Source: Clostridia bacterium (GTDB lineage Bacteria; Bacillota; Clostridia; Oscillospirales; CAG-272). Taken from it: 64,000 bases of DNA. The position numbers and the translations under genes were made by a program. Positions 1 to 64,000 of this stretch are shown one piece after another. Every line of letters starts with the position of its first letter. The first letter of the stretch is position 1. The notes under the pieces are model-generated. The model made no database searches, was not told where the DNA came from, and saw nothing but the letters and a program-made list of their open reading frames with translations. The stretch covers positions 31,967 through 95,966 of the forward strand of contig JAFVWS010000023.1 of assembly GCA_017501545.1 (NCBI GenBank), in the 5' to 3' direction.

Positions 1-2346
1 AGCGAGGCTGAAATTGTGCGTGCTGTTTCTAAGGCTGGCTACTCTTGTAAAAAAGCATCAAGCCAAGGGGCTGATGAAAGCATTTTAAAGGACAAGGAAA
101 CCCCTATTCTACTAAAAAGGCTTATTATTTCAGTTGTCTTTTTACTGCCACTTATGTATTTTTCAATGGGCTCTCATTTTGGCATTTTGCCAAGCTTTAT
201 AAGGGACAAATATTTAGTGCTTGCCTTTATACAGTTCTTTCTCTCCCTTGTTATCTTAATTATCAATAAAAAATTCTTTATAAATGGCGTAAGAGGCGTT
301 TTTAAGCTTTCTCTTAATATGGACACCTTGGTTTCTCTTGGCTCTGGCGTTTCGTTTATTTACAGCACGGTGCTTCTTGTTTTGATGTGCATAAACGCAA
401 AAAACAGCGATTATTTAATGAACGTTTTTCACGAAAAGGGCTTGTACTTTGAGTCAGCCGCTATGATTTTGGCGCTTATCACAATAGGCAAAGCGCTTGA
501 AGCCTTTTCCAAGGGAAAAACAAAAAGCGCTCTTAAAAATCTAATCAAGCTAAAGCCAAAGAGTGCTACCTTGCTTCGTGACGAGACTGAAATAGAGGTT
601 CCCATTGAGGAAATTATGGTGGGCGATATATTCGTTGTCAAGGCGGGTGGTGCTGTCCCTGTTGATGGTGTGATTATTTCTGGCGCAGGCTCATTTGATG
701 AGTCGGCGCTGACTGGTGAGAGTATTCCCGCTGACAAATGCGAGGGCACAAAAATCTTTGCCTCATCCCTAAACACCTCTGGCTATGTGGTTGCAAGGGC
801 AAGCGAGGTTGGCGAGGAAACATCTCTTGCCAAAATTATAAAAACGGTCTCCGACGCAGTCTCAACAAAGGCTCCAATTGCAAAAATAGCCGACCGCGTG
901 TCTGGATTTTTCGTTCCTGTCGTTATAGGAATCGCTGTTTTGACAACTGTAATTTGGCTCATCTGTGGCGCTGATTTCGGCTACAGTCTTGAGCGAGGAA
1001 TTTCAGTGTTAGTTATAAGCTGTCCGTGCGCACTTGGGCTTGCAACCCCAGTTGCAATAATGGTTGGCAGTGGAATCGGTGCAAAAAAGGGAATTTTATT
1101 CAAGGACGCTGGCAAGCTTGAGGCGCTGGGCTCTTGTGATATAATTCTTCTTGACAAAACCGGTACAATTACCGAGGGCAAGCCTGAGGTAACTGACGTA
1201 ATAGAGCTTAACGCGGGCAAGGACGAGCTTTTAAAATACGCATACTCTCTTGAAAGAATGAGTGAGCACCCTCTTGCCAGTGCGATAAATGATTACGCAG
1301 AAAAAGCCTCTTTAGACCATTTTGAGGTAAGCGAGTTTAAAACGCTTTTGGGAAGTGGCGTATCAGCAAAAATAGATGGTGTGCCTTGCTTTGGCGCAAG
1401 CTATTCCTACACAACCGAAGTACTTGGAAAATCCGGAGTGTTAAGCGAGCATTTTGAGCGTCTTTCCACCGAAGGCAAGACCCCTTTGTTTTTTGTAAAA
1501 AACGACACTCCCCTCGGTATAATTGCCGTGCGCGACAAAATCAAGGACGATAGTCGCGAGGCAATCTCCAAGCTTAAAAGGATGGGACTTTACACTGTTA
1601 TTTTATCGGGCGACAACGAAAAAACCGCCAAGGCAGTAGCAAGCGAGGTGGAGGTTGACTCCTACATTGCAGGCGTTATGCCAGATGAGAAGGCGAAGGT
1701 GGTTGAGGATATGAAAAAGCGAGGTAAGGTTATTATGGTCGGCGACGGAATTAACGACTCCCCCGCCCTTGCAACCGCTGACGTTGGAATTGCAATAGGC
1801 GCAGGCACCGACGTTGCAATTGACACAGCAGATATCGTGCTTGTAAAAAGCAAGCTTAGCGACTGTGTAAGCGCCATTAAGCTTAGCCGTGCAACAATTA
1901 AAAACATCAAGGAAAACCTATTTTGGGCATTTATTTATAATTTGATAGGTATTCCTTTGGCAGCAGGCGCATTTATTTATATAACTAATGGCGTCTTAAC
2001 CCTTACGCCTGTGGTCGGCGCACTTGCAATGAGCCTTTCAAGCATTTGCGTTGTATTAAATGCCCTTAGGCTGAATCTATTTAACGAAAATCGAAAATAT
2101 TCTAAGAAAAGAAAAGCAATTAAAAAAGAGGTAGAAAGCACTATGGAAATTATTTTAAAGGTCGAAGGCATGATGTGCCATCACTGTGAAGCAAGAGTTA
2201 AGGACGCACTTCAAGCGATCAAGGGCGTTCTGGCTGCCGAGCCAAGCCACGAAAAGGGTGAGGTTAAAATCACTCTTAGCCGTGAGGTAGCAGTTAAAAA
2301 ATTAAAGGCTGTTATCGAAAAGCAGGGCTACAAGGTTACAGAATAA
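1..2346 (+). CDS. copA: Copper/heavy-metal P1B-type ATPase; the 5' end lies outside the window; carries an extra C-terminal HMA domain
   Basis: The frame is open from base 1, and SEAEIVRAVSKAGY is the tail of an N-terminal HMA. CPC motif SCPCALGLATP, phosphorylation site DKTGT, hinge GDGINDSPAL. C-terminal GMMCHHC HMA domain. Confidence 0.9.
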   Translation, partial: SEAEIVRAVSKAGYSCKKASSQGADESILKDKETPILLKRLIISVVFLLPLMYFSMGSHFGILPSFIRDKYLVLAFIQFFLSLVILIINKKFFINGVRGVFKLSLNMDTLVSLGSGVSFIYSTVLLVLMCINAKNSDYLMNVFHEKGLYFESAAMILALITIGKALEAFSKGKTKSALKNLIKLKPKSATLLRDETEIEVPIEEIMVGDIFVVKAGGAVPVDGVIISGAGSFDESALTGESIPADKCEGTKIFASSLNTSGYVVARASEVGEETSLAKIIKTVSDAVSTKAPIAKIADRVSGFFVPVVIGIAVLTTVIWLICGADFGYSLERGISVLVISCPCALGLATPVAIMVGSGIGAKKGILFKDAGKLEALGSCDIILLDKTGTITEGKPEVTDVIELNAGKDELLKYAYSLERMSEHPLASAINDYAEKASLDHFEVSEFKTLLGSGVSAKIDGVPCFGASYSYTTEVLGKSGVLSEHFERLSTEGKTPLFFVKNDTPLGIIAVRDKIKDDSREAISKLKRMGLYTVILSGDNEKTAKAVASEVEVDSYIAGVMPDEKAKVVEDMKKRGKVIMVGDGINDSPALATADVGIAIGAGTDVAIDTADIVLVKSKLSDCVSAIKLSRATIKNIKENLFWAFIYNLIGIPLAAGAFIYITNGVLTLTPVVGALAMSLSSICVVLNALRLNLFNENRKYSKKRKAIKKEVESTMEIILKVEGMMCHHCEARVKDALQAIKGVLAAEPSHEKGEVKITLSREVAVKKLKAVIEKQGYKVTE

Positions 2347-2347
2347 T

Positions 2348-2376
2348 AAAGCGCGCCATGATAGGCGCGTTTTTTA
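2348..2376 (+). terminator. Rho-independent terminator after copA
   Basis: GC-rich hairpin AAGCGCGCC-atgat-aGGCGCG followed by a T-run. Confidence 0.7.
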
Positions 2377-2377
2377 T

Positions 2378-2406
2378 TTGACAAAATCTACATTTTATGA
2401 TATAAT
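2378..2406 (+). promoter_or_regulatory. Sigma-A type promoter for the DtxR-family regulator gene
   Basis: TTGACA (2378-2383), 17-nt spacer, TATAAT (2401-2406). Confidence 0.6.
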
Positions 2407-2439
2407 AGCATAGTAGTCTAAGAAAAGGAGCGCCAACGT

Positions 2440-2808
2440 ATGATTATTAAGGAATCTGCCGAGAATTATCTTGAGTCAATTTTAGTTATAAAATCTGATA
2501 AGGGACACGTGCGCTCTATCGATATTGCAAACGACCTTGGCGTTTCAAAGCCAAGCGTTTCTGTGGCTATGAAAAACTTCCGTGAGGAGGGCTATATCAC
2601 CGTTGACCCCGACGGCTTTATCGACCTTACCGACAAGGGTCTGACAATTGCTAAGCGCGTATACGAAAGGCACCAAATTATCTCTGAGGCGCTAATGGCT
2701 CTTGGAGTTAGCCGTGAGACTGCTCTTGACGACAGCTGTAAAATTGAGCATGTTATAAGCGAGGAAAGCTTCCTCAAAATTAAGGAGTTTTTAAATTCTA
2801 AATCGTAA
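2440..2808 (+). CDS. Metal-dependent transcriptional regulator, DtxR/MntR family (short form without SH3-like domain)
   Basis: The N-terminus ESAENYLESILVI...GHVRSIDIANDLGVSKPSVSVAMKNF is a typical DtxR wHTH plus dimerisation helix. RBS AAGGAG lies upstream. Confidence 0.8.
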   Translation: MIIKESAENYLESILVIKSDKGHVRSIDIANDLGVSKPSVSVAMKNFREEGYITVDPDGFIDLTDKGLTIAKRVYERHQIISEALMALGVSRETALDDSCKIEHVISEESFLKIKEFLNSKS

Positions 2809-2875
2809 TTTTGGCGCGCATGGGCTTTTTCTTGTGTGCGCTTTTATATTTTAAATCTAAAAGGAGTGATTACCA

Positions 2876-3715
2876 ATGAGTGAGCTTGAAAAGGATACTC
2901 TTTTGCAAGGTGACGATGACAAGGTGGTCGAGGCTATAGCTGCTGACGAAAAGCCAGCCGAGACACAAGCGCCAAAGCCAGCCAATGCGCCAGTGCAAGA
3001 GGGTGAGCCAAATGACTTCATCGTTTACACCTATAAATTAACAAAGGACTACGGCAAAATGCTTGCCCTAAAAGGGGTAAGCCTAAATTTAACAAGGGGA
3101 AAGATAGTTGGTCTTCTCGGCCCTAACGGAAGTGGCAAGACAACGCTTATAAAAATTCTTTCAGGTCTTTTAACCAAGACTGACGGTGGCGTGCTTGTTG
3201 ACGGCAAGGAGATAGGCATTGAGACAAAGGCGGTCATTTCCTACCTTCCAGAAAGACCTTATTTCAGCTCTTGGATGAGGGTTGAGGACTGCATTAAGTA
3301 CTTTGAGGATTTCTACGAGGATTTCAGCCGAGAAACTGCCGAAAAAATGCTTTTAGACCTTGATATTGACAAATCAAAAAAGCTTCGCACCCTTTCAAAG
3401 GGAACAAAGGAAAAGGTACAGCTTGTTTTGGTTATGTCAAGAAAAGCAAAGCTTTATTTGCTTGACGAGCCTATTGCAGGCGTTGACCCTGCTGCGCGCG
3501 ATTACATTCTTGACACTATTATTTCCAGCTATAATAAGGAAGCAACCATTGTTATTTCCACACACTTAATTTCCGACATTGAAGGCGTGCTTGACGAATA
3601 CGTATTTATCAAAAACGGCGAAATTGTCGAGCATGGAAATGCAAAGGAATACGTAGAAAACAATGGTCAATCCCTTGATGAGCATTTTAGGGAGGTGTTT
3701 AAGTATGTTCGCTAA
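2876..3715 (+). CDS. ABC transporter ATP-binding protein with an acidic/proline-rich N-terminal extension
   Basis: Walker A GPNGSGKTT, signature-like LSKGTKEKV, Walker B LYLLDEP. RBS AAGGAG upstream. Confidence 0.85.
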   Translation: MSELEKDTLLQGDDDKVVEAIAADEKPAETQAPKPANAPVQEGEPNDFIVYTYKLTKDYGKMLALKGVSLNLTRGKIVGLLGPNGSGKTTLIKILSGLLTKTDGGVLVDGKEIGIETKAVISYLPERPYFSSWMRVEDCIKYFEDFYEDFSRETAEKMLLDLDIDKSKKLRTLSKGTKEKVQLVLVMSRKAKLYLLDEPIAGVDPAARDYILDTIISSYNKEATIVISTHLISDIEGVLDEYVFIKNGEIVEHGNAKEYVENNGQSLDEHFREVFKYVR

Positions 3716-4664
3716 GCTATTAAAATATGATATGAAGGCAACCAAGCGCATTGGAATACCTATGCTTATAGGCGTTTTAGCTGTTATTGTTCTTTCCGTA
3801 ATTAATTCGCTTTTCGGTGCATTTATAAGCGACGTTACATATCTTGAGCTTGAGGAGCTACCAAAGCTTTTCCAAGAAAGTGAGGGCGCACTTCTTGCCC
3901 TTACTGTTGCGTGCTTGCTTGGCACACTTGCATCTTACCTTCTTAACGTAATTTGCACAGCCCTTCTTTCAGCATCCGTAATTGCTATAATTGTAATTAA
4001 CCTTGTTAATTTTTACAAGTCACTAATCACTGACGAGGGATATTTGGCATTTACGTTGCCAGTTTCACAAAGTGAAATTCTTTCCTCAAAGATTATAAAT
4101 GCAATTATTTGGGACCTTTCCTTTGGCGCACTATATCTTGTTGGATTTTTGGCAAGCCAAGCGCCTACATTTATACGTTCAACCTATGTAAATATGGAAT
4201 ATATGCAGCTGCTTGACCCTGATTTTACATTCTGGGATTCACTAACCATGCAGTTTGGTCTTGAGGGCGTAAACGGCTTTAATATTTTAGCAGTACTGCT
4301 TTTGTTTGTTGCCTTTTACATTGCAATTACAATCGCGCTACAAATATTTATGTTCTTTACAGTGTTCCTCGGTGGCGTGGTTGCAAAAAAGCGCAAATTC
4401 CTTGCCTCAATCGGCTTTACCGCAGCAGGATATGGAACATATTACATTGTTGAATTAATTATAGTTGGCATAATTTTGGCAGTGTGCATTGTGTTCCTCT
4501 TCGTTGCAGATGCCGAGGTAATAACAGGCCTTGTGGCAGCAAATTTACTACTGCTTTCAGTAAACGTAATATTGCTTATTTCAATTATCGTTTTGGTGGG
4601 ACTATCTGTTTTATTCTATTTCCTAACAAAATGGCTAATGACCAAAAAGCTAAATCTACCATAA
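3705..4664 (+). CDS. Polytopic membrane protein, probable permease partner of the ABC ATPase
   Basis: ATG at 3705 is preceded by GGAGG (3691-3695) and overlaps the ATPase stop by 11 nt. Multiple hydrophobic helices. The 3663 start in the track has no RBS. Confidence 0.6.
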   Translation: MFAKLLKYDMKATKRIGIPMLIGVLAVIVLSVINSLFGAFISDVTYLELEELPKLFQESEGALLALTVACLLGTLASYLLNVICTALLSASVIAIIVINLVNFYKSLITDEGYLAFTLPVSQSEILSSKIINAIIWDLSFGALYLVGFLASQAPTFIRSTYVNMEYMQLLDPDFTFWDSLTMQFGLEGVNGFNILAVLLLFVAFYIAITIALQIFMFFTVFLGGVVAKKRKFLASIGFTAAGYGTYYIVELIIVGIILAVCIVFLFVADAEVITGLVAANLLLLSVNVILLISIIVLVGLSVLFYFLTKWLMTKKLNLP

Positions 4665-4667
4665 AAG

Positions 4668-4694
4668 AAAAGCGTCCCCTCGGGGCGCTTTTTA
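4668..4694 (+). terminator. Rho-independent terminator
   Basis: AGCGTCCCC-t-CGGGGCGCT hairpin followed by TTTTT. Confidence 0.7.
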
Positions 4695-4781
4695 TATTAT
4701 ATTTAAGTATGCTATAAGCACGCTTTTTCACTGACGAGCGCATTGCCTAATTTAAAAATTTTAAAAATTTTAAATTTCCTA

Positions 4782-4810
4782 TTGACAAACAAAATTTTAT
4801 GTGATAGAAT
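4782..4810 (+). promoter_or_regulatory. Sigma-A promoter of the tRNA operon with an upstream phased A/T-tract UP-like element
   Basis: TTGACA (4782-4787), 17 nt, TAGAAT (4805-4810). TTTAAAAATTTTAAAAATTTTAAATTT lies immediately upstream. Confidence 0.65.
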
Positions 4811-4833
4811 AAGGTGCGTTGCAGGACAACTAT

Positions 4834-4908
4834 GCTGGTGTGGCTCAATGGCAGAGCAGCTGATTTGTAATCAGCAGGTTGATGGTTCGACTCCGTTCAC
4901 CAGCTCCA
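4834..4908 (+). tRNA. tRNA-Thr (anticodon UGU), CCA encoded
   Basis: Manual cloverleaf: acceptor GCTGGTG/CACCAGC, D stem GCTC/GAGC, anticodon stem GCTGA/TCAGC with loop TTTGTAA, T loop TTCGACT, 3' TCCA. Confidence 0.85.
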
Positions 4909-4927
4909 AAGTCCTGCAACTTTTAAT

Positions 4928-5012
4928 GGGGGATTTCCCGAGCGGCCAAAGGGGGCAGACTGTAAATCTGTTGTCAACGACTTCGCTGGTCCGAATCCAG
5001 CATCCCCCACCA
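4928..5012 (+). tRNA. tRNA-Tyr (anticodon GUA), long variable arm, CCA encoded
   Basis: Acceptor GGGGGAT/ATCCCCC, anticodon loop CTGTAAA, long variable arm, T arm GCTGG-TCCGAAT-CCAGC, 3' ACCA. Confidence 0.9.
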
Positions 5013-5047
5013 AAAAAATCGACAAGTTTCGACTTGTCGATTTTTTT
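5013..5047 (+). terminator. Rho-independent terminator of the tRNA operon
   Basis: A-run, ATCGACAAG-tttcga-CTTGTCGAT hairpin, then T7 run. Confidence 0.8.
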
Positions 5048-5050
5048 ATT

Positions 5051-5447
5051 CAAGCCGCAGGCTTGGTATGTAATCACGCGTCAGCGTGTATGGTATCGCC
5101 GTAGGCGCATGGAATCATCAAAGGTGCATTTTCTGCGGCTTGATTCCATACCGTCTTGCAACGGATTCCATACAATGTTTTGCATTGATTCCATACACGC
5201 CTCACGGCGTGATGTGGCGCACGAGTTCAAGTCCATACGAAAACTCCCCGAAATATCTTTTTTGTTTATCCAAGCCGCAGGCTTGGTATATCATCACGAC
5301 GCAGTCGTGAATATCATCAGCCCCTTTGGGGCTGTATCTCATCACGCGCCTGCGTGCATCTTGCCTGCGGCTTGATGTTATACAACACTATATGTGTTGA
5401 TGATATGCAATTCCTATGGAATTGATGATATGCAAGGCTACGCCTTG
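5051..5447. repeat. Two tandem multi-hairpin units: variable short palindromes separated by constant linkers
   Basis: Both units start with CAAGCCGCAGGCTTG (5051, 5271) and contain its complement CTGCGGCTTG (5133, 5365). At least 13 hairpins of 4-7 bp, most with CA...TG ends. Linkers are GATTCCATAC (unit 1) and GATGATATG (unit 2), with their reverse complements in the first half of each unit. Confidence 0.7.
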
Positions 5448-5518
5448 ATTTATTTACAAAAGCATGGTATAATAAAGCCATCGATAAATAAGAATTTGAT
5501 AAGCGGAGGTAATTTATT

Positions 5519-6223
5519 ATGAAAAAAGCTTTGGTGCTTGTTCTGACATTTGTATTAGTTTTAGGATTAAGCAGTTGTGCACAGAAGGAATACGAATTAC
5601 CGTGGGATCACTTCTGCTATTCTGCTAACGACGGGAGTGTCATAGAGCTTTCCTCAGAACAAAAAGAGGTTATCATCGACTTGCTTAACAATGGTAAATG
5701 GTACGGAGAAATCGCAAAATGCACCTCCGACGTAAAGTTTGCAACGAAACGTCAAAGCATCGGTTATTGCATAAGTGAAGGAATCTTTAACGATTTCACT
5801 CAAAACAAATCTTTGCGACTTTCAGATGAAGATAGAAGTACAATTAATGGATATTTGGTAAAACAGGCGACAAAGTTGATCGATATTGAAAAATATAAGG
5901 CTCTTAAGATAGAGGATACGACATCTATTGAAGTGGTATACGATTATATTAAGGGCGAATTTACTACTTACGAATTTGTCATTGATAACCAAGAAACAAT
6001 CGAAGATATCATGACAGAAATAGTAAATATGGAACTTAAGAAGTATCCCGAAGATCAGGATATAGATTTTTATCAACGTTGGATTACCGTTAAACAAGGT
6101 GATAATGAATATCTCATCAACTTAGCATACGTTTCTGACAACTACGGAAACAGTTATTTGTGTCAATCTCAAACAGTGTGTGAAATTATTGAAAAATACA
6201 TTGAAGATAACTTGATTCAATAA
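5519..6223 (+). CDS. Hypothetical lipoprotein
   Basis: Signal peptide with lipobox MKKALVLVLTFVLVLGLSSC. RBS GGAGG upstream. No recognisable catalytic motif. Confidence 0.6.
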   Translation: MKKALVLVLTFVLVLGLSSCAQKEYELPWDHFCYSANDGSVIELSSEQKEVIIDLLNNGKWYGEIAKCTSDVKFATKRQSIGYCISEGIFNDFTQNKSLRLSDEDRSTINGYLVKQATKLIDIEKYKALKIEDTTSIEVVYDYIKGEFTTYEFVIDNQETIEDIMTEIVNMELKKYPEDQDIDFYQRWITVKQGDNEYLINLAYVSDNYGNSYLCQSQTVCEIIEKYIEDNLIQ

Positions 6224-6316
6224 CGTCAAACCCCAATTTGTCGGGCAGAAGCACAAAAAAATCAGACACCTTTTGTTCGTTCCCCCCCTGTTTAGACACC
6301 TTTTATCACGTTTAAG

Positions 6317-6356
6317 GCACAAAAAAAGGACACCAATTGGGTGTCCTTTTTTGTGC
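6317..6356. terminator. Bidirectional rho-independent terminator
   Basis: GCACAAAAAAAGGACACC-aatt-GGGTGTCCTTTTTTGTGC, an extended perfect palindrome with A and T runs on both sides. Confidence 0.7.
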
Positions 6357-6440
6357 TTTGAGCTATCGAATGCCAAGCCAAAATGCCTCGGCTATGCCGA
6401 GAATCCATCCTTGCCTGTATCTTTTTCTATACCCTATAAA

Positions 6441-6475
6441 ATTTAAAAGCCTCGGAAGCAGACTCCGAGGCTTTA
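6441..6475 (-). terminator. Terminator downstream of rny
   Basis: AGCCTCGGA-loop-TCCGAGGCT hairpin followed on the minus strand by a T-rich run. Confidence 0.7.
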
Positions 6476-6487
6476 TTTGTATAAAAA

Positions 6488-8041
6488 TTATTTTGCGTAG
6501 TCAACTACACGGCTTTCACGAATTAAGTTAACCTTGATTTGTCCAGGATACTCAAGCTCGCTTTCTATCTTCTTAACGATATCGCGTGCAACAAGTGCCA
6601 TTGTGTCATCCTTGATTTGCTCAGGCTTAACCATAATACGAATTTCACGACCTGCTTGAATTGCAAAGGTCTTTTCAACGCCATCAAAGCTATTAGCAAT
6701 TTCCTCAAGCTTTTGTAGACGCTTTATGTAGTTTTCAAGATTTTCACGTCTTGCGCCAAGTCTTGCCGCTGAAATTGCATCAGCTGCTTGAACGATAACG
6801 GCAATGATTGATTGTGGCTCAACATCATTATGGTGCGCCTCAATTGCGTGAACAATCTCGCGTGATTCCTTGTACTTCTTAGCTACGTCAACACCAATTT
6901 GTACGTGTGAGCCCTCGATTTCAGCAGTAAGTGCCTTACCAATATCGTGGAGCAAGCCCGCACGCTTAGCAAGAGTAACGTCTGCGCCAAGCTCAGCTGC
7001 CATAACACCAGCCAAGGTTGAAACCTCTACCGAGTGTGTAAGAACGTTTTGACCATAGCTTGTTCTGTATTTTAGACGGCCAAGGAGCTTAACAAGCTCA
7101 TTGTTAAGGCCGTGTACGCCTGTTTCAAAGGTAGCCTTTTCACCAGCCTGCTTAATTGTAGCCTCAACCTCACGACGTGCCTTTTCAACGGTCTCCTCAA
7201 TTCTTGTTGGGTGAATACGTCCATCTGAAATAAGCTTTTCAATTGAGAGTCTTGCAATTTCACGTCTAACTGGGTCAAAGCCAGAGATTGTAATTACCTC
7301 TGGGGTATCATCGATAATAAGCTCAACGCCTGTGAGGTTTTCAATAGCGCGTACGTTACGTCCCTCACGTCCGATAATTCTGCCCTTCATCTCATCATTT
7401 GGAAGTGCTACAACTGAAATTGTAGCCTCCGAAACGTGGTCTGCCGCGCATCTTGCAATAGCAAGTGAAATAATGTTTTTAGCCTTTTTATCAGCCTCTT
7501 CCTTAAATTCCTCCTCAAGCTCAATAAGCTTTTGCGCTTGCTCGTGCTTAACATCGTCCTCAAGTGCCTGAACGAGGGCAGCCTTGGCCTCCTCCGCTGA
7601 GTATCCTGAGATCTTTTCAAGTAATTTAAGCTGTGTTTCGTGTGCTTGTGATAGCTTTTCTTTGATTTCTTCTGTTTCTTTAACCTTGTTTGCCAACAAT
7701 TCTTCTTTCTTTTCTATTGCATCAACCTTACGGTCAAGGTTTTCTTCCTTGTTAGCAAGACGGGTTTCTTGACGGTTTAATTCTGAACGGCGCTCTCTAA
7801 CCTCAGCCTCAAGCTCTTTTCTTGAAGCAATAATTTCTTCCTTCGCCTCAAGCATATACTCTTTACGCTTGGTTTCTGCCGTTTTTATAGCATCCTCAAG
7901 TAGCTTCTTTGCTTGTGCTTCAGCTGAGCCTATCTGCTTTTCAGCAACAGCTTTTCTTATAATAAAGCCGGCTACAACACCAACGATTGCGCCAACTACT
8001 AAGCAACCTAAGCCAATGAGGAGTACAAAATACCATTCCAT
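6488..8041 (-). CDS. rny: Ribonuclease Y
   Basis: N-terminal TM helix, long charged coiled coil, KH domain ([13 protein letters not shown]), HD domain (LLHDIGK...HH). Confidence 0.92.
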
Positions 8042-8098
8042 CTTGTTTACCTCCTATTAGATTTTCCTATGTGAAAGGTTTTTATCAAACCAAGTTTC

Positions 8099-8410
8099 AG
8101 CAAGCCAAGACCCCTTTCAAACGCGTCTAAGCCGTGCATTTAGCCAGCCGTGTAATCAAAAGTCTGTTCTTGCCTTTAACGCTTTTAGCAGACTTGCTCC
8201 TTGTAGTATTTTTATACAACTGCGTCACAATTCTACTAAAATCATTTAAAAATGCATCGGTTTAGATGCCTTGCAATTTCGAACAGCCAGTAGGCTTGTA
8301 GGCAAGGCATAAAAATCGAAGCAAATTAAAAAATTTACAAGATTTTTTAACATAGCATAGAAGACTACTGGCAGTTCCAAATCGCGTTTAGCCAGGGGTC
8401 TTGGTTTGCT
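8099..8410 (-). ncRNA. Candidate structured 5' leader RNA of rny, or alternatively a MITE-like inverted-repeat element
   Basis: Arms 8099-8125 and 8383-8410 are reverse complements (5+11 bp with one mismatch, an internal loop, then 7 bp) enclosing about 260 nt with further helices. A consensus promoter fires into the outer arm. Confidence 0.45.
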
Positions 8411-8412
8411 AC

Positions 8413-8441
8413 ATTATAATTTTATAATATATACTTGTCAA
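8413..8441 (-). promoter_or_regulatory. Sigma-A promoter driving the rny leader
   Basis: On the minus strand: TTGACA (8441-8436), 17 nt, TATAAT (8418-8413). A second TTGACA lies at 8447-8442. Confidence 0.65.
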
Positions 8442-8479
8442 TGTCAAGAGAAAAACCGAAAATAATTGCATTTTTCGAG

Positions 8480-8508
8480 TTGACACGCGCATAAATATAT
8501 TTTATAAT
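8480..8508 (+). promoter_or_regulatory. Sigma-A promoter for the flavin-reductase-like gene
   Basis: TTGACA (8480-8485), 17 nt, TATAAT (8503-8508). Confidence 0.6.
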
Positions 8509-8544
8509 TATTATAAGCGCTAAATGGCGCGAAGGGTGGTATTT

Positions 8545-9033
8545 ATGAAGCTTTCAGGCATATCAAAATTCAACTTTACAAAAGAGATTAACAAGGGTGC
8601 ACTTTTAACTGCAATTAACAAAAATGGTGATGTCAACACTATGACCGTTTCATGGGGACAATGTGGCATTTTGTGGGGGCGCAAGGTGTGTACTGTTTAT
8701 GTACGCCCACAAAGATACACCTACGAGTTTTGCGAGGATGGCGACACTGTGACCCTTTCGTTTTTTGGTGACGAAAGGCGCGACACGCTTGCCTTCTGTG
8801 GCACAAAAACAGGCAGGGACGTGGATAAATTTGAGGTGTGTAGCCTCAAATATGACCTTATAAACGGGGCTCCCGTTTTTAGTGACGCTAAGGTGACACT
8901 AATTTTAAAAAAGCTTTACGCACAAGACCTTAAGCGTGAGTGCTTTACCAATGAAAGCCCACTTTCAAGCTACAAAAATGGCGATTTTCACAGGGCATAC
9001 ATCTGTGAGATAATAGACGTAATTACTAAATAG
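8545..9033 (+). CDS. Flavin reductase-like (FMN-binding split-barrel) domain protein
   Basis: TMTVSWGQCGILWGRKVCTVYVRPQRYTYEF resembles flavin reductase/flavoredoxin family cores. ATG 8545 is preceded by AAGGGTGG. Confidence 0.5.
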   Translation: MKLSGISKFNFTKEINKGALLTAINKNGDVNTMTVSWGQCGILWGRKVCTVYVRPQRYTYEFCEDGDTVTLSFFGDERRDTLAFCGTKTGRDVDKFEVCSLKYDLINGAPVFSDAKVTLILKKLYAQDLKRECFTNESPLSSYKNGDFHRAYICEIIDVITK

Positions 9034-9051
9034 CAAAGGCAGGATAATAAA

Positions 9052-11235
9052 ATGAAGGACGCAAGATGGATTACCAACAAATGCGCAGGAGCAAGTGATA
9101 ATGCAACCTATTTCTTTAAAAGGAGCTTTTTGCTTGACAAGGTGTCAAGCGCCACTATTGAAATTAGCGCTCAGGCACGCTATAAGCTCTTTATAAATGG
9201 TGAATTTGTTGCGTGTGGCCCTTGCAAGGGCACGCGTGAAAAAACATATTTCGACGCACTTGACGTAACAAAATATTTAAGCGTTGGCGAAAACGAGATT
9301 TTTTGTGAGGTTTTACAGCTTGTTTCTGATGATATGCAGGGCAAAATGTCACCTATTGAGGGCGTAATTCGTGTTGGGGCTGCTCTTCTCACCTTGGAGC
9401 TTCGCTGTGGAGATTTTGTCCTCAAGACAAACGAGGACTGGCTCACCGCCAAAGCGCCTGTAAAGCATCTAAGCGCATCAAGCTGTTATTCTGCTACAAC
9501 ACGTGAAATTCACGACAAAACGCTCGACCCTGTGTGGGAAAACGCAGTTATACAGACTGGCGTTTCCAACGCCGAGGTTGACCACTACTGGTGGGGCTCA
9601 ACAAATAAATGCTTCCTTTACGAAAGACCTATTCCAATGCTTGATTTCAGCGACAAAACAAGCATTGTCAAATACGATGGCGAGTTTTTTGAGGCTGATT
9701 ATTTAACCTTCGGCTTCCCCACCTTTAAAATTTCAGGCAAGGGCACGCTTCGTCTTTACTATTTCGAGTGCTTTACCGAAATTCAAGGCAAGACAAACAA
9801 CGTTCGCACCGACAGAAGCCTCGATTTTACAAAGGAAATGTATGACGAGATTATAGTTGACGGTGAGACAACCTTCCAGCCGTTTTGGTTCAGATGCTTC
9901 CGCTTTATTAAGCCAGAGGCGCAGGGTGATATTACAGTTGAGCTTGTAAATATGACAGAGGTTAACTACCCTATGTTCCCAAGAGCTGACTACGATTTCG
10001 GTAGCAAGGTAGATAACAAGCTATGGGAAATTAGCGTGCGCACGCTTCAGCGCTGTATGCACGAAACATATGAGGACTGTCCATTCTATGAGCAATTACA
10101 GTATTGCATGGACACATCAACACAAATGATATTTAACTATCAGCTAACAAGCGACGACCGTCTTGCAAGAAAGGCTATGGATGATTTTGCAGCATCACAG
10201 CTTGCAAATGGTCTTATGCCATCAAGGACACCTTCAGTTGGTGACCAGCATATTCCTTCGTTCCAATTCTACTTTATATTTATGGTTTATGCGCACTATA
10301 CAAGATTTGGCGACGTTGACCTTGTAAGAAAGCACCTGCGCGCTATCGATGGCGTTTGTGAGTGGTTTACTAACCATATAAATGACGACGGCGTCGTTGG
10401 GCAAAGCAAGTATTGGAACTTTGTTGACTGGGCGACCCCTTGGGGCTATGTTAAGGACGAAAACGATGGTGGTGTGCCTGTTGGAATCCATGGTGGAGTT
10501 ATTGGACTTTACAACCCAATGATGGCGTACTTTTTGCAGTGTGCAGCCAAGCTAAACTTCGTTTGTGGCAGAGCTGACGTTGCAAACGAGTATTTGGCTA
10601 CTGCCGAGATGCTAAAGAAAAACACCGAAAAATATTTCTGGGACAAGGAAAAATGCTTATACGCTGACAACCTTGAGCACACAAAATATTCACAGCATAT
10701 GCAGACTTGGTGTGTGCTTAGTGGCTTGGCAACTGGTAGAAAAGCAAAAAAGATTATGAAAAACTCCCTTGCCCTTGAGGCAAAGGCAACGTATGCATTT
10801 GCATATTTCTATTTTCGCGCACTTGAGATTTGTGGCATGTACGAAAAGACCAAGGAAATGATGGACTCATACCGTGGACTTTTGAAGCTAAACTGCACAA
10901 CAGTGCCAGAAACTCCTACGTATTCAAGAAGTGACTGTCACGCGTGGGGCGCACTTGCAATTTATGAGTTTAGCGCAACCGTGCTTGGCGTGCGCACCTA
11001 TGACGTAAATGAAAAATCCGTTTCAATTAAGCCTTACATTAAGGGTAGAAAATACGCCAAGGGAACTGTATCAACTATTGCTGGTGACGTTACTGTTTCT
11101 TGGAAAAAGTCGGGGGACGTATTTGAAATCGCCATTGAAAGTGAGCAAAACGGAGTTAAAAAATACATCACCCTGCCAAATGGCGAGGAAGTTATAACAA
11201 GCAAGAAAAAATCAAGCTATAAATGCAAAATATAA
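9052..11235 (+). CDS. GH78-like alpha-L-rhamnosidase family (six-hairpin) glycoside hydrolase
   Basis: N-terminus ARWI...FFKRSF...ARYKLFINGEFV is typical of the rhamnosidase N domain. EDCPFYEQLQY motif of the (alpha/alpha)6 catalytic domain. Confidence 0.6.
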   Translation: MKDARWITNKCAGASDNATYFFKRSFLLDKVSSATIEISAQARYKLFINGEFVACGPCKGTREKTYFDALDVTKYLSVGENEIFCEVLQLVSDDMQGKMSPIEGVIRVGAALLTLELRCGDFVLKTNEDWLTAKAPVKHLSASSCYSATTREIHDKTLDPVWENAVIQTGVSNAEVDHYWWGSTNKCFLYERPIPMLDFSDKTSIVKYDGEFFEADYLTFGFPTFKISGKGTLRLYYFECFTEIQGKTNNVRTDRSLDFTKEMYDEIIVDGETTFQPFWFRCFRFIKPEAQGDITVELVNMTEVNYPMFPRADYDFGSKVDNKLWEISVRTLQRCMHETYEDCPFYEQLQYCMDTSTQMIFNYQLTSDDRLARKAMDDFAASQLANGLMPSRTPSVGDQHIPSFQFYFIFMVYAHYTRFGDVDLVRKHLRAIDGVCEWFTNHINDDGVVGQSKYWNFVDWATPWGYVKDENDGGVPVGIHGGVIGLYNPMMAYFLQCAAKLNFVCGRADVANEYLATAEMLKKNTEKYFWDKEKCLYADNLEHTKYSQHMQTWCVLSGLATGRKAKKIMKNSLALEAKATYAFAYFYFRALEICGMYEKTKEMMDSYRGLLKLNCTTVPETPTYSRSDCHAWGALAIYEFSATVLGVRTYDVNEKSVSIKPYIKGRKYAKGTVSTIAGDVTVSWKKSGDVFEIAIESEQNGVKKYITLPNGEEVITSKKKSSYKCKI

Positions 11236-11245
11236 GAGGTAAAAA

Positions 11246-11620
11246 ATGAAAATAGCACTAATTGCACACGACAAGAAAAAATCAGATATGATAAATCTTG
11301 CAATTAAGTACAAGGATACGCTTGCAAAGCATACCCTTTATGCAACCGGCACAACCGGCACGCTTGTAATGGGCGAAACAGGACTTTCAATTAACCGTAT
11401 GAAGAGTGGCCCACTTGGCGGTGACCAACAAATTGGCTCAATGGTGGCAGAAGGAAAATTAGACCTTATAGTTTTCCTACGTGACCCTCTAACCTCACAA
11501 CCACACGAGCCGGACGTAAGCGCACTTCTCCGCCTTTGCGACGTGCAGTCAATCCCGCTTGCAACAAACGTAAAAAGCGCCGAGATTATGCTAAATGCTC
11601 TTAGTAAAAACGAAATCTAA
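11246..11620 (+). CDS. mgsA: Methylglyoxal synthase
   Basis: [12 protein letters not shown]...LYATGTTG...[10 protein letters not shown]...LRDPL..QPHEPDV are diagnostic MGS motifs. Confidence 0.9.
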
Positions 11621-11689
11621 TCCACTGCAATTGCTTATCAATCCCTCCGTCAGCACTGCTGACACCTCCCTTTGCACAAAGGAGGCTAT

Positions 11690-11730
11690 GAGAAATTATG
11701 CTTAACGCACTTGCAAAGAACGAGATTTAA
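11690..11730 (+). pseudogene. Orphan duplicate of the last ~12 codons plus stop of mgsA
   Basis: GAGAAATTATGCTTAACGCACTTGCAAAGAACGAGATTTAA encodes MLNALAKNEI*, versus the gene end [10 protein letters not shown] at 11582-11620. Confidence 0.5.
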
Positions 11731-11740
11731 TTTCTACATA

Positions 11741-11780
11741 AAAAAGCCACGGAAAATTCCGTGGCTTTTGTTTATTTTTT
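11741..11780. terminator. Bidirectional terminator between mgsA and the DUF1295 gene
   Basis: AAGCCACGG-aaaatt-CCGTGGCTT flanked by A and T runs. Confidence 0.75.
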
Positions 11781-12638
11781 GTATGGTTTTGGGAGTGGTA
11801 ATAGTGCCCAGGTTTGCTTTTTGTACTCGGCAAAGCCTTCCTTTTTAGACTGTCTTTTGTCTGCCATTGGTATGCTGACAAAGAGGAATAAAAGTGTGTT
11901 TAATACTGCTCCGATTAAAACGTACCAAGCGCGTGGTTGCGTTGCGAACACGCTAAGAGCAATGCCCCACCACATTAATATTTCGCCAAGATAGTTTGGA
12001 TGGCGTGAGAATTTCCAAGGTCCTACCCTTATAAACGGTGTGGCTTTGTTCTTTCTGTATGCGTGCATTAATATGTCAGATGCACCCTGCAAAATAACCG
12101 CGAGGAATGAAATTATTATAAAAACAACCGACCACGTGTTTATTTTTAGGTCATTTTGAAACGCATAAACAACGGGGATACAGCATGCATAAACTACAAG
12201 CGTTGGCACAAGATGTATGCCAAGGAAATTGATTACTGGATAGAATTTTCCAGTCCTTTCGTTTAGCATTGTGTAGCGCCAGTCCTGATGCATAAGCGAT
12301 TTAAAGGTGTACGCCCAGTTAACTGTAAGCCTAATGCCCCAGAATAAAACTGCCACGAAAATTAGCGCGCGCAATGGGTCAACGTCCTTGTTTACTGCAT
12401 ATGCAAGCACAATTACAATTGGCTTTACGCTCCAGTATGGGTCATAGACTGATGCGTTTTCAAAAAGCAGACTAAACAAGAAAACAACAATCGTTGCAAA
12501 TATATCAGAAATTAGTAAGCTTGCCCACCAAGGAAGTGGAAGAACCGGACAAATTAAAAGCGCACCTAAAATTGCGAAGAAATATACTAAAAATACTATT
12601 AGGAAGCTTACGCCCCTGTTCTTTTTTAGCTTTTCCAT
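11772..12638 (-). CDS. DUF1295 / steroid 5-alpha-reductase-like membrane protein
   Basis: Polytopic membrane protein with C-terminal SRHPNYLGEILMWWG motif. Confidence 0.7.
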   Translation of the reverse strand: MEKLKKNRGVSFLIVFLVYFFAILGALLICPVLPLPWWASLLISDIFATIVVFLFSLLFENASVYDPYWSVKPIVIVLAYAVNKDVDPLRALIFVAVLFWGIRLTVNWAYTFKSLMHQDWRYTMLNERTGKFYPVINFLGIHLVPTLVVYACCIPVVYAFQNDLKINTWSVVFIIISFLAVILQGASDILMHAYRKNKATPFIRVGPWKFSRHPNYLGEILMWWGIALSVFATQPRAWYVLIGAVLNTLLFLFVSIPMADKRQSKKEGFAEYKKQTWALLPLPKPYKK

Positions 12639-12693
12639 TAAATCACCTCGTTTCCACTATATTATACACTATTTTCACCTCATTGTAAAGCCT

Positions 12694-12726
12694 AAAATGC
12701 CCGTGTGATTCCACGGGCATTTTTTA
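12694..12726 (-). terminator. Terminator hairpin downstream of the 5'-nucleotidase gene
   Basis: ATGCCCGTG-tgattc-CACGGGCAT with flanking A/T runs. Confidence 0.6.
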
Positions 12727-13626
12727 TTTAGTTTTATATGGCACTCTTGCAGAGGGAACTGATAGCTGTGCGCGGTCAGTATGTACCTTTTGGTCATCAA
12801 AGAAAATATTTGCACCAAAGGATTTTAAAACCTCTGTTTTTTCAATACCGCCAAGGAAAAACGCCTCGTCAATTCTTACGTCCCACGCGCGAAGAGTCCT
12901 TATTACTCTTTCGTGTGCAGGGGTGTTACGCGCGGTAACTAACGCTGTTCTAATTGGTGATTTCTCTTTATTTTCAAACTCCTTCTGGATTAAGGAAATA
13001 GTCTTAAGTAGCTTTGCAAAGGGGCCCTCGGGAAGTGGCTTTTTCGCGTTTTCTCTTTCGTGCTCACTAAATGCCTTAAGTCCCTTTTCTTGATAGATTT
13101 TTTCAGCCTCATCAGAGAAAATCACAGCATCACCATCAAATGCAATTCTAATCTCGGGAATTGGTGCACTTGGGTCAATTGGCAAGCTTGTTGGCAAGCA
13201 AATTATTCCTGCGGCAAAGCCAGAGTTTATTGCCTCCTGCACGTCCTGTTCGTTTGCTGACAAAAACAGGTCAGTTTTAAAGGTTTCAAGATAAGGAGAA
13301 ATACTATTTCCACCAACAAGTGCAGCGCGTGAAATATCAAGCCCATAGTGATTAATTGAATTAAAAATTCTTAGGCTTGTGTCAGCACTGTTTTTTGACA
13401 TAATTATAATTTCAGTAATTTGCTTCTCGCCACAGTTTAAATTATGAAGCGCCTTAACAAGGGGAAAAGCAGTGCCTGGCTTTAAAATATCGTTTTCGTG
13501 CTCAATTTGATATTCTGAGTATGCCTCAAGTCCCTTTTCCTCATATATTCTATTTTCCTCCTCAAGGTCAAAAAGCGCACGTGAGGAAATTCCTACAACT
13601 AATTTATCATCAAGATTGTGTGGCAT
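12724..13626 (-). CDS. Cytosolic 5'-nucleotidase IA-like protein
   Basis: LVVGISSRALFDLEEEN...VFDGDAVIFSDEAE...IFFDDQ resembles the bacterial 5'-nucleotidase (cN-IA-like, HAD-like) family. Confidence 0.6.
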   Translation of the reverse strand: MPHNLDDKLVVGISSRALFDLEEENRIYEEKGLEAYSEYQIEHENDILKPGTAFPLVKALHNLNCGEKQITEIIIMSKNSADTSLRIFNSINHYGLDISRAALVGGNSISPYLETFKTDLFLSANEQDVQEAINSGFAAGIICLPTSLPIDPSAPIPEIRIAFDGDAVIFSDEAEKIYQEKGLKAFSEHERENAKKPLPEGPFAKLLKTISLIQKEFENKEKSPIRTALVTARNTPAHERVIRTLRAWDVRIDEAFFLGGIEKTEVLKSFGANIFFDDQKVHTDRAQLSVPSARVPYKTK

Positions 13627-13751
13627 GTTGTTTTTGCCTCCTTAGTCATTTTCTTGATTTAATTATATCATCTTGAAATCTTAAAATCAACTAAATTATA
13701 CACGTATGCGCCCGTTTTTATTTAGAAGTCGCATTTTTACGACAGATAAGT

Positions 13752-13783
13752 AAAAAAGAAGCAGAATTTCTGCTTCTTTTTTG
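13752..13783 (-). terminator. Terminator downstream of the LRR protein gene
   Basis: AAAAAAGAAGCAGAA-tt-TCTGCTTCTTTTTT palindrome. Confidence 0.75.
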
Positions 13784-13785
13784 TT

Positions 13786-16700
13786 CTATTCTGTGTAGTC
13801 CCAGACCTTTGTGCCTCTAAAGGTATTTGACCAAGATGGTGACCAGCCACTTCCCGTAGAGGAAACACCAAGATACAAGGTGCCCGTTATATCAGAAAAC
13901 GCGTTTGATCCAATGTAGGTAATAGATTTAGGCACGTAAATTTCCTCGATGCCGTAGCATCCACTAAAGGCACTATCTCCTATGGTTTTCACCCCACTTG
14001 GTAGCTTAACCGAGGTTATTTTTCCCATATTAGTGAATGAATATGCACCTACCTCTGTAAGCTTACTTCCCTCCTCAAAGGTGATTTTTGCGATATTTGC
14101 CTTCTCGCTTACAGGGGCGAAGAAAAGTCCCGCTGGAATTGTAGTGGTGCCCGCTTTAATATTAACCTCAACACCTGTGGTATTGTGTCCTAAGAATGCA
14201 AACGCATTTGTGTTATATTCAATAGGATGCCAAGCGTTGACATAGTAGTCAATTGTAAAGCTTCCCTTAGCGTAAAAATCTATTTTCTTTACCGCTGTAC
14301 AGCCATAAAATGCATGTGTGCCAAGCTCACCACTCAAGCCATATGGCAACGTAATAAGCTCAAGATACGTGCAATTTTTGAATGCGTTTTCGCCTATTGT
14401 AATGCTTACCGTGGAGCTTGTATCCTCAAGCTCTATTCTTTTTAGCTTAGGAGCTTTCGGTGCTTCCTCACTTGTTGATGGATAGAATAGATTTGATGGA
14501 ATCACGCTTGCTTTTTTTCCAATAATAAGCGTTATTCCCTCGCCATCTGTGCCTGCATTTGCAAAAACTAAGTTGTCGCTATCAAGCGTGCTTACATTTG
14601 CGCCATAGGAAATTGTATTTAGGTAGGTACAGCTTTCAAACGCGCTATTGCCTATTTTTGTCACCTTTGAAGGAAGTGAAACAGTCCTTAAGCCTGAGCC
14701 ACTAAATGCGCCCTCTCCGATTTCAATATCCGAGGTGGTGGTAGTAGAGAAATATACGTTTTCAACAAGTGGTAAGCCCTTAAACGCTTCCTTTCCAACT
14801 GAAAGAAGTGTGTTTTCTTGTGCAAGTGCAAAGCTATTACAGCCTCTGAACGCATATTCGCCCACTATCATTTCCTTTAGGTCAATACTCTCTAAGCTTA
14901 AGCAGCCGTCAAAGGCAGTGTCACCTATTGTTACCGTGGTTTTATAAAGCGATGTAAGGCTTTTAAGTGAGGTACAGCCACTAAATGCACTGCTTCCTAT
15001 TTGCGTAATTCTATTAAACGATATGCTTTGAAGCCCTGTACAGTACATAAACGACTGCTCACCAACTGAGCTAACCGTGCCAAGGGAGATGCTTGTTAGT
15101 GCGCTACATCCATAAAACGTTGCATTGCCTATGGTTGCTATTCTTGAAAGATTTTCAATAGAAGTTAGTGATTTACAGTTATAAAATGCTAGTGAGCCAA
15201 GCTTTGTTGTGGCTGGCTGTAATGTCACCCTTTCAAGCGCGCTACACCCATTAAACACCGAGTCCTCGATTGAGGTTACGCGAGTTTGATTAAGTGAAAT
15301 TTCAGTTAGCGACTTGCAGTTTGCAAATGCGCCCTGCTTTATGCTTGAAAGAGATGAGTCAAGCGTTAAATTCGTTAGGTGTGCGCAGTTATTAAATGCG
15401 CCCTCGGAAATTTCCGTAACACCCGTCAAAATAGCGCTTTCTACTTTAGTGTTTGCAAAGGCATAATTGCCAAGTGAGGACACTGCGCCGTTTGTGTCAA
15501 CTGAGGTAATGTTAGAATTTCTAAACACACCCGTGCCCATTTCGTACGCTGTGCCATTATACGTCTTTGGTAGTATAACGTCCGTTTTCTCGCCTATATA
15601 GTCAACAAGATAAATTTTTGAGTCCGTATTTAAAAAGCCAAAGCCGTTTTCGTCATAGACAATTCCATTTTCCTCTTCGGCCGTGTGTATCAGCCTTGCG
15701 TGGGCGTAAAGATAGCTATTTGCAATATCGTCCTCGTCAGCTGCGCTTAGGTTATAAACCAGAGAAAGCTTAGTGCAGTTAAAAAACGAGAGCTGAGCAA
15801 GCGTTTTTACGTTTGATGGGATTTTAACCATAAGAAGGTTTTCACAGCCTGAAAATGCACTTGTGCCTATAGACTTTAGTGTGCTTGGGAACACGGCGGT
15901 TTTAATTCCTGCGCCCTCAAACGCATTTGGACCAATATAAACCAAGCCCTCGTTAAACTCAACGTCTCTTAAGCTCGTACAGCCATAAAATGCGTATTTT
16001 GAAATTTCTGTTACGCTACTTGGTAGCTTTAAGCTGGTAATTTTTTCACAGCCGTAAAAGGCAGCGAATGGAATTACCTCAGCGCCACTTGATATCGCTA
16101 TTTCGCCATTTATTTCCTCGCCATTTAAGTATAGCTTAGCGCCTGTTTCATAAAGTGGATTTGATCGAACATCAGTAAACTCAATACCACACCACGCATC
16201 AACGTCACTTATTATAACCTTGTCTATCTTGGTTTCAAAAAATGCGTATGATGCAATGTTAGTTAGCCCACTTGGAACGTAAAGCTCCTCAAGGCAGTTA
16301 ATCTTTTGGAACGCGTGATAACCGAATTCAGTTACGCTGTTTGGTATATTTAAGCTCTTTAGCGAGTTACAGTTATAAAACGCATTGCCTGGTATTGTTA
16401 AAATTCCCTCACTGGGCAAAGTGATTTTTTCAATAGATGTGCAGTTTGAAAATGCACCATATCTAAGCGTGCCACCTAATACTGTTACCTCTTTTACAGA
16501 GGCAGGAATTCCAAATCGACCGCCACTTGTTGAGCCATCATAGTATTGATACGAGCCAGTTGAGCTTTCGCCGAAAATAAATCCAAATACAGTTTCTGGT
16601 GTTTGTTCTGCTGGATTTGTCATTCCTCCAACAAATGGAATTGTAAGCTTTTCAAGACCTGTACAGCCACGAAGCGCGCCGTCACCTATCATGCTAACGC

Positions 16701-18606
16701 CTTCTTCTATTACAATTTCCTTAACCATTGTCATATTTTGAAGTGCGCCGAATTGCAAAATCACGCCACGAACAGTGATTTTTTCAAGTCCTGATGGCAC
16801 GTACGCCTTAATGCTCGAGCTACTTGAATAAAATTGTGTAACAAGCGTGCCTCCGTCATACTGGTCATCGCCAAAAATATGACCAAGAAGCGCTTCCCTT
16901 CCGCTTGCACTGCTTCCCTCTCCGACAAATGGAGCATTAATCTCAGTAATGCCAGCACAGCCACTAAACGCGCCCTTGCCAACGCTTGCTACGCTATTTG
17001 GTAGGTAAAGCGTTTTTATCCCTGTACAGCCCTTAAATGCGTAGCCCTCAATGGTTGTTACGTCTTCTGAAAGCGTAATTTGCGCACTTGAATTTAAAAA
17101 TGCGTTTTCTCTAATTGTGATAATCTTTTCAGGTACTGAAAATTCTTTTCCAAGGTAGCCGGCAAATGCGTATGGGGTGATTTCGGTAAGCGAGGTGTTC
17201 GTCCACGAAATCTGTGCCAAGACTCCAAAAAATGCGTTTTGCCCTATTTGACCAACGCTTGCCGGAATGGTTAGCTTTTCTATTTTGTCACAGCCATAAA
17301 AGGCAAAGTCGTTTATTTTTATAACGCCATCTTTAATCTCTGTGTCAATTTTGTTTGAACCGATAAGTAGCGCGCCCTCGCTTTTATCAATAAGCGCACC
17401 GCTTGCACATTCATATCTTTCGTTTGCCTCATCTACCTCAATTCCCTCAAGCACACAGCCAGAAAAAGCATCGCTTGCTATTTCTACAACAGTGCTTGGT
17501 ATCTTAACCGAGGTAATTTTTGTATCCTTAAATGCGCCTGATAAAATTTTGGTTACAGGCTTGCCAAGGCTATTTTCGGGAACGTGTGCCTCAGTCATAT
17601 CCTTGTTTTCTACACCTGAAAGGTAGTATTCAGTATAGTCATTTGATAAAACGTATATAAACCCGTCATTGGCAGTTAACTGATATCCACACTCTGTGCA
17701 TTGATTTTTAATATCAAAGCTATGTGGCTCCTCGGGGGTTATCAAATCACAGCCACAGCTTGCCTTGTGCCAGTGGCACTCCCTGTCAAAGGTAAAGTCA
17801 TCACTATACTCGTGATCTACCATTTCAATAGGAGAATATACCCCGTGATAGCACACAGTACAGTATTGATAATATTTTCCCTCGCTTGTACAGGTTGGTA
17901 TTGTATGTACTCTTTTTTCAGTAAGCGTGTGCTCTGTCTTTTCAATTAGGTCATCACAGCCACAGATATAGCCATACCAGTGGTGCGTGTCATCACTTGA
18001 TAAGGAGGTTGAAATTTCGTGAGGAAGAATCGCAATAGGCTCAGTATAATAAGCGCCACAGTAATCTGTTGTGCAGGTATAGGTCATTACACCCTCTTTT
18101 GTGCAGGTAGGAGGTGTTGTAACCACGCCCTCATCCCACTCGTGTGGGTATTTTTCAATTTCACAGCCACAGGTATAGTCGCGCCAGTGACTTTCCTCGT
18201 CACTTAACCAAACCGTAATGTCAAATGAGTGCCACTTTGCATAAAGAGTTTCACTTCTGACATAATTACACACGGTGCAGTAATATTCTGCCATACCATT
18301 TTCCTTGCAGGTTGGCTCCTTTATAACTCGTTTTTCAATAGTGTGGTCTGCCTTGTCCTTAGCAAAGTTTGTAGGATGGCAGATGGTGCCCCTATAGTGA
18401 AACTCGTCATTGTAGGTGTACTCTTCACTAAAAACATGCTCGTGCTTGATATATTTTCCACACACGTCACATTGTGCATTATAGTCGCTATCTACGTGCT
18501 CATCACAGGTGTCATTAGTGCCACCACCCAAGCCACCAAGTCCTGTGCAAGCAGAAAATAAAAGAAGTGTTAAAAGTATTATAACTAAAAAAGCTATCTT
18601 TTTCAT
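13786..18606 (-). CDS. Giant surface lipoprotein: N-terminal Cys/His-rich repeat modules followed by BspA-type leucine-rich repeats
   Basis: Lipobox LLLFSAC. About five repeats of H..W....CGC...H...PTCT.EG..Y.C..C. Then dozens of ~23-aa repeats with the A/GAF..C..L..I.IP..V..IG pattern. Confidence 0.8.
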   Translation of the reverse strand: MKKIAFLVIILLTLLLFSACTGLGGLGGGTNDTCDEHVDSDYNAQCDVCGKYIKHEHVFSEEYTYNDEFHYRGTICHPTNFAKDKADHTIEKRVIKEPTCKENGMAEYYCTVCNYVRSETLYAKWHSFDITVWLSDEESHWRDYTCGCEIEKYPHEWDEGVVTTPPTCTKEGVMTYTCTTDYCGAYYTEPIAILPHEISTSLSSDDTHHWYGYICGCDDLIEKTEHTLTEKRVHTIPTCTSEGKYYQYCTVCYHGVYSPIEMVDHEYSDDFTFDRECHWHKASCGCDLITPEEPHSFDIKNQCTECGYQLTANDGFIYVLSNDYTEYYLSGVENKDMTEAHVPENSLGKPVTKILSGAFKDTKITSVKIPSTVVEIASDAFSGCVLEGIEVDEANERYECASGALIDKSEGALLIGSNKIDTEIKDGVIKINDFAFYGCDKIEKLTIPASVGQIGQNAFFGVLAQISWTNTSLTEITPYAFAGYLGKEFSVPEKIITIRENAFLNSSAQITLSEDVTTIEGYAFKGCTGIKTLYLPNSVASVGKGAFSGCAGITEINAPFVGEGSSASGREALLGHIFGDDQYDGGTLVTQFYSSSSSIKAYVPSGLEKITVRGVILQFGALQNMTMVKEIVIEEGVSMIGDGALRGCTGLEKLTIPFVGGMTNPAEQTPETVFGFIFGESSTGSYQYYDGSTSGGRFGIPASVKEVTVLGGTLRYGAFSNCTSIEKITLPSEGILTIPGNAFYNCNSLKSLNIPNSVTEFGYHAFQKINCLEELYVPSGLTNIASYAFFETKIDKVIISDVDAWCGIEFTDVRSNPLYETGAKLYLNGEEINGEIAISSGAEVIPFAAFYGCEKITSLKLPSSVTEISKYAFYGCTSLRDVEFNEGLVYIGPNAFEGAGIKTAVFPSTLKSIGTSAFSGCENLLMVKIPSNVKTLAQLSFFNCTKLSLVYNLSAADEDDIANSYLYAHARLIHTAEEENGIVYDENGFGFLNTDSKIYLVDYIGEKTDVILPKTYNGTAYEMGTGVFRNSNITSVDTNGAVSSLGNYAFANTKVESAILTGVTEISEGAFNNCAHLTNLTLDSSLSSIKQGAFANCKSLTEISLNQTRVTSIEDSVFNGCSALERVTLQPATTKLGSLAFYNCKSLTSIENLSRIATIGNATFYGCSALTSISLGTVSSVGEQSFMYCTGLQSISFNRITQIGSSAFSGCTSLKSLTSLYKTTVTIGDTAFDGCLSLESIDLKEMIVGEYAFRGCNSFALAQENTLLSVGKEAFKGLPLVENVYFSTTTTSDIEIGEGAFSGSGLRTVSLPSKVTKIGNSAFESCTYLNTISYGANVSTLDSDNLVFANAGTDGEGITLIIGKKASVIPSNLFYPSTSEEAPKAPKLKRIELEDTSSTVSITIGENAFKNCTYLELITLPYGLSGELGTHAFYGCTAVKKIDFYAKGSFTIDYYVNAWHPIEYNTNAFAFLGHNTTGVEVNIKAGTTTIPAGLFFAPVSEKANIAKITFEEGSKLTEVGAYSFTNMGKITSVKLPSGVKTIGDSAFSGCYGIEEIYVPKSITYIGSNAFSDITGTLYLGVSSTGSGWSPSWSNTFRGTKVWDYTE

Positions 18607-18773
18607 TTTCTCTCTCCTTACCTAAGATGCGTTGAAAAATTTTCCTTCATTATAATTTTATCATTATATTATATGGTTGTCAAGTTTTGCATTTTTCCAA
18701 ATAATGTAAGGGTTCCTTATAGTGACAAAAAAATAAAAAAGGAACGGTTTCCCGTTCCCTTTATTAGTTGTTT

Positions 18774-18805
18774 TCTGGCTTTTTGTTTCTTCTCTTGTTT
18801 TCGCG
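18774..18805 (-). pseudogene. Orphan duplicate of the 3' end of jag
   Basis: About 32-42 nt are near-identical to 18919-18960 and would encode ..ENKRRNKKPENN* like the real gene end. Followed by its own terminator (GGAACGG-gaaa-CCGTTCC). Confidence 0.55.
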
Positions 18806-18887
18806 CTCTGCCTCCTTCGAGTGCGAGGGAGGGGGACCGCAACGTGTCTTTTCACGCACGTTTTTCTTTGTCAGCGGTGGAGGGAGT

Positions 18888-18917
18888 AAAAACCCCGCCA
18901 AAATGACGGGGATTTTC
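18888..18917 (-). terminator. Terminator immediately after jag
   Basis: Minus strand CCCCGTC-attttgg-CGGGG followed by TTTTT. Confidence 0.7.
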
Positions 18918-18918
18918 G

Positions 18919-19845
18919 TTAGTTGTTTTCTGGCTTTTTGTTTCTTCTTTTGTTTTCGCAGGTGATTACAATCTTACGGTTGTCATCATATCCAACGGAA
19001 TGGGTTGAAACACCCTCTACCTTTTGAATTTCAGAGTGAATAATCATTCTCTCGTATGGGTTCATTGGCTCAAGAAGCACGTTTCTTTGATACTTGAGAG
19101 CCTTCTGTGCCATTCTTCTTGCGAGCGCACGAAGTGTTGCCTCTCTCTTTTCTCTGTAATTCTCAATGTCAATAATAACCCTTACGTATTCCTTATGCTC
19201 GCCCTCGCTCTTGCGTGCTAAGCAAAGGTTTGAAAGGTATTGAAGTGCGTCAAGCATTTCGCCTCTGTGGCCGATTAGGCTTGGTGCGTCCTCTCCCTCA
19301 ATTGTGATAAGACGTGAAACAAAGCCCTTTTCATTAACGCTCATATCTCCCTTAACCTCGCAGTTAAAGCCGATATCAGAAATGAAGCCCTTTAAGAAGT
19401 TAATTGCAAGCTCCTTTTCCTTTGCTGTTACGTTAATGCTTTCTTCCTTTTCCTCCATAGTAGGAATTGACTGCGTCTTTTCCTCACGAGGTGCTTGTGT
19501 CTTTTGTTGTTTTTCGTTAGCAGGCTTTTGAGCTTGCTTATTCTCTTGCTTTGGAGCCTTATTCTCCTGCTTTGGAGCCTTCTTTACTTGCTCCTTTTCT
19601 TGGGTCTTTTGTTGCTTATTTTCAGCTTTTGGCTTATCCTGTGTCTCTTTTTGTGGCTTTCTTTCCGGCTTGCCGTCGTCAACAATTACCTTGATTTCTG
19701 CAAGCACGCGGCCGAATCCCAAAAAGCCCTTTTTGCCAGGATTGATAACCTCAATTGAAATCTCACCCAAGGAAGAATATATGTCGTTTGCCTTAGCATA
19801 CGCTTCTTCTACTGTTTTTGCTTGAAGTATGTGTTCGCTTCTCAT
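18919..19845 (-). CDS. jag: Jag/KhpB RNA-binding protein (Jag_N, KH, R3H) with a K/Q/E-rich low-complexity insert
   Basis: R3H-type C-terminus LEPMNPYERMIIHSEI..., N-terminal Jag_N-like domain, and position downstream of yidC. Confidence 0.85.
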   Translation of the reverse strand: MRSEHILQAKTVEEAYAKANDIYSSLGEISIEVINPGKKGFLGFGRVLAEIKVIVDDGKPERKPQKETQDKPKAENKQQKTQEKEQVKKAPKQENKAPKQENKQAQKPANEKQQKTQAPREEKTQSIPTMEEKEESINVTAKEKELAINFLKGFISDIGFNCEVKGDMSVNEKGFVSRLITIEGEDAPSLIGHRGEMLDALQYLSNLCLARKSEGEHKEYVRVIIDIENYREKREATLRALARRMAQKALKYQRNVLLEPMNPYERMIIHSEIQKVEGVSTHSVGYDDNRKIVITCENKRRNKKPENN

Positions 19846-19862
19846 ATTCTATTCCTTTTATA

Positions 19863-20954
19863 TTAATCTTCGTCGTCATCAATATGGTGAAGTGACTTAT
19901 ATGGAGCCGTTTCGCCATTGTTATAAACTATATCAGGTCGCTTGCTTTGACCACGCTTTGCGTCCTTCATTTCCTTTTCCATACGCTTTAAGTCCTCCTC
20001 GGTGTACTTCGGATACTTAAATATTCTTGAAAGGATGAATTGCTGTAGCATTGAAAGCAAGGTTCTGAAAATCCAGTAAATACCTACTGCGCCAGGTGTT
20101 AAGAATGTGAAGAACAAGGTCATAAGTGGCATACCCCACATCATAATCTTCATTGAGTTCATCATTCCGCCAGCGCCAGGCTGCTGTTGCTCTTGTTGTG
20201 GTGGTTGATATGAAAGCTTTCTTGAAATGAACTGTGCAAGGTAGGTAAGACCAAGGTTTACAAATGGAATCAAAAGTAAGAACCAAAGTGACCAGTCTGC
20301 AAAGGTTTGCCATGGGAATTGACCAAGGTTTTGTCCAAACAACGTTACGTTTGGAATATCGTCTGCGCGTGTAATGAGATAATGAAGCGCCTCGCCAGCC
20401 TCTTCGCTAGATACTGAAACCTTACCTGCCTCAAAGCCAGTTAGGATTTGGTCAAGCTCAGCTTTACCAGCGTCGCTTGTAAGCATTTCTCTGATTTCCT
20501 CAGAGATATAAACCTCTTTACCGCTTCTCATATTGTCAGGAATTCTGCCCGCATGGTCGAAGCACGCAACGATGTTTTCGCAAACACCCTTAGGAATTTC
20601 TGCAATAAAGCGAAGTGGGTTAATTACAACTGTGAAAAGTGGGAATACGATAATGAGCTGTAAAAGCATTGGCAAGCATCCCTTAAGTGGGCTGTAGCCC
20701 TCCTTTTGATAAAGCTCCATTATCTCGTTTTGCATTTTTTGTTGGGTAGCACGGTCTGTTCTGCCCGCGTACTTTTTACGAATGATGTACTCCATTGGGC
20801 GCATCTTCGCTTGCTTTACCATGTTTCTTTGTTGGATAATTCCAAAAGGACAAAGCAAAAGCTGCATAAGTAGCGCAAATAGCAAGATTGCGATAACATA
20901 GTTATCTGTCAAATCATAGCACCAGCTAAGCACCTTACCGAATAAAAAATTCAT
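19863..20954 (-). CDS. yidC: Membrane protein insertase YidC/SpoIIIJ
   Basis: Conserved MQ..QP....I..KY motifs, [22 protein letters not shown]. Synteny with rnpA-yidD. Confidence 0.9.
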
Positions 20955-21211
20955 TGTTCGTTATCTTCTCCTTTGAATTTCTGTCTTTTAAAGGTAAATT
21001 TGTCAGGCACGGGGTCATATCCACCACGGCAGAATGGATTGCACCTAAGCAGTCTATATCCACCAAGGAGTGAGCCCCTTATTGCACCAAATTTCTCAAT
21101 TGCCTCCATTGCATATTCCGAGCAGGTCGGAGTAAAGCGGCAGGCAGGTGGAAAAAGTGGTGATATTACCTTTTTATAACCTTTTAAAAAAAAGATAAGT
21201 ATTTTCTTCAT
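20951..21211 (-). CDS. yidD: Membrane protein insertion efficiency factor YidD
   Basis: [23 protein letters not shown] motif. 4-nt overlaps with both neighbours. Confidence 0.85.
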
Positions 21212-21585
21212 ACGTTAATCAAATTAAGAGCCTTAAATGCTCTTTCAATATCGCAGGCTATATCCTGCGTCTTGGCAAGCACACAAGCTTGTCTTGCCAC
21301 TAAGACAATCAAATTGCCCTTCTTTGTTTCATATTTTTTCTCTGTTTGTCTTAAGCCCTCACGCAAAATTCTTTTCACCCTGTTTCTTATATGCGCCTTT
21401 CCAAGCTTTTTGGAAACCGTAAGTCCAACTCTGTTAACGTACTCCCTTTGTGGGTGTGCATTCATTAATTTTTTAGCCTTTAGGTCGCGCAAAACGTACA
21501 CAATTACGTTTTTGCCAACGAATTTTTGTCCCTTTGCGTAGGTTTTCGAGTATAAGTGATTTTCACTGATTGCTATATGCTTCAT
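21208..21585 (-). CDS. rnpA: Ribonuclease P protein component
   Basis: Basic ~125-aa protein with the RNR-type motif ([14 protein letters not shown]), downstream of rpmH. Confidence 0.9.
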
Positions 21586-21761
21586 AACCGCTTCCTCCGT
21601 TTTGTAAATATCTCATTTACATTGCAGGCTAACCCCTGCACCTTTTTCCATCACGATTACTATGTGACATTTTCCCAGTCACTTAAGGGGCGACACTGTC
21701 GCTTAATGAAAAATCGGGACTTGCACAGTTGCAGTCCCGAATCTAAAGCATGCGCAATTAA

Positions 21762-21896
21762 TTAGTAAGTAAGTCTTGCTCTGCCCTTAGCGCGTCTTCT
21801 TTTCAAAACCTTTCTGCCGTCAGCAGTTCTCATTCTCTTTCTGAAGCCGTGCTCTTTCTTTCTTTGACGCTTCTTTGGTTGGTAAGTTCTTAACAT
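21762..21896 (-). CDS. rpmH: 50S ribosomal protein L34 (below the ORF-track size cut-off)
   Basis: Manual translation: [44 protein letters not shown]. Confidence 0.9.
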
Positions 21897-21981
21897 ATTA
21901 GCACCTCCTTGTTTCAAATTGGAAGTCGTAATGAATACGCAATCTGAATACTTTTTCTCGATAGTTTTTAAGACAAGTTAT

Positions 21982-22010
21982 ATTATACACACGAGTAATG
22001 GTTTTGTCAA
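21982..22010 (-). promoter_or_regulatory. Sigma-A promoter of rpmH-rnpA
   Basis: Minus strand TTGACA (22010-22005), 17 nt, TATAAT (21987-21982). Confidence 0.6.
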
Positions 22011-22069
22011 GTGTTTTTTTCGGCAAATGTAGTTTTTTGTGCTGTCGAGGCAATTTTAGCCCCATTTTT

Positions 22070-24115
22070 TCAGCGTCCTGTTTTTTTATTTTTGCCGAGG
22101 GAGTGTCTGTTTTTAGGGGTGCTTTGCATTTTTTTCGTTCCTTGTAATTTTACTTGATTTTTAGGTGATTTTTTTGCATTTTTCGGTGTATTTTTTAAGT
22201 TTTTTTGATTGCTTTTGCTTTTTTGCGTGTCATTTGAGTTGCTATTTTTGCTTGGCGCCCTTTTCGGTGTGTTCTTATTATTTGCCACCGTTTCCCTCTG
22301 ATATTCACTGCCAACGCGCATATCTGGCTTAACCAAGCAATTATTTCCGAAGCCTATCAAATCCTCGCGTCCTGCCAAGATTAGCGCCTCTCTTACAAGG
22401 TTTCTGTTTTCCGGACGTCTATACTGCAAAAGCGCCCTTTGCATTAGCTTTTCGCGATAGTCAGTAGGACAGTAAACCTCCTTGCCGTCAAGTGGATTTA
22501 TGCCTGTGTAGTACATAACCGTTGAGGCTGTACCTGGCGTTGGATAAAAGTCCTGCACCTGCTCAGGGTTTAGTCCTAAATCCTTTAAATATAATGCAAG
22601 CTCAACTGCATCGCAGGGCGTGCTTCCTGGGTGAGATGACATAAGGTAAGGAACCAAATACTGCTCAAGCCCGTATTCCTTGCATAGCGCAAAGTATTTC
22701 TCGCGAAATTTATCGTAAACCTTAACGTCTGGCTTGCCCATATACTTAAGTACTCCACTTGAGCAATGCTCTGGTGCGACCTTAAGCTGACCGCTTACGT
22801 GGTCACGAACTAATTTTCTAAAAAATTCATCGCTCTTGTCGTAAATCATGTAGTCAAAGCGAATGCCCGAGCGAATGAATACCTTTTTAACCTTAGGTAG
22901 CTCCTCTATTCTCTTCAAAAGCTCTATGTATTCGGAGTGATCAACCTCCAAATTCGGACACGGGGTCGGGGCTAAGCACTTTCTTGTGGTGCAAACTCCG
23001 TCCTTTAATTGCTTCTTACAGGCAGGGTATCTAAAGTTGGCTGTTGGGCCTCCAACATCATGTATATAGCCCTTAAAGTCCTTCATTTCAGTTATAATTT
23101 TCGCCTCGCTTAGCACGCTTTCGATGCTACGTGAGCGTACGCTTCTTCCTTGGTGAAACGCAAGCGCACAGAAGTTACAGCCACCGAAGCAGCCTCGGTT
23201 GTGGGTAAGTGAAAACTTAACCTCGCTAATTGCCGGCACGCCACCCTTTGCCTCGTAAGAGGGATGATATGTCCTCATATAAGGAAGTGCATAAACCTTA
23301 TCAAGCTCCTCTCTTTCCAAAGGAAAGGCAGGGGGATTCTGCACGAGCTTTTTGTTGTCGTAGTATTCAACAATCGCCTTGCCGTTTATCGCGTCTTGAT
23401 TTTTATACTGTATTCCAAAGGCACGCGCATATTCACGCTTGTCCTCTTTGATTTTGTTGTAGTCAAGCTCGCAAGCTACCTGGAAGTGTACCTCATCCTC
23501 TGGCTTGCAAAGATATACACAGCCACGCTCAGCACGGATTTTCTTTATAGGCACGCCCTTGTCAAGAAGCTTAGCAATTCTAAGAATTATATTCTCGCCC
23601 ATACCATAGGTTAAAATATCGGCGCGAGAGTCAACCAAGATCGACCTTCTAATCTTATTGTCCCAGTAATCATAGTGGGCAAAGCGACGCAGTGACGCCT
23701 CAAGTCCGCCGATGATAATCGGCACGTCACCATAAGCCTCACGAATTCTATTGCAGTAAACTATTACGGCGCGGTCAGGGCGCTTGCCAGCCTCGCCACC
23801 TGCTGAATAGTAGTCGTATGAGCGCTTCTTTTTCGATGCTGTATAATGCGCAACCATTGAGTCAATGTTGCCTGCGCTTACTAAAAATCCAAGCCTTGGC
23901 TTGCCAAATTTTTTAAACTCCTCACAGCTTTTATAATCCGGCTGTGCAAGAAATGCAACCCTAAAGCCTGCATTTTCCAAGACCCTTGTTATAATTGCCG
24001 CGCCAAAGGAAGGGTGGTCAACATACGCATCACCATTTACATATACAAAATCAACCTCGTCCCAGCCACGGCTAAGACATTCATTTTTTGTTATAGGCAA
24101 AAAATTATTTTCCAT
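22070..24115 (-). CDS. ygiQ: YgiQ-family (UPF0313) radical SAM protein with a Lys/Asn-rich C-terminal tail
   Basis: [10 protein letters not shown]...[18 protein letters not shown]-terminus, radical [11 protein letters not shown]. Start ATG 24115 has the GGAGAGGG RBS. Confidence 0.85.
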
Positions 24116-24218
24116 TTCCCTCTCCTTTTGGTGTTTTTTAGACACAGGGGTCGTTATTTTTAAAATTTAGCCTCCCTTTTTAGGAAGGCTAAATGTGCTT
24201 TTTTTAGATAGCTTGTCC

Positions 24219-24512
24219 TTATTCCTCTTCGTCGTAATCGTCGTATTCGGAGTCAAGCTGAGATAAAACCTCGTTAGCAACAAGCTCGTTATCCACGTAT
24301 GTTAGGCAGTCCTGCTCCTCGTCGATAAAGAACACGTGTGCCTCTCCCTCAAGGGTTTCCTCATTTACTAAAACTGCATAACAGCCGTGGTCGGTTTCAA
24401 CAACTGCAACCTGCTCAAACTTATAGGTCTTGTTGTCCTCACCAACAATTTCAATTGGCTCAAAGTTATCCTCGTCAAAGAGTCTGTCGATATATCTATC
24501 GTATTTTTTCAT
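24219..24512 (-). CDS. DUF1292 (UPF0473) family protein
   Basis: Acidic small protein with YKFEQVAVVETDHGCYAVLV...VFFIDEE, typical of DUF1292. The start at 24512 lies just after the dnaB stop. Confidence 0.7.
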   Translation of the reverse strand: MKKYDRYIDRLFDEDNFEPIEIVGEDNKTYKFEQVAVVETDHGCYAVLVNEETLEGEAHVFFIDEEQDCLTYVDNELVANEVLSQLDSEYDDYDEEE

Positions 24513-24516
24513 AATT

Positions 24517-25854
24517 CTATTCCTCGCTAATATCAGTTTCAAGTGTTGAGAACTTGGTGTATTGACCAAGCCAGCTCATTTTTACCGTGCCAAGTCCACC
24601 GTGACGGTTTTTAGCAACGATAACGTCAACAAGATTCGCCTTGTCTGGGTCCTTTCCGTAATAGTCACGGGAAAGGAATATAACCATATCCGCATCCTGC
24701 TCGATAGAGCCAGAGTCACGAAGGTCAGAAAGCATTGGCTGTCTCTCCTTCTCCTTTTCAGTTCCACGAGAAAGCTGTGAACAAGTAATAACAGGAACGT
24801 CAAGCTCCATAGCTAATTTCTTAAGACCTCTTGAAATGTCGGCGATTTCGTTTACACGGGAGCCGTCCTTTCTTGATTTCTCGCTTTCCATAAGCTGTAG
24901 GTAGTCGACAACTACAAGTCCAAGATTTTTTACACGTCTTAGCTTTGCCTTCATACCTGTGATTGATACGTCTGTGGTATCATCAATATAAATATTTGTC
25001 TCAGTCAAAACAGAGGTTGCGTTTGCAATGTTATCCCAATCGCGTGGCTCAAGCTTTCCTGTGCGAAGCTTTTGTGCATCAACAAGCGCCTCTGATGAAA
25101 TAATTCTTGAAACAAGCTGCTCGTTTGACATCTCAAGGGAGAAAATGCAAACCGCCTTCTTTGACCTTTTGGCTACATTTGTTGCAAGGTTAAGACAGAA
25201 TGATGTCTTACCTACACCAGGACGGGCGCCAACAATAATCAAGCTCCCCTTTCCAAGTCCTACAACAACCTTATCAAGGTCTGAGTAGCCCGTCTTTTGA
25301 CCAAGCGCCTCCTCGCCCTGATCCTTTTGAAGCTCATTTAAGCGATTATAGGTTTCAACTATAACGTCCTTAATATGAACGAAATCTCTTTTTTCATTCT
25401 TCTGTGCAATTTCAAACACTCTTTGCTCAGCAACATCTACGATGTTCTCAACGGAATCGCCCTCGGAATATGCATCCCTTTGAATAGCATCGGACGCCTC
25501 AATAAGACGTCTTAAAATGCTCTTATCATAAACTATCTTTGCATAGTCCTTGGCATTTGCACTTGTTGGAATAATATCAACAAGAAGCTTAATGTATGAG
25601 CGTGCCGCCGCCTCATCCTCATAAACGCCGTTTGAAACAAGCGCATTTACAAGAGTAACAACGTCAATTGGCTTAGAATGGAATTTGAAATCATACATTG
25701 TGCCAAATATTTCTCTGTGAATTTCAAGGTAGAAATCATCTGCCCTTACAATTTGCGCAACGTCGTCAAAGCACTCTGGGTCTATGATAATAGAGCCAAG
25801 CACGCTTTGCTCTGCATCGAGAGAATATGGCATTTTCTTTTGCAAAATATCCAT
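24517..25854 (-). CDS. dnaB: Replicative DNA helicase
   Basis: PYSLDAEQSVLGS N-terminus, Walker A GARPGVGKT, VVVDYLQLM, SQLSR, KNRHG motifs. Confidence 0.93.
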   Translation of the reverse strand: MDILQKKMPYSLDAEQSVLGSIIIDPECFDDVAQIVRADDFYLEIHREIFGTMYDFKFHSKPIDVVTLVNALVSNGVYEDEAAARSYIKLLVDIIPTSANAKDYAKIVYDKSILRRLIEASDAIQRDAYSEGDSVENIVDVAEQRVFEIAQKNEKRDFVHIKDVIVETYNRLNELQKDQGEEALGQKTGYSDLDKVVVGLGKGSLIIVGARPGVGKTSFCLNLATNVAKRSKKAVCIFSLEMSNEQLVSRIISSEALVDAQKLRTGKLEPRDWDNIANATSVLTETNIYIDDTTDVSITGMKAKLRRVKNLGLVVVDYLQLMESEKSRKDGSRVNEIADISRGLKKLAMELDVPVITCSQLSRGTEKEKERQPMLSDLRDSGSIEQDADMVIFLSRDYYGKDPDKANLVDVIVAKNRHGGLGTVKMSWLGQYTKFSTLETDISEE

Positions 25855-25863
25855 CTTATTCTC

Positions 25864-26310
25864 CTATTTTTCGCAAACTGAAACAGTAACCTTACCGCAA
25901 ATTTCCTGATAAAGCTTAATATCAACCTTGTATGAGCCAAACGCCTTTATAGGTGCATCAAGCACGATTTTTCTCTTGTCAACCTCAATGCCAAACTGAG
26001 ACTTAAGCGCCTCGGCAATATCCTTTGAGGTAACAGCACCGTAAAATCTGCCGTCATTTCCACCCTCTGCGGTGATTTTTACTGTTATATCATTTAGCTT
26101 CTCGGCAGTTTGCTTTGCAGCTTGTCTTTCAAGCTCAATCTTATGTGCCTCGGAGCTTTTTTTGTTCTTTATATCGTTAATCGCCTTGGCATCAGCTGGG
26201 ATTGCGAGCTTCTTTGGGAAAAGAAAGTTTCTTGCATATCCCTCGGAAACCTCAACAATATCGTTTTTCTTACCTTGCGCCTTAACGTCCTGTAATAATA
26301 CTACCTTCAA
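25864..26310 (-). CDS. rplI: 50S ribosomal protein L9
   Basis: MKVVLLQDVKAQGKKNDIVEVSEGYARNFLFPKKLA. Confidence 0.93.
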   Translation of the reverse strand: MKVVLLQDVKAQGKKNDIVEVSEGYARNFLFPKKLAIPADAKAINDIKNKKSSEAHKIELERQAAKQTAEKLNDITVKITAEGGNDGRFYGAVTSKDIAEALKSQFGIEVDKRKIVLDAPIKAFGSYKVDIKLYQEICGKVTVSVCEK

Positions 26311-26312
26311 CC

Positions 26313-28319
26313 TTATACCTCCGGATTGATGTACTCATCAATCGCTTCCTTTAGTGTAAATAGCGTGTCGGCAACGCTTGTACCCTTTACCTGCGCGCCT
26401 GCTGCGTCATAACGGCCACCGCCGTTTAATTTTTCAAGAATAAGCTGTACGTTGATTGTTCCGTTTGAGCGTGCAGAAATGTGAACCACGTTGTCAATTT
26501 GAACAAGAACGAACGAAGCTGAAACATCCTCAAGACCAAGTAGATTATCAGCAACCTTAGCCGCCATAATTCTATCTGAGGCGTCCTTACCGTGAGGATT
26601 TAGCGCAATTGCCATGCAGTTACGATAAATCTCAATCTTTTCACCGAAGGATGCTTCCTTTTTGTAATCTTGAATATTTGATTTAAATAAATCCTGTACG
26701 TTTTCATACGAAGCGCCATTGTCTCTTAGATACATAGCCGCTGCGTGTGTCTTTGTGCCCGCGCCCTTAGTAAAGTGCTTAGTGTCGAGCAAAATGCCCG
26801 CATAAAGTGCGTTAGCCTCCACCTGAAGAGGTGATGTTAGATGAAGCGCCTGCTCCAAAATTTCAGATACGATTTCACTTGCACTTGATGCCGAGGTTTC
26901 GATATACGAAATTATAGGCTCCTTTTGAAACTCTGCAGTTTGACGGTGGTGGTCGATAATTATTATATCGTCAACCATCTTTGCAATATCCTTTGACTCA
27001 AACATATTTGCGTTGTTTACGTCAACGATAACAAGGAGTGTGTCTGCCTTTACAAGGTCAAGACCCTTTGAGGAATCAACGAAAACGTTTTTATATTCGT
27101 CAATATCCTCAAAATGCTTAAGCATTTTCTTTACGTTTATATCTCTAAAGTTTGTTACGATATTAACCTTTGCACCACAGAATTTTGCAAGGCGCGCAAT
27201 ACCAACAGAAGCACCGATTGCGTCGTAGTCTGGGTATGCGTGACCCATAATAATTACGTTTGATGCCTTGGAAATACGACCAACAAGCTCGTTTGCGACA
27301 ACCCGCGCACGCACCTTGGTTCTCTTTTGTACAGCGTTTGTTCTGCCACCGAAGAAAAGAACCTCCTCCTCAAGCTTAACAACAGCCTGGTCACCACCGC
27401 GCTGAAGCGCCATATCAAGCGCCATATGCGCAAGCTTTTCCTTTTCAGAAAGGCTTGCCTCTGCGTTCTTGGCAACACCAATCGAAAGTGTAACAGGAAT
27501 ACTGCCACTACCGAACCTAATATCTCTTACTGTATCAAGAAGCGAGAAGTTGTCGCCTATAAACTTATCAAGGTCCTCCATATTAAAAATGGCAATATAC
27601 TTGTCCTTTTCGTACTCCTTGATAATACCATTTACGCTTTCAACCCATGAGCGAATGATTTTTTCAACCTTAGCAGCAGTCTCACGATAGTTCTCCTGCT
27701 CGTACTGCAAAAGCGCGTCCAAGTTGTCAGCAACGACGTAAGCAACGATTTTTTCCTTGTCCCTTTGAAGCTGCTCAAGCTCTGCTTGCCTTGTCAGGTT
27801 GCGTAGATACAAAAGATAGTAAACCTCAGAAAGGGTGTCTATTTTTGTTTCCTCAACCAAGTAGGTCTGTGCGTTTAAATCAACCCTTATGCTTCTTGCC
27901 TTTTTGGAGATTGTCTCGTCCGTAAATTCGTATGGGAAAATTGAATTTATGTTGGCACCAAGCACCTTTTTCACTCCAAGCTCATTTGAAGCGAATCGGT
28001 TTGACCAAACTATTTTATGGCTTTGGTCACAAATAAACGCAGGCTCATTTGCGAAGTTGATTTTGTCATACATTACGTTTCCAAGCACTGGGCCCTTTTT
28101 TATTTGATGCTCCCTTTTGCCCCTTGACAGAAGCCCAACAAGAAGCCAAATTAAGGCTGTAATCAAGAAATACGATGCTACCGTCAGGGAAATAATAAGC
28201 GCATCAAAGCCATGCACGCCGTAGATTAACGCACAGCCAGCCACAATATGCAAAATAGCTAATAAAGGAAGCACAACTGCAAAAAGCGCGCCCCTTAGTC
28301 CAAATTTATTGTTTTTCAT
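26313..28319 (-). CDS. gdpP: GdpP-like membrane DHH/DHHA1 phosphoesterase (c-di-AMP phosphodiesterase family)
   Basis: Two N-terminal TM helices, PAS-like and degenerate GGDEF regions, DHH (IIIDHH) and DHHA1 (GGGRYDAAGAQ). Conserved gdpP-rplI-dnaB synteny. Confidence 0.8.
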   Translation of the reverse strand: MKNNKFGLRGALFAVVLPLLAILHIVAGCALIYGVHGFDALIISLTVASYFLITALIWLLVGLLSRGKREHQIKKGPVLGNVMYDKINFANEPAFICDQSHKIVWSNRFASNELGVKKVLGANINSIFPYEFTDETISKKARSIRVDLNAQTYLVEETKIDTLSEVYYLLYLRNLTRQAELEQLQRDKEKIVAYVVADNLDALLQYEQENYRETAAKVEKIIRSWVESVNGIIKEYEKDKYIAIFNMEDLDKFIGDNFSLLDTVRDIRFGSGSIPVTLSIGVAKNAEASLSEKEKLAHMALDMALQRGGDQAVVKLEEEVLFFGGRTNAVQKRTKVRARVVANELVGRISKASNVIIMGHAYPDYDAIGASVGIARLAKFCGAKVNIVTNFRDINVKKMLKHFEDIDEYKNVFVDSSKGLDLVKADTLLVIVDVNNANMFESKDIAKMVDDIIIIDHHRQTAEFQKEPIISYIETSASSASEIVSEILEQALHLTSPLQVEANALYAGILLDTKHFTKGAGTKTHAAAMYLRDNGASYENVQDLFKSNIQDYKKEASFGEKIEIYRNCMAIALNPHGKDASDRIMAAKVADNLLGLEDVSASFVLVQIDNVVHISARSNGTINVQLILEKLNGGGRYDAAGAQVKGTSVADTLFTLKEAIDEYINPEV

Positions 28320-28532
28320 AAGAATACCTCCTTCTAAAGAGATTCTTTTTCTGCTAATTTACAATTATAATATATTATAACAGAAAAAGTTATTTTTGTA
28401 AAGTATTTTAATAATATTATTTTCTCTCTTGAAAGTCGGGCTTTTTTATGATATACTTTAGTAAACCAAATTCCGTGCCCGACTTGTGCGGGCTTATCGT
28501 GCGTTATGCGAAAATATTTATGCGAGGTATTT

Positions 28533-29168
28533 ATGTCAAGCATTTTTGATTTATTTAAGAAAATTGAAAAAAAGGAGGAGCCCTCCTTGCCTATTTCCCA
28601 CATTATTGTCGGACTTGGAAACCCTGGTGAGAAGTACCAAAAGACAAGACATAATGCGGGCTTTTTGGCTATTGATTATATCTCGGAAAAATACGGCACG
28701 CGCTGTGACAGGGTCAAGTTCAAGGGCCTTTGTGGTGAAGCTACAATAGGTGGGGTACGTGTGCTACTTCTAAAGCCACAAACCTTTATGAATTTATCTG
28801 GCGAGTCAATTGCTGAGGCTTCAAAATTTTATAAAATTCCGCCAGAAAAAATCATCGTTTTGTCAGACGACGCATCGTTTGACGTTGGCAAGCTACGCAT
28901 AAGAAAAAGCGGCTCGGCAGGTGGGCACAATGGCTTAAAAAGTGTCATAGAGTGTCTGGGATCCGACAAATTTCCACGCATAAAGCTTGGTGTTGGGCAA
29001 AAGCCAAATCCCGACTATGATATTGCCGATTGGGTGCTTGCAAAAATCCCAAGTGAGCTTGAGCCACACCTTTACGATTTATTCACCTGCCTCCCCGATA
29101 TTTTAGCCCTTCTTTTAAAGGGCGAAATTGAAAAGGCAATGTGTGATTTCAACGGTATTTCAAAATAG
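28533..29168 (+). CDS. pth: Peptidyl-tRNA hydrolase
   Basis: IVGLGNPGEKYQKTRHNAGF, GGHNGLKS motifs. ATG 28533 has a GAGGT RBS. Confidence 0.9.
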   Translation: MSSIFDLFKKIEKKEEPSLPISHIIVGLGNPGEKYQKTRHNAGFLAIDYISEKYGTRCDRVKFKGLCGEATIGGVRVLLLKPQTFMNLSGESIAEASKFYKIPPEKIIVLSDDASFDVGKLRIRKSGSAGGHNGLKSVIECLGSDKFPRIKLGVGQKPNPDYDIADWVLAKIPSELEPHLYDLFTCLPDILALLLKGEIEKAMCDFNGISK

Positions 29169-29176
29169 AGGTAATA

Positions 29177-32100
29177 ATGGAAGCATCTCTCTTATCAAGC
29201 GCAATTAAGCTAAGCCCTCAGTATCGCGAATTAATTTCTCGCTATGAGGAACTGAAAAACGAGGGTGCCCGTCTTCCACTTTTAGTGGATGGCGTAAGTG
29301 ACGGGGCGCTTTATTCCCTTATTTATTCCTTAACCAAGGACACAAGGAAAACTGCCACACAGCCACTGCTTGTTTTATGTGGCGAGGAAAGGCGTGCAAA
29401 CAAGCTAAGCGAGTTTTTAAAGCGCGCAGGCTTAAAAAGTGAGCTTTACCCCGTACGTGATTTTAATTTTTATGATTTAACAGCCTCCCATGACACTGAG
29501 CATGAGAGGCTAAAGGTCTTATCTGGGGTTTTGTTTAACGACCTTGACGTGGTAATTACAACGCCAGAGGCGCTTTTGCAATACACTATGCCAAAAAACG
29601 TGCTTCTTGATTCGTCCATTTCCATTTCAAAAAGCACTACTATTGATATTTCCGAGCTTACAAGCAAGCTTTTCAATATGGGCTACACTCCCTCTGAGGT
29701 TGTTGAGGGTGCAGGACAGTATGCTGTGCGTGGTGGAATTTTAGATATTTTCCCAACGAAATGCGAATATACCATTAGCAAAAAAACAGTAACTGAAGAA
29801 AAGCCGATAAGAATTGAGCTTTTTGGTGACGAAATTGACCGTATGGCAACCTTTGACAAGGAAAGCCAGCGTATGACTGACAAAATTACGTCCTTCAAAA
29901 TCACTCCGTCAAAGGAAATTGTTGCAAATGAATCCCAGCTTGAAAAAATCGCTGGCGAAATTGAAAATCTAATCTCCGAGGCAACAAGCGAGGAAACAAT
30001 AAGCCGACTTAAAAGAGAGCTTGCAACCGTTAGGGCAGGCGGACTTTCACACGCATTTTTTGATAAATACGTTTCACTAATCTACGAAGAAAAATCTTGT
30101 CTTCTTGACTATTTTGACGAAAGCTCCACGCTTGTTATTTGTGACACAAACTCCGTTGCAACCCGTGCAAGGGAATCTGAAAACGCAGAAAACGAGCTTG
30201 TAAAAACGCTTATAGAGGAGCACCTCGTTCCATCGAAATATGCAATTTTTCGCGCCCCTGTGTCTAAAATTGACGTTTTTTCCAAAAAATGCATGACAAT
30301 AAACGTTGACACCTACATTATGTCTCGTCTTGACGCAGTCGGTGGTCTTTTCCACTTTAACACCAAGGGTACGTCCTTTGCAAACCATTCTCTTGGGCTT
30401 GTCACTGAGGAGCTTGAATATTTTGCAAAAAACTCCTATCGTGCGTTGCTTGTTTGCCAAACCCCAACCGAGGCAAAGGGCGCAGTTAAAACGCTTAACG
30501 AGCTTGAAATTCCTGCCACCCTTATTAAATCCGACGTTTGTGTTGATTCCCTTGCCTCTGGCGTTATAAGTGTAATTTCCGACTCATTTATTGAGGGCTT
30601 TGAAATTCCCGAGGCTAAGCTTGCCATTGTCGTTTTATCAAGCAAGCAAGCGTCAAAAAAGAAAAAATCCTTTAAAAACAAGATTTTTGCAAAAAACGCA
30701 GGTGAAAAAATTCTTTCTCACACTGATTTAAACGTTGGCGACTACGTTGTGCACGTAAGCTATGGTATTGGTAAATATCTTGGTATACAAAACCTTTGCG
30801 TAATGGGCGCATATCGCGACTACATTACCATTCAATACGCAGGCACGGATAAGCTATACTTGCCAGTTGACCAGCTTGATATGGTTGCAAAATATATCGG
30901 CGCCGGCTCACTTGACGGTGAGGTAAGGCTATCTAAAATGGGTGGTGCCGAGTGGAAAAAATCGACACAGCGTGCCAAAAAATCGGCGCAGGATATGGCA
31001 AAGGAGCTAATTGACCTTTATGCCAAGCGTACAAGAATTAACGGCTTTGCCTTTGCCCCAAGCTCACTAATGGAGGAGGAGTTTGCCTCATCCTTTGAAT
31101 ATGAGGAAACCGACTCACAAGCTGTTGCAATTGACGAAATTTTGTCCGATATGCAAAGGCCCTATCCTATGGATAGAGTTTTATGTGGTGACGTTGGCTA
31201 CGGAAAGACCGAGGTTGCCTTTCGTGCAGCGATGAAGGCTGTTGCAAACAATAAGCAGGTTGCGATTTTAGTGCCTACTACAATTCTTGCAATGCAACAC
31301 TATCAAACTGCTCTTGCGCGCTTTGCCGGCACTGGCGTCAACGTTGGTATGATTTCGCGCTTTAGAACCACAAAGGAGCAAAACGCAACACTGCGCTCAC
31401 TTAGACGTGGCGACCTTGATATAATTATCGGCACACATAAGCTTCTTGCAAAAAATATAGAATTCAAGGACCTTGGTCTTTTAATAATCGACGAGGAGCA
31501 GCGCTTTGGTGTTGCCCAAAAGGAAAAAATCAAGGGGGCGTGGCCAGACGTTGACGTGCTTACCCTTTCAGCAACTCCTATCCCAAGGACGCTTAGCATG
31601 GCACTTGGTGGAATACGTGACCTTTCCGTTTTAGAGGAGGCGCCAGAGGGACGCGTTGGCGTGCAATCCTACGTTTTGGAGCATGACAAGAGCATACTAA
31701 ACGACGCCATAAAGCGTGAGCTACACCGTGGCGGTCAGGTCTTTTATCTTCAAAACGACGTAAATAAGATTTACCACACCGCATCCGAGCTTCAAAGGAC
31801 GTTTCCCGATGCTGTAATTGCCGTCGGTCACGGGCAAATGGACCGTGAAAGCCTTGAGGGAATTTGGCAAAGCCTTGTCCTTGGCGAGATTGATATTTTA
31901 GTTTGCACTACAATTATCGAAACCGGAATCGACATTCCCAACGCAAACACATTAATCATTGAAAACGCCGATAGAATGGGACTTTCTCAGCTTCACCAAA
32001 TAAGAGGACGCGTTGGCAGAAGCCACCGTCGAGCATATGCATTCTTCACCTACCGTCGTGGAAAGGAAATTTCCGAAATCGCCTCGAAGCGCCTAAACGC

Positions 32101-32743
32101 AATTCGTGACTTTTGCGAGTTTGGCGCAGGCTTTAAAATAGCAATGCGCGACCTTGAAATAAGGGGCGCCGGCAATCTTCTTGGCAGTGAGCAGCACGGA
32201 CATCTTGACGCTGTCGGCTATGACCTTTATATCAAGCTTCTAAACGAGGCTGTTTTAGAGGAAAAGGGTCTTTTAGAAAAAGAGGAGCGCTACGAAACCA
32301 AGATAAACACAGTTTACGATGCAATGATTCCTCAAAGTTATATAAAATCCTCATCACAGCGTATGGAAATTTACAAAAAAATTGCGCACATTGAGCTTTT
32401 AGAGGACAGAGATGACATTGTAAATGAGCTTACCGACCGATTTGGAAAAATCCCAAAGGAAACCGACACGCTCATTTCCATTGCATTAATCAAGGCATAT
32501 GCCTCACGCGCAAAATTCAAAAAGGTTGACCATCTAAAGGGTGAAATTAGGCTTTACCCTGAAACCATCAATCTCCCTCTTCTTGTCGAGGTCTCGCGTT
32601 ACGACCGTGAGCGCATCAGCGTGGTTGGAATTGGCAAGGTGCCTTATATTTGCATCAAGCTGTCATCAAGCGAGCCAATACACAAGGAGGCTGTTGAGCT
32701 AATTACCTTTTATATTGAAAAGGGCAAGGAGCTATCAAAGTAA
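29177..32743 (+). CDS. mfd: Transcription-repair coupling factor
   Basis: UvrB-homology N-terminus, CarD-like domain (GDYVVHVSYGIGKY), helicase motifs GDVGYGKTEVA, DEEQRFG, TATPIPRT, and the TRG motif. Confidence 0.93.
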   Translation: MEASLLSSAIKLSPQYRELISRYEELKNEGARLPLLVDGVSDGALYSLIYSLTKDTRKTATQPLLVLCGEERRANKLSEFLKRAGLKSELYPVRDFNFYDLTASHDTEHERLKVLSGVLFNDLDVVITTPEALLQYTMPKNVLLDSSISISKSTTIDISELTSKLFNMGYTPSEVVEGAGQYAVRGGILDIFPTKCEYTISKKTVTEEKPIRIELFGDEIDRMATFDKESQRMTDKITSFKITPSKEIVANESQLEKIAGEIENLISEATSEETISRLKRELATVRAGGLSHAFFDKYVSLIYEEKSCLLDYFDESSTLVICDTNSVATRARESENAENELVKTLIEEHLVPSKYAIFRAPVSKIDVFSKKCMTINVDTYIMSRLDAVGGLFHFNTKGTSFANHSLGLVTEELEYFAKNSYRALLVCQTPTEAKGAVKTLNELEIPATLIKSDVCVDSLASGVISVISDSFIEGFEIPEAKLAIVVLSSKQASKKKKSFKNKIFAKNAGEKILSHTDLNVGDYVVHVSYGIGKYLGIQNLCVMGAYRDYITIQYAGTDKLYLPVDQLDMVAKYIGAGSLDGEVRLSKMGGAEWKKSTQRAKKSAQDMAKELIDLYAKRTRINGFAFAPSSLMEEEFASSFEYEETDSQAVAIDEILSDMQRPYPMDRVLCGDVGYGKTEVAFRAAMKAVANNKQVAILVPTTILAMQHYQTALARFAGTGVNVGMISRFRTTKEQNATLRSLRRGDLDIIIGTHKLLAKNIEFKDLGLLIIDEEQRFGVAQKEKIKGAWPDVDVLTLSATPIPRTLSMALGGIRDLSVLEEAPEGRVGVQSYVLEHDKSILNDAIKRELHRGGQVFYLQNDVNKIYHTASELQRTFPDAVIAVGHGQMDRESLEGIWQSLVLGEIDILVCTTIIETGIDIPNANTLIIENADRMGLSQLHQIRGRVGRSHRRAYAFFTYRRGKEISEIASKRLNAIRDFCEFGAGFKIAMRDLEIRGAGNLLGSEQHGHLDAVGYDLYIKLLNEAVLEEKGLLEKEERYETKINTVYDAMIPQSYIKSSSQRMEIYKKIAHIELLEDRDDIVNELTDRFGKIPKETDTLISIALIKAYASRAKFKKVDHLKGEIRLYPETINLPLLVEVSRYDRERISVVGIGKVPYICIKLSSSEPIHKEAVELITFYIEKGKELSK

Positions 32744-32821
32744 AATATAAGTGCTTGATATTATTATTTTCTTATGTTATAATTAATTAGAATTTACTCT
32801 TTTTAAAAGGAGGTTTGAGGC

Positions 32822-34057
32822 TTGAAAAGGATAATTTGCCACACCCTGTGTCTGATTTTCACTGTTTTACTCCTTATCCCTATGCTTAGTGCATGTGGCA
32901 AGGATAAGAATATTTATGAGCTGGGCGAATACGCGATTACAGAAAAAGAATACAACTACCTTATGGGTATGTTTAAAAAAAGAGCCCTTGCTTCTCTTGG
33001 TGGCTCACTAACTGATGATAGCTTTGAAACCGAAATCGGTGATGGGCACACCTTTGGTGAATACTTTGAGGCAAGATATCGTGACGGGTTTGAGCAAAGC
33101 GTAATGACGCTTCTGTACTCACAATCTCTCTTTGATGAGCTTGGTCTTTCCTTGACTGACGAGGAAAAAAGCACCATAAACGCAACTGCAACCGCCATTA
33201 TCGCCTACTATGGCAACTATAACGAGGGCGAGTTTAACAAGCTTGCCAAGGATTACGGCTTTGACGATGAGGCAATGCGACACGTTTACGAAATGCAGTT
33301 TAAGGAAAACAAGGTGCGCCAGCATCTACTTGGCATTGACAACGAAAACATCAAGGAATCCGAGCGCGAGGAATACTACCAAGAGACTTACCTGCGCTAT
33401 AAAATGCTCATTGTTAACACCTTATATAAGCTACACACCGACTCAAGTGGTGAGGTCAAGTTCGTTTTGCTTGACGAGTACGAAAAGGCAGAGCGAGAGC
33501 TTCTTTCAAAGGAGCTTCGTGAGCTACTTGTAAACAAGAATATGGAATATGACTACATTCTTTTAAAGGATGATTTAAACCTTTCATTTGATGAGCTTTG
33601 GGAAAAGTATTCCGATGACACATATTACCCAGGTGGCATTTATGGTCCAGCACACCCAACAGAGGAGCAATTAAGTGGCTCCAACACCCTTTCTGCTGCT
33701 TACGAAAGCAAGGTTGGTGAGGTTAAGGTTGTTACCGCAAAAAGGTATTTCGAGGGCAATGCGTCCTTGGAGGACGGCAACACAACAATAAAGCCGGGTG
33801 ACTACTTTGAATATGGTGACGTTTTTGTTAAAAGGCTTGAATTAAACGAGGGTGGGTACGATAAAAAGGCAAATCGCGAGTTCTTTGGCGAAAGCTTTGA
33901 GGCTGGCGTTGCAAACGCTGTTTACTATAAAGCAATTCTTAACCACGCAGACTCACTCCCCTACGACATAATGATTTCAGACAAATTGGCAGAGTACACC
34001 TTTGCCTCAGTTAAATCAAACGAGCTTGATTATTATTTCTTCGAGGGCGATAAATAA
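32822..34057 (+). CDS. Hypothetical lipoprotein (TTG start)
   Basis: GGAGG RBS followed by TTG. Lipobox LIPMLSAC. No PPIase signature recognised, despite sitting in the usual post-mfd position of foldase-like genes. Confidence 0.55.
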   Translation: MKRIICHTLCLIFTVLLLIPMLSACGKDKNIYELGEYAITEKEYNYLMGMFKKRALASLGGSLTDDSFETEIGDGHTFGEYFEARYRDGFEQSVMTLLYSQSLFDELGLSLTDEEKSTINATATAIIAYYGNYNEGEFNKLAKDYGFDDEAMRHVYEMQFKENKVRQHLLGIDNENIKESEREEYYQETYLRYKMLIVNTLYKLHTDSSGEVKFVLLDEYEKAERELLSKELRELLVNKNMEYDYILLKDDLNLSFDELWEKYSDDTYYPGGIYGPAHPTEEQLSGSNTLSAAYESKVGEVKVVTAKRYFEGNASLEDGNTTIKPGDYFEYGDVFVKRLELNEGGYDKKANREFFGESFEAGVANAVYYKAILNHADSLPYDIMISDKLAEYTFASVKSNELDYYFFEGDK

Positions 34058-34069
34058 GCATAAGATAAA

Positions 34070-34107
34070 AATAAAGCAGGAATTAGCTAAAATTCCTGCT
34101 TTTTTAT
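34070..34107. terminator. Bidirectional terminator
   Basis: AGCAGGAATT-agctaaa-ATTCCTGCT with A and T runs. Confidence 0.75.
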
Positions 34108-35016
34108 TTACTTTTTCCAGTCGTAAGGGGTAACCTGATATACGTAGTAGTTTAGCCAGTTTGAATAAATAAGGTTGGCAACCGAATACCAGTTTGGCAC
34201 TACCTTTGTTTTTTCCTCATCCTTAAAATAATTTTCAGGTGGGTCAATAGGCAAGCCCTTATTTAGGTCACGATAATACTCGTTTTTAAGCGTATCCTTG
34301 TCGTATTCCATATGTCCCATTAGGAAAATACGGCGTCCGTCCTTGGAGCGCACAACTGAAGCACCGATTTTGTCCGAGCCAGCAAGGATCAAAAGGTCAT
34401 CAACCGAACGAATATCTTCAATATCAACCGTTGTGTGTCTTGAGTGTGGCATATAAAATTCCTCGTCTGTACCCTTTAAAAGTGGGTCAAAGCTTACAAA
34501 TTTCTTATGTCTGAACACTCCAAAGAGCTTCTTATCAAGCACGTGCTTGTTTAAGCCATAGTAGTAATGAAGCGCAGCCTGTGCACCCCAACAAATAAAG
34601 ATTGTGCTTTGCACGTTAGTGTTGGCAAAATCTAAAATCTCGGTTAGCTCACGCCAGTACTTGACCTCGTCAAACTCCATCATTTCAACTGGCGCGCCAG
34701 TAATAATCATACCATCAAAGTGTTGGTCCTTTACCTCAGTGAAGGTCTTGTAAAATCTTTGAAGGTGACCAAGAGGCGTATGCTTTCCAACGTAGCTCTC
34801 AGTGCCGATTAGCGTCACCTTGATTTGAAGTGGTGAGTTTGATAAAAGTCTAATTAGCTGAGTTTCCGTTTCAATCTTTGTAGGCATCAAATTAAGAATA
34901 GCAATTTCAATAGGACGTATATCCTGCGTCATTGCCCTTTCGTGATTCATTACAAAGATGTTCTCGCCAAGAAGCGTTTTATAAGCAGGAATGTCCTTAG
35001 GTATAATAATGGGCAT
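34108..35016 (-). CDS. metA: Homoserine O-acyltransferase (MetA/HTS family)
   Basis: MPIIIPKDIPAYKTLLGENIFVM...ILNLMPTKIETETQ..., with the catalytic Cys context FICWGAQAA. Confidence 0.9.
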   Translation of the reverse strand: MPIIIPKDIPAYKTLLGENIFVMNHERAMTQDIRPIEIAILNLMPTKIETETQLIRLLSNSPLQIKVTLIGTESYVGKHTPLGHLQRFYKTFTEVKDQHFDGMIITGAPVEMMEFDEVKYWRELTEILDFANTNVQSTIFICWGAQAALHYYYGLNKHVLDKKLFGVFRHKKFVSFDPLLKGTDEEFYMPHSRHTTVDIEDIRSVDDLLILAGSDKIGASVVRSKDGRRIFLMGHMEYDKDTLKNEYYRDLNKGLPIDPPENYFKDEEKTKVVPNWYSVANLIYSNWLNYYVYQVTPYDWKK

Positions 35017-35073
35017 TTCTTTCTCCTTTATTTAGGGTCGAATTAGCGACCCTGTGTCGATAATTTGTTGTTT

Positions 35074-36342
35074 TTACACTCTATCAAGAGCGTTTTTAAG
35101 GTCAGCAATAATATCCTCTGCATTTTCAATACCAACGGATAGACGAACCAAGTTGTCCTTGATTCCAATTGACTCAAGGTCGTCTTTTGAAAGCTGACGG
35201 TGAGTTGTTGATGCCGGGTGTAATACACAGCTACGGCTGTCTGCAACGTGAGTAACGATTGCAATCATCTCAAGCCCTTCCATAAATTTAGCCGCCTTTT
35301 CCGAGCCACCCTTAACACCAAAGCTCATCATTCCGCCTTGGCCGTTTGGCATATATTTATTTGCAAGTGCGTTGTATTTATTATCGGCAAGTGATGGATG
35401 AAGCACCCATTCAACCTTTTCGTGGCTTGCAAGAAACTCTGCAACCTTCTTTGCGTTTTCGCAGTGCCTTTGCATTCTGAGCGCCAAGGTCTCCATACCA
35501 AGGTTGGTAAGGAAAGCGTTTTCAGGGCTCATAATAGCGCCAAGATCTCTCATCATTTGCACTCTGCATTTAACTCCAAACGCTGTTTTACCAAGTGATG
35601 CATAAACAAGTCCATGGTAGCTTTCGTCCGGCTTTAAAAACTCCTCATAGCGATTAGTCGCTGTGAAATCAAAGTTTCCACCGTCAACAATACAGCCACC
35701 AAGCGCAACTGCGTGTCCATCCAAATATTTAGATGAGGAATAAATTACAATGTTAGCGCCGAAATCAAGTGGACGGCAAAGAACTGGCGTAACAAGAGTG
35801 TTATCAACCATAAAAAGAACCTTGTTTCTCTTTGCGATTCTTGCAATCTTTTCAAAGTCGAGAACTACAATTGTTGGGTTAGCAATTGTTTCAGTGAAGA
35901 TTGCTCTTGTCTTGTCGTCAACAAGCGCCTCAATATCAGCCTCGCTATCATCCGGGTCAAAGAATCTTGTTTCAATGCCGTACTTTGGCAAGGTAACTGA
36001 GAAAAGATTGTAGCTACCACCATAAATTGCGCGTGACGCAACGATATTGTCGCCTGCGCCTGCGATATTTAGAATTGCAAGAAGCGTCGCGCTCATACCA
36101 GAGGCAGTTGCAATAGCAAGCACACCACCATCAAGCTCACAAAGCTTTTTTTCAAATGCATCAACAGTTGGGTTAGCTAAGCGGGTATAGAAATAGCCCT
36201 CTGTTTTAAGGTCAAAAAGGTCAGCAAGCTCGCTTGCCTTTTCGTAATAATAGGTTGTGCTTTGTACAATTGGCACCACTCTTGGATCTCCACTTTTTGG
36301 CTTGTAGCCACCTTGCACGCATATAGTATCTAATTTCTTCAT
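35074..36342 (-). CDS. metY: O-acetylhomoserine sulfhydrylase (PLP-dependent Cys/Met metabolism family)
   Basis: TTYYYE...YTRLANPT...SSSKYLDGH (PLP lysine context)...HPASTTH. Confidence 0.88.
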   Translation of the reverse strand: MKKLDTICVQGGYKPKSGDPRVVPIVQSTTYYYEKASELADLFDLKTEGYFYTRLANPTVDAFEKKLCELDGGVLAIATASGMSATLLAILNIAGAGDNIVASRAIYGGSYNLFSVTLPKYGIETRFFDPDDSEADIEALVDDKTRAIFTETIANPTIVVLDFEKIARIAKRNKVLFMVDNTLVTPVLCRPLDFGANIVIYSSSKYLDGHAVALGGCIVDGGNFDFTATNRYEEFLKPDESYHGLVYASLGKTAFGVKCRVQMMRDLGAIMSPENAFLTNLGMETLALRMQRHCENAKKVAEFLASHEKVEWVLHPSLADNKYNALANKYMPNGQGGMMSFGVKGGSEKAAKFMEGLEMIAIVTHVADSRSCVLHPASTTHRQLSKDDLESIGIKDNLVRLSVGIENAEDIIADLKNALDRV

Positions 36343-36385
36343 AATATCTCCTTACGCGCCCATTTTAGACACAGGGTCGCGTTTT

Positions 36386-37744
36386 TTAGTTTCTAAGGCT
36401 GTGAATAGGAGCAGGAATTCTGCCACCTCTTTTTATAAATTCCTCGCTTGAATATGAGTTAAGCTTCATAATAGGAGCGTGTCCAAGCAAGCCACCAAAC
36501 TCAACGCTTTCGCCAACGCCCTTACCATATACAGGTATTAGACGAACCGCGGTGGTTTTGTTGTTAATTACGCCGATTGCAATTTCGTCAGCGATAATTC
36601 CACTAAGGGTTGAAGCGCTTGTGTCTCCAGGCACTGCAATCATATCAAGACCAACGGAGCAAACTGCCGTCATTGCCTCAAGCTTTTCAATGTTCAACGC
36701 GCCAAGCTCTGCCGCCTCAATCATACCTGCGTCCTCAGAAACAGGAATGAATGCGCCACTTAGTCCACCAACGTGTGACGACGCCATAACGCCGCCCTTC
36801 TTAACTGCATCGTTAAGCATTGCAAGGGCTGCTGTTGTGCCGTGTGTGCCACAACGCTCAAGTCCCATATTTTCAAGGATTCTTGCAACCGAGTCACCAA
36901 CAGCAGGGGTTGGAGCAAGAGAAAGGTCAATTATTCCATATGGTGTGTTAAGCTTTTTAGATGCCTCATAGGCGATAAGCTGACCAACCCTTGTAATTTT
37001 GAATGCTGTTTTCTTAATTACATCGGCAAGCTGTGAGAAGTTGCAAAAGCCTTCCCTTTTAATTGCAGATGCAACAACGCCAGGGCCAGAAACGCCAACG
37101 TTGATTACAGTATCAGGCTCACCAACACCGTGAATAGCGCCTGCCATAAATGGGTTGTCCTCTGGAATATTTGAGAACACAACAAGCTTAGCACAGCCGA
37201 TTGAACCATTATCCCTTGTAAGATACGCGGTTTCTTTCATAATTTCGCCCATGCGCGCAACTGCGTCCATATTAATACCGGCCTTTGTGCTTGCAACGTT
37301 TATGCTTGAGCATACCTTTGTCGTTGTAGCAAGCGCCTCAGGAATAGAATCAATAAGTGCAGCAGCACCCTTGGTTGCACCCTTTTGTACAAGCGCACCA
37401 TAACCACCGATGAAGTTAATACCAACCTCGTTTGCAGCGCTTTCCAAGACGTGTGCAAGACGAACAAATCCGTCCCTGTCACAGCCTGCGCCAACAAGTG
37501 AAATTGGGGTAACAGATACACGCTTATTAATAATAGGAATACCATATTTCGCCTCAAGCTCATTTGCTGTTGAAACAAGATTTTTAGCGCTTTTTGTTAT
37601 TTTATCATAGATTTTATTTTCAAGTCTTTTTTGGTCGTCGCTTATGCAGTCGAAAAGTGAAATACCCATAGTAATTGTACGGATATCAAGATTTTCCTGC
37701 TTTATCATATTGACCGTTTCAAGTACGTCGTTAATATTTACCAT
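36386..37744 (-). CDS. UPF0210 / DUF711 family protein
   Basis: [11 protein letters not shown]-terminal signature and ~450-aa size. Paired with the upstream ACT-domain UPF0237 gene, as is usual in Firmicutes. Confidence 0.8.
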
Positions 37745-37754
37745 TGTCTACTCC

Positions 37755-38030
37755 TTAAATACGGTGCATTGAATTGAAAATGTCCTCGTGCATTACGCGA
37801 ATGTCAAGACCACGGCTTGTGCCAAGGTCGCCGAGTGCTTTTTGGAAAACTGCGAAGTCACTTTCCATCTTTTCTATCTCTACTAACATAATCATAGCAA
37901 AGTAGTCCTTCAAGACACTTTGTGTGATATCGACAATATTCACCTTGTGCTTCGCGCACTCCATGCTTACGTCAGCAATAATACCTACTGAGTCCTTACC
38001 TATAACAGTTACAACCGCTTTCATTTTCAA
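37755..38030 (-). CDS. ACT domain protein (UPF0237)
   Basis: AVVTVIGKDSVGIIADVS, the ACT fold signature. ~90 aa. Confidence 0.8.
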   Translation of the reverse strand: MKMKAVVTVIGKDSVGIIADVSMECAKHKVNIVDITQSVLKDYFAMIMLVEIEKMESDFAVFQKALGDLGTSRGLDIRVMHEDIFNSMHRI

Positions 38031-38058
38031 ATCTCCTTAAAATATATTTAATATATAG

Positions 38059-38087
38059 ATTATATCACCAGCGCACGCGTATGTCAA
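38059..38087 (-). promoter_or_regulatory. Sigma-A promoter of the ACT-UPF0210(-metY-metA) transcription unit
   Basis: Minus strand TTGACA (38087-38082), 17 nt, TATAAT (38064-38059). Confidence 0.6.
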
Positions 38088-38176
38088 GAGCAGTTTTTTA
38101 GCAAAAATTCAAAACTGTACCGCTCTGTACCGGTTTGACTGTGAGAGAATATAAATGCAAGGGAAAGGAGGTCAAC

Positions 38177-39967
38177 TTGAAGAAGGAAGCATTGACAATA
38201 AATGATTTAACAGCAAAAAGGCGCGTCCTTTGGGAAAAGCATCACGATATAAAGCTTGACAGTGAGCTTGTACGCGCCATAGCCGACAAAATTCTCGACA
38301 CAGATTCAATACGTGACGAGGTGATAAATAAGCCGGAGCTACTAATTGAAGCGTGCTTTACCATAACCGACAAAAAAAGACGTAGCGTTCCATTCTTTTT
38401 AAACGAGGTTCAAAAAGACTTTTTGTCAAGAATATTGACACTGGGTCGCCAAAAACCTTATTTTGTACTAAAAGGAAGACAGCAAGGATTTACTACCTTG
38501 ATCACTGGTATGATGCTTGCAAATGCGATTGTAAAAAGGAATTTTTCAGGCTTTACGGTTGCAGACAGAGACGATAACACTCGTTCGATTTTCACCGACA
38601 AGGCAAAGCTTATGTACTCACTTTTACCATCAAGGCTTAAGCCGACAGAAAAATTCAACTCAGTGGGTGAGCTTTACTTTGATAAGCTAAATTCCTCGTG
38701 GAGGATAGCCTCTGCAACCTCAAACGTTGGTAGAAGCCGTACTCTTTCGTTTATTCACTACTCCGAGGTTGCATTTTTCAAATGTCCACTTAGCGATTTG
38801 CAAAAATCAATTGCCGAGGCAGCAACCGAGGATGCATTATGCATTTACGAAACGACAGCAAATGGCTTTAACGACGCAAAAAGGCTTTGGGACAGTGGCA
38901 CGTGCATAAATCTTTTCTACGAGTGGTGGAAAACCTCCGAATACGCATCAAAGGATCACGAATACCTAAAAAACCCCGACACGTGGCTTAAAAACAGACT
39001 TTTGTCACTGAAAAAGCGAGGCTTGAATGATGACCAGCTTGCGTGGTATGCAAAGAAATATCACTCTTACATTGATAAAAGCGCGATAAGGCAAGAATAT
39101 CCGTGCTCTCCCGAGGAGGCGTTTGTTACAAGTGGTGGCTCTGTGTTTGATACGGAGAAGATATCAAACTATCTAAGCCGTGGCACATTCAACTCACGCC
39201 GTGGATATTTTTCTTATAAGCTTCGTCCCGAGACAATGTATTCTCCAAGCGGAGAAATATACAGCTACAAAAGCACTATTAGTGAAATTTCCTTTGTTGA
39301 AAGCGAAGATGGTTACATTTCTATTGTTACCGAGCCACGTGCAACTATTGAGGGTGGTAGCATTTTGGCTAACCCCTACGTTATCGGTGCGGACACCGCT
39401 GGCACGGGCGAGGACTACTTTTCAGCAAAGGTTATAGACAACACAAGTGGTGCGTGCGTGGCTACTCTACACGTAAAAAATATGGACGAAGACCTTTTTG
39501 CACACCAGCTTTACTGCCTTGGAAGGTACTATCACGACGCACTAATTGCTGTGGAGATTAATTATTCCAGACACCCAGTAAGGGTTTTACGAGAGCTTGA
39601 ATATAAAAACCTATACTCCTCTCGCACCTTTAGCAGTAGCGAAAGAGGTGGAGAGTATGGCTTTTTGACTACATCAGTATCAAGACCAATAATAATTTCC
39701 AACCTAATTTCTATAATGAGAGAAAATATTGAGCTTGAGACTGACCGTCAAACCCTTATGGAAATGACAACCTTTGTAAGGCGCGAGGACGGAAAAATTG
39801 CCGCCGCAAACGGTAGCCACGATGACCTTGTTATGGCAAGTGCTATTGCACACTTCGTCTCCTCCTCGTTTGCCCATAGTCCAGTTTTGGTTGGTCAAAG
39901 AAAGGAATTTATAAGTATGCATTTTTCGCCTCCTACCTTGCAAAATGAAGCCTACATGGAGTGGTAA
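38177..39967 (+). CDS. terL: Phage terminase large subunit
   Basis: Walker A-like VLKGRQQGFTT, coupling motif IHYSEVAF, C-terminal RNaseH-like nuclease (IGADTAGTGEDYF ... GSHDDLVMA). TTG 38177 is preceded by AAGGAGG. Confidence 0.85.
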   Translation: MKKEALTINDLTAKRRVLWEKHHDIKLDSELVRAIADKILDTDSIRDEVINKPELLIEACFTITDKKRRSVPFFLNEVQKDFLSRILTLGRQKPYFVLKGRQQGFTTLITGMMLANAIVKRNFSGFTVADRDDNTRSIFTDKAKLMYSLLPSRLKPTEKFNSVGELYFDKLNSSWRIASATSNVGRSRTLSFIHYSEVAFFKCPLSDLQKSIAEAATEDALCIYETTANGFNDAKRLWDSGTCINLFYEWWKTSEYASKDHEYLKNPDTWLKNRLLSLKKRGLNDDQLAWYAKKYHSYIDKSAIRQEYPCSPEEAFVTSGGSVFDTEKISNYLSRGTFNSRRGYFSYKLRPETMYSPSGEIYSYKSTISEISFVESEDGYISIVTEPRATIEGGSILANPYVIGADTAGTGEDYFSAKVIDNTSGACVATLHVKNMDEDLFAHQLYCLGRYYHDALIAVEINYSRHPVRVLRELEYKNLYSSRTFSSSERGGEYGFLTTSVSRPIIISNLISIMRENIELETDRQTLMEMTTFVRREDGKIAAANGSHDDLVMASAIAHFVSSSFAHSPVLVGQRKEFISMHFSPPTLQNEAYMEW

Positions 39968-40126
39968 ATGTTTATTTCAAAGAAAAAATTACAAGAAATC
40001 GAGAACAAATTAGCGCGTCTTGAAAAGAAGCTGGTTTGCCTCGAAAGCAAGAAAACAGCCGACCCTGTGGATGAAATTTCATATAAGGAGGTCGTTGACG
40101 AATGGTTAAATGGAAAGAAGAATTAA
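39968..40126 (+). CDS. Small coiled-coil protein (52 aa), unannotated in the ORF track
   Basis: The ATG abuts the terL stop (TAAATG). Translation MFISKKKLQEIENKLARLEKKLVCLESKK... Its end overlaps the portal start by 25 nt. Confidence 0.35.
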   Translation: MFISKKKLQEIENKLARLEKKLVCLESKKTADPVDEISYKEVVDEWLNGKKN

Positions 40127-41706
40127 AGTCAGAATTAACCCCTTCGTATCATTTATATCAAGATGCCCTTAGTAGTCAGCTTAGGATGGGTTTGCGTGTT
40201 AAAATACCTGAATGTGTTGATTTTTACGAGGGTCGCCAATGGCCACCTGCCACAGAAAACACCAAAAATCTGCCACGGCCGGTTGTAAACGTCGTCAAAA
40301 TGATTTGCAGAAGTAAAAAGGGAGCCATTTTGTCTACTCCCGTTAAAATTCACTATAAAAGCTACTCTCCATATACCGACATAGAGCGCTTTAACGCATT
40401 TGCGACAAGCGTTTTCAGAGAAATCGGTCAGGATGAGCTTGATAGATTAGCAATCGACGACGCAATCAAGAAGGGCTCCTACTTTTTTCATTATTTTTGG
40501 GACAAGGAGTCAATTTCAAGGGAAAGTGGCGAGGTCGGCGCGCTTTCTTGTGAGCTAATCGACCCTCTAAACATCTTTTTTGCAAATCCAGCTGAAACAA
40601 ATGAGCAGAAGCAGGATTGGATTATGATTAGCTCGCGAATAAAGACGGAAAAAATCAAAAATATGGCTGACCCGGACGCCGATACAACACTGCTCATGCC
40701 CGACGGAGACGAAAACGACAACAAAACAACGCTTCTAACGCGCTATTTTAGAGTTGGAAACGACGTTTTTTGTGAAAGACAGACTAAGTTTTGTATAATT
40801 TCTAAGCCGTTTAACATTATTCCAGCACCTTTTGATAAGAAAAGCAAGGCGCAAGGGGGCAAGAGGAAGGAGCGTATTCTCTACCCTATTGTTTGTGGGC
40901 AGTACGAAAGACGTGAAAATTCAATATACGGAATGGGCGAGGTTGAGGGCTTAATTCCTAACCAAAAGGCAATTAATTTCAACATTGCAATGAGCCTTTT
41001 AAATGCTCAGCAGTGTGCTTGGGGCAAGTATGTTGCTCTTCCAAATGCGTTAAACGGACAAAAAATTTCAAACGTCCCAGGACAAGTTCTTGTTGACTTT
41101 TCAGGCACTGGCGAGGGTATCAAAAGACTACCGGAATCAGAGCTTTCAAGGGCGCCGATGGAGCTGACCACTGCGCTCGAGGAGCTTACAAGGTCAGTCA
41201 GTGGTGCATCAAGCGTGATGACTGGTGAAATAAGCGGGACAAGCCTTTCTGGCGCTGCAATTGCATATCTGCAATCCCAAGCGCAGGTGCCAATTGAGGA
41301 ATTAAAAAGCTCCTTTTGGTTTGCAAAGCGCAAGCAGGGCATGGTCGTTGCGCAGTTCTTAAAGCATTTTTACCTCAAGCACGCGTACATAAAAATTAGC
41401 CCTGACAAGAAGTGTGACGGCGTATTTGACGAATTTTCATCACGCGATTTCGAGTCGTCACTTTTTGAGGTTTACGTCGAAGCTATCGGTGGCACAAAAG
41501 CGTCCTTAGCGTCCGACATTTCGTTGCTTGATAGTTGTCTTAAGGCAGGTAAAATTTCGCTTGAAACCTATATTCGAGCTTACCCTGCGTCTGCAATCAC
41601 TAACAAAGAAGAGATACTCAAGCAAATCAAGCTTGAAAAGGATTCAGAGGTTGAAATTTTACGAAAGGAGCTCAAGGAGCTAAAGGAAAAGTATGCAGAA
41701 TTCTAA
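40102..41706 (+). CDS. Phage portal protein
   Basis: ~530 aa directly after terL. DFYEGRQWPP motif near the N-terminus, typical of portal families. C-terminal coiled coil. Confidence 0.8.
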   Translation: MVKWKEELKSELTPSYHLYQDALSSQLRMGLRVKIPECVDFYEGRQWPPATENTKNLPRPVVNVVKMICRSKKGAILSTPVKIHYKSYSPYTDIERFNAFATSVFREIGQDELDRLAIDDAIKKGSYFFHYFWDKESISRESGEVGALSCELIDPLNIFFANPAETNEQKQDWIMISSRIKTEKIKNMADPDADTTLLMPDGDENDNKTTLLTRYFRVGNDVFCERQTKFCIISKPFNIIPAPFDKKSKAQGGKRKERILYPIVCGQYERRENSIYGMGEVEGLIPNQKAINFNIAMSLLNAQQCAWGKYVALPNALNGQKISNVPGQVLVDFSGTGEGIKRLPESELSRAPMELTTALEELTRSVSGASSVMTGEISGTSLSGAAIAYLQSQAQVPIEELKSSFWFAKRKQGMVVAQFLKHFYLKHAYIKISPDKKCDGVFDEFSSRDFESSLFEVYVEAIGGTKASLASDISLLDSCLKAGKISLETYIRAYPASAITNKEEILKQIKLEKDSEVEILRKELKELKEKYAEF

Positions 41707-42286
41707 AAAGCACGAGGAAAACGGTGCAATGAACGAAAAATTTGAGCAATTAACAATAGATGCTTCAAATCTTGAGTCAAAAGCAGAGGAAAATATTCTA
41801 AATTCCACTAACAACTTACCAGAAAAAGGCAGCAAATCCACAGGTAAAACGTGTAAAGACGAGCTCGTTGAAAACGCAAAAACACCCGACCCAGTGTCTG
41901 AGTTTGGCACTTTTAATGTGGAATCAACGACAGAAAATACTATTAGCGATGAAGATGATAGCTTACTATTTTCCAAACTATTTCCGGGCGTTTCGCGCGA
42001 AAGTGTCGAAAACGACGAAGTTTTCAAGCTTTTTTCAAAAAGTAGGCTGAAAAATGCACCATTTTCAGTGATTTACAGTGATTTTCGCGCTTTAGTTGAT
42101 AAAATTAGCCAGAGTGAGAGAGAAAAGCTTGCTTTTAGTGCGAAGGTAGCTAATTCAAGCCCTGGCGCCCTTGCTTCAAGCGCTACCGACGACTCTTTCT
42201 TTACAAAAGAGCAGGTTTTGAGAATGAGCAAGGAGCAAATCGCAAGAAACTACCAAAAAATAAGACAAAGTCAAGAGAGATGGTAA
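41693..42286 (+). CDS. Phage capsid scaffolding protein (probable)
   Basis: Acidic, low-complexity ~197-aa protein between portal and capsid genes. C-terminal FFTKEQVLRMSKEQIARNYQKIRQS resembles scaffold C-termini. Overlaps the portal stop. Confidence 0.6.
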   Translation: MQNSKKHEENGAMNEKFEQLTIDASNLESKAEENILNSTNNLPEKGSKSTGKTCKDELVENAKTPDPVSEFGTFNVESTTENTISDEDDSLLFSKLFPGVSRESVENDEVFKLFSKSRLKNAPFSVIYSDFRALVDKISQSEREKLAFSAKVANSSPGALASSATDDSFFTKEQVLRMSKEQIARNYQKIRQSQERW

Positions 42287-42493
42287 ACCGAAGGCCTTAC
42301 GCATCTTGGCGTCAAATTTGGGCGCTGTGAGCGTCTAAGAGGCGTTTTTTAAAGAGTTTAAGCAATACTGAGTAAATTAGCGGGCGCTGAAGGGAGGGCT
42401 CCTTAAGCCGTTATTTGTGCAGTGTGTCCCGCAAAGGTAAAATCCTTTTTCTTCGCAACTACGCGACTCAGTCGCAATATAAAGGAGAACATT

Positions 42494-43336
42494 ATGGCTT
42501 ATTCAAATTTTATTCCATCAGTTTGGTCAGAATCAATCAACCGAGAGCTTGAGCGCGCTTGTGTCTTCGCCGAGGACTGTAACCGTCAATACGAGGGTGA
42601 GGTTTCAAAGAAGGGTGACAGCGTTCACATTCTTGGCGTTGGCAAGCCAACAATCAAGTCACTCTCTCGTGAAAACGCAAGCGGAGAGATTGACGCCGCC
42701 GAGGAGGTAAGCGACACATCCGTAATTCTTGGCATCAACCAAATCAGATATTTCAACTACAAGGTGGGCGACATTGACAAGGCGCAAGCAATTGGCGGAC
42801 TTATGGATGCCCTTTCCGAGGAAACAAGCGAGGGTCTTGCAAACGAAATCGACAAGTACATTGCCGAAATGGTGCTTGACGAAAGTGTTAGCAAGCTCAC
42901 AGCTACACCAACAGTAGTTACAAAGGAAAACGTCCTTTCAATTCTTGACGATGCAATCGAGGCACTACAAGAAAACGATGTCAACATGGCAAGCGGTGTT
43001 ACAGTAACAGTTTCACCACGCTTTTACAAGCTATTCAAGCAAGCATACAGCGCCATTGACACCGGCAACAGCGACATGCTCAAAAACGGCAAAGTGGCTA
43101 CGTACGGCAACGTGACCGTCAAGCTTTCAAACAACGTTGCAAAGAGCGACAGTGGCGCGACTGACAACATTATGATCAGATCCAAGCGTGCCATCGCATT
43201 TGTGAACCCAGTTACTCACACAGAGGCTTATCGCCCAGAGAAATCCTTTGCCGACGCAGTCAAGGGTTATGCTCTTTTTGACGGCAAGGTGGTAAGACCC
43301 AAGGAAATCATCAACGTTAACGTAAAATACGCTTAA
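42494..43336 (+). CDS. Phage major capsid protein (probable HK97-fold)
   Basis: 280 aa in the position after the scaffold gene. N-terminal FIPSVWSESINRELE is typical of small major capsid protein families. ATG 42494 has an AAGGAG RBS. Confidence 0.7.
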   Translation: MAYSNFIPSVWSESINRELERACVFAEDCNRQYEGEVSKKGDSVHILGVGKPTIKSLSRENASGEIDAAEEVSDTSVILGINQIRYFNYKVGDIDKAQAIGGLMDALSEETSEGLANEIDKYIAEMVLDESVSKLTATPTVVTKENVLSILDDAIEALQENDVNMASGVTVTVSPRFYKLFKQAYSAIDTGNSDMLKNGKVATYGNVTVKLSNNVAKSDSGATDNIMIRSKRAIAFVNPVTHTEAYRPEKSFADAVKGYALFDGKVVRPKEIINVNVKYA

Positions 43337-43403
43337 TTGGTCTAATTTCGCTTTATTCCGCTGTTTAGGCAACGCACCGCAGCTCGCAAAAGCACAAGAG
43401 CAA

Positions 43404-43440
43404 AGGAACACAGTCTTTTCGACTGTGTTCCTTGTTTTGT
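43404..43440 (+). terminator. Strong rho-independent terminator closing the head module
   Basis: AGGAACACAGTC-ttttc-GACTGTGTTCCT followed by TGTTTTGT. Confidence 0.8.
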
Positions 43441-44135
43441 ATATTTATTTAATTTTATTGTATAATTATACTTTATTTAAAATATGTCAACCATATTATG
43501 CCAAGCCCTGTGTTTGTTTGTTACATTTTGTTAACATTTGGTTTATAAATATTTATTCATCGTTTTTATGTAAATTTAACAGCAAAAAATTGATTTTAAA
43601 AAAAGATTTTGCTCGGTGGAAAATCAAACGATGCTAAAAAATCGCCGCAAAGCCTTATAGTAAAAGGGCGCACAAGAGATTTTTCATTCTTTTTTCTCTC
43701 CTTGGCGTTTTTTCAAAAAAATCGCAAAAAATCTGTACAAATCCATATAGCAAAAGCGCCGAGGGCAAAAAATTTATCGTTTTACAGCAGTTGTGAAAAA
43801 CCAGCGTAAAAGCCTCAAAAAGCAAGTCGCTATAAGGCTCAGGACGGAATTTTAACGGCACCAAAGAGGATTTTATACTTATATGTAAAAACGCGCCTAT
43901 TTCGGCACAATCAGCCGAGCATATAGCTGTTTTCAGCCACTTGCGTACTCCGGCAGTGCATTTGTTACCGCTTTGCAGACTTCTCTCTACCGTTTGTCAA
44001 GATGCGACAATAAAAGTGCTAATTTTACCACACGCTTTGGCATTTTTCGCCGTCGAGAAATGTTATTATAATAGTGGAAATATTATTTCCAAATTTATTA
44101 AATTTAATATTCAAAAGCAAGAAAAAGGAGTCAAA

Positions 44136-44933
44136 ATGAAGGAAGAAAAAGAGGTATTCAAAGAGGTATATTCCATAGGCGTAGACAAAATCTCGCCCAA
44201 CCCAAATCAGCCGAGAAAGGACTTTTCAGACGACGCAATTCTGAAATTAGCAAGCAGCATAAAGCAGTTCGGAATCATCCAACCACTATGCGTGCGCGAG
44301 TGCGAAAACGGCTACGAATTAATATCAGGTGAAAGGCGCTTAAGGGCAGCCAAGGAGCTTGGTATGGCATTTGTGCCGTGCATAATCAGCGAGGCAAGCG
44401 ACGAAAAAAGTGCCGAAATGGCAATTATAGAAAACATCATCAGACAAGATTTAAACGTATTCGAGGAGGCCGAAGCAATCGAGGTTTTGATTGATACATA
44501 TTGCTTGACACAGGAGCAAATTGCCGAAAAGCTAAGTGTCAGCCAGTCGTTTATTGCCAACAAGCTAAGGCTTTTAAGGCTAAGTGCAGGCGAGCGTGAA
44601 AAAATTCTGAAAAACAAGCTAACAGAGCGCCATGCGAGAGCCCTTCTAAGAATATTTGATCCGGATATACGCGCAAAAGCCCTCGACGCCTTCATAGGGG
44701 AAGGATTAAACGTCTCAAACGCCGAGGAGTACGTTGATAAGCTGCTTTCAAAATCAAGCCCACAAAAGTCCAAAAGGCGCGCGTACAAAAGCATCGGCGC
44801 GTTTTATGATTCAATTAACAGAGCAATATGCGCAGTTGAAAACGCAGGAATAAAGATAAAAAGCAGAAAAATAGAGAGCGACGAGTACACAGAGCTAACA
44901 ATCATCGTGCCCAAGGAAAGCGCTTGTGTGTAA
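44136..44933 (+). CDS. noc: ParB-family protein, Noc-like paralogue
   Basis: ParB box ISPNPNQPRK, GERRLRAAKELG, HTH LTQEQIAEKLSVSQSFIANKLRLLRL. ATG 44136 has AAAGGAG. The track's upstream extension lacks an RBS. Confidence 0.8.
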   Translation: MKEEKEVFKEVYSIGVDKISPNPNQPRKDFSDDAILKLASSIKQFGIIQPLCVRECENGYELISGERRLRAAKELGMAFVPCIISEASDEKSAEMAIIENIIRQDLNVFEEAEAIEVLIDTYCLTQEQIAEKLSVSQSFIANKLRLLRLSAGEREKILKNKLTERHARALLRIFDPDIRAKALDAFIGEGLNVSNAEEYVDKLLSKSSPQKSKRRAYKSIGAFYDSINRAICAVENAGIKIKSRKIESDEYTELTIIVPKESACV

Positions 44934-45205
44934 GAGGCAACACAAGCCAGAAAGCCCCCAAAAACCATAAAAAAGCGCTTAAAAGTGGCAAAAAGCTCGG
45001 GCTTACGTTGAAAAGTTCAAGCTTTGTTGACAAGGCAACAATTTGGCGCACAAAGGCAATTGCCATAAGCCTTGGCGAGCAGTGAACGTTGTTTACGAAT
45101 TTCCATATTTTTCCATTTTTCGACAAAATTCAAAGAGTTTTCAACGTGTTTTTCAACAAGAGGTTGATTTTTGATAAAAATCGCACGTTGAAGTAGTCAT
45201 TTCGT

Positions 45206-45240
45206 AAAAGAGCAACCCTTGATAGGTTGCTCTTTTTCTT
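45206..45240 (+). terminator. Rho-independent terminator about 270 nt after noc
   Basis: AGAGCAACC-cttgata-GGTTGCTCT followed by TTTTTCTTTT. Confidence 0.6.
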
Positions 45241-45368
45241 TTCAAGCACTATCAAGCCAAATGACGAGCGCCAGCGCATTTAGAGAACACAGAAAAAAGG
45301 CAGAGGCGACAAAAAGATAAGCTTTAGCGCCCACCAATGCAACGACCAAATACGATAAATTCCGACAT

Positions 45369-45384
45369 TGTTTCACGTGAAACA
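45369..45384. promoter_or_regulatory. parS: parS site (perfect)
   Basis: TGTTTCACGTGAAACA, the perfect 16-bp ParB-binding palindrome. Confidence 0.85.
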
Positions 45385-45799
45385 CATATTTCGGCGAGCG
45401 TGAAGTCCGTAAATAAGCATTTTGCAGGCACATCAAATAAGACACACAGTGACACCCACAAAAACCACCGTAAGAAAAGAGGCATCACTGTGGCAAAAGT
45501 GGCGCGGACAAGCCGCGCATAAGCAAAAAAAGGAGAGGCAGCATGGTCAACAAGCAAGGGCGAGGGGTGGTGCGAGCAAGGACGAGGGGGTGGCACAAGC
45601 CAAAAGAGAGCGCATAGTGTTCTGTAAACCGCACCAAGCTAAAGGGAAAAATCGCACACAAGGAAGGGTCAATGGCAGGTCGCCAATCCACCATGCCAAA
45701 GGGCGCAAAAATTGCGTATGACAAAGGCACAGGCTACACCACCCCGCCCCGAGACCACTTGCCTTGCAGAAAAAACTATCGCTTTTACCAAAAACGCCT

Positions 45800-45815
45800 T
45801 GTTTCACGTGAAACA
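45800..45815. promoter_or_regulatory. parS: parS site (perfect)
   Basis: TGTTTCACGTGAAACA. Confidence 0.85.
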
Positions 45816-46107
45816 TCCCCCCACGCGTCACCATACAAAAACCCAAGTGCAACGGAAAACAGAAAGTGCACATTTTGTAAAACGTACATAGTGAATAGTT
45901 AAAAGAGGCACACAAAGGCGAGTGCGCGAAAACCAACCCCTGTCGGAGGGAGCCACAAACGCCAACTAAGCCGTTATATTCGCAACAGCCGACATCCACA
46001 AAAAGCACAAAGCTTCCTAGAAAAGTAGAGGCTTTGTGCGCCCGTTTTGACCTCTTTTTCTCATACTATGGTGCCCTCACATCAATAGCTCAACTAAGCA
46101 ATTTCTG

Positions 46108-46123
46108 TGTTTCACGTGAACAA
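46108..46123. promoter_or_regulatory. parS: Degenerate parS site (one half intact, 1-nt deletion in the other)
   Basis: TGTTTCACGTGAACAA. Confidence 0.55.
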
Positions 46124-46590
46124 TACACAAAATAAGCAAAATTGTAGGCACGAAAAGGCGTCAAAATCACAATAACGAAGAGGCACGTCCATTCAAGCTC
46201 CATAGATAGCGCTTGGGTGGCAGAAGCTCAGCTCTCTGTAAAGCGCCCATGCCGAAGGCTCCTTTTGAGAGAAAGCAACCAGAAAATCAGCGTTGATTTC
46301 AGAAATGCACGCCCTCGTTTAGCGATTCAAGGCCGATGTGGGGGCGGGTTTAAAAGGGGCCCGCCACATTCTTTCAAAAATTAGAAAGGTGTAGCATTGC
46401 AAAAAGCAGAAAAGCGTAGCATTCAAAAAGCAGAAAGCTCCACGTTTTTGAGACAAACAAAAGTAGTCTGGTTTAAAAGCTTGCTTTAAAGTTGGCACGT
46501 TAAAGTGGTTCATAAATGGTTTTTAGCAAAAGGAAGCTCCGAAACGGCTACGCAACACCAACACCCTCTTCCCTTCTCACTTACCGGCTG

Positions 46591-46606
46591 CGTTTCACGT
46601 GAAACA
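46591..46606. promoter_or_regulatory. parS: parS site (one mismatch)
   Basis: CGTTTCACGTGAAACA, about 85 nt upstream of soj. Confidence 0.8.
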
Positions 46607-46692
46607 TTTTAATTTTTTTGAAAATTTCTATTGATTTTGTCGATTTTTAATGATATACTTTTAGTAAGAACTTTAGTAGAGGAGCTAAAACT

Positions 46693-47472
46693 GTGCAAAT
46701 TGTTTCTTTTGCAAATCAAAAGGGCGGTGTTGGCAAGACTACGTCAGCCCTTAATTGCGCTACAATGCTTGGCGTGCTTGGCAAAAGAGTTTTGCTTTTG
46801 GATTTAGATCCACAAGCTAACAGTACAAGCTCGCTTGGAATATCAAAAAACGGCGTGAAGTATACCATTTACGAGGTTTTATCCGGAAAAGCAAAGGATA
46901 TTTCTCAAGCAATCATCGCAACTAAATTTAAAAACCTATCTATTATCCCATCAAATATGGCTTTAGCAAGCTTAGAAACAGAGCTTAGTATGCAGGGCGG
47001 CCGTGAAGCATATCTCAAAAGAACGTTGAGCGAGCTTGAAAAAACAGATTTATTTGATTACGTCATCATCGATTGTCCACCATCGCTTGGAATGTTGACA
47101 ATCAACGCTTTAGTAGCAAGCACCGGATTAATTATTCCTATGCAATGCGAATATTTCGCCCTTGAAGGACTTACGCAGCTAATGATGAGCGTAAAAGCGA
47201 TAAAAAACAGATACAATCCCAACCTAAATATCACCGGAATATTAATTACGATGTTCACTCCGCGCTTCAGACTTTCAAAAGAGGTGCTTGCGGAGCTTGA
47301 AAATTATTATTTTGACATTGTTTTTGAGCAAAAAATTTCTCGCAGTATAGTCATCAGTGAATCATCGAGCTATGCTGAGCCGCTTTATTATTATTCCAAA
47401 TACTCAAAATCGAGTCTGGAATATATGGCAGTAACAAAGGAAATCATTACTCGAATAGAAGGAATTATATAA
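46693..47472 (+). CDS. soj: Chromosome partitioning ATPase ParA/Soj (GTG start)
   Basis: Deviant Walker A NQKGGVGKTT, LLLDLDPQ, IIDCPPSLG. GAGGAG RBS. Confidence 0.92.
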   Translation: MQIVSFANQKGGVGKTTSALNCATMLGVLGKRVLLLDLDPQANSTSSLGISKNGVKYTIYEVLSGKAKDISQAIIATKFKNLSIIPSNMALASLETELSMQGGREAYLKRTLSELEKTDLFDYVIIDCPPSLGMLTINALVASTGLIIPMQCEYFALEGLTQLMMSVKAIKNRYNPNLNITGILITMFTPRFRLSKEVLAELENYYFDIVFEQKISRSIVISESSSYAEPLYYYSKYSKSSLEYMAVTKEIITRIEGII

Positions 47473-47488
47473 ATAAGGAGAAAAAGCT

Positions 47489-48376
47489 ATGAAAAAAGGA
47501 CTTGGAAGAGGACTTGACTCCATCTTCGCAGACAACTACATCGAGGTTGCCTCAAAGGAAGAGGGCATCCAAACACTTAGAATTTCACAGGTTGAGCCAA
47601 AGGCAGACCAACCAAGAAAATATTTCGACGAGGAAGCTCTTTTAGAGCTTTCAGATTCAATCAAACGTCACGGACTTCTCCAACCTATTATAGTTCGTGA
47701 AAGCTCTGCTGGTTACTATCAAATTATCGCAGGTGAGCGCAGATGGCGCGCATCAAAGCTTGCCGGACTTACAGAAATTCCTGCTATCGTTATGCAAGCT
47801 GACGCTCTTGAGGCGGCAGAAATTGCAATTATCGAAAATATTCAGCGTGAGGACTTAAACCCATACGAGGAAGCTACTGCATATGCATCTCTCATTGAGC
47901 AATATGGTCTAACCCAAGAGGAGGTTAGCGAAAAGGTTGGAAAGTCAAGAAGCGCAGTTGCAAACACAATGCGTCTACTCGACCTGCCAGAGGACGTGCT
48001 TGAAATGCTAAAAACCGGCGATATTTCTGCCGGCCACGCACGCGCGCTCCTTGGACTTAAGGACAAAGAGGTTATTGTTGACACAGCTGAACAAATTCTC
48101 ATTCGTTCACTCTCTGTACGCGACACAGAGGCTCTTGTTAAGAAGCTTAACAAGGAATATGAAAAGGGTCTTAATCCTTCCCCCGTTACTAAAAGTAACG
48201 AGATAGAGGTTGACTACGTTAAGGACCTTGAGAAAAAGGCAATGCATTTAACTGGCAAGCGCGTAAAAATCAAGACAAAGGGCAAGGTGTCTACCGTTGA
48301 GATAGACTTCTACGGAAACGACGACCTTGAGGACATTTTAGTAAAGCTTTGCGGTAAAGACATCATCGAGAAATGA
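47489..48376 (+). CDS. spo0J: Chromosome partitioning protein ParB/Spo0J
   Basis: KGLGRGLDSIF, ParB box QPRK, GERRWRA, HTH LTQEEVSEKVGKSRSAVANTMRLLDLP. Confidence 0.92.
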   Translation: MKKGLGRGLDSIFADNYIEVASKEEGIQTLRISQVEPKADQPRKYFDEEALLELSDSIKRHGLLQPIIVRESSAGYYQIIAGERRWRASKLAGLTEIPAIVMQADALEAAEIAIIENIQREDLNPYEEATAYASLIEQYGLTQEEVSEKVGKSRSAVANTMRLLDLPEDVLEMLKTGDISAGHARALLGLKDKEVIVDTAEQILIRSLSVRDTEALVKKLNKEYEKGLNPSPVTKSNEIEVDYVKDLEKKAMHLTGKRVKIKTKGKVSTVEIDFYGNDDLEDILVKLCGKDIIEK

Positions 48377-48398
48377 GGTGCCCGAGGTGACACTTTTC

Positions 48399-48872
48399 AT
48401 GGATGCTGTTTACGCAGTTTCAACTAACGTAATCATTTGGTCTATATGCATAGGCGTAAATTTAGGCTTTATTTATAATTATATAAATAAAAACCTAATC
48501 GGCGCCTTTGTGCGTCGTGTGCTTGACGAAACGCACGGTGAGGACAGCGCAAAAACAATGTCTGAGCTTGGCTACAAGAAATTCGGCTTTTTTAAAAAGG
48601 TGCTTTTAAAGGACGGTGGCTCACTTCGCCGTTACGTCAGCGTCGCAGGTGGCAAAATCCCACGTGCAACCAACGAGGAGGGCGTCGAGGCAATCGACTG
48701 GGACAGCGCGCGCTTTTACGTAAGCCTTGAGCAAAGGGAAAAAACCCACCTTTCATATAGCAAGCCAAACAAATGGATATTTTTACCAATTTTCATGGTT
48801 TTGTCCGTCTTAATTTCCATTGCTATGACCTACATAATGCCATTCTTCATTGAGGCACTACCATTTATATAA
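48399..48872 (+). CDS. Hypothetical membrane protein downstream of spo0J
   Basis: N- and C-terminal hydrophobic helices. Tightly linked to the spo0J stop. Start uncertain: GTG 48378 or ATG 48399. Confidence 0.5.
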   Translation: MDAVYAVSTNVIIWSICIGVNLGFIYNYINKNLIGAFVRRVLDETHGEDSAKTMSELGYKKFGFFKKVLLKDGGSLRRYVSVAGGKIPRATNEEGVEAIDWDSARFYVSLEQREKTHLSYSKPNKWIFLPIFMVLSVLISIAMTYIMPFFIEALPFI

Positions 48873-48873
48873 C

Positions 48874-48908
48874 AAAAAAGAAGACTCGGTGTGAGTCTTC
48901 TTTTATTT
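48874..48908 (+). terminator. Rho-independent terminator of the soj-spo0J operon
   Basis: GAAGACTC-ggtgt-GAGTCTTC followed by TTTTATTTT. Confidence 0.75.
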
Positions 48909-49152
48909 TGCCGTTTCAGCTAAATTTAAGCCGTTTTTTGAGCCTTTCGCTTCATTCCCGAGTGTTTGCCCACCCAAAGCTTGCCCGTCTCTTTTTAAGC
49001 CTCGTTTGGCTTCCACTGCCTACGCCTCACAGAAGAGCTAAATCGTTAGCCCCTCGCTTATTTGTCTTGATTTTTAGCCCACAATTTGTTATAATGCAAT
49101 TAGCTACGTAATGCATAATTACAAGCAAAATCAATTATACAAGGAACATACT

Positions 49153-50889
49153 ATGGATTTTAGAATACAAGGCAAGGAATTTTTATTAAACGGCGAGCCT
49201 ATAAAGCTTATTTCGGGTGCTGTGCATTACTTCAGAAATATGAAATGCACCTGGCGCGACATTTTTAAGAAAATGAAGGCAATGGGCTTAAACTGTGTTG
49301 AGACCTACTGCGCGTGGAACATGCACGAAAAGAAAATGGACGAGTTCGACTTTTCTGGCAACCTTGATATTTCCGAGTTTATTAAAATCGCAGGCGAGGA
49401 GGGGCTTTTAGCCATCGTTCGCCCTGGGCCATACATTTGCGCCGAGTGGGAGTTTGGCGGGCTTCCTTGGTGGCTTCAAACGCTTGAGGATATGGAAATC
49501 CGTTGTCAAAACAAGACATATATGGAAAGATTTGAAAAATATCTTTCAAAAATGTTTGACGAAATTCGCCCGCACCTAATAACAAATGGTGGAAACATTA
49601 TTATGCTTCAGTGCGAAAACGAGTACGGCTACTATGGCGACGACAAGGAGTATTTAAAAAAGCTGTATGAAATTTATCGCAAGTACGGAATTGACGTGCC
49701 ACTTTTCACCTCAGACGGCACCGGTGAGGAGGACCTACGCGATGGCACTGTTGAGGGTTGCTTACCGACTCTAAACTTCGGCTCACGCGTGGAGGAAAAC
49801 TTCCGTGCGCACGATAAGCTTTTCCCAGATTCACCAAAAATGTGTATGGAAATGTGGAACGGCTGGTTTGATGCGTGGGGAGATGACCACCACCATACAA
49901 CAAGCGCCGAGGACTATGCAGGCGTTGTTGACAACATGCTTACGCGTGGTAGCCTAAATATGTATATGCTAATAGGTGGCACCAACTTTGGCTTCACAAG
50001 TGGCGCAAACCACTATGATAAGTTCGCGCCAGACGTAACAAGCTATGACTACGATGCACCACTTACCGAATGTGGCGATATTACTCCAAAATATATGGCT
50101 CTACGCGAGGTGATTAAAAAGCATACCGGCAAGGAGCCACCAGCTATCCCCGAGAACAGAAAAAAGAAAGCATATGGTAGGGTTATGCTTAAGGACGAGG
50201 CAAGCCTGTTTGATAATCTTGACAATCTTTCAACTAAGCAATTTTCAAACGTGCCAAAATGCATGGAAGCATACGGACAGGGCTATGGCTATATTGCATA
50301 CGTAAGCAAGCTAAACAGAGATTACCACGACACAGATTTAACCTTTGATGGTCTTGGTGACAGGGCACAGGTGTATGTAAATCGCGCGCTTCAAGGCATC
50401 GTTTACGTGAACGACGAAAGACAAAGCGTAAAAATCAATGCAAAGGGTGGCGACACGCTAACTATTCTTGTTGAAAATATGGGCAGGGCAAACTTCGGTC
50501 CAAAAATGATGCGCAAGAAGGGAATTGCAGGCAGACTGCTCCTTGGCAGACGCATCCACTTTAACTGGGACGTTTGCACGTTGCCAATGGACAATTTAGA
50601 AGCGCTTGATTTTTCAAAGAAGCCAAGCGCACCCTCACGCTTTTATAAGGGCAATTTCACAGTGGATGTGATAGAGGACACATTCTTATACCTCGACAAT
50701 TTCACAAAGGGCTTTGTTGTTATAAACGGCTTTAACCTTGGTAGATACTGGGAGATAGGCCCACAAAAAAGCCTTTACGTGCCAGCCTCTATTCTAAACG
50801 AGGGCGAAAACGAGATTATCGTTTTTGAATCCGACGGAATAAAGGGCGAGGCAGTAGTTGAATTTAAGGACTTCCCAACACTTGAGTAA
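49153..50889 (+). CDS. GH35 beta-galactosidase
   Basis: MDFRIQGKEFLLNGEPIKLISGAVHYFR, catalytic QCENEYG, and later nucleophile region MEMWNGWFDAWG. Confidence 0.88.
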   Translation: MDFRIQGKEFLLNGEPIKLISGAVHYFRNMKCTWRDIFKKMKAMGLNCVETYCAWNMHEKKMDEFDFSGNLDISEFIKIAGEEGLLAIVRPGPYICAEWEFGGLPWWLQTLEDMEIRCQNKTYMERFEKYLSKMFDEIRPHLITNGGNIIMLQCENEYGYYGDDKEYLKKLYEIYRKYGIDVPLFTSDGTGEEDLRDGTVEGCLPTLNFGSRVEENFRAHDKLFPDSPKMCMEMWNGWFDAWGDDHHHTTSAEDYAGVVDNMLTRGSLNMYMLIGGTNFGFTSGANHYDKFAPDVTSYDYDAPLTECGDITPKYMALREVIKKHTGKEPPAIPENRKKKAYGRVMLKDEASLFDNLDNLSTKQFSNVPKCMEAYGQGYGYIAYVSKLNRDYHDTDLTFDGLGDRAQVYVNRALQGIVYVNDERQSVKINAKGGDTLTILVENMGRANFGPKMMRKKGIAGRLLLGRRIHFNWDVCTLPMDNLEALDFSKKPSAPSRFYKGNFTVDVIEDTFLYLDNFTKGFVVINGFNLGRYWEIGPQKSLYVPASILNEGENEIIVFESDGIKGEAVVEFKDFPTLE

Positions 50890-50894
50890 AATAT

Positions 50895-50957
50895 AAAAAA
50901 TCCCCTTTTGGCCTTATGTCATTTGTCGAAAATGACAGGCTTTAAAAGGGGATTTAT
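50895..50957. terminator. Bidirectional nested-hairpin terminator
   Basis: AAAAATCCCCTTTT ... AAAAGGGGATTT outer stem with an inner ATGTCATTT/AAATGACA hairpin. Confidence 0.7.
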
Positions 50958-51265
50958 TTGTTAGAAAGCTTTTTGACAATTTGTGCAATGCTACCAAGAG
51001 AGGCTTCGTCCAAAAGCATTAAATCTTCGGTTATATTGCGTATTGCTTCAGGGGACTTAACCTCGGTTTCAAAAAATTCAGAAGGCGTAACACCCAAATA
51101 CTCACAAATGCAGAAAAACACAGACATAGATGGTAGTGCCTTGCCACTTTCGATATTGTTTATATACCCAGGGTTTTGTCCTATTGACAGGCTCATATCG
51201 CGCGCAGAGACATTCTTCTTATCGCGAAGCCTTGCTAAGCGTAATGAAAAATCTTCCTTATACAT
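50954..51265 (-). CDS. XRE-family helix-turn-helix transcriptional regulator
   Basis: LRLARLRDKKNVSARDMSLSIGQNPGYINNIESGKALPSMSVFFCICEYLGVTPSEFF. ATG 51265 has an AGGAGG RBS. Confidence 0.8.
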   Translation of the reverse strand: MYKEDFSLRLARLRDKKNVSARDMSLSIGQNPGYINNIESGKALPSMSVFFCICEYLGVTPSEFFETEVKSPEAIRNITEDLMLLDEASLGSIAQIVKKLSNK

Positions 51266-51442
51266 CGTTTTTCCTCCTGCTATTTTATTATATTGTATCA
51301 CATATATACCAGAAAAATGTCGGTTTAAATCCGTCAAATATATTGACATATAGGAATCAATATGATAAAATTTAGAAAACAACGGAAATGCTCTGCAAAC
51401 AGTCTTTGCAAGCTTCGTTGTAAATATACGAAGGAGTAAAAA

Positions 51443-52480
51443 ATGGGATTTTTTGATTCAGTAAAAAATGTAGTAAAGGAAGCATCCGACGAAGCAAAAG
51501 AGAAAAGAAAGTCAAAAGCAGTAAGAAAGCAAGAAGCCTCTTCGATTGCAGAAAAGCGCAAGCAATATCTTGAAGCCTTAGCCCCCTTTTATTACGCATT
51601 TGACAGTGGCAGTGGAATATCCACAGAGTTTGAAAAAAAGATACTCGAAAGCCTTGGATTTACAGATATTGACGAAAAGGCGTTATCGCAGTTACGCAGT
51701 CATCAATTTCCAGAAGGAGTGGAGCGTACCGACTACGTATTCAGAAGCAAGGAGCCAAAAACTAAGGTTGAGCCCTCCTTCTTGCTCGATTTGATACAGC
51801 CCGGCATAAGTCAAGAAATACTTACTGGAATAGCTCCTGCTCTTTACGAGGCGTGTCAGTACAAGGATTACACAATAGATGGTCAAATTGCAGACCTTTT
51901 AGCACCGTTAACTAATAAAAGAGTAGAAGATTGCAAGCGCGAGTTTATGGACGGCAAATTAGAGGCGGAAATAGAAAAAAGAGTTTTAAGAAACGACGTC
52001 AAGCTTTGTCAAGAGATATTAGAGGAAACCACCTCTCCTCTTTCCAATATTTTTGTCAACCTTGACACAAACTATGAAGAAAAAACCATTATTCTTTTGG
52101 GTGCAGCGTGTAGAATTTGCAATTTTGCTTCATATAACGGTGAGGGCGCTTATACTCCAATATCCAATGAAAAATGGAGAGAAATTGTCAAAGGAACGTG
52201 GAAATCCAAGCTTGAGGGACTAAGCCCTGAGGGCTGTGAAAGCGTAATCAATAAATATTTTTCCCTTATAATTAAAAAGGATATCAGCGAAACCTCCTTT
52301 GGGTATCTTTCAGATGCTATGGAAAACGAAACGGTATATGACGCAATAATGTATCATAGCTATATTCGCTACCTGCTTGGCAACAATTATGACAAAAAAA
52401 GCAAGTGCCTTAACATAGCCGAGGTTTACGAGGTGCTTTTGGATTGCTTGGTAAGCTCCGTTACCCAAGGAATGTCTTAA
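51443..52480 (+). CDS. Hypothetical protein (345 aa), no recognisable domain
   Basis: Good RBS (AAGGAG). The N-terminal amphipathic MGFFDSVKNVVKEA resembles PspA-type N-termini only superficially. Confidence 0.6.
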   Translation: MGFFDSVKNVVKEASDEAKEKRKSKAVRKQEASSIAEKRKQYLEALAPFYYAFDSGSGISTEFEKKILESLGFTDIDEKALSQLRSHQFPEGVERTDYVFRSKEPKTKVEPSFLLDLIQPGISQEILTGIAPALYEACQYKDYTIDGQIADLLAPLTNKRVEDCKREFMDGKLEAEIEKRVLRNDVKLCQEILEETTSPLSNIFVNLDTNYEEKTIILLGAACRICNFASYNGEGAYTPISNEKWREIVKGTWKSKLEGLSPEGCESVINKYFSLIIKKDISETSFGYLSDAMENETVYDAIMYHSYIRYLLGNNYDKKSKCLNIAEVYEVLLDCLVSSVTQGMS

Positions 52481-52534
52481 TAACAATAATAAGATAATTT
52501 TAGTGATTATTTATATTTTAGGAGAAGACCGAAT

Positions 52535-52843
52535 ATGGACTTAAGCAAAAATGAATTACTTGAAAAATTAGACACAATCTCCTCACGATATGGCGAAGTA
52601 GTCGCCATTAAGGAGAAAATGAACAGCTTTGTGCCCGAAGATATTTACATACGCCAAGTAGAGCTTCCTGCCTTTCCCGAGGCAGAGGGCGGAGAGGCTG
52701 ACACTGCAAAATTCATGAACAACGTTGACCACAAGGACGACAGTGGAAGTGGCTTTATACGTGCTTACGAAAGGACCTACGCCATGCCAAAGCCACCAAA
52801 GGAGCCAAAAGAGCCAAAATTTGAAGAGCCTAAAAGCCAATAG
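52535..52843 (+). CDS. Hypothetical protein; probably the N-terminal part of a gene split at an A4 run
   Basis: RBS AGGAGAAG. Ends in the PK-rich linker PKPPKEPKEPKFEEPKSQ*. The next ORF lacks an RBS, and its frame is open and hydrophobic right up to this stop. Confidence 0.5.
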   Translation: MDLSKNELLEKLDTISSRYGEVVAIKEKMNSFVPEDIYIRQVELPAFPEAEGGEADTAKFMNNVDHKDDSGSGFIRAYERTYAMPKPPKEPKEPKFEEPKSQ

Positions 52844-52893
52844 GCTTATTATTACTTTATGTCGCTACCGCGCTTGCTGCTTTAACTGCTGTT

Positions 52894-53817
52894 ATGCAGG
52901 TTGGTAACTTTGTGCTTGAAATTTTCACCTTTAGCTTAGACTGGAGAGACCTTTTTACGCTTGTCTTTGCTGCACTTGCGGCAATTGTTGCCGGTGGATT
53001 CTTTATAGGCTCACTTTTTGTGAAAAAATCGTATAAAGAGAAGGTAAAGACAGCACGCATAGCATTTGACCTTGAGCAAAAGCCTATGAAAGACGAATAT
53101 AACGAAAAGCTAAGCCAATACGAATACGATATGCAAGTATACAGACAAAAGGAGCAAGACTATATAGATGCATACTGGGCTTGGAGAACGATTTACCTTG
53201 AGCACCTTGATGAGGAGGAAAGAGTAAAGGCTCAGCTTGAAATAGACAAGCAAGAAGCAATTTCCGAAATTGAAGCAAACGAGCTTGTACCAGCCGAGGC
53301 AAGACTAAACGAGGTAAACGACCTTTTAAGCGAGAAATATTTGCCTGCTATTAATAAACTAATTGAGCTTATTAAAAGCGGACGTGCTGACACTTTAAAG
53401 GAAGCTATCAATCTTTACGAGGAAATTCTTTATAAGGAAAAGCAGCTTGAGCTTGAAAAGGAAAAGGAAGAGCGAAAGGAATATATACAAATGCTACAGC
53501 TCTTAGCCGAGCAGCGCCGTTACGAAAGAGAGATGGAAATACGCAGAATGTTGGAGCTCGAAAGAGAAATGGAAGAGGAGCGCCGTCAAAACGAAGAGGA
53601 GCGCCGCCATAGAGAGCAAATGGAGCTTCTTGAAAAGCAAGAATCAAATCGTCAAGCAGAGGCTCGTCGTGAGGAGGCAAGACGCAAGCACGAGGAAACT
53701 GCCGCAATGTACAGAGATTACCATGCGACCCACAGACAATGCCAATCCTGCGCTAATATGACCCATTGTAGAATGGCATTCCAGCGCTCTAACTGTGCAA
53801 GCTACCGACCAAAATAA
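52894..53817 (+). CDS. Membrane-anchored coiled-coil protein with E/R-rich region and Cys-rich C-terminus; probably the C-terminal part of the split gene
   Basis: TM helix LFTLVFAALAAIVAGGFFIGSLFV, long E/R/K coiled coil, C-terminal CQSCANMTHCRMAFQRSNC. No SD before ATG 52894. Confidence 0.5.
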   Translation: MQVGNFVLEIFTFSLDWRDLFTLVFAALAAIVAGGFFIGSLFVKKSYKEKVKTARIAFDLEQKPMKDEYNEKLSQYEYDMQVYRQKEQDYIDAYWAWRTIYLEHLDEEERVKAQLEIDKQEAISEIEANELVPAEARLNEVNDLLSEKYLPAINKLIELIKSGRADTLKEAINLYEEILYKEKQLELEKEKEERKEYIQMLQLLAEQRRYEREMEIRRMLELEREMEEERRQNEEERRHREQMELLEKQESNRQAEARREEARRKHEETAAMYRDYHATHRQCQSCANMTHCRMAFQRSNCASYRPK

Positions 53818-53899
53818 TATAAAAAAGAGCAGACATACAAGTTTTAATCTTGCGTGTTTGCTCTTTTTGCTTGTCTGTATGAATTTTTGTTTTCAAGAA

Positions 53900-54316
53900 T
53901 TAATCATCAAACTCAATACTATAAATGCCATAGCCCTCGTCGTTTTCTACTATTTCGATTTCAAGCCCTATTGTTTTTCCACTTACTATGATTTCCATTT
54001 CAACGTCAAAGTCGCTTCCATCGACCTCGCTGTCGTAATATGAGCTTGAAAGGCTGGTATATCTCTTTATCTCTATGCCTGACTGAAAGTCAACGCCCAT
54101 TCTTAATTCCTGCATGTTAAATAGATATTCTACTCCAATCGCTCTTGATGGGTGTATTTGCTCGGACGCCTTATCAAAGTCGCCACTTGAAACGTTTTCT
54201 AAAAACATCTCAACCTCATCTGTTGCCTCACCCTTTGTTATCCCCTTGGAGCAGGACGCAAGAGAGAAGACAAGCATTAGTATAAGTATTCCTGTAAAAA
54301 TGCGCTTAATTTTCAT
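53900..54316 (-). CDS. Hypothetical small lipoprotein
   Basis: Lipobox LVFSLASC. 138 aa. Confidence 0.6.
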   Translation of the reverse strand: MKIKRIFTGILILMLVFSLASCSKGITKGEATDEVEMFLENVSSGDFDKASEQIHPSRAIGVEYLFNMQELRMGVDFQSGIEIKRYTSLSSSYYDSEVDGSDFDVEMEIIVSGKTIGLEIEIVENDEGYGIYSIEFDD

Positions 54317-54336
54317 TTTTATTCTCCTTTTGCTTA

Positions 54337-55086
54337 TTAAATTTCCAATTTTATAAACAGTCCGTAGTGGTCGGTTGGGTACTTTCCGTCCACCAGCTCG
54401 TCAATAATTTTTAAGCTAACCGGCTTAATTTTATCGTCTATAAAGCAGTAATCAATATGCTCGTTATCTACTGTGCCGTAGCCGTGGTAGGTTGTGCGCC
54501 TGTCGTTTACTGTTGCCCCGTTTACGTCGGTAAAATGCTTTACCATTTCTTGGTAGCCCTTGCTTGTTGGGCGCATATTAAAATCGCCTGTTATAAAGGT
54601 TGGGTTATTTGAAATTTTCTTTGAATATTCATAAATAAGCTTTGAGCTTGCCACCTGACCGTTGTCGCCAAAGCCATAGTGCGTGTTCATATAGGTAAAG
54701 ATTTTGCCACTTTCTATGTGCTTTAAAATAACGTACTCACACATACGCCAGCAGTGATATAATTCATCCCACCCACGGGACTCAACCTCTGGTGTGTCTG
54801 AAAGCCAGAAATTGCCCTTGTCAAGAAGCTCAAATTTGTCCTTTTTCCAAAGAATAGGAGCGCCCTCAAGCTCACTTTTAGAGCGGTACAAATTAAACAT
54901 TTCATATTTGTCAAGGTAATATTTTTCTATTTCCTTTTCCCAAGGCACAGTAAACTCTTGAAAGCCGATTATGTCAGCATCGTACCCCTTTGTAATTTTT
55001 GCAAGTCTTGGCGCACGCTCAGCCACCGAGTTACCATTCGGGTCGTCCCCGTATCTTATATTAAAGCTAATTACCTTTAGTTCCAT
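54337..55086 (-). CDS. Endonuclease/exonuclease/phosphatase (EEP) family protein
   Basis: VISFNIRY...DIIGFQEF...GDFN...TDHYGL are canonical EEP motifs. Confidence 0.8.
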   Translation of the reverse strand: MELKVISFNIRYGDDPNGNSVAERAPRLAKITKGYDADIIGFQEFTVPWEKEIEKYYLDKYEMFNLYRSKSELEGAPILWKKDKFELLDKGNFWLSDTPEVESRGWDELYHCWRMCEYVILKHIESGKIFTYMNTHYGFGDNGQVASSKLIYEYSKKISNNPTFITGDFNMRPTSKGYQEMVKHFTDVNGATVNDRRTTYHGYGTVDNEHIDYCFIDDKIKPVSLKIIDELVDGKYPTDHYGLFIKLEI

Positions 55087-55214
55087 ATCTACCTCGCTAA
55101 ATAAGTTGTTATCTTTATTTTAGCATATATATTCACGGAATTCAATCTATAAGATTGACTTTTATTTTTTAGTCATATATAATTAAGTTAAGGCTATAAA
55201 AAGGAGCGACAAAA

Positions 55215-56297
55215 ATGGACTTTAAATATAAAAAGGGAATGGGCATTGGTGGTTGGCTAACCAACTACAAAAGGTTTAATGTTTTGCCAAACGACAAGCG
55301 TCTTGAATTGACAATTGGCGACTATGAGCATTTTGAGTCCTATATAACCGAGTGGGACATAATAAATATCAAAAATATGGGTATGGACCATATACGCTTA
55401 GGCTTTGACCAAATTGTTTTGGAGGAAGCGCCCTTTGTATATCGTGAGCATACAATGGCGCTGCTTGAGAATTTTGTTTCCCTTTGCCAAAAGCACGGCC
55501 TTGGCATTATTTTAAATTTACATAAATGCATAGGCAACTACTGTGATATTGAGGAAAATGTTACCCTGTTTGATAGCGAGGAATTAAAATCGCGCTTTAT
55601 AGGGCTATGGCTTGAGCTTGAAAATCGATTTAAGGACAACGAAAATGTAATTTTTGAGCTACTTAACGAGGTGAGAGATGTTGAGCCAGATTTATGGAAC
55701 GACCTTGCCGAAAAAGCAATAAAAGCCATAAGGCGTGTCAATAATTCAAGAAAAATTATAGTTGGACCTGTGTGCTGGAACAACCCAAACAAGCTTGATA
55801 AATTAAGAATTTTCGATGACGAAAACGTAATTTACACCTTCCACGTTTACGACCCAAGCGAATTTACACACCAGCGTAGTGTTTTACACTGGAAGCACCT
55901 ATATTACAACAGAAAAATGGAATACCCAGGCGATATTAAAAAATACCGCGAGTTTTATAAGGTAGTGCATAACAACCCAAACGCATACCCCCACATTGAT
56001 AGAATGGATATAAGGTATATGCGTGAAATTTTTAACCCTGTGGCTGAATTTAAAAGAGCGAACCCAGATAAAATCTTATGGTGTGGAGAGTTTGGCACTA
56101 TTCGCCACGCAGACAAAAGTAGCCGTGAAAGCTGGATGAGGGATGTTATCACCCTTTTAAAGGAAAACGACGTCCCATACTGCGTTTGGAACTATCTTAG
56201 CACCCCAAATGACGGCAACCGCTTTAGCTTAGTTGATGATGACACAAGAGAAATATTAAGCAAAAATATGCTAAATATAATAAACGGAAATATATAA
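55215..56297 (+). CDS. GH5 (cellulase-family) glycoside hydrolase
   Basis: GMDHIRL, acid/base FELLNEV, nucleophile region WCGEFG. Confidence 0.85.
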   Translation: MDFKYKKGMGIGGWLTNYKRFNVLPNDKRLELTIGDYEHFESYITEWDIINIKNMGMDHIRLGFDQIVLEEAPFVYREHTMALLENFVSLCQKHGLGIILNLHKCIGNYCDIEENVTLFDSEELKSRFIGLWLELENRFKDNENVIFELLNEVRDVEPDLWNDLAEKAIKAIRRVNNSRKIIVGPVCWNNPNKLDKLRIFDDENVIYTFHVYDPSEFTHQRSVLHWKHLYYNRKMEYPGDIKKYREFYKVVHNNPNAYPHIDRMDIRYMREIFNPVAEFKRANPDKILWCGEFGTIRHADKSSRESWMRDVITLLKENDVPYCVWNYLSTPNDGNRFSLVDDDTREILSKNMLNIINGNI

Positions 56298-56327
56298 AAA
56301 AGGGCAGAGAATTCTGCCCCCTTTTTG
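56297..56327 (+). terminator. Rho-independent terminator
   Basis: GGGCAGAGAATTCTGCCC palindrome followed by CCTTTTT. Confidence 0.75.
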
Positions 56328-56334
56328 TTCCACC

Positions 56335-56426
56335 GTTTTGCGCTCTTTTTGAAGCACCCTGTGCATTTCTAAGTAGTTTTCTACACCCGTAAAATCTATC
56401 GTATATTTTTCTTTATATTCGTATAT
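56335..56426 (-). pseudogene. Truncated orphan barstar-like immunity gene fragment
   Basis: Minus-strand translation IYEYKEKYTIDFTGVENYLEMHRVLQKE aligns with the N-terminus MYEYKEKYILDFTSMKDWRYFHSIIAKE of the adjacent gene. The start codon is ATA, and it is truncated after ~30 codons. Confidence 0.45.
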
Positions 56427-56447
56427 GCTTTCTCTGTGAAGCTAAAG

Positions 56448-56780
56448 TTATGTTAATTCAACCAACGAGCCTCCATGATGAATTGCTATTTTTATAGCAT
56501 CGAAATACTCATCGTTGTAGACATGTTTTAATCTCTTAAGAATTTTGATTAAAAGGTCCACATCCTTTTTATTTTCATCGTATATCTTGTCAAGCCCAAT
56601 TATTTCTATGTTTAAATTTTTGTTGCTCAATAAAAGATCTACCATGCAATCCCAAAAAGCTGACCAATTACGACCATAATGGTCGGGAAAGTCAAATTCT
56701 TTCGCTATAATTGAATGAAAATATCGCCAGTCCTTCATGCTTGTAAAATCAAGTATATACTTCTCTTTATACTCATACAT
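56448..56780 (-). CDS. Barstar-family ribonuclease inhibitor (immunity protein)
   Basis: FHSIIAKEFDFPDHYGRNWSAFWDCMVDL matches the barstar pattern (F.FP.YYG.N.DA..DCL). Immediately downstream of the barnase-domain gene. Confidence 0.8.
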   Translation of the reverse strand: MYEYKEKYILDFTSMKDWRYFHSIIAKEFDFPDHYGRNWSAFWDCMVDLLLSNKNLNIEIIGLDKIYDENKKDVDLLIKILKRLKHVYNDEYFDAIKIAIHHGGSLVELT

Positions 56781-56791
56781 GTTATGCCTCC

Positions 56792-57376
56792 TTATGCTGT
56801 AATTTCATAAAATGTTTGATAATGGTCATAGGTTACAAAAATCAACCCGTCGTTAGAATAAATTATCCTTTGGCGATTTCGGAATCCTCCATTGTAATTT
56901 ATATCTGCCTCATACCATACTCGCCCTGATACAGAAGGAAGCTTGTATTCATCATTATTATACAAATCTCCACCGATCATTTTGTTTGGACACACCTTAG
57001 CCAAATTTCTTTTTTTGGAAATCCAGCCTTGTTCCACTGCTTGCTTTTTTGTGATATAACAATCTGGCAAAATTCTGTTATAAAACAAAGAAAAATCTGC
57101 TCCGTCTTTTCCAGCGCTTGTTGCCTTACCCGCCTGCTTTGTTCGCATACGAACCCATTTACACCTGCAATTTGTATGTATATTCACCGCCACTTCTGTT
57201 CGCAAGAGCAAAACAGACGATGCTTCAACTATTTTCCCATGATTATCAATACATTTTTGACAGGTATGGAGTGACAATTCAGACATCCAATTTGCCCATT
57301 TGATACTGTTTCCCGCAAGCCTTCTTTCTTGGAGCAAATCATCGACTACAGTTACCAACTTATTTTCTTCCATCAT
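56792..57376 (-). CDS. Truncated MuF (SPP1 gp7-like head morphogenesis) domain fused to a barnase-type ribonuclease toxin
   Basis: MuF C-terminal motif HTCQKCIDNHGKIV...HTNCRCKW. The C-terminus YITKKQAVEQGWISKKRNLAKVCPNKMIGGDLYNNDEYKLPSVSGRVWYEADINYNGGFRNRQRIIYSNDGLIFVTYDHYQTFYEI is near-collinear with Bacillus barnase. Confidence 0.85.
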   Translation of the reverse strand: MMEENKLVTVVDDLLQERRLAGNSIKWANWMSELSLHTCQKCIDNHGKIVEASSVLLLRTEVAVNIHTNCRCKWVRMRTKQAGKATSAGKDGADFSLFYNRILPDCYITKKQAVEQGWISKKRNLAKVCPNKMIGGDLYNNDEYKLPSVSGRVWYEADINYNGGFRNRQRIIYSNDGLIFVTYDHYQTFYEITA

Positions 57377-57385
57377 TTCTCCTTT

Positions 57386-57414
57386 ATTATACTTTCTTTC
57401 TCTCAAATTGTCAA
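57386..57414 (-). promoter_or_regulatory. Consensus sigma-A promoter directly abutting the toxin start codon
   Basis: Minus strand TTGACA (57414-57409), 17 nt, TATAAT (57391-57386). Only 9 nt lie between the -10 box and ATG 57376. Confidence 0.5.
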
Positions 57415-57614
57415 TTTCTTTAATTATATATTAGCGTATAAAAACCGGTACCAAACGGAACTCTTTTTCTTTTATGAGCTTAGAGCAAAAAAACAGGGCA
57501 GAGAATGGGCTAAGCCCAAAGCTCATTACATTCGTTTCGGGGAACCCCTACACAAGCAGAAAGAGAGAACAAATCGGTTGTTCGCCGAAATGTCCTCTCT
57601 TTTTCTGTTGGTTG

Positions 57615-57815
57615 AATGAAATCGTGGCTATACCACGATGAAATCTTCGCTTTACTCAGATGAAATCCAAGGCGTTGCCTTGGATGAAATCAAATCCGTC
57701 TGTTATAACCCTGCGAAGCAGGATTTCATCGCGAAAGCGATTTCATCCACCATAGGTGGATTTCACCCGTCGAAGACGGATTTGACTGCGTGATACTCCG
57801 TTAAGAGTATCACGC
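57615..57815. repeat. Multi-hairpin array with constant GATGAAATC / GATTTCATC linkers
   Basis: Hairpins at 57621-57639, 57665-57685, 57710-57722, 57728-57741, 57745-57761, 57767-57779 and 57788-57815. Linker GATGAAATC occurs 4 times in the left half. Its reverse complement GATTTCATC (and variants) occurs 4 times in the right half. Confidence 0.7.
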
Positions 57816-57831
57816 TATTCTGCCCTTTATT

Positions 57832-58452
57832 TTATAAATTTTCGTACGCCTTTAGCCACTGGGTTTTAATAAATTCGTGGCCGGCTGGTGTTGGATGCAC
57901 GCCGTCTGCAAGCCAGTAGCTGTTTTCTGCCTTCTTTGCAAGCTCGTCAAAGCCATTTTGTAGCTCAACAAATGGTAAGCTATATTTTTCGGCAATTTTT
58001 CTTGCCATCTCGGCACGCTTTTTAGTTTCGGTCTTGAAAAACTCCCAATGCTCGGTAGTTGAACACGCCTCTAAAACAAATGGCTCTAAAATTATAATTT
58101 TGATATTAGGAAGCGCCTCCTTAACCTCCTCAATAAGCATTGAGTATATCTTAAAGAACTTGTCGGCATCCACTCCATTTGGGCTATCTCCTATTTCGTG
58201 CCAAACGTCATTTACACCGATAAGAATACTCATTAAATCTGGGGAATAGTTAATAATATCGCGCTTAATGCGTGCGTATAGGTCAACTACACGGTTGCCA
58301 CTAATGCCCTTATTTACAAACGTGTGCTTGCCAGGCTCTAAATATCCAAGATATGCTGACACTAAATGTGCGTAGCCTCTGCCAAGATTAGCATCATTGT
58401 TCCAGTCTCTGCCACAGTCTGTAATTGAATCACCTTGAAATAAAATTTTCAT
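57832..58452 (-). CDS. SGNH/GDSL hydrolase family protein
   Basis: ILFQGDSITD block I, GINDVWH block, DGVHPT block V. Confidence 0.85.
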   Translation of the reverse strand: MKILFQGDSITDCGRDWNNDANLGRGYAHLVSAYLGYLEPGKHTFVNKGISGNRVVDLYARIKRDIINYSPDLMSILIGVNDVWHEIGDSPNGVDADKFFKIYSMLIEEVKEALPNIKIIILEPFVLEACSTTEHWEFFKTETKKRAEMARKIAEKYSLPFVELQNGFDELAKKAENSYWLADGVHPTPAGHEFIKTQWLKAYENL

Positions 58453-58478
58453 AATACACCTCTCTAATTTATAGAAAA

Positions 58479-59075
58479 CTATTTTATATCTATCAAAACC
58501 GCTCTACAGGGCGCGCCATCTCCACCACCCAAATTTAGTGGAGCAGAGCTTAAAAAATAGACACCCTCTGCCACATTTTTTAGTCTTATTCCCTCAAGCA
58601 AGGCAACTCCGGCTCCCAAAAGTGCAAGATGCACAGCCATAGGGGAGTCTTTTGGTCCAACCGTTTGTGGCTCGTTTCCAAGCAGTAAAATTCCTGCCTT
58701 AACAAACGCCTCCGTTGCCTCAAGGGACACCTCAACCTCGCCCTTTACTAATATTCTTTTTGCTGACTCCTCGCTTTTCTCCCTTGCTTTTTTAATAATA
58801 TTTTCAGCATCACTATACGACACCACGCCTTGATGCTCAGCCACATAAGCCATTCCCACAAAAGCCTCAAGCCCCATTTTGTCAACCGTCTTGCCATCAC
58901 TAATAAAATGAAACGGCGCATCTATATGTGTGCCATTGTGCGCACACATACTAAGCTTGGATAGGTTGCACACGTCTCCGTTTTCAATTTGGCTAATCAT
59001 CTCTTTTTTAGGCACAGGGTCGCCAGGAAACACATCAGAGGAAAACACCTCTTGTGAAATATCGTAAATTTTCAT
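58479..59075 (-). CDS. Cyclase-family protein (kynurenine formamidase-like)
   Basis: HNGTHIDAPFHF metal-binding motif. MKIYDISQ start. Confidence 0.8.
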   Translation of the reverse strand: MKIYDISQEVFSSDVFPGDPVPKKEMISQIENGDVCNLSKLSMCAHNGTHIDAPFHFISDGKTVDKMGLEAFVGMAYVAEHQGVVSYSDAENIIKKAREKSEESAKRILVKGEVEVSLEATEAFVKAGILLLGNEPQTVGPKDSPMAVHLALLGAGVALLEGIRLKNVAEGVYFLSSAPLNLGGGDGAPCRAVLIDIK

Positions 59076-59142
59076 TATTTTCTCCACTTGAATAGTATAT
59101 CACTTAGATTATACTACAACTATTGGCGCTTTTCAATGAAAT

Positions 59143-59178
59143 AAAATAAAAAAGGGAACAAATGTTTGTTCCCTTTAA
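59143..59178 (-). terminator. Terminator closing the microcompartment operon
   Basis: Minus strand AGGGAACA-aacatt-TGTTCCCT followed by TTTTTT. Confidence 0.7.
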
Positions 59179-59180
59179 TT

Positions 59181-59459
59181 TTAGAGTAGGTAGTATGGTA
59201 GGTCGTCGCCTATTGCAAGATGCACAAAGCCTTGCTTTTTTGGTGTTGCTGTCTTTTTTGTTGGCTTCTTTGCTGTTTTCTTTGGGGCCTCCTTAGCTGG
59301 CGCTTCTACTACTGTTATAGGCTCTGTTACAGGCACTTCAGCCTTTGGTGGTTCCTCTGTCGTTGCAATAGCGCTGTTTTCCATATCAGGCGCTGTGCTT
59401 TTTACGTTGGAATAGCCACTATTGGAAACTCTTTTAATCGCATTTTTACCTATTGGCAT
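59181..59459 (-). CDS. Small disordered basic protein, candidate partner/adaptor of the ParA-like ATPase
   Basis: AAGGAGG RBS 9 nt upstream. The start overlaps the ParA-like stop by 14 nt. Basic N-terminus MPIGKNAIKRV, P/A/E/K-rich low-complexity core, conserved-looking C-terminus GFVHLAIGDDLPYYLL. Confidence 0.55.
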   Translation of the reverse strand: MPIGKNAIKRVSNSGYSNVKSTAPDMENSAIATTEEPPKAEVPVTEPITVVEAPAKEAPKKTAKKPTKKTATPKKQGFVHLAIGDDLPYYLL

Positions 59460-60237
59460 ATTCTACTACCTCCTTTGCAAGACTTCTATACTCAATAGCG
59501 CTTCTTGAATACTTTTTGTAAGCAACAACGGGCTTGCTATTGTCCTGTGACCATTCAATTGCACTATCAACCTTAACGTAGGTGTCAAAAACCCTTACGT
59601 CCTCCGACTCACGAAGGGATTTTAGAGTTTCCTTGAAGTAATTCTTTCTCTCGTCTGCCTTAGTCACCATAATTCCCATGATTTCAAGGCGAGGTGCCAT
59701 TTCTCTTACCTTGCCGATAAAATCAAACATATTTGCAAGGCCGAAAAGTCCCCAAGGGCTTGCCTCAACAGGGATAATAACATAGTCAGAGGCGCACATT
59801 ACGTTCATAACCCAGCCACCAAGCGTTGGGGGAGAGTCAATTAATATGTAGTCATAATAGCCACGCGCCTTAACCGGCTCAAGACACTTTTTAAGTATAA
59901 ACTCTCTTTGCCACTTTGTAAAAAGGTCAAACTCAATTGAGCTCATAAGTGAGGTTGATGGTACAATATCAAGCCCCTCATATTCTGTTGGCACAATAAA
60001 GTCAGAAAGGTCCCTTTCCTCCTTTAGGGCAGTATATATATTTTTTCCGTTGCTTGCGTACTCTAAAACCTTTTCCTCGTCAAAGAAGGAAAGTGTTAAA
60101 TTTATCTGCATATCGCCATCTATAAGTAGTACCTTTTTGCCCATCATAGAAAGCGCACAGCCGATATTTGAGCAGGTTGTGGTTTTTCCACTTCCGCCCT
60201 TGTTATTCGCAAACGCGATTACCTGAGTTTTGCTCAT
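59446..60237 (-). CDS. ParA/MinD-family ATPase encoded inside the microcompartment operon
   Basis: Deviant Walker A NNKGGSGKTT, LLIDGDMQ, ILIDSPPTLG. 4-nt overlap with the upstream eutP-like gene. Confidence 0.88.
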   Translation of the reverse strand: MSKTQVIAFANNKGGSGKTTTCSNIGCALSMMGKKVLLIDGDMQINLTLSFFDEEKVLEYASNGKNIYTALKEERDLSDFIVPTEYEGLDIVPSTSLMSSIEFDLFTKWQREFILKKCLEPVKARGYYDYILIDSPPTLGGWVMNVMCASDYVIIPVEASPWGLFGLANMFDFIGKVREMAPRLEIMGIMVTKADERKNYFKETLKSLRESEDVRVFDTYVKVDSAIEWSQDNSKPVVAYKKYSRSAIEYRSLAKEVVEYANR

Positions 60238-60689
60238 TTTCGCATAGCCTCCAATTCTTCTTCGTCATCTGCAAGGAATTCTATCAATTTATCAAGTCCC
60301 TCTCCTGTATAAGCACTGACAGGGAATATTTTCTTACAGCCTGCAAGCCGGAGCCATCTTTCAACCCTTTCCGGGTTGGCATCAGGCTTGTCAATTCCTG
60401 TGATAATTCCGACAACCTCACGATTTACAAGGCTTGTAATACAGGGTGAGAAAATAGAGTAGGGCTCATTTGCCGAAAGGACAAGCCCAACAACGTCCGC
60501 CTCGTACGCATAAAGCGCCAGTGCGCCACTTGTCTGCCTAAGCTCTGTATATTCGCCAGGGGTGTCTATTATCGTATCAAGATAATTTATGTACTGCGTT
60601 TTATAATAGTGAATATCCTCACCATTAAGCGCTTGTGTCAGGGTAGTTTTTCCTGCCGCAACCCTTCCAATTAAAATAATTTTTTTCAT
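60234..60689 (-). CDS. eutP: EutP/PduV-family small GTPase
   Basis: MKKIILIGRVAAGKTTLTQAL...IDTPGEY. Size and motifs match EutP/PduV. Confidence 0.85.
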   Translation of the reverse strand: MKKIILIGRVAAGKTTLTQALNGEDIHYYKTQYINYLDTIIDTPGEYTELRQTSGALALYAYEADVVGLVLSANEPYSIFSPCITSLVNREVVGIITGIDKPDANPERVERWLRLAGCKKIFPVSAYTGEGLDKLIEFLADDEEELEAMRK

Positions 60690-61048
60690 TACGTTTTAGT
60701 TATTTCACAGCATACATAGGAAAGCTTTGTGGTGAAATACTCACGTATAGCGCTAAAGGCTGATTCCACGCTTGAAACGCTTCCCGAAATAATTAATGTT
60801 CCTGTAAATCTATCAACAAAGCCAATCTCAGCGCCCGAGGACTTTATAGAAATATCGGCTGCAATCACAGCACTTTCCGCAGGTGAAACGGTCAAAACTC
60901 CAATTGCGCTTCTTGTATAATCCGTCTTTGGGTCAAGTCCAAGCTTTGTAAAAAGCACGTCGTCTGGATTTGCAATTATATGGCAAAGAGTTATCTGCTT
61001 ACCAGGTACTAACTCCTGCACAATTCTCATATTTTCTTTAAGCTCCAT
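60689..61048 (-). CDS. pduU: Circularly permuted BMC-domain shell protein (PduU/EutS type)
   Basis: VQELVPGKQITLCHIIANP...AIGVLTVSPAESAVIAADI..GAEIGFVDRFTGTLIISG is collinear with PduU/EutS. Confidence 0.88.
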   Translation of the reverse strand: MELKENMRIVQELVPGKQITLCHIIANPDDVLFTKLGLDPKTDYTRSAIGVLTVSPAESAVIAADISIKSSGAEIGFVDRFTGTLIISGSVSSVESAFSAIREYFTTKLSYVCCEITKT

Positions 61049-61050
61049 TG

Positions 61051-61842
61051 TTAGCCTCCGATTTTACATTTAAGCCCCGATTCCTCGGCGACTGATAAAA
61101 GATATTCCATCTTTTCATTAGATGGTGGCTCTATCTCCTTTAGGGCATAATTTCTGCCAAGCCCCTTATACTTGTCTGAGCCAAGACGGTGATAGGGAAG
61201 TAAGTGATGCTCACAAACGCCCTTTAGTGTTTTTGCAAAGCTTGAAATAGCTCTTATTTCCTCTGGTGTATCGTTAAAGGTAGGTATTACTGGCGTTCTT
61301 ATTATAAGCTCAACACCACTTTGGGCTATCCTTTTTGCGTTTTCAAGAATTAATTCGTTACCTACCCCTGTATATTCCTTATGCTTTTCTGAGTCCATAT
61401 GCTTTATATCCATAAGATACAGGTCAAGATAAGGAAGAAGCTTTTCTATTTCCGAGAAATTTAGTGACGACGCCGACTCAATAGCGGTATGTAGCCCCTC
61501 ACTCTTGCACGCCCTTAGTAGCTCGGCTGCAAAGTCAGCTTGGCATAAAACCTCACCACCAGAAAGGGTAACTCCACCACCGCTTCTTTTGTAATAAGGC
61601 TTGTCGGCTAAAATCTCTGGCATAATGTCCCAAACACTAACGTCCCTGCCAACAATTTTTTCCTTGTCCTTTTCAATTATCGTTTCAATTTCTCTATTTT
61701 GAGATTCGGGATTACAGCACCAAGCGCACCTTAGCCGACAGCCCTTGAAAAAGACTATTGTTCTTATTCCTGGCCCGTCATGTATTGAAAAGCGCTGAAT
61801 ATTAAATATTCTGCCCTTTATTTCGTTTGGCACGGTAATCAC
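61051..61842 (-). CDS. Glycyl-radical enzyme activating enzyme (radical SAM), short form without ferredoxin-like insert
   Basis: GRIFNIQRFSIHDGPGIRTIVFFKGCRLRCAWCCNPE (CX3CX2C). No further CX2CX2CX3C motifs. Confidence 0.88.
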   Translation of the reverse strand: MITVPNEIKGRIFNIQRFSIHDGPGIRTIVFFKGCRLRCAWCCNPESQNREIETIIEKDKEKIVGRDVSVWDIMPEILADKPYYKRSGGGVTLSGGEVLCQADFAAELLRACKSEGLHTAIESASSLNFSEIEKLLPYLDLYLMDIKHMDSEKHKEYTGVGNELILENAKRIAQSGVELIIRTPVIPTFNDTPEEIRAISSFAKTLKGVCEHHLLPYHRLGSDKYKGLGRNYALKEIEPPSNEKMEYLLSVAEESGLKCKIGG

Positions 61843-61929
61843 CTCCTTGTTTGTTTTGTTTGCGCCTTGAAAATGCTCTCTTGGATTTTTTGTGGAATGT
61901 GTTTGTGCCTTAATGTGACACCCTTCCCT

Positions 61930-64000
61930 TTAAAAGCCCTGTTCGGTTCTGTTTATAATGTCGTCCTGTAATGAACGGGAAAGCGTTGTAAAGAGCGCGC
62001 TATAGCCAGCAACTCTTACTACGAGTGTTTTATATTTTTCTGGGTTCTTTTGCGCGTCAAGCAACGTTTCCTTTGTTACAACGTTAAACTGCACGTGCAT
62101 ACCCTTTTGGTCAAAGTATGAGCGAATTAATGCAACAAACTTAGAAAGACCGCTCATTCCAGCTAAGGCTGATGGATGGAACTTTTGGTTAAGCAGTGTT
62201 CCGTTTGATGCAACGCCCTGCTCAAGCTTTGCAACCGAGTTTGCTGTTGCTGTTGGTCCCTTTGTATCTCTGCCCGAGGCTGGACCTATACCATCTGCAA
62301 GTGGAGTATAGGCAAGACGTCCGTCAGGGGTTGCGCCTGTCGATGCACCAAGTGGCACGTTTGCTGAAACTGGATAAAGTCCCGCTTGGAAAATACCACC
62401 ACGTGGGTTTTTATATTTTTCAACCTCTTTAGTATAGGTATTTGCAACGTCACGTGCAAACATATCGACGTCGTAAATATCGTTTCCATACTTAGGGGCT
62501 TCCTCGTCTATTAGACGCTTAATTTCCTTATATCTTGCTTTTTGCTCATAGCTAAGAGATGTTTGGTTTGTCACCTCATCGTAAATTGTGCGAATTGCGC
62601 CTTCATTTACGTTTATGCCTTGACGTACAAGCTCTGTCGCTATCTCAGTGGTTAATTTTTCTGCCGCCACACCATGCACGCCATAGCCAAAGTTTGCTCT
62701 CATTGCCTCCTTAAGCTCAGAAAGGGTAAATCTGCCCTCTTCAAATACAAGCTTTTTAATGGCAATAAGACCGTCTGTGTTGTTTGCAATACCAAAGCCC
62801 TGTGGACCTGTGAAATTGTATATGGCGCCACCCTCTTGAAGTGATTTTCCTCTGCCTATACAGTCCTCAACCATACAGGACTGGAAGGGAAGTGGGCACC
62901 TTGTCGCGTGTGCCATATCTATTGCGTTATTTGCATTTACAAGAAGCTTTATCATATAGCTTTGCTGAGTCTTATATGCTGAGTATAGCTCCTCGAAGGT
63001 TTTCATACCCGAAACGTCGCCTGTGTCTGGACCTATTTTCTTGCCCTTATCGTAGCCGTTTGAGAAAACAAGCTCCATTGGGCGACACATATTAAAGAAC
63101 GCTGCATCGTGCCAGCCGTCAGTTTTTCCAGCCTTTTGTGGCTCAACGCAACCGATAATGCAATAATCTCTTGCATCCTCAAGGGTAAGTCCTCTTGCCA
63201 TTATAGATGGAATGATTATTTCGTCGTTGTAGTATGCTGGCAAGCCTGTTCCAAGCCTTGTAAGCGCCGCTGCCTTGATTAATAAATCCTCTGGTGAGCC
63301 ATTCCATACTCTAATAGAGATAGAAGGCTGTGGAAGTGGAACGTGCATAGCTGCCTCAATGCACATATATGAAAGGTCGTTTGTCGCATCCATGCCGTGA
63401 ATATCCTGTCCACCTACAATAAGGTTTTGGAACATTCCATAGCCTGCAAAGCCATCAGCCGACGCTTGGTCTCTTACCTTGTTTATATCGTTGAATTTTA
63501 CCCAAATGCAGTCAAGCAGCTCTTGCGCCCTTTCGCGTGTGATTTTGCCACTGTCAATATCCTTTTTATAATATGGGTACATATATTGGTCAAAGCGACC
63601 TGGGGAAATAGAGTGTCCGCTTGACTCAACCTGTAAAAGAAGCTGAATAAACCAAAACGCTTGGCAAGCCTCGTAAAAGCTTGTTGCGCCAAACTCTGGC
63701 ACTCTTACACAGTTTTTAGAAATTTGCTCAAGCTCGCGCTTTCTTTCAGGATTTTGCTCCTTTTGTGCAAGCTCCCTTGCAAGTGCGCTATATCTGCGCG
63801 CGTATTCAATTACTGCCTCACAGCTTTCAATTACTGCGTAAAGGAAGTTGCTTCTTGAAACGTAGTCGCTATCCGATACGTCAAGCTTAGATAGTGCAGT
63901 TTCTGCCTCGGCAATAATGCCTCTGTAACCATTTTTTAAAACCTTACCATAATCTACGCAAACGTGACCGATTCCGTTGTAGAAATAGTTACCTGGTGTG
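61930..64000 (-). CDS. Glycyl radical enzyme (PFL2/CutC/diol-dehydratase class); the 5' end lies outside the window
   Basis: Glycyl radical motif VRVAGYSALF, active-site GCVEP. The frame stays open upstream of the track's GTG at 63702 (...ELARELAQKEQNPERKRELEQISKNCVRVPEF) to the window edge. Confidence 0.9.
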   Translation of the reverse strand, partial: TPGNYFYNGIGHVCVDYGKVLKNGYRGIIAEAETALSKLDVSDSDYVSRSNFLYAVIESCEAVIEYARRYSALARELAQKEQNPERKRELEQISKNCVRVPEFGATSFYEACQAFWFIQLLLQVESSGHSISPGRFDQYMYPYYKKDIDSGKITRERAQELLDCIWVKFNDINKVRDQASADGFAGYGMFQNLIVGGQDIHGMDATNDLSYMCIEAAMHVPLPQPSISIRVWNGSPEDLLIKAAALTRLGTGLPAYYNDEIIIPSIMARGLTLEDARDYCIIGCVEPQKAGKTDGWHDAAFFNMCRPMELVFSNGYDKGKKIGPDTGDVSGMKTFEELYSAYKTQQSYMIKLLVNANNAIDMAHATRCPLPFQSCMVEDCIGRGKSLQEGGAIYNFTGPQGFGIANNTDGLIAIKKLVFEEGRFTLSELKEAMRANFGYGVHGVAAEKLTTEIATELVRQGINVNEGAIRTIYDEVTNQTSLSYEQKARYKEIKRLIDEEAPKYGNDIYDVDMFARDVANTYTKEVEKYKNPRGGIFQAGLYPVSANVPLGASTGATPDGRLAYTPLADGIGPASGRDTKGPTATANSVAKLEQGVASNGTLLNQKFHPSALAGMSGLSKFVALIRSYFDQKGMHVQFNVVTKETLLDAQKNPEKYKTLVVRVAGYSALFTTLSRSLQDDIINRTEQGF

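Follow-up and report, generated by a model that had tools for sequence, protein, structure and literature searches.

The array of short hairpins at positions 57615-57815 of the window, by which we mean the whole 64,000-nucleotide stretch of Clostridia DNA that was analysed, is evidently the core of a non-coding insertion of about 310 nt (57507-57816), which lies in the loop of the intrinsic terminator of an SGNH-hydrolase gene. One half of the modular hairpin-array elements of this family is, judging from sequence and predicted pairing, the Rfam Gut-1 RNA motif. The locus thus belongs to a catalogued family, and what is new is the description of that family, namely the bipartite layout, the long-range helix P1, the residence in terminators, the link to tRNA genes, the presence/absence polymorphism, and the taxonomic placement. 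The best explanation we can offer, in which we place about even confidence, is that the element would be an insertion-prone, self-folding unit of the MITE/BIME kind, carried in 3' trailers and acting as a single-stranded nucleic acid.

Organization of the array and its insert

The intergenic space that holds the array measures 425 nt (57407-57831), instead of the 200-bp non-coding stretch given in the initial annotation, and it is flanked by genes for a barnase-like ribonuclease and barstar on one side and by the SGNH-hydrolase gene on the other, all on the minus strand. The hairpins listed in that annotation are all present, namely ATCGTGG/CCACGAT (57621-57639), ATCCAAGGC/GCCTTGGAT (57665-57685), CCTGC/GCAGG (57710-57722), ATCGC/GCGAT (57728-57741), ATCCACC/GGTGGAT (57745-57761), CCGTC/GACGG (57767-57779) and GCGTGATACTC/GAGTATCACGC (57788-57815), and so are the reverse-complementary linkers or variants of the right half, found as two copies of GATTTCATC (57722 and 57739), GATTTCACC (57759) and GATTTGAC (57779). 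The four linker copies claimed for the left half come down to three exact copies of GATGAAATC (57637, 57659 and 57683), the fourth, at 57615, being the variant AATGAAATC. The proposed long-range pairing is real and longer than had been claimed, as TCAAATCCGTCT (57690-57701) is complementary to AGACGGATTTGA (57774-57785) over 12 bp (inverted repeat I4). This helix, P1, is present in the minimum-free-energy (MFE) fold of the minus strand and in the centroid fold of the plus strand. The initial annotation had not recognised that the array interrupts the loop of a terminator.

Read along the minus strand, the locus begins after the SGNH stop codon (57832-57834) with the 5' arm of the split terminator (57817-57833; the plus strand reads ATTCTGCCC and then a T-rich tail), which was delimited by comparison with empty sites. 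It is followed by the terminal long hairpin GCGTGATACTC-cgttaa-GAGTATCACGC (57788-57815, inverted repeat I7), which reads TAGCGTGAT...ATCACGCTA, has 11 bp, or 13 bp counting the flanking T/A, and would form one terminal inverted repeat of the composite. The half with GATTTCATC-type linkers on the plus strand (57710-57786; hairpins D, C, B and A) is on the minus strand the Gut-1 domain, closed by P1 through the partner strand 57774-57785. Beyond it lies the half with plus-strand GATGAAATC linkers (57615-57691), which on the minus, or sense, strand is the distal half with GAUUUCAUC linkers. This half holds the two hairpins at 57621-57639 and 57665-57685 and a degenerate unit, TTCGCTTTACTCA (57646-57658), which is not a hairpin; its first hairpin covaries (helix 1 of the W alignment, see below), and its plus strand matches Gut-1 weakly (19.3 bits). 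The element extends left to 57507 and takes in a further hairpin, AAAGAGAGAAC...GTCCTCTCTTT (57560-57602, inverted repeat I1), which resembles a bidirectional terminator on both strands and marks a module boundary. This hairpin is kept in W-type loci with enough aligned flank except L021 and L030, its loop varies between strains, and in L125 it is the central hairpin common to two full elements with different linker words that stand tail to tail. Positions 57507-57559 hold, on the minus strand, a degenerate remnant module with a GGGCTAAGCCC hairpin and a GGGGAACCCC hairpin; it can be aligned to the inner region of two full-length composites, those of L044 and L122, and to a portion of the GTGAAGTT-type element of L125. 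The locus closes with the other arm of the terminator (57487-57506; AAAAAAACAGGGCAGAGAAT on the plus strand), which on the minus strand is the 3' arm with the U-tract and pairs with 57817-57825 in the MFE and centroid folds. An AT dinucleotide stands at both insert junctions (57505-57506 and 57817-57818).

The array is far from what chance would place in the window. Exact GATGAAATC/GATTTCATC words occur five times on the two strands of the 64 kb against 0.74 expected, all of them within 110 nt, and none of 100 shuffles reached five; a k-mer scan finds the array layout in the window only here and at 5051-5447. The fold z-scores of the array are -8.2 for the plus and -8.7 for the minus strand. 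A "ladder" fold in which left linkers pair with right linkers was rejected at -75.7 versus -90.4 for the P1 fold, a deficit of 15 kcal/mol, so that the complementarity of the linkers is unexplained by the most stable secondary structure. A coding reading of the 51-codon open reading frame at 57638-57793 fails as well, because spacer lengths differ between relatives and the frame has no conservation among them. Tandem weak terminators, each a hairpin with a U-rich linker, do not fit the other linker words of the family, and a CRISPR array, whose repeats would measure 23-50 nt and whose spacers would be non-palindromic and alike in length, does not fit 9-nt "repeats", palindromic "spacers" of 7-17 nt, an orientation switch in mid-array and neighbours none of which is cas-like.

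Terminators as insertion sites

Four relatives with SGNH proteins about 90% identical to that of the window (L168, L169, L223 and L224) carry an intact, uninterrupted terminator, AAAGGGCAGAATTCTCTGCCCTTTT, at the position of the insert, which is the presence/absence pattern of a MITE. In these relatives a bidirectional terminator, AAAGGGCAGAATTCTCTGCCCTTTTTT, directly follows the stop codon and is followed in turn by a convergent cellulase gene. The filled site in the window reads on the minus strand AAAGGGCAGAAT (57817-57833 in plus coordinates), then the element, then ATTCTCTGCCCTGTTTTTTT (57487-57506), and the left arm matches the intact terminator of the same four relatives. By comparison of filled and empty sites, the window copy is a lineage-specific insertion in the terminator loop. 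At least six other genomes, L044, L051, L096, L098, L122 and L118, carry a composite of 340-430 nt in which the sequence beyond the long hairpin returns as its reverse complement past the far end, and A-tracts and T-tracts are present, indicating that an unrelated terminator has been split in each such genome; the split is less clear in L028 and L112. The element starts no more than a few nucleotides from the U-tract of the upstream terminator or within a terminator loop. Folds of 57466-57840 pair both terminator arms around the insert, with z-scores of -12.6 for RNA of the minus strand and -9.2 for DNA of the plus strand, and in these predicted folds the compaction of the insert would let the separated arms re-pair before the U-tract.

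Composite elements are laid out as an imperfect 22-nt end (GGGTGATGTTCTTAGCGGAGAAT), a degenerate array, a AAAGAGAG hairpin, a W array, and the long hairpin. Of the six loci whose two ends were compared as inverted repeats, four have 17-19 matching positions out of 30, and the remaining two have 4 and 11. The long terminal hairpin was found solely at array boundaries beside half-terminators (12 loci), and the searched array neighbourhoods yielded neither an autonomous element with these ends nor a partner transposase. A long target-site duplication was considered and rejected, since the 9-nt ATTCTGCCC repeat 1.5 kb away belongs to another copy of the entire terminator, which stands intact behind the barstar gene (56296-56326). 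No direct repeats of at least 8 nt were found at other loci, and the only clean candidate for a target duplication is that of 2 nt (AT) at one locus, the present one, where an empty site could be compared.

The element also follows transcription. Of 112 arrays among the matches listed, 26 have a tRNA gene no more than 400 nt off, and 24 of these 26 show the order tRNA, terminator, element on the Gut-1 strand, with at least ten tRNA species represented; Gut-1 matches beside a tRNA are on the same strand as the tRNA. In the window, arrays 1a and 1b of the first locus (5051-5447) follow tRNA-Tyr on the plus strand and array 2, the one at 57615-57815, lies on the minus strand behind the SGNH gene, so that the loci point in opposite directions and each agrees with the transcription around it. 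An account of orientation by replication direction was rejected, as the GC skew of the window tracks gene direction and no replication switch is seen between the two loci. Gene orientation around the arrays in general was taken from open reading frame calls, which are crude and suggestive only.

The genes around the arrays have little in common. The 139 flanking open reading frames contain 185 Pfam families, each in at most two of them, without enrichment of any family, and no transposase, Y1/HUH, cas-like, regulator, replication or partition gene among them is tied to the arrays. For an unbiased comparison of orthologues at the first locus, the 5519-6223 protein was traced in relatives, where its homologues have differing gene surroundings. 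No sigma-70-like promoter was found in or beside the array, the only one seen being that of the barnase gene (57414-57386), about 200 nt from it. A link to barnase-barstar was rejected, as the cassette is absent or elsewhere in relatives and occurs without the array in L223. A type III toxin-antitoxin RNA of the ToxI kind, weighed because a ribonuclease gene follows the array, was rejected on the same L223 cassette, on units that are not identical and on the presence of the element beside unrelated genes.

Gut-1, the wider family, and covariation

The minus strand of 57718-57788 matches the Gut-1 RNA motif (RF01706) over model positions 1-77 of 77 with 55.0 bits against a gathering score of 50, and it has the Gut-1 architecture of three hairpins joined by (G)UGAAAU words, with covariation in the stems. 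In the Gut-1 model the sole single-stranded linker is GAA, and the AU and GU of each (G)UGAAAU word are the feet of the hairpins. Apart from tRNAs no other Rfam family was found in the searched sequence, and the arrays at 5051-5447 have no Rfam match. The initial annotation had set a known repeat family against its reading of the arrays as a real element family; since the minus-strand right half is a Gut-1 member, this objection now holds in part, Gut-1 itself being without assigned function. Gut-1 was described from 43 human-gut metagenome sequences, all from uncultivated sources, with neither an organism nor a function, and was rated "RNA? Y" on covariation and listed among the probable non-coding RNAs (Weinberg et al. 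2010, Genome Biol 11:R31). Rfam types it as "Gene; sRNA", and our literature searches on Gut-1 and on hairpin arrays returned nothing past the 2010 paper. The minus-strand half in the window resembles Gut-1 in its three short variable hairpins, their A-U/U-G feet, the separating GAA and the gut habitat. It differs in that the Rfam model covers one half; the closing helix P1, the second half, and both the fourth and the terminal hairpins fall outside that model. The unmodelled flanks of the published seed contain a long hairpin, or a tRNA and a terminator, before the motif and a second half with reverse-complement words (GUGAUAUU ... AAUAUCAC) after it. A further difference is that the motif was published from uncultivated human-gut DNA only, whereas the elements described here sit inside or right after terminators in metagenome-assembled genomes (MAGs) of Clostridia from many animal guts.

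An exact-pattern scan of species-representative genomes returned at least 120 matching loci, a minority of which are unrelated coding or satellite tandem repeats. Most are in MAGs labelled Clostridia, Eubacteriales, Oscillospiraceae, Acutalibacteraceae, Christensenellaceae, Faecousia or Ruminococcus, from the guts of ruminants, horses and humans. The idea of a real element family with one grammar, whether of structured RNAs or of DNA modules recognised by a protein, as opposed to chance palindromes, is borne out by the many gut Clostridia MAGs among these loci and by covariation of the hairpins and of the long-range helix, and the conservation of that grammar in relatives by the 67 two-half elements that could be parsed among the matches listed. 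The parsed set falls into three groups, namely "W" elements, which are laid out as the window copy and about 91% identical to it in different genomic contexts, "T" elements, which directly adjoin a tRNA gene's terminator, and half elements, in which the Gut-1 half stands alone and is followed by a terminator. The grammar of the first array in the window also belongs to the family, as its GATTCCATAC type recurs in metagenomes. Other arrays use further linker words (GTGAAGTT, GTGATATT, CGTGATAT, TGATATACA, CTTGAAATG, TCGATATGC and more), so that at least ten words occur on one architecture. Linkers are 9 nt long and, in every two-half element seen, identical within the element and reverse-complementary between its halves. 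Between elements the words vary, mostly non-palindromic and without common composition, and the GAT-NNN-ATC skeleton that the initial annotation had seen in the linkers of both arrays is not general. In array 1b the pyrimidine-rich word comes first. Among the matches listed, a MAG carries one to four arrays of the GATGAAATC linker type; within a genome the copies are few, and neither their hairpins nor their linker words are the same. A phage origin was rejected, as no arrays were found in viral contigs and all 37 triple-linker matches in IMG/VR are coding or satellite tandem repeats. Most of the evidence on the family comes from MAGs and short contigs, and many metagenome contigs end inside arrays.

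In its predicted fold the whole element comprises the terminal long hairpin, a domain of three short hairpins enclosed by a P1 of 10-12 bp, a further series of hairpins, and one hairpin that resembles a terminator. Across elements, P1 consists of AAATCC with four variable nucleotides pairing with four variable nucleotides and GGATTT 65-70 nt apart. At the four variable positions Watson-Crick pairs occur in 43, 42, 40 and 32 of 44 distinct elements, and the variants GCCT/AGGC, GTCT/AGAC, GCCC/GGGC, GCCA/TGGC, GTCC/GGAC and ACCC/GGGT (at least six compensating) keep the helix. Arrays 1a and 1b carry an equivalent helix, CAAGCCGCAG/CTGCGGCTTG, which covaries in L182. A helix of such range requires a long single-stranded molecule. 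For the W hairpins in 19 relatives, 92.8% of cells are paired, six pairs change on both sides, and none of 500 shuffles reached the observed covariation score. In the more divergent T orthologues, stems are replaced wholesale with pairing kept, and the compensatory differences are larger. G-T or A-C oppositions make up 10 of about 1,750 stem pairs, with no strand asymmetry, and loops are mostly of 3 nt; Watson-Crick-only stems with such loops look more like DNA palindromes than like typical RNA.

Variation within the element is very uneven. In the W alignment the variability per site is 0.012 for linkers, 0.075 for stems and 0.38 for loops. Strains with identical SGNH genes and upstream DNA differ at 2-8 positions in the element, all in hairpin loops, versus 0 in more than 900 flanking nucleotides, as seen in a few strain contigs. 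Orthologous T loci differ per site by 0.009 in linkers, by 0.17/0.07/0.48 at codon positions 1/2/3 of the adjacent gene and by 0.345 in the rest of the element; these loci were retrieved by three exact words, so that a fair test is given by the unconditioned words alone, and any orthologue whose words have changed would escape the retrieval. Taken at face value, 0.009 would mean very strong selection on the words. Whole units also change, with a gain accompanied by a degenerate linker copy in L029, a small hairpin nested in a loop in L113 and the loss of a unit in L021. Together with the ten or more linker words and the loop-restricted hypervariability, these changes are open to a reading in which arrays grow unit by unit.

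Possible nature of the element

In the reading that we favour, the element would live as a non-autonomous unit in the 3' trailers of genes and tRNAs, and the acting nucleic acid would most likely be RNA made by read-through of the upstream gene. It would spread by an enzyme acting in trans, and the 9-nt linker word may be its specific recognition or pairing code. Its effect on the host may be mainly neutral, with termination preserved and the 3' end of the upstream RNA perhaps stabilised, and it would survive because its self-folding body lets the host terminator re-form. The likeness to the REP/BIME elements of enterobacteria is that these are palindromes outside genes, placed at the 3' ends of transcription units and grouped in clusters of alternating orientation with conserved linkers; REP-type palindromes can stabilise upstream mRNA, and IS1397-type elements insert into palindrome loops. 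REPs, however, have a conserved palindrome and a known enzyme, RAYT, whereas in the present arrays it is the linkers that are conserved, the palindromes being variable, and no enzyme was found; the arrays have no single conserved palindromic unit of the kind that REPs repeat throughout a genome, as hairpins differ within and between arrays. The likeness to MITEs lies in a size of 310-430 nt, the non-coding sequence, possible imperfect terminal inverted repeats in full-length copies, presence/absence polymorphism, an intergenic and 3'-UTR location and stable predicted RNA folds. In contrast to MITEs, no autonomous partner was found, the only duplication seen is of 2 nt at a single locus, each linker type has few copies, the orientation goes with transcription, and purifying selection on the linkers appears strong at loci that were retrieved by exact words. 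The searched array neighbourhoods hold neither a matching autonomous insertion sequence nor many near-identical copies. BOX, RUP and SPRITE of Streptococcus pneumoniae (PMC10969869) are likewise small, non-coding and modular, with a variable number of internal units, intergenic clustering, insertion into one another, stable predicted stem-loops and a link to terminator-like hairpins. Their copies share sequence within a genome, whereas here only the 9-nt linker and the terminal hairpins are common and the units vary and covary; a likeness in sequence would not be expected.

Several observations speak against the MITE/BIME-like reading. Copies are few and divergent in each genome, unlike those of a recently amplified MITE, and the window copy lacks the left terminal inverted-repeat part of its full-length relatives. 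The 2-nt duplication at one locus, the failure to find a transposase or an autonomous element with these ends, and the stems with almost no G-U and mostly 3-nt loops also count against it. A decaying selfish insert would not be expected to show near-invariant linkers at orthologous tRNA-linked loci, in a sample chosen by exact linker matches. We also entertain, as a slim chance, that the arrays could be a new class of transcription-oriented mobile elements that home to intrinsic terminators and grow unit by unit, with the linker copies as a programmable address.

The most serious competitor, though one to which we give distinctly less credence, is a structured RNA that serves the host as an sRNA or as a tRNA or mRNA trailer. 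It would display its linkers to a protein, as a sponge or scaffold, or for RNA-RNA pairing, and would reach new sites by duplication or transfer as genes do. The published rating of Gut-1 by Weinberg et al. (2010), the covariation of P1 and of the hairpins, and the strict orientation relative to tRNAs are all in its favour. So are linkers more conserved than second codon positions at orthologous loci, G-U equivalents in P1 that favour the Gut-1 strand 7 to 2, and two conserved U-G pairs at the hairpin feet (pairs 98/112 and 155/169). However, the conservation estimate is biased by the way the loci were retrieved, no promoter was found, and the element begins beside an upstream U-tract or within a terminator loop. 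Relatives whose protein is about 90% identical do not have the window copy, the stems contain hardly any G-U, and the linker words vary without common composition, which makes a single binding protein unlikely.

We consider it unlikely that the element is a single-stranded DNA element of the REP/RAYT kind, in which replication or transcription would let hairpins arise in the DNA and a hairpin-specific enzyme of the HUH/Y1 type would recognise them, the linker serving as guide or cleavage sequence, with no role for RNA. Stems that are essentially all Watson-Crick agree with this, as does the abundance of triloops and GNA/GNRA-type loops, including GCGAAGC and GCGAAAGC, both of which are exceptionally stable DNA mini-hairpins. 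The insertion into hairpin loops, the new small hairpins within loops (L113) and the confinement of near-identical-strain differences to loops fit equally. But no Y1/HUH gene was found among the open reading frames flanking any array, the palindromes are not conserved in sequence as those of REPs are, and the two window loci, oppositely oriented, follow transcription and not one replication direction. In addition, a P1 of 12 bp spanning 70 nt needs a long single-stranded stretch. An array of protein sites in duplex DNA, with 9-bp iteron-, partition- or operator-like words about two helical turns apart, first direct and then inverted, that may regulate an adjacent promoter, is very improbable: the word spacing of 17-24 bp, the nearly palindromic GATGAAATC (GAT-N3-ATC) and the last linker abutting the -35 box of the next gene in several loci (e.g., L029 and 5443-5472 of the window) would suit it, but compensatory palindromic spacers and a covarying P1 have no role in a duplex, words differ between elements and are mostly non-palindromic, no regulator, replication or partition gene is conserved nearby, and the barnase promoter is 200 nt off.

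For the family as a whole, these results mean that Gut-1, an orphan since 2010, is placed by this locus and its relatives in Clostridia of human and animal guts, and that its published model covers only one of the module's two halves, the module being closed by a long-range helix that covaries. Metagenome assemblies break at the arrays, which annotation can mistake for sRNA genes. The "sRNA" label of Gut-1 can now be turned into testable questions, namely whether the element is mobile and homes to terminators, which enzyme would move it, whether termination withstands a structured insert of 300 nt, and what reads the linker code.

Turnover of array units and variation among strains

The units of these arrays, that is, the hairpins between the 9-nt linkers, have been both gained and lost, as is seen in three of the retrieved relatives (contigs L113, L029 and L021). 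The loop of the first hairpin holds a nested small hairpin in L113, one additional hairpin followed by a degenerate copy of the 9-nt linker (GGATAAACT) is present in L029, and two units are absent between identical linkers in L021. Whole elements are also found joined to each other. At 5403-5802 of the relative's contig L125, a GTGAAGTT/AACTTCAC element is joined by its tail to the tail of a GATGAAATC element, with the AAAGAGAG hairpin common to both and, at the outer end, the same long hairpin as that which closes the array of the window (57788-57815).

Variation on a finer scale was observed when window positions 57560-57815 were compared with three strains (L007, L009 and L010). The SGNH hydrolase gene and its upstream DNA are identical, and every difference falls either in the central spacer or in a hairpin loop (TAT>TGT, TTTC>TTCC, TATAG>CGTAG, CGAACAA>CTACTGA and TTATAACAG>TTAAGCTCGG). 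These differences reflect either mutational hot spots in the loops or the exchange of alleles.

The arrays also leave a mark on metagenome assembly, as contigs L002-L005 and many of L011-L130 very often end within an array or at its edge, for example inside the long hairpin, 42-44 nt past the SGNH stop codon. Assemblies are broken by the arrays, and the probable reason is that different loci, or species that occur together, have identical stretches in common.

Tandem elements behind tRNA-Tyr and their neighbours

Two tandem elements (5049-5250 and 5269-5447) lie directly behind the terminator of tRNA-Tyr and share one architecture built from different words, GTATGGAATC/GATTCCATAC in one versus TATATCATC/GATGATATGC in the other. 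Both start with CAAGCCGCAGGCTTGG, whose partner CTGCGGCTTG is central in each (5133-5147 and 5365-5377). The first type was also found in eight metagenome contigs (L172, L176, L182, L189, L196, L210, L214 and L218). Between the tandem arrays, GTGGCGCACGAGTTCAAGTCCATAC (5214-5238) resembles a tRNA 3' half (T-arm), as does a stretch at about 1130-1180 of L087; ARAGORN made no tRNA call on GTGGCGCACGAGTTCAAGTCCATAC at 5214-5238, which may be a remnant of an old integration site.

One syntenic group encodes a protein of about 115 aa directly downstream of the tRNA-linked element (L111, 4020-4379, minus strand; orthologues in L023, L026, L029, L059, L090, L095, L099 and L100), which we take to resemble the four-helix-bundle/23S-rRNA-intervening-sequence protein family. 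Behind this gene, L111 carries an ORF of 168 aa and a large one that is helicase-like.

Two further repeats were noticed. AAATGCGT occurs in four direct copies within 200 nt (17035-17231), all of them in a large minus-strand ORF (13786-18606), and is probably a coding repeat, and GAGCGAGTGCAGATTGCTCCTCG... recurs between genes beside unrelated loci (L225, about 960-1010; L176, about 1-60) and may represent an additional repeat family of these genomes.

Surroundings of the SGNH hydrolase gene

Upstream of the SGNH gene, Pfam matches at 58479-64000 comprise a putative cyclase, a ParA/MinD-like ATPase, a PduV/EutP GTPase, a BMC shell protein, a radical-SAM activase and a glycyl-radical enzyme, the gene content of a microcompartment-type locus. 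A barnase-barstar cassette with a consensus promoter is located at 56448-57406, and the terminator of the SGNH gene recurs behind barstar in a second copy, this one intact (AAAAAAGGGCAGAGAATTCTGCCCCCTTTTT, 56296-56326). Comparison of relatives revealed that the cassette is missing from L168, L169 and L224 and is placed elsewhere in L223 (829-1713). Because of this second terminator copy and the absence or relocation of the cassette in relatives, the barnase-barstar cassette looks like a movable module between terminator copies.

Follow-up and report, generated by a model that had tools for sequence, protein, structure and literature searches.

ParA-type ATPase and small, predicted disordered protein encoded at the tail of a GRM5-like microcompartment operon in uncultured gut Clostridia: a probable McdAB-like pair

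One of the systems closest to the gene pair described here is McdAB of the Halothiobacillus neapolitanus alpha-carboxysome. In both cases, a signature-lysine ParA-family ATPase is encoded in a bacterial microcompartment (BMC) operon, and a small, almost fully disordered partner is encoded directly downstream. H. neapolitanus McdB has a basic N-terminus with critical lysines (first 20 residues and K7; PMC12139897), and its C-terminal aromatic motif is required for binding to the cargo and suffices for it (PMC11321042). Putative McdA/McdB-like genes have already been reported in the GRM and PDU loci of catabolic compartments (MacCready 2021, PMC8359340 section 2.9 and Fig. 8f; Basalla 2024, PMC11321042 Fig. 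4; reviewed in PMC8262871). The last 4-5 residues of those McdB-like proteins contain Tyr or Phe where carboxysomal McdB has Trp, and acidic residues lie nearby (PMC8359340, PMC11321042). That BMC loci may contain ParA (PF01656) had been pointed out in 2014 (PMC4207490). Neither the BMC catalog paper (PMC8217296) nor a 2026 review of glycyl radical enzymes (PMC13450708) offers useful information about ParA at GRM loci. PduV of the Salmonella Pdu compartment, a protein with a Ras-like GTPase fold, has also been suggested to affect BMC positioning, according to the citations of that work in PMC8262871 and PMC4207490.

The window analysed here is a stretch of 64,000 nucleotides from a Clostridia bacterium (contig JAFVWS010000023.1). 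It covers only the tail of a microcompartment locus, with one shell gene; the other shell and core genes were read from same-species contigs. A first, sequence-only reading had proposed the order glycyl radical enzyme (GRE), activase, shell protein, PduV, ParA and 92-residue protein, and this order is borne out by the minus-strand open reading frames and their Pfam domains (Table 1). That reading was correct in full on the genes, the ATPase motif KGGSGKTT, the terminator and the overlaps, the latter being confirmed by coordinates and sequence: 1 nt between the shell protein and PduV genes (TAATG), 4 nt between PduV and ParA (ATGA) and 14 nt between ParA and the 92-residue protein, hereafter called the adaptor. 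A Shine-Dalgarno sequence (AAGGAGG) is located 9 nt 5' of the adaptor ATG.

Table 1. Positions of the genes and sequence elements at the end of the microcompartment operon (window numbering).
Feature	Position	Strand	Basis or remark
Intrinsic-terminator-like hairpin, 11-12 bp, then T run, operon end	59151..59176	-	Sequence scan
92-aa McdB-like adaptor gene	59181..59459, including stop codon	-	ORF and homologous clusters
C-terminal motif GFVHLAIGDDLPYYLL, codons 77-92	59184..59231	-	Conserved; putative shell-docking tail
Low-complexity Lys/Ala/Pro/Val/Glu/Thr linker, codons 30-76	59232..59372	-	Composition, variable length
N-terminal element MPIGKNAIKRVSNSGYSNVKSTAPDMENS, codons 1-29	59373..59459	-	Conserved; putative ParA-binding, ATPase-stimulating peptide
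ParA stop/adaptor start overlap, 14 nt, ATGCCAATAGGTAA	59446..59459	-	Codes both ...YANR* and MPIGK
ParA/Soj-type (McdA-like) ATPase, 263 aa	59446..60237	-	Pfam AAA_31, 9e-55
EutP/PduV-family small GTPase-like protein, 151 aa	60234..60689	-	Pfam PduV-EutP, 1e-50
EutS/PduU-like BMC shell protein, 119 aa	60689..61048	-	Pfam BMC, 4e-11
Glycyl-radical activase	61051..61842	-	Radical_SAM and Fer4_12 (Pfam)
Glycyl radical enzyme (GRE)	61930..64000, extends past window end	-	ORF open to edge; PFL-like and Gly_radical (Pfam)

The part of the GRE inside the window is the C-terminal ~690 of 843 residues, the full length being read from the loci L081 and L084. Its closest solved structure is the 1,2-propanediol dehydratase of Roseburia (5I2A, 1.8e-261). 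The activase start used by gene callers is probably 61833; in public assemblies, the 260-residue form (second GTG) is on record and the 263-residue form is without a match. The shell protein reaches 101 bits against the NCBIfam EutS subfamily, under the cut-off of 123, and the PduV-like protein scores 143 bits against TIGR02528 (EutP/PduV, NCBIfam), over its cut-off.

The complete locus is present on same-species contigs that are ~97% identical to the window (L081 and L084). It comprises a class II aldolase, an aldehyde dehydrogenase (AldDH), an alcohol dehydrogenase (ADH), four BMC-H proteins, PduL (PTAC), a BMC-P (EutN), a PduS-like protein and a BMC-T, together with the GRE, activase, EutS-like protein, PduV, ParA and adaptor. 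A propanediol-dehydratase-type GRE, its activase, a class II aldolase, AldDH, PduL and BMC-H/T/P are all there, the set expected of the GRM5 subtype as named by Axen 2014 (PMC4207490). The locus is GRM5-like, and its compartment is predicted to process 1,2-propanediol derived from fucose or rhamnose.

The synteny was followed in 80 loci, fetched from 80 species genomes. In every one of them, the ParA gene lies immediately 5' of the adaptor gene, and the order GRE-activase-EutS/PduU-PduV-ParA-adaptor is kept wherever the contig reaches far enough. The four-gene tail EutS/PduU-PduV-ParA-adaptor is fixed across the 75 complete loci. The gene junctions are conserved as well: ParA and the adaptor overlap by 14 nt in 67 of the 80 loci and by 26 nt in nine, and PduV and ParA overlap or are at most 34 nt apart in 74/78 (a 4-nt overlap in 28). 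BMC-H, BMC-T, BMC-P, PduL and PduS-like genes are present in all 37 loci having at least 4 kb 5' of the GRE. The genes 3' of the adaptor vary, being unrelated to those of the window in 64/71 loci, and a simple scan found a hairpin with a T run at most 90 nt 3' of the adaptor gene in 39 of the 80. The sequence-only reading had taken the last two genes as part of the microcompartment operon instead of a partition locus, and had named a pair not conserved with microcompartment loci in relatives as refuting its proposal; the invariant linkage, the conserved overlaps and the variable downstream genes support the assignment.

The 92-residue ORF is a genuine gene, judging from its many homologs, conserved termini and variable middle. 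At an E-value of at most 1e-3, the family comprises 455 homologous clusters; a full profile search gave 288 when clustered at 50% identity. It was found in 140 of 185,579 species genomes, all of them from uncultured gut Clostridia. No Pfam or NCBIfam model matched the adaptor, which thus defines an unannotated family. A search of the full-text literature for PYYLL, MPIGKNA and related strings gave only irrelevant matches.

A three-part organization, with a basic N-terminus, a disordered core and a hydrophobic or aromatic tail, had been proposed for the adaptor, and it is reflected in the conservation pattern and in the predicted disorder. AlphaFold2, run with an alignment, gave a mean pLDDT of 57 and a pTM of 0.11 without any secondary structure, so that the protein is predicted to be intrinsically disordered. 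The conserved N-terminus is not the 11-residue basic peptide first described: the element (MPIGKNAIKRV…APDMENS) extends over 29 residues, with 18 of the 29 positions at least 95% conserved in 81 sequences and a mean conservation of 90%. K5, K9 and R10 are invariant (alignment A1). DMENS, which comes after the basic residues, brings the overall net charge down to about +1. Part of the conservation, that of MPIGK, is imposed by the shared nucleotides, which also encode the ParA C-terminus. This element may act as a ParA-stimulating peptide, on the model of the first 20 residues of McdB and its K7 in H. neapolitanus (PMC12139897).

The linker ranges from 27 to 103 residues among relatives and consists largely of Lys (24%), Ala (18%) and Pro (11%). 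The first half is neutral to acidic; for the second half, the median net charge is +7. The C-terminus follows the family consensus G-x-[DE]-[ML]-P-[YIV]-[YHW]-L-L-COOH. All 81 sequences have P(-5) and L(-2), 80 have L(-1), and 75 have an acidic residue just before the aromatic end. Position -3 is occupied by Tyr (68), His (7), Trp (5) or Phe (1), the window protein ending in PYYLL; 74 sequences have Y/W/F within the last five residues, and the remaining seven have His at -3. The reported absence of the invariant carboxysomal C-terminal Trp from the window adaptor is therefore confirmed. A role of the adaptor as lumen cargo was considered and rejected: unlike AldDH, ADH and PTAC of the same locus, which carry classic N-terminal encapsulation helices, it has no amphipathic encapsulation helix.

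The ATPase has all elements of the McdA-like motif set, namely a deviant Walker A with the signature lysine (KGGSGKTT, of the pattern KGGxxK[ST]) and the Walker A' and Walker B motifs, with IDGDMQ and LIDSPP. Across 79 orthologs, K13 (the signature lysine) and K18 are invariant, and IDGDMQ, LIDxPP and a TKADERK stretch are conserved. The closest solved structures are ParA 8RAY (3.6e-33) and Soj of H. pylori (6IUB, 2e-30), and the match with 6NOO, the only 'McdA-like' solved structure, is weaker (6.7e-15). In the alignment with 8RAY, the invariant basic TKADERK stretch falls on the DSRAN region, taken here to be the Soj R189 region; this is an indirect hint of ATP-dependent, non-specific binding to nucleoid DNA. 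The orthologs share 64-98% identity among each other, and the best plasmid ParA proteins reach 38-43%. A relative has a chromosomal Soj, together with a normal ParB, and the protein shares only 33% identity with that Soj; the ATPase is therefore an extra, dedicated paralog. Two other roles were rejected. It has no MinD-type C-terminal membrane helix, and MinD-like tethering was discarded as no C-terminal amphipathic helix is present. Several cysteines (C22, C118 and C147) are conserved in the orthologs, and an Fe-S or metallochaperone role was dismissed because the protein is full-length Soj-like, with neither CxxC nor a NifH-type ligand pattern.

ParA and the adaptor would probably act as an McdAB-like two-component system that spaces, segregates and/or de-aggregates the GRM5-like catabolic microcompartment. 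In such a mechanism, the ATP-bound ParA dimer would bind the nucleoid non-specifically through its conserved basic residues. The disordered adaptor would sit on the shell exterior via its acidic-aromatic tail (…[DE]-[ML]-P-Y-Y-L-L), and its invariant basic N-terminus (MPIGKNAIKRV…) would contact the ParA dimer and stimulate ATP hydrolysis. Local clearance of ParA from the DNA would then let the compartments climb ParA gradients by a Brownian ratchet, so that they stay apart and are inherited. Several features speak against this McdAB-like model: most adaptors miss the invariant carboxysomal Trp, and seven of 81 end without any Y/W/F in the last five residues; the ATPase is nearer to chromosomal Soj than to 6NOO; and the conserved N-terminal block of 29 residues is far longer than known ParA-stimulating peptides and owes part of its conservation to the gene overlap.

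The length of this block, beyond the need of an ATPase-stimulating peptide, would also suit a pair that serves the microcompartment without nucleoid-based positioning, for example in shell assembly or closure, in the condensation or turnover of cargo, or, in concert with PduV and the EutS/PduU-type protein, in gating or attachment. The fixed four-gene tail in the 75 complete loci points the same way, as does the fully disordered, Lys-rich nature of the adaptor, which is typical of condensate-forming scaffolds; McdB itself forms condensates (PMC11321042). Such a role is nevertheless unlikely, since the adaptor has no helix resembling an encapsulation peptide. The well-studied GRM and PDU compartments are not known to need a ParA-adaptor pair for their assembly, which also counts against it. 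Moreover, where ParA/MinD ATPases that have an intact signature lysine and a small partner with a basic tail have been characterised, they are positioning systems (PMC12139897, PMC8262871). A direct role of the adaptor in DNA binding appears quite improbable, although its linker has some of the expected properties. The adaptor would then be a nucleoid tether, with the H1/AT-hook-like linker on the DNA and the C-terminus on the shell, and ParA would modulate or release this tether instead of being the sole DNA-bound matrix. The 24% Lys linker is rich in AKKP, AKKT, PKKT and AKKA repeats, the whole protein has a median pI of 9.6, and several homologs were pre-annotated as PF07382 (histone H1-like HC2 family). 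However, AT-hook-like RGRP/RGRKP cores are found in only 11 of 332 members (~3%), with at most three per protein, the first half of the linker is not basic, and Lys/Ala/Pro-rich spacers are common among disordered linkers without a role in DNA binding. There is a small but real chance that the four-gene tail is one integrated organelle-handling module particular to these metabolosomes, in which the adaptor would be a three-part tether: a ParB-mimicking N-peptide activating ParA, an H1/AT-hook-like linker binding the nucleoid, and a P-Y-Y-L-L tail whose docking partner would be PduV or the vertex-proximal EutS/PduU tile, not the bulk shell hexamers.

That the pair is a DNA partition module of a plasmid, an island or the chromosome, placed at the end of the operon by chance, is highly improbable and effectively refuted by the synteny: the pair stays joined to the GRM tail even where the downstream genes differ. 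The Soj-like nature of the ATPase and the presence of a chromosomal ParA (soj) gene 6-8 kb away in two relatives (L002 and L004) would fit such a module. Against it, the adaptor has no ParB, ribbon-helix-helix or HTH domain in Pfam or NCBIfam, one relative carries a canonical Soj/ParB pair apart from this one, and no adaptor homolog was found on 72,556 plasmids, on 50,697 phages or in IMG/VR. Neither were iterated or centromere-like repeats seen next to the genes, apart from chance two-copy matches; the only nearby matches of Tandem Repeats Finder (59232-59334) fall within the adaptor coding sequence. The statement that no centromere-like repeats are visible is thus upheld by the repeat scans, and the plasmid, phage and IMG/VR searches gave no sign of a mobile-element pair.

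The comparison with chromosomal Soj/Spo0J (ParABS) is limited to the ATPase fold and motifs, for which ParA/Soj proteins are the best solved relatives, and to a hydrophobic-Gly-Lys/Arg core that the adaptor N-terminus shares with the N-terminus of ParB (MKKGLGRGL in L004). The ParB HTH/CTPase domain and parS are absent, identity to the Soj of the relative is 33%, and the partner is a disordered protein of 92 residues. In L004, the one of the two relatives that was examined, the ParB (spo0J) gene adjoins the chromosomal soj.

As in the Salmonella pduU-pduV arrangement, a PduV homolog is encoded after a PduU/EutS-type shell gene, here directly upstream of ParA. The difference is the accompanying ParA system; Salmonella pdu is not known to have one. 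The co-occurrence with PduV/EutP had been taken as strengthening the positioning hypothesis, which was overstated. It gives weak support, because the role of PduV in compartment dynamics is based on one study and the family has also been assigned a different role: E. coli EutP has a further NCBIfam model, under the name 'ethanolamine utilization acetate kinase EutP'.

Relative to H. neapolitanus McdAB, the cargo here is a catabolic GRM5-like metabolosome of anaerobic Clostridia. The adaptor has Tyr at -3 in 68/81 sequences and Trp in only five, an invariant P-x-x-L-L end, a 29-residue invariant N-terminal block and an H1-like Lys-rich linker; both have a basic N-terminus, and the likeness to McdB was drawn from such features. 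The missing C-terminal Trp had been read as the sign of a new kind of system, a view that does not hold, as Tyr/Phe-ending McdB-like genes are already published. The adaptor shows the published McdB-like features: a gene directly 3' of the ATPase gene, a basic N-terminus, predicted disorder and a C-terminal aromatic residue with acidic neighbours. With the GRM/PDU genes in those reports, it shares the succession of a ParA-type gene and a small gene in or near a catabolic BMC operon, the C-terminal Tyr/Phe, the nearby acidic residues and the proposed positioning role. This comparison was made by description, since the published sequences are given only in figures, and thus does not imply membership of the same family. 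The pair is a well-supported further example of the already predicted McdAB-like kind, which extends the published prediction and leaves current concepts unchanged. Whereas the earlier reports contain a handful of examples, the present analysis delimits the family (140 species genomes, 288 clusters at 50% identity), defines the motifs of the adaptor and puts figures on the linkage to EutS/PduU-PduV.

To date, the evidence on the spacing and inheritance of catabolic microcompartments consists of one PduV study from 2010 and bioinformatic hints. The adaptor family offers a clean test case: it is a compact, invariant module whose 29-residue N-terminal element and 9-residue C-terminal motif are each testable as peptides, and it provides a natural Tyr/His/Trp variant series at the site where carboxysomal McdB has its Trp. 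If the integrated four-gene module were true, it would be mechanistically distinct from carboxysomal McdAB and would for the first time connect the PduV and ParA routes by which compartments are positioned. For engineered compartments, the pair could be a source of an orthogonal positioning tag. Since the carriers are gut Clostridia predicted to ferment propanediol derived from fucose and rhamnose, the organelles that this pair may position would be relevant to gut metabolism.

The minus strand of the window carries the tail of a glycyl radical enzyme (GRE) microcompartment operon, which ends in a ParA-type ATPase gene and a small gene whose 92-aa product has no match in Pfam or NCBIfam. All features named in the sequence-only reading were found in place, with gene junction overlaps of 1, 4 and 14 nt (from ORF coordinates and sequence). 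An AAGGAGG lies 9 nt upstream of the small ORF's ATG. Two in-frame GTG starts lie three codons apart at the head of the activase ORF (61833-61842), 3' of an AAGGAGG; public gene calls use the second, giving 260 aa. Repeat searches returned only chance two-copy matches, and nearby tandem-repeat hits only at 59232-59334, within the 92-aa coding sequence. As the window stops within the GRE gene, it holds only the tail of the locus.

Features of the operon tail and of other parts of the window
Feature	Position	Strand	Basis or remark
GRE	61930 to beyond 64000	-	ORF; frame open up to window end
GRE activase	61051-61842	-	ORF, Pfam/NCBIfam
BMC-domain protein, 119 aa	60689-61048	-	ORF, Pfam/NCBIfam
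EutP/PduV protein, 151 aa	60234-60689	-	ORF, Pfam/NCBIfam
ParA-type ATPase, 263 aa	59446-60237	-	ORF, Pfam/NCBIfam
Small gene, 92 aa	59181-59459	-	ORF
Hairpin of 11-12 bp, then T run	59176-59151	-	Terminator-like
GDSL lipase gene	57832-58452
Gut-1 RNA motif	57718-57788	-	Rfam RF01706; 55 bits, gathering score 50
204-aa ORF, C-terminal half a barnase-like ribonuclease	56792-57406
Barstar inhibitor of this ribonuclease	56448-56780
GH5 cellulase	55215-56297
Three consecutive ORFs (345, 102, 307 aa)	51443-53817	+	No Pfam match
1606-aa leucine-rich-repeat protein	13786-18606	-	Pfam LRR_5, 1e-188

The whole operon is supplied jointly by four contigs of the same species: L081-L083, ~97% identical to the window tail, and L084, whose activase is identical to the window's and is followed downstream by the same genes. 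It starts with a class II aldolase, an acylating aldehyde dehydrogenase and a zinc alcohol dehydrogenase, followed by four BMC-H, a PduL-type phosphotransacylase, BMC-P, a PduS-like flavoprotein and BMC-T. The last block comprises GRE (843 aa), activase, an EutS/PduU-like shell protein, PduV, ParA and the small gene. The solved structure nearest to the GRE is that of the Roseburia 1,2-propanediol dehydratase (5I2A, 1.8e-261). Together with the aldolase, this match suggests a GRM5-like, fucose/rhamnose-type locus (nomenclature of PMC4207490), with subtype and substrate assigned by similarity and by the genes present. Classic N-terminal amphipathic encapsulation peptides are present on both dehydrogenases and the phosphotransacylase; a peptide of this kind was looked for in the small protein and is absent.

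One locus was fetched from each of 80 species. In every one (80/80) the small gene comes directly after the ParA gene, as the sequence-only reading had expected of relatives, and the order GRE-activase-EutS/PduU-PduV-ParA-small holds wherever the contig reaches. ParA and the small gene overlap by 14 nt in 67 loci and by 26 nt in nine. Between PduV and ParA there is an overlap or a gap of no more than 34 nt in 74 of 78 loci, the overlap being 4 nt in 28. Where 4 kb or more of sequence precedes the GRE (37 loci), BMC-H, BMC-T, BMC-P, PduL and PduS-like genes are always present. The genes 3' of the small gene are unrelated to those of the window in 64 of 71 loci. This constant upstream order, the overlaps and the variable downstream genes show that the pair belongs with the operon rather than with the flanking DNA.

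A strain-variable island (~55127-57855) with the barnase/barstar genes and the cellulase lies immediately downstream of the genes adjoining the operon in the window. It is present in L084 and not collinear with L081-L083, where a GH43 gene is found. The Gut-1 RNA motif lies just downstream of the lipase gene. Elsewhere in the window, the last of three consecutive ORFs has an extremely high Glu/Arg content and a terminal tail rich in Cys, and the 1606-aa protein consists almost wholly of BspA-type leucine-rich repeats, typical of gut anaerobe surface proteins.

The small protein represents a real, sharply defined family, called "hypothetical protein" in every source. Homologs form 455 clusters (E<=1e-3); searching 1.84 billion representatives exhaustively with a profile gave 288 clusters at 50% identity, and 242 of these scored below 1e-10. 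It is encoded in 140 of 185,579 species genomes, all from uncultured gut Clostridia ("Eubacteriales", Candidatus Scatosoma, Oscillospiraceae and Christensenellaceae MAGs). Among 81 sequences, the N-terminal 29 residues read MpIGKNAIKRveNNGYSxVktxAPDMENS, with 18 positions at least 95% conserved. Part of this invariance is a dual-coding constraint, since the small gene's first five codons share their sequence with the end of the ParA gene (ATGCCAATAGGTAA, encoding YANR-stop and MPIGK). The linker (27-103 residues) is composed of K 24%, A 18%, P 11%, V 10%, E 9% and T 9%, with a median net charge of +7 in its second half. The C-terminus is G-x-[DE]-[ML]-P-[YIV]-[YHW]-L-L, in which P(-5) and L(-2) are invariant, L(-1) is Leu in 80/81 and position -3 is Tyr (68), His (7), Trp (5) or Phe (1). 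AlphaFold2 with the family alignment predicted no secondary structure (mean pLDDT 57, pTM 0.11).

The ATPase is a full-length Soj-type ParA. Among solved structures, 8RAY (3.6e-33) and H. pylori Soj (6IUB, 2e-30) match it best, and the "McdA-like" structure from Cyanothece, 6NOO, reaches only 6.7e-15. No curated NCBIfam cut-off is reached, and a MinD-like C-terminal membrane helix is absent. Little or no variation is seen among 79 orthologs at the signature lysine K13, K18, IDGDMQ, LIDxPP and several basic residues, including TKADERK 193-199 and KKxSR 241-245. In the alignment, the arginine of TKADERK falls opposite the DSRAN segment of 8RAY, which we would equate with the stretch around the DNA-binding arginine R189 of Soj.

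ParA and its partner probably constitute a system like McdAB, the ATPase-partner pair that positions carboxysomes. Beyond the observed genomic steps, we infer DNA binding, ATPase stimulation, shell docking and a phenotype. ATP-bound ParA on the nucleoid would form the matrix, the adaptor would attach to the shell exterior by its acidic-aromatic C-terminus, and its N-terminal element would dock on the ParA dimer and trigger hydrolysis, resulting in ratchet-like spacing, anti-aggregation and inheritance of the compartments. Published work offers explicit parallels. In H. neapolitanus McdB, interaction with McdA requires the N-terminal 20 residues and K7, which also suffice for it (PMC12139897). 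Carboxysome binding depends on the C-terminal aromatic motif of McdB, in which Tyr can replace Trp (PMC11321042).

A microcompartment-related role other than positioning, in assembly, condensation or a PduV/EutS-linked device, is unlikely. It is rather improbable that the adaptor is a direct DNA tether acting through an H1-like linker, although AKKP/AKKT/PKKT repeats are general across the family and several homologs carry a pre-computed PF07382 annotation. Moreover, 11 of 332 members have AT-hook-like RGRP/RGRKP cores. Some longer homologs contain one to three of them (KRGRGRPRK, KKRGRPAK, KRGRKPR; P0206, P0158, P0212, P0266, P0195 and loci L011, L024, L069), hinting that the linker could bind DNA.

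A DNA partition locus is refuted by the operon-tied synteny and by three further results. The small protein has no relatives in IMG/VR or among 72,556 plasmids and 50,697 phage records. Plasmid ParAs reach 38-43% identity at best, against 64-98% among the orthologs. Locus L004 of a relative encodes a separate canonical chromosomal soj (NQKGGVGKTT) and spo0J/ParB (17471-19151, minus strand), its Soj only 33% identical to the operon ParA. A partition remnant is thus highly improbable. The adaptor N-terminus does resemble the hydrophobic-Gly-Lys/Arg core of the ParB N-terminus, which in L004 is MKKGLGRGLDSIF and starts MKKGLGRGL. As soj/spo0J lies ~8 kb downstream of the GRM operon, the locus may be origin-proximal in L004. 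Another relative, L002, has a second ParA-like gene (16660-17433, minus strand) at a similar distance; the window's downstream genes differ from both arrangements.

The McdAB-like reading, central to the sequence-only reading, is thus the best supported, but it is not new, since such genes have been reported or predicted bioinformatically. A 2014 paper had already pointed out ParA (PF01656) and homologs of PduV in BMC loci (PMC4207490). MacCready et al. found McdA/McdB-like genes in or adjoining four other BMC operon types, the McdB-like proteins carrying a tyrosine among their final four residues (PMC8359340, section 2.9). In the McdB-like proteins of PDU/GRM loci, Basalla et al. (2024) showed Tyr/Phe among the five C-terminal positions, with acidic residues close by (PMC11321042, Fig. 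4); a 2021 review says the same (PMC8262871). The absence of Trp therefore does not define a new kind of partner, as had been proposed. The published GRM/PDU examples, given only in figures and not found by text or supplement searches, were compared by description only, and may or may not belong to the 92-aa family.

The finding is solid and directly testable, and will not surprise specialists. It adds a delimited family with defined motifs, invariant synteny in 80 species, a fixed EutS/PduU-PduV-ParA-adaptor tail, an H1/AT-hook-like linker, an N-terminal likeness to the ParB core and a natural Tyr/His/Trp series at position -3.
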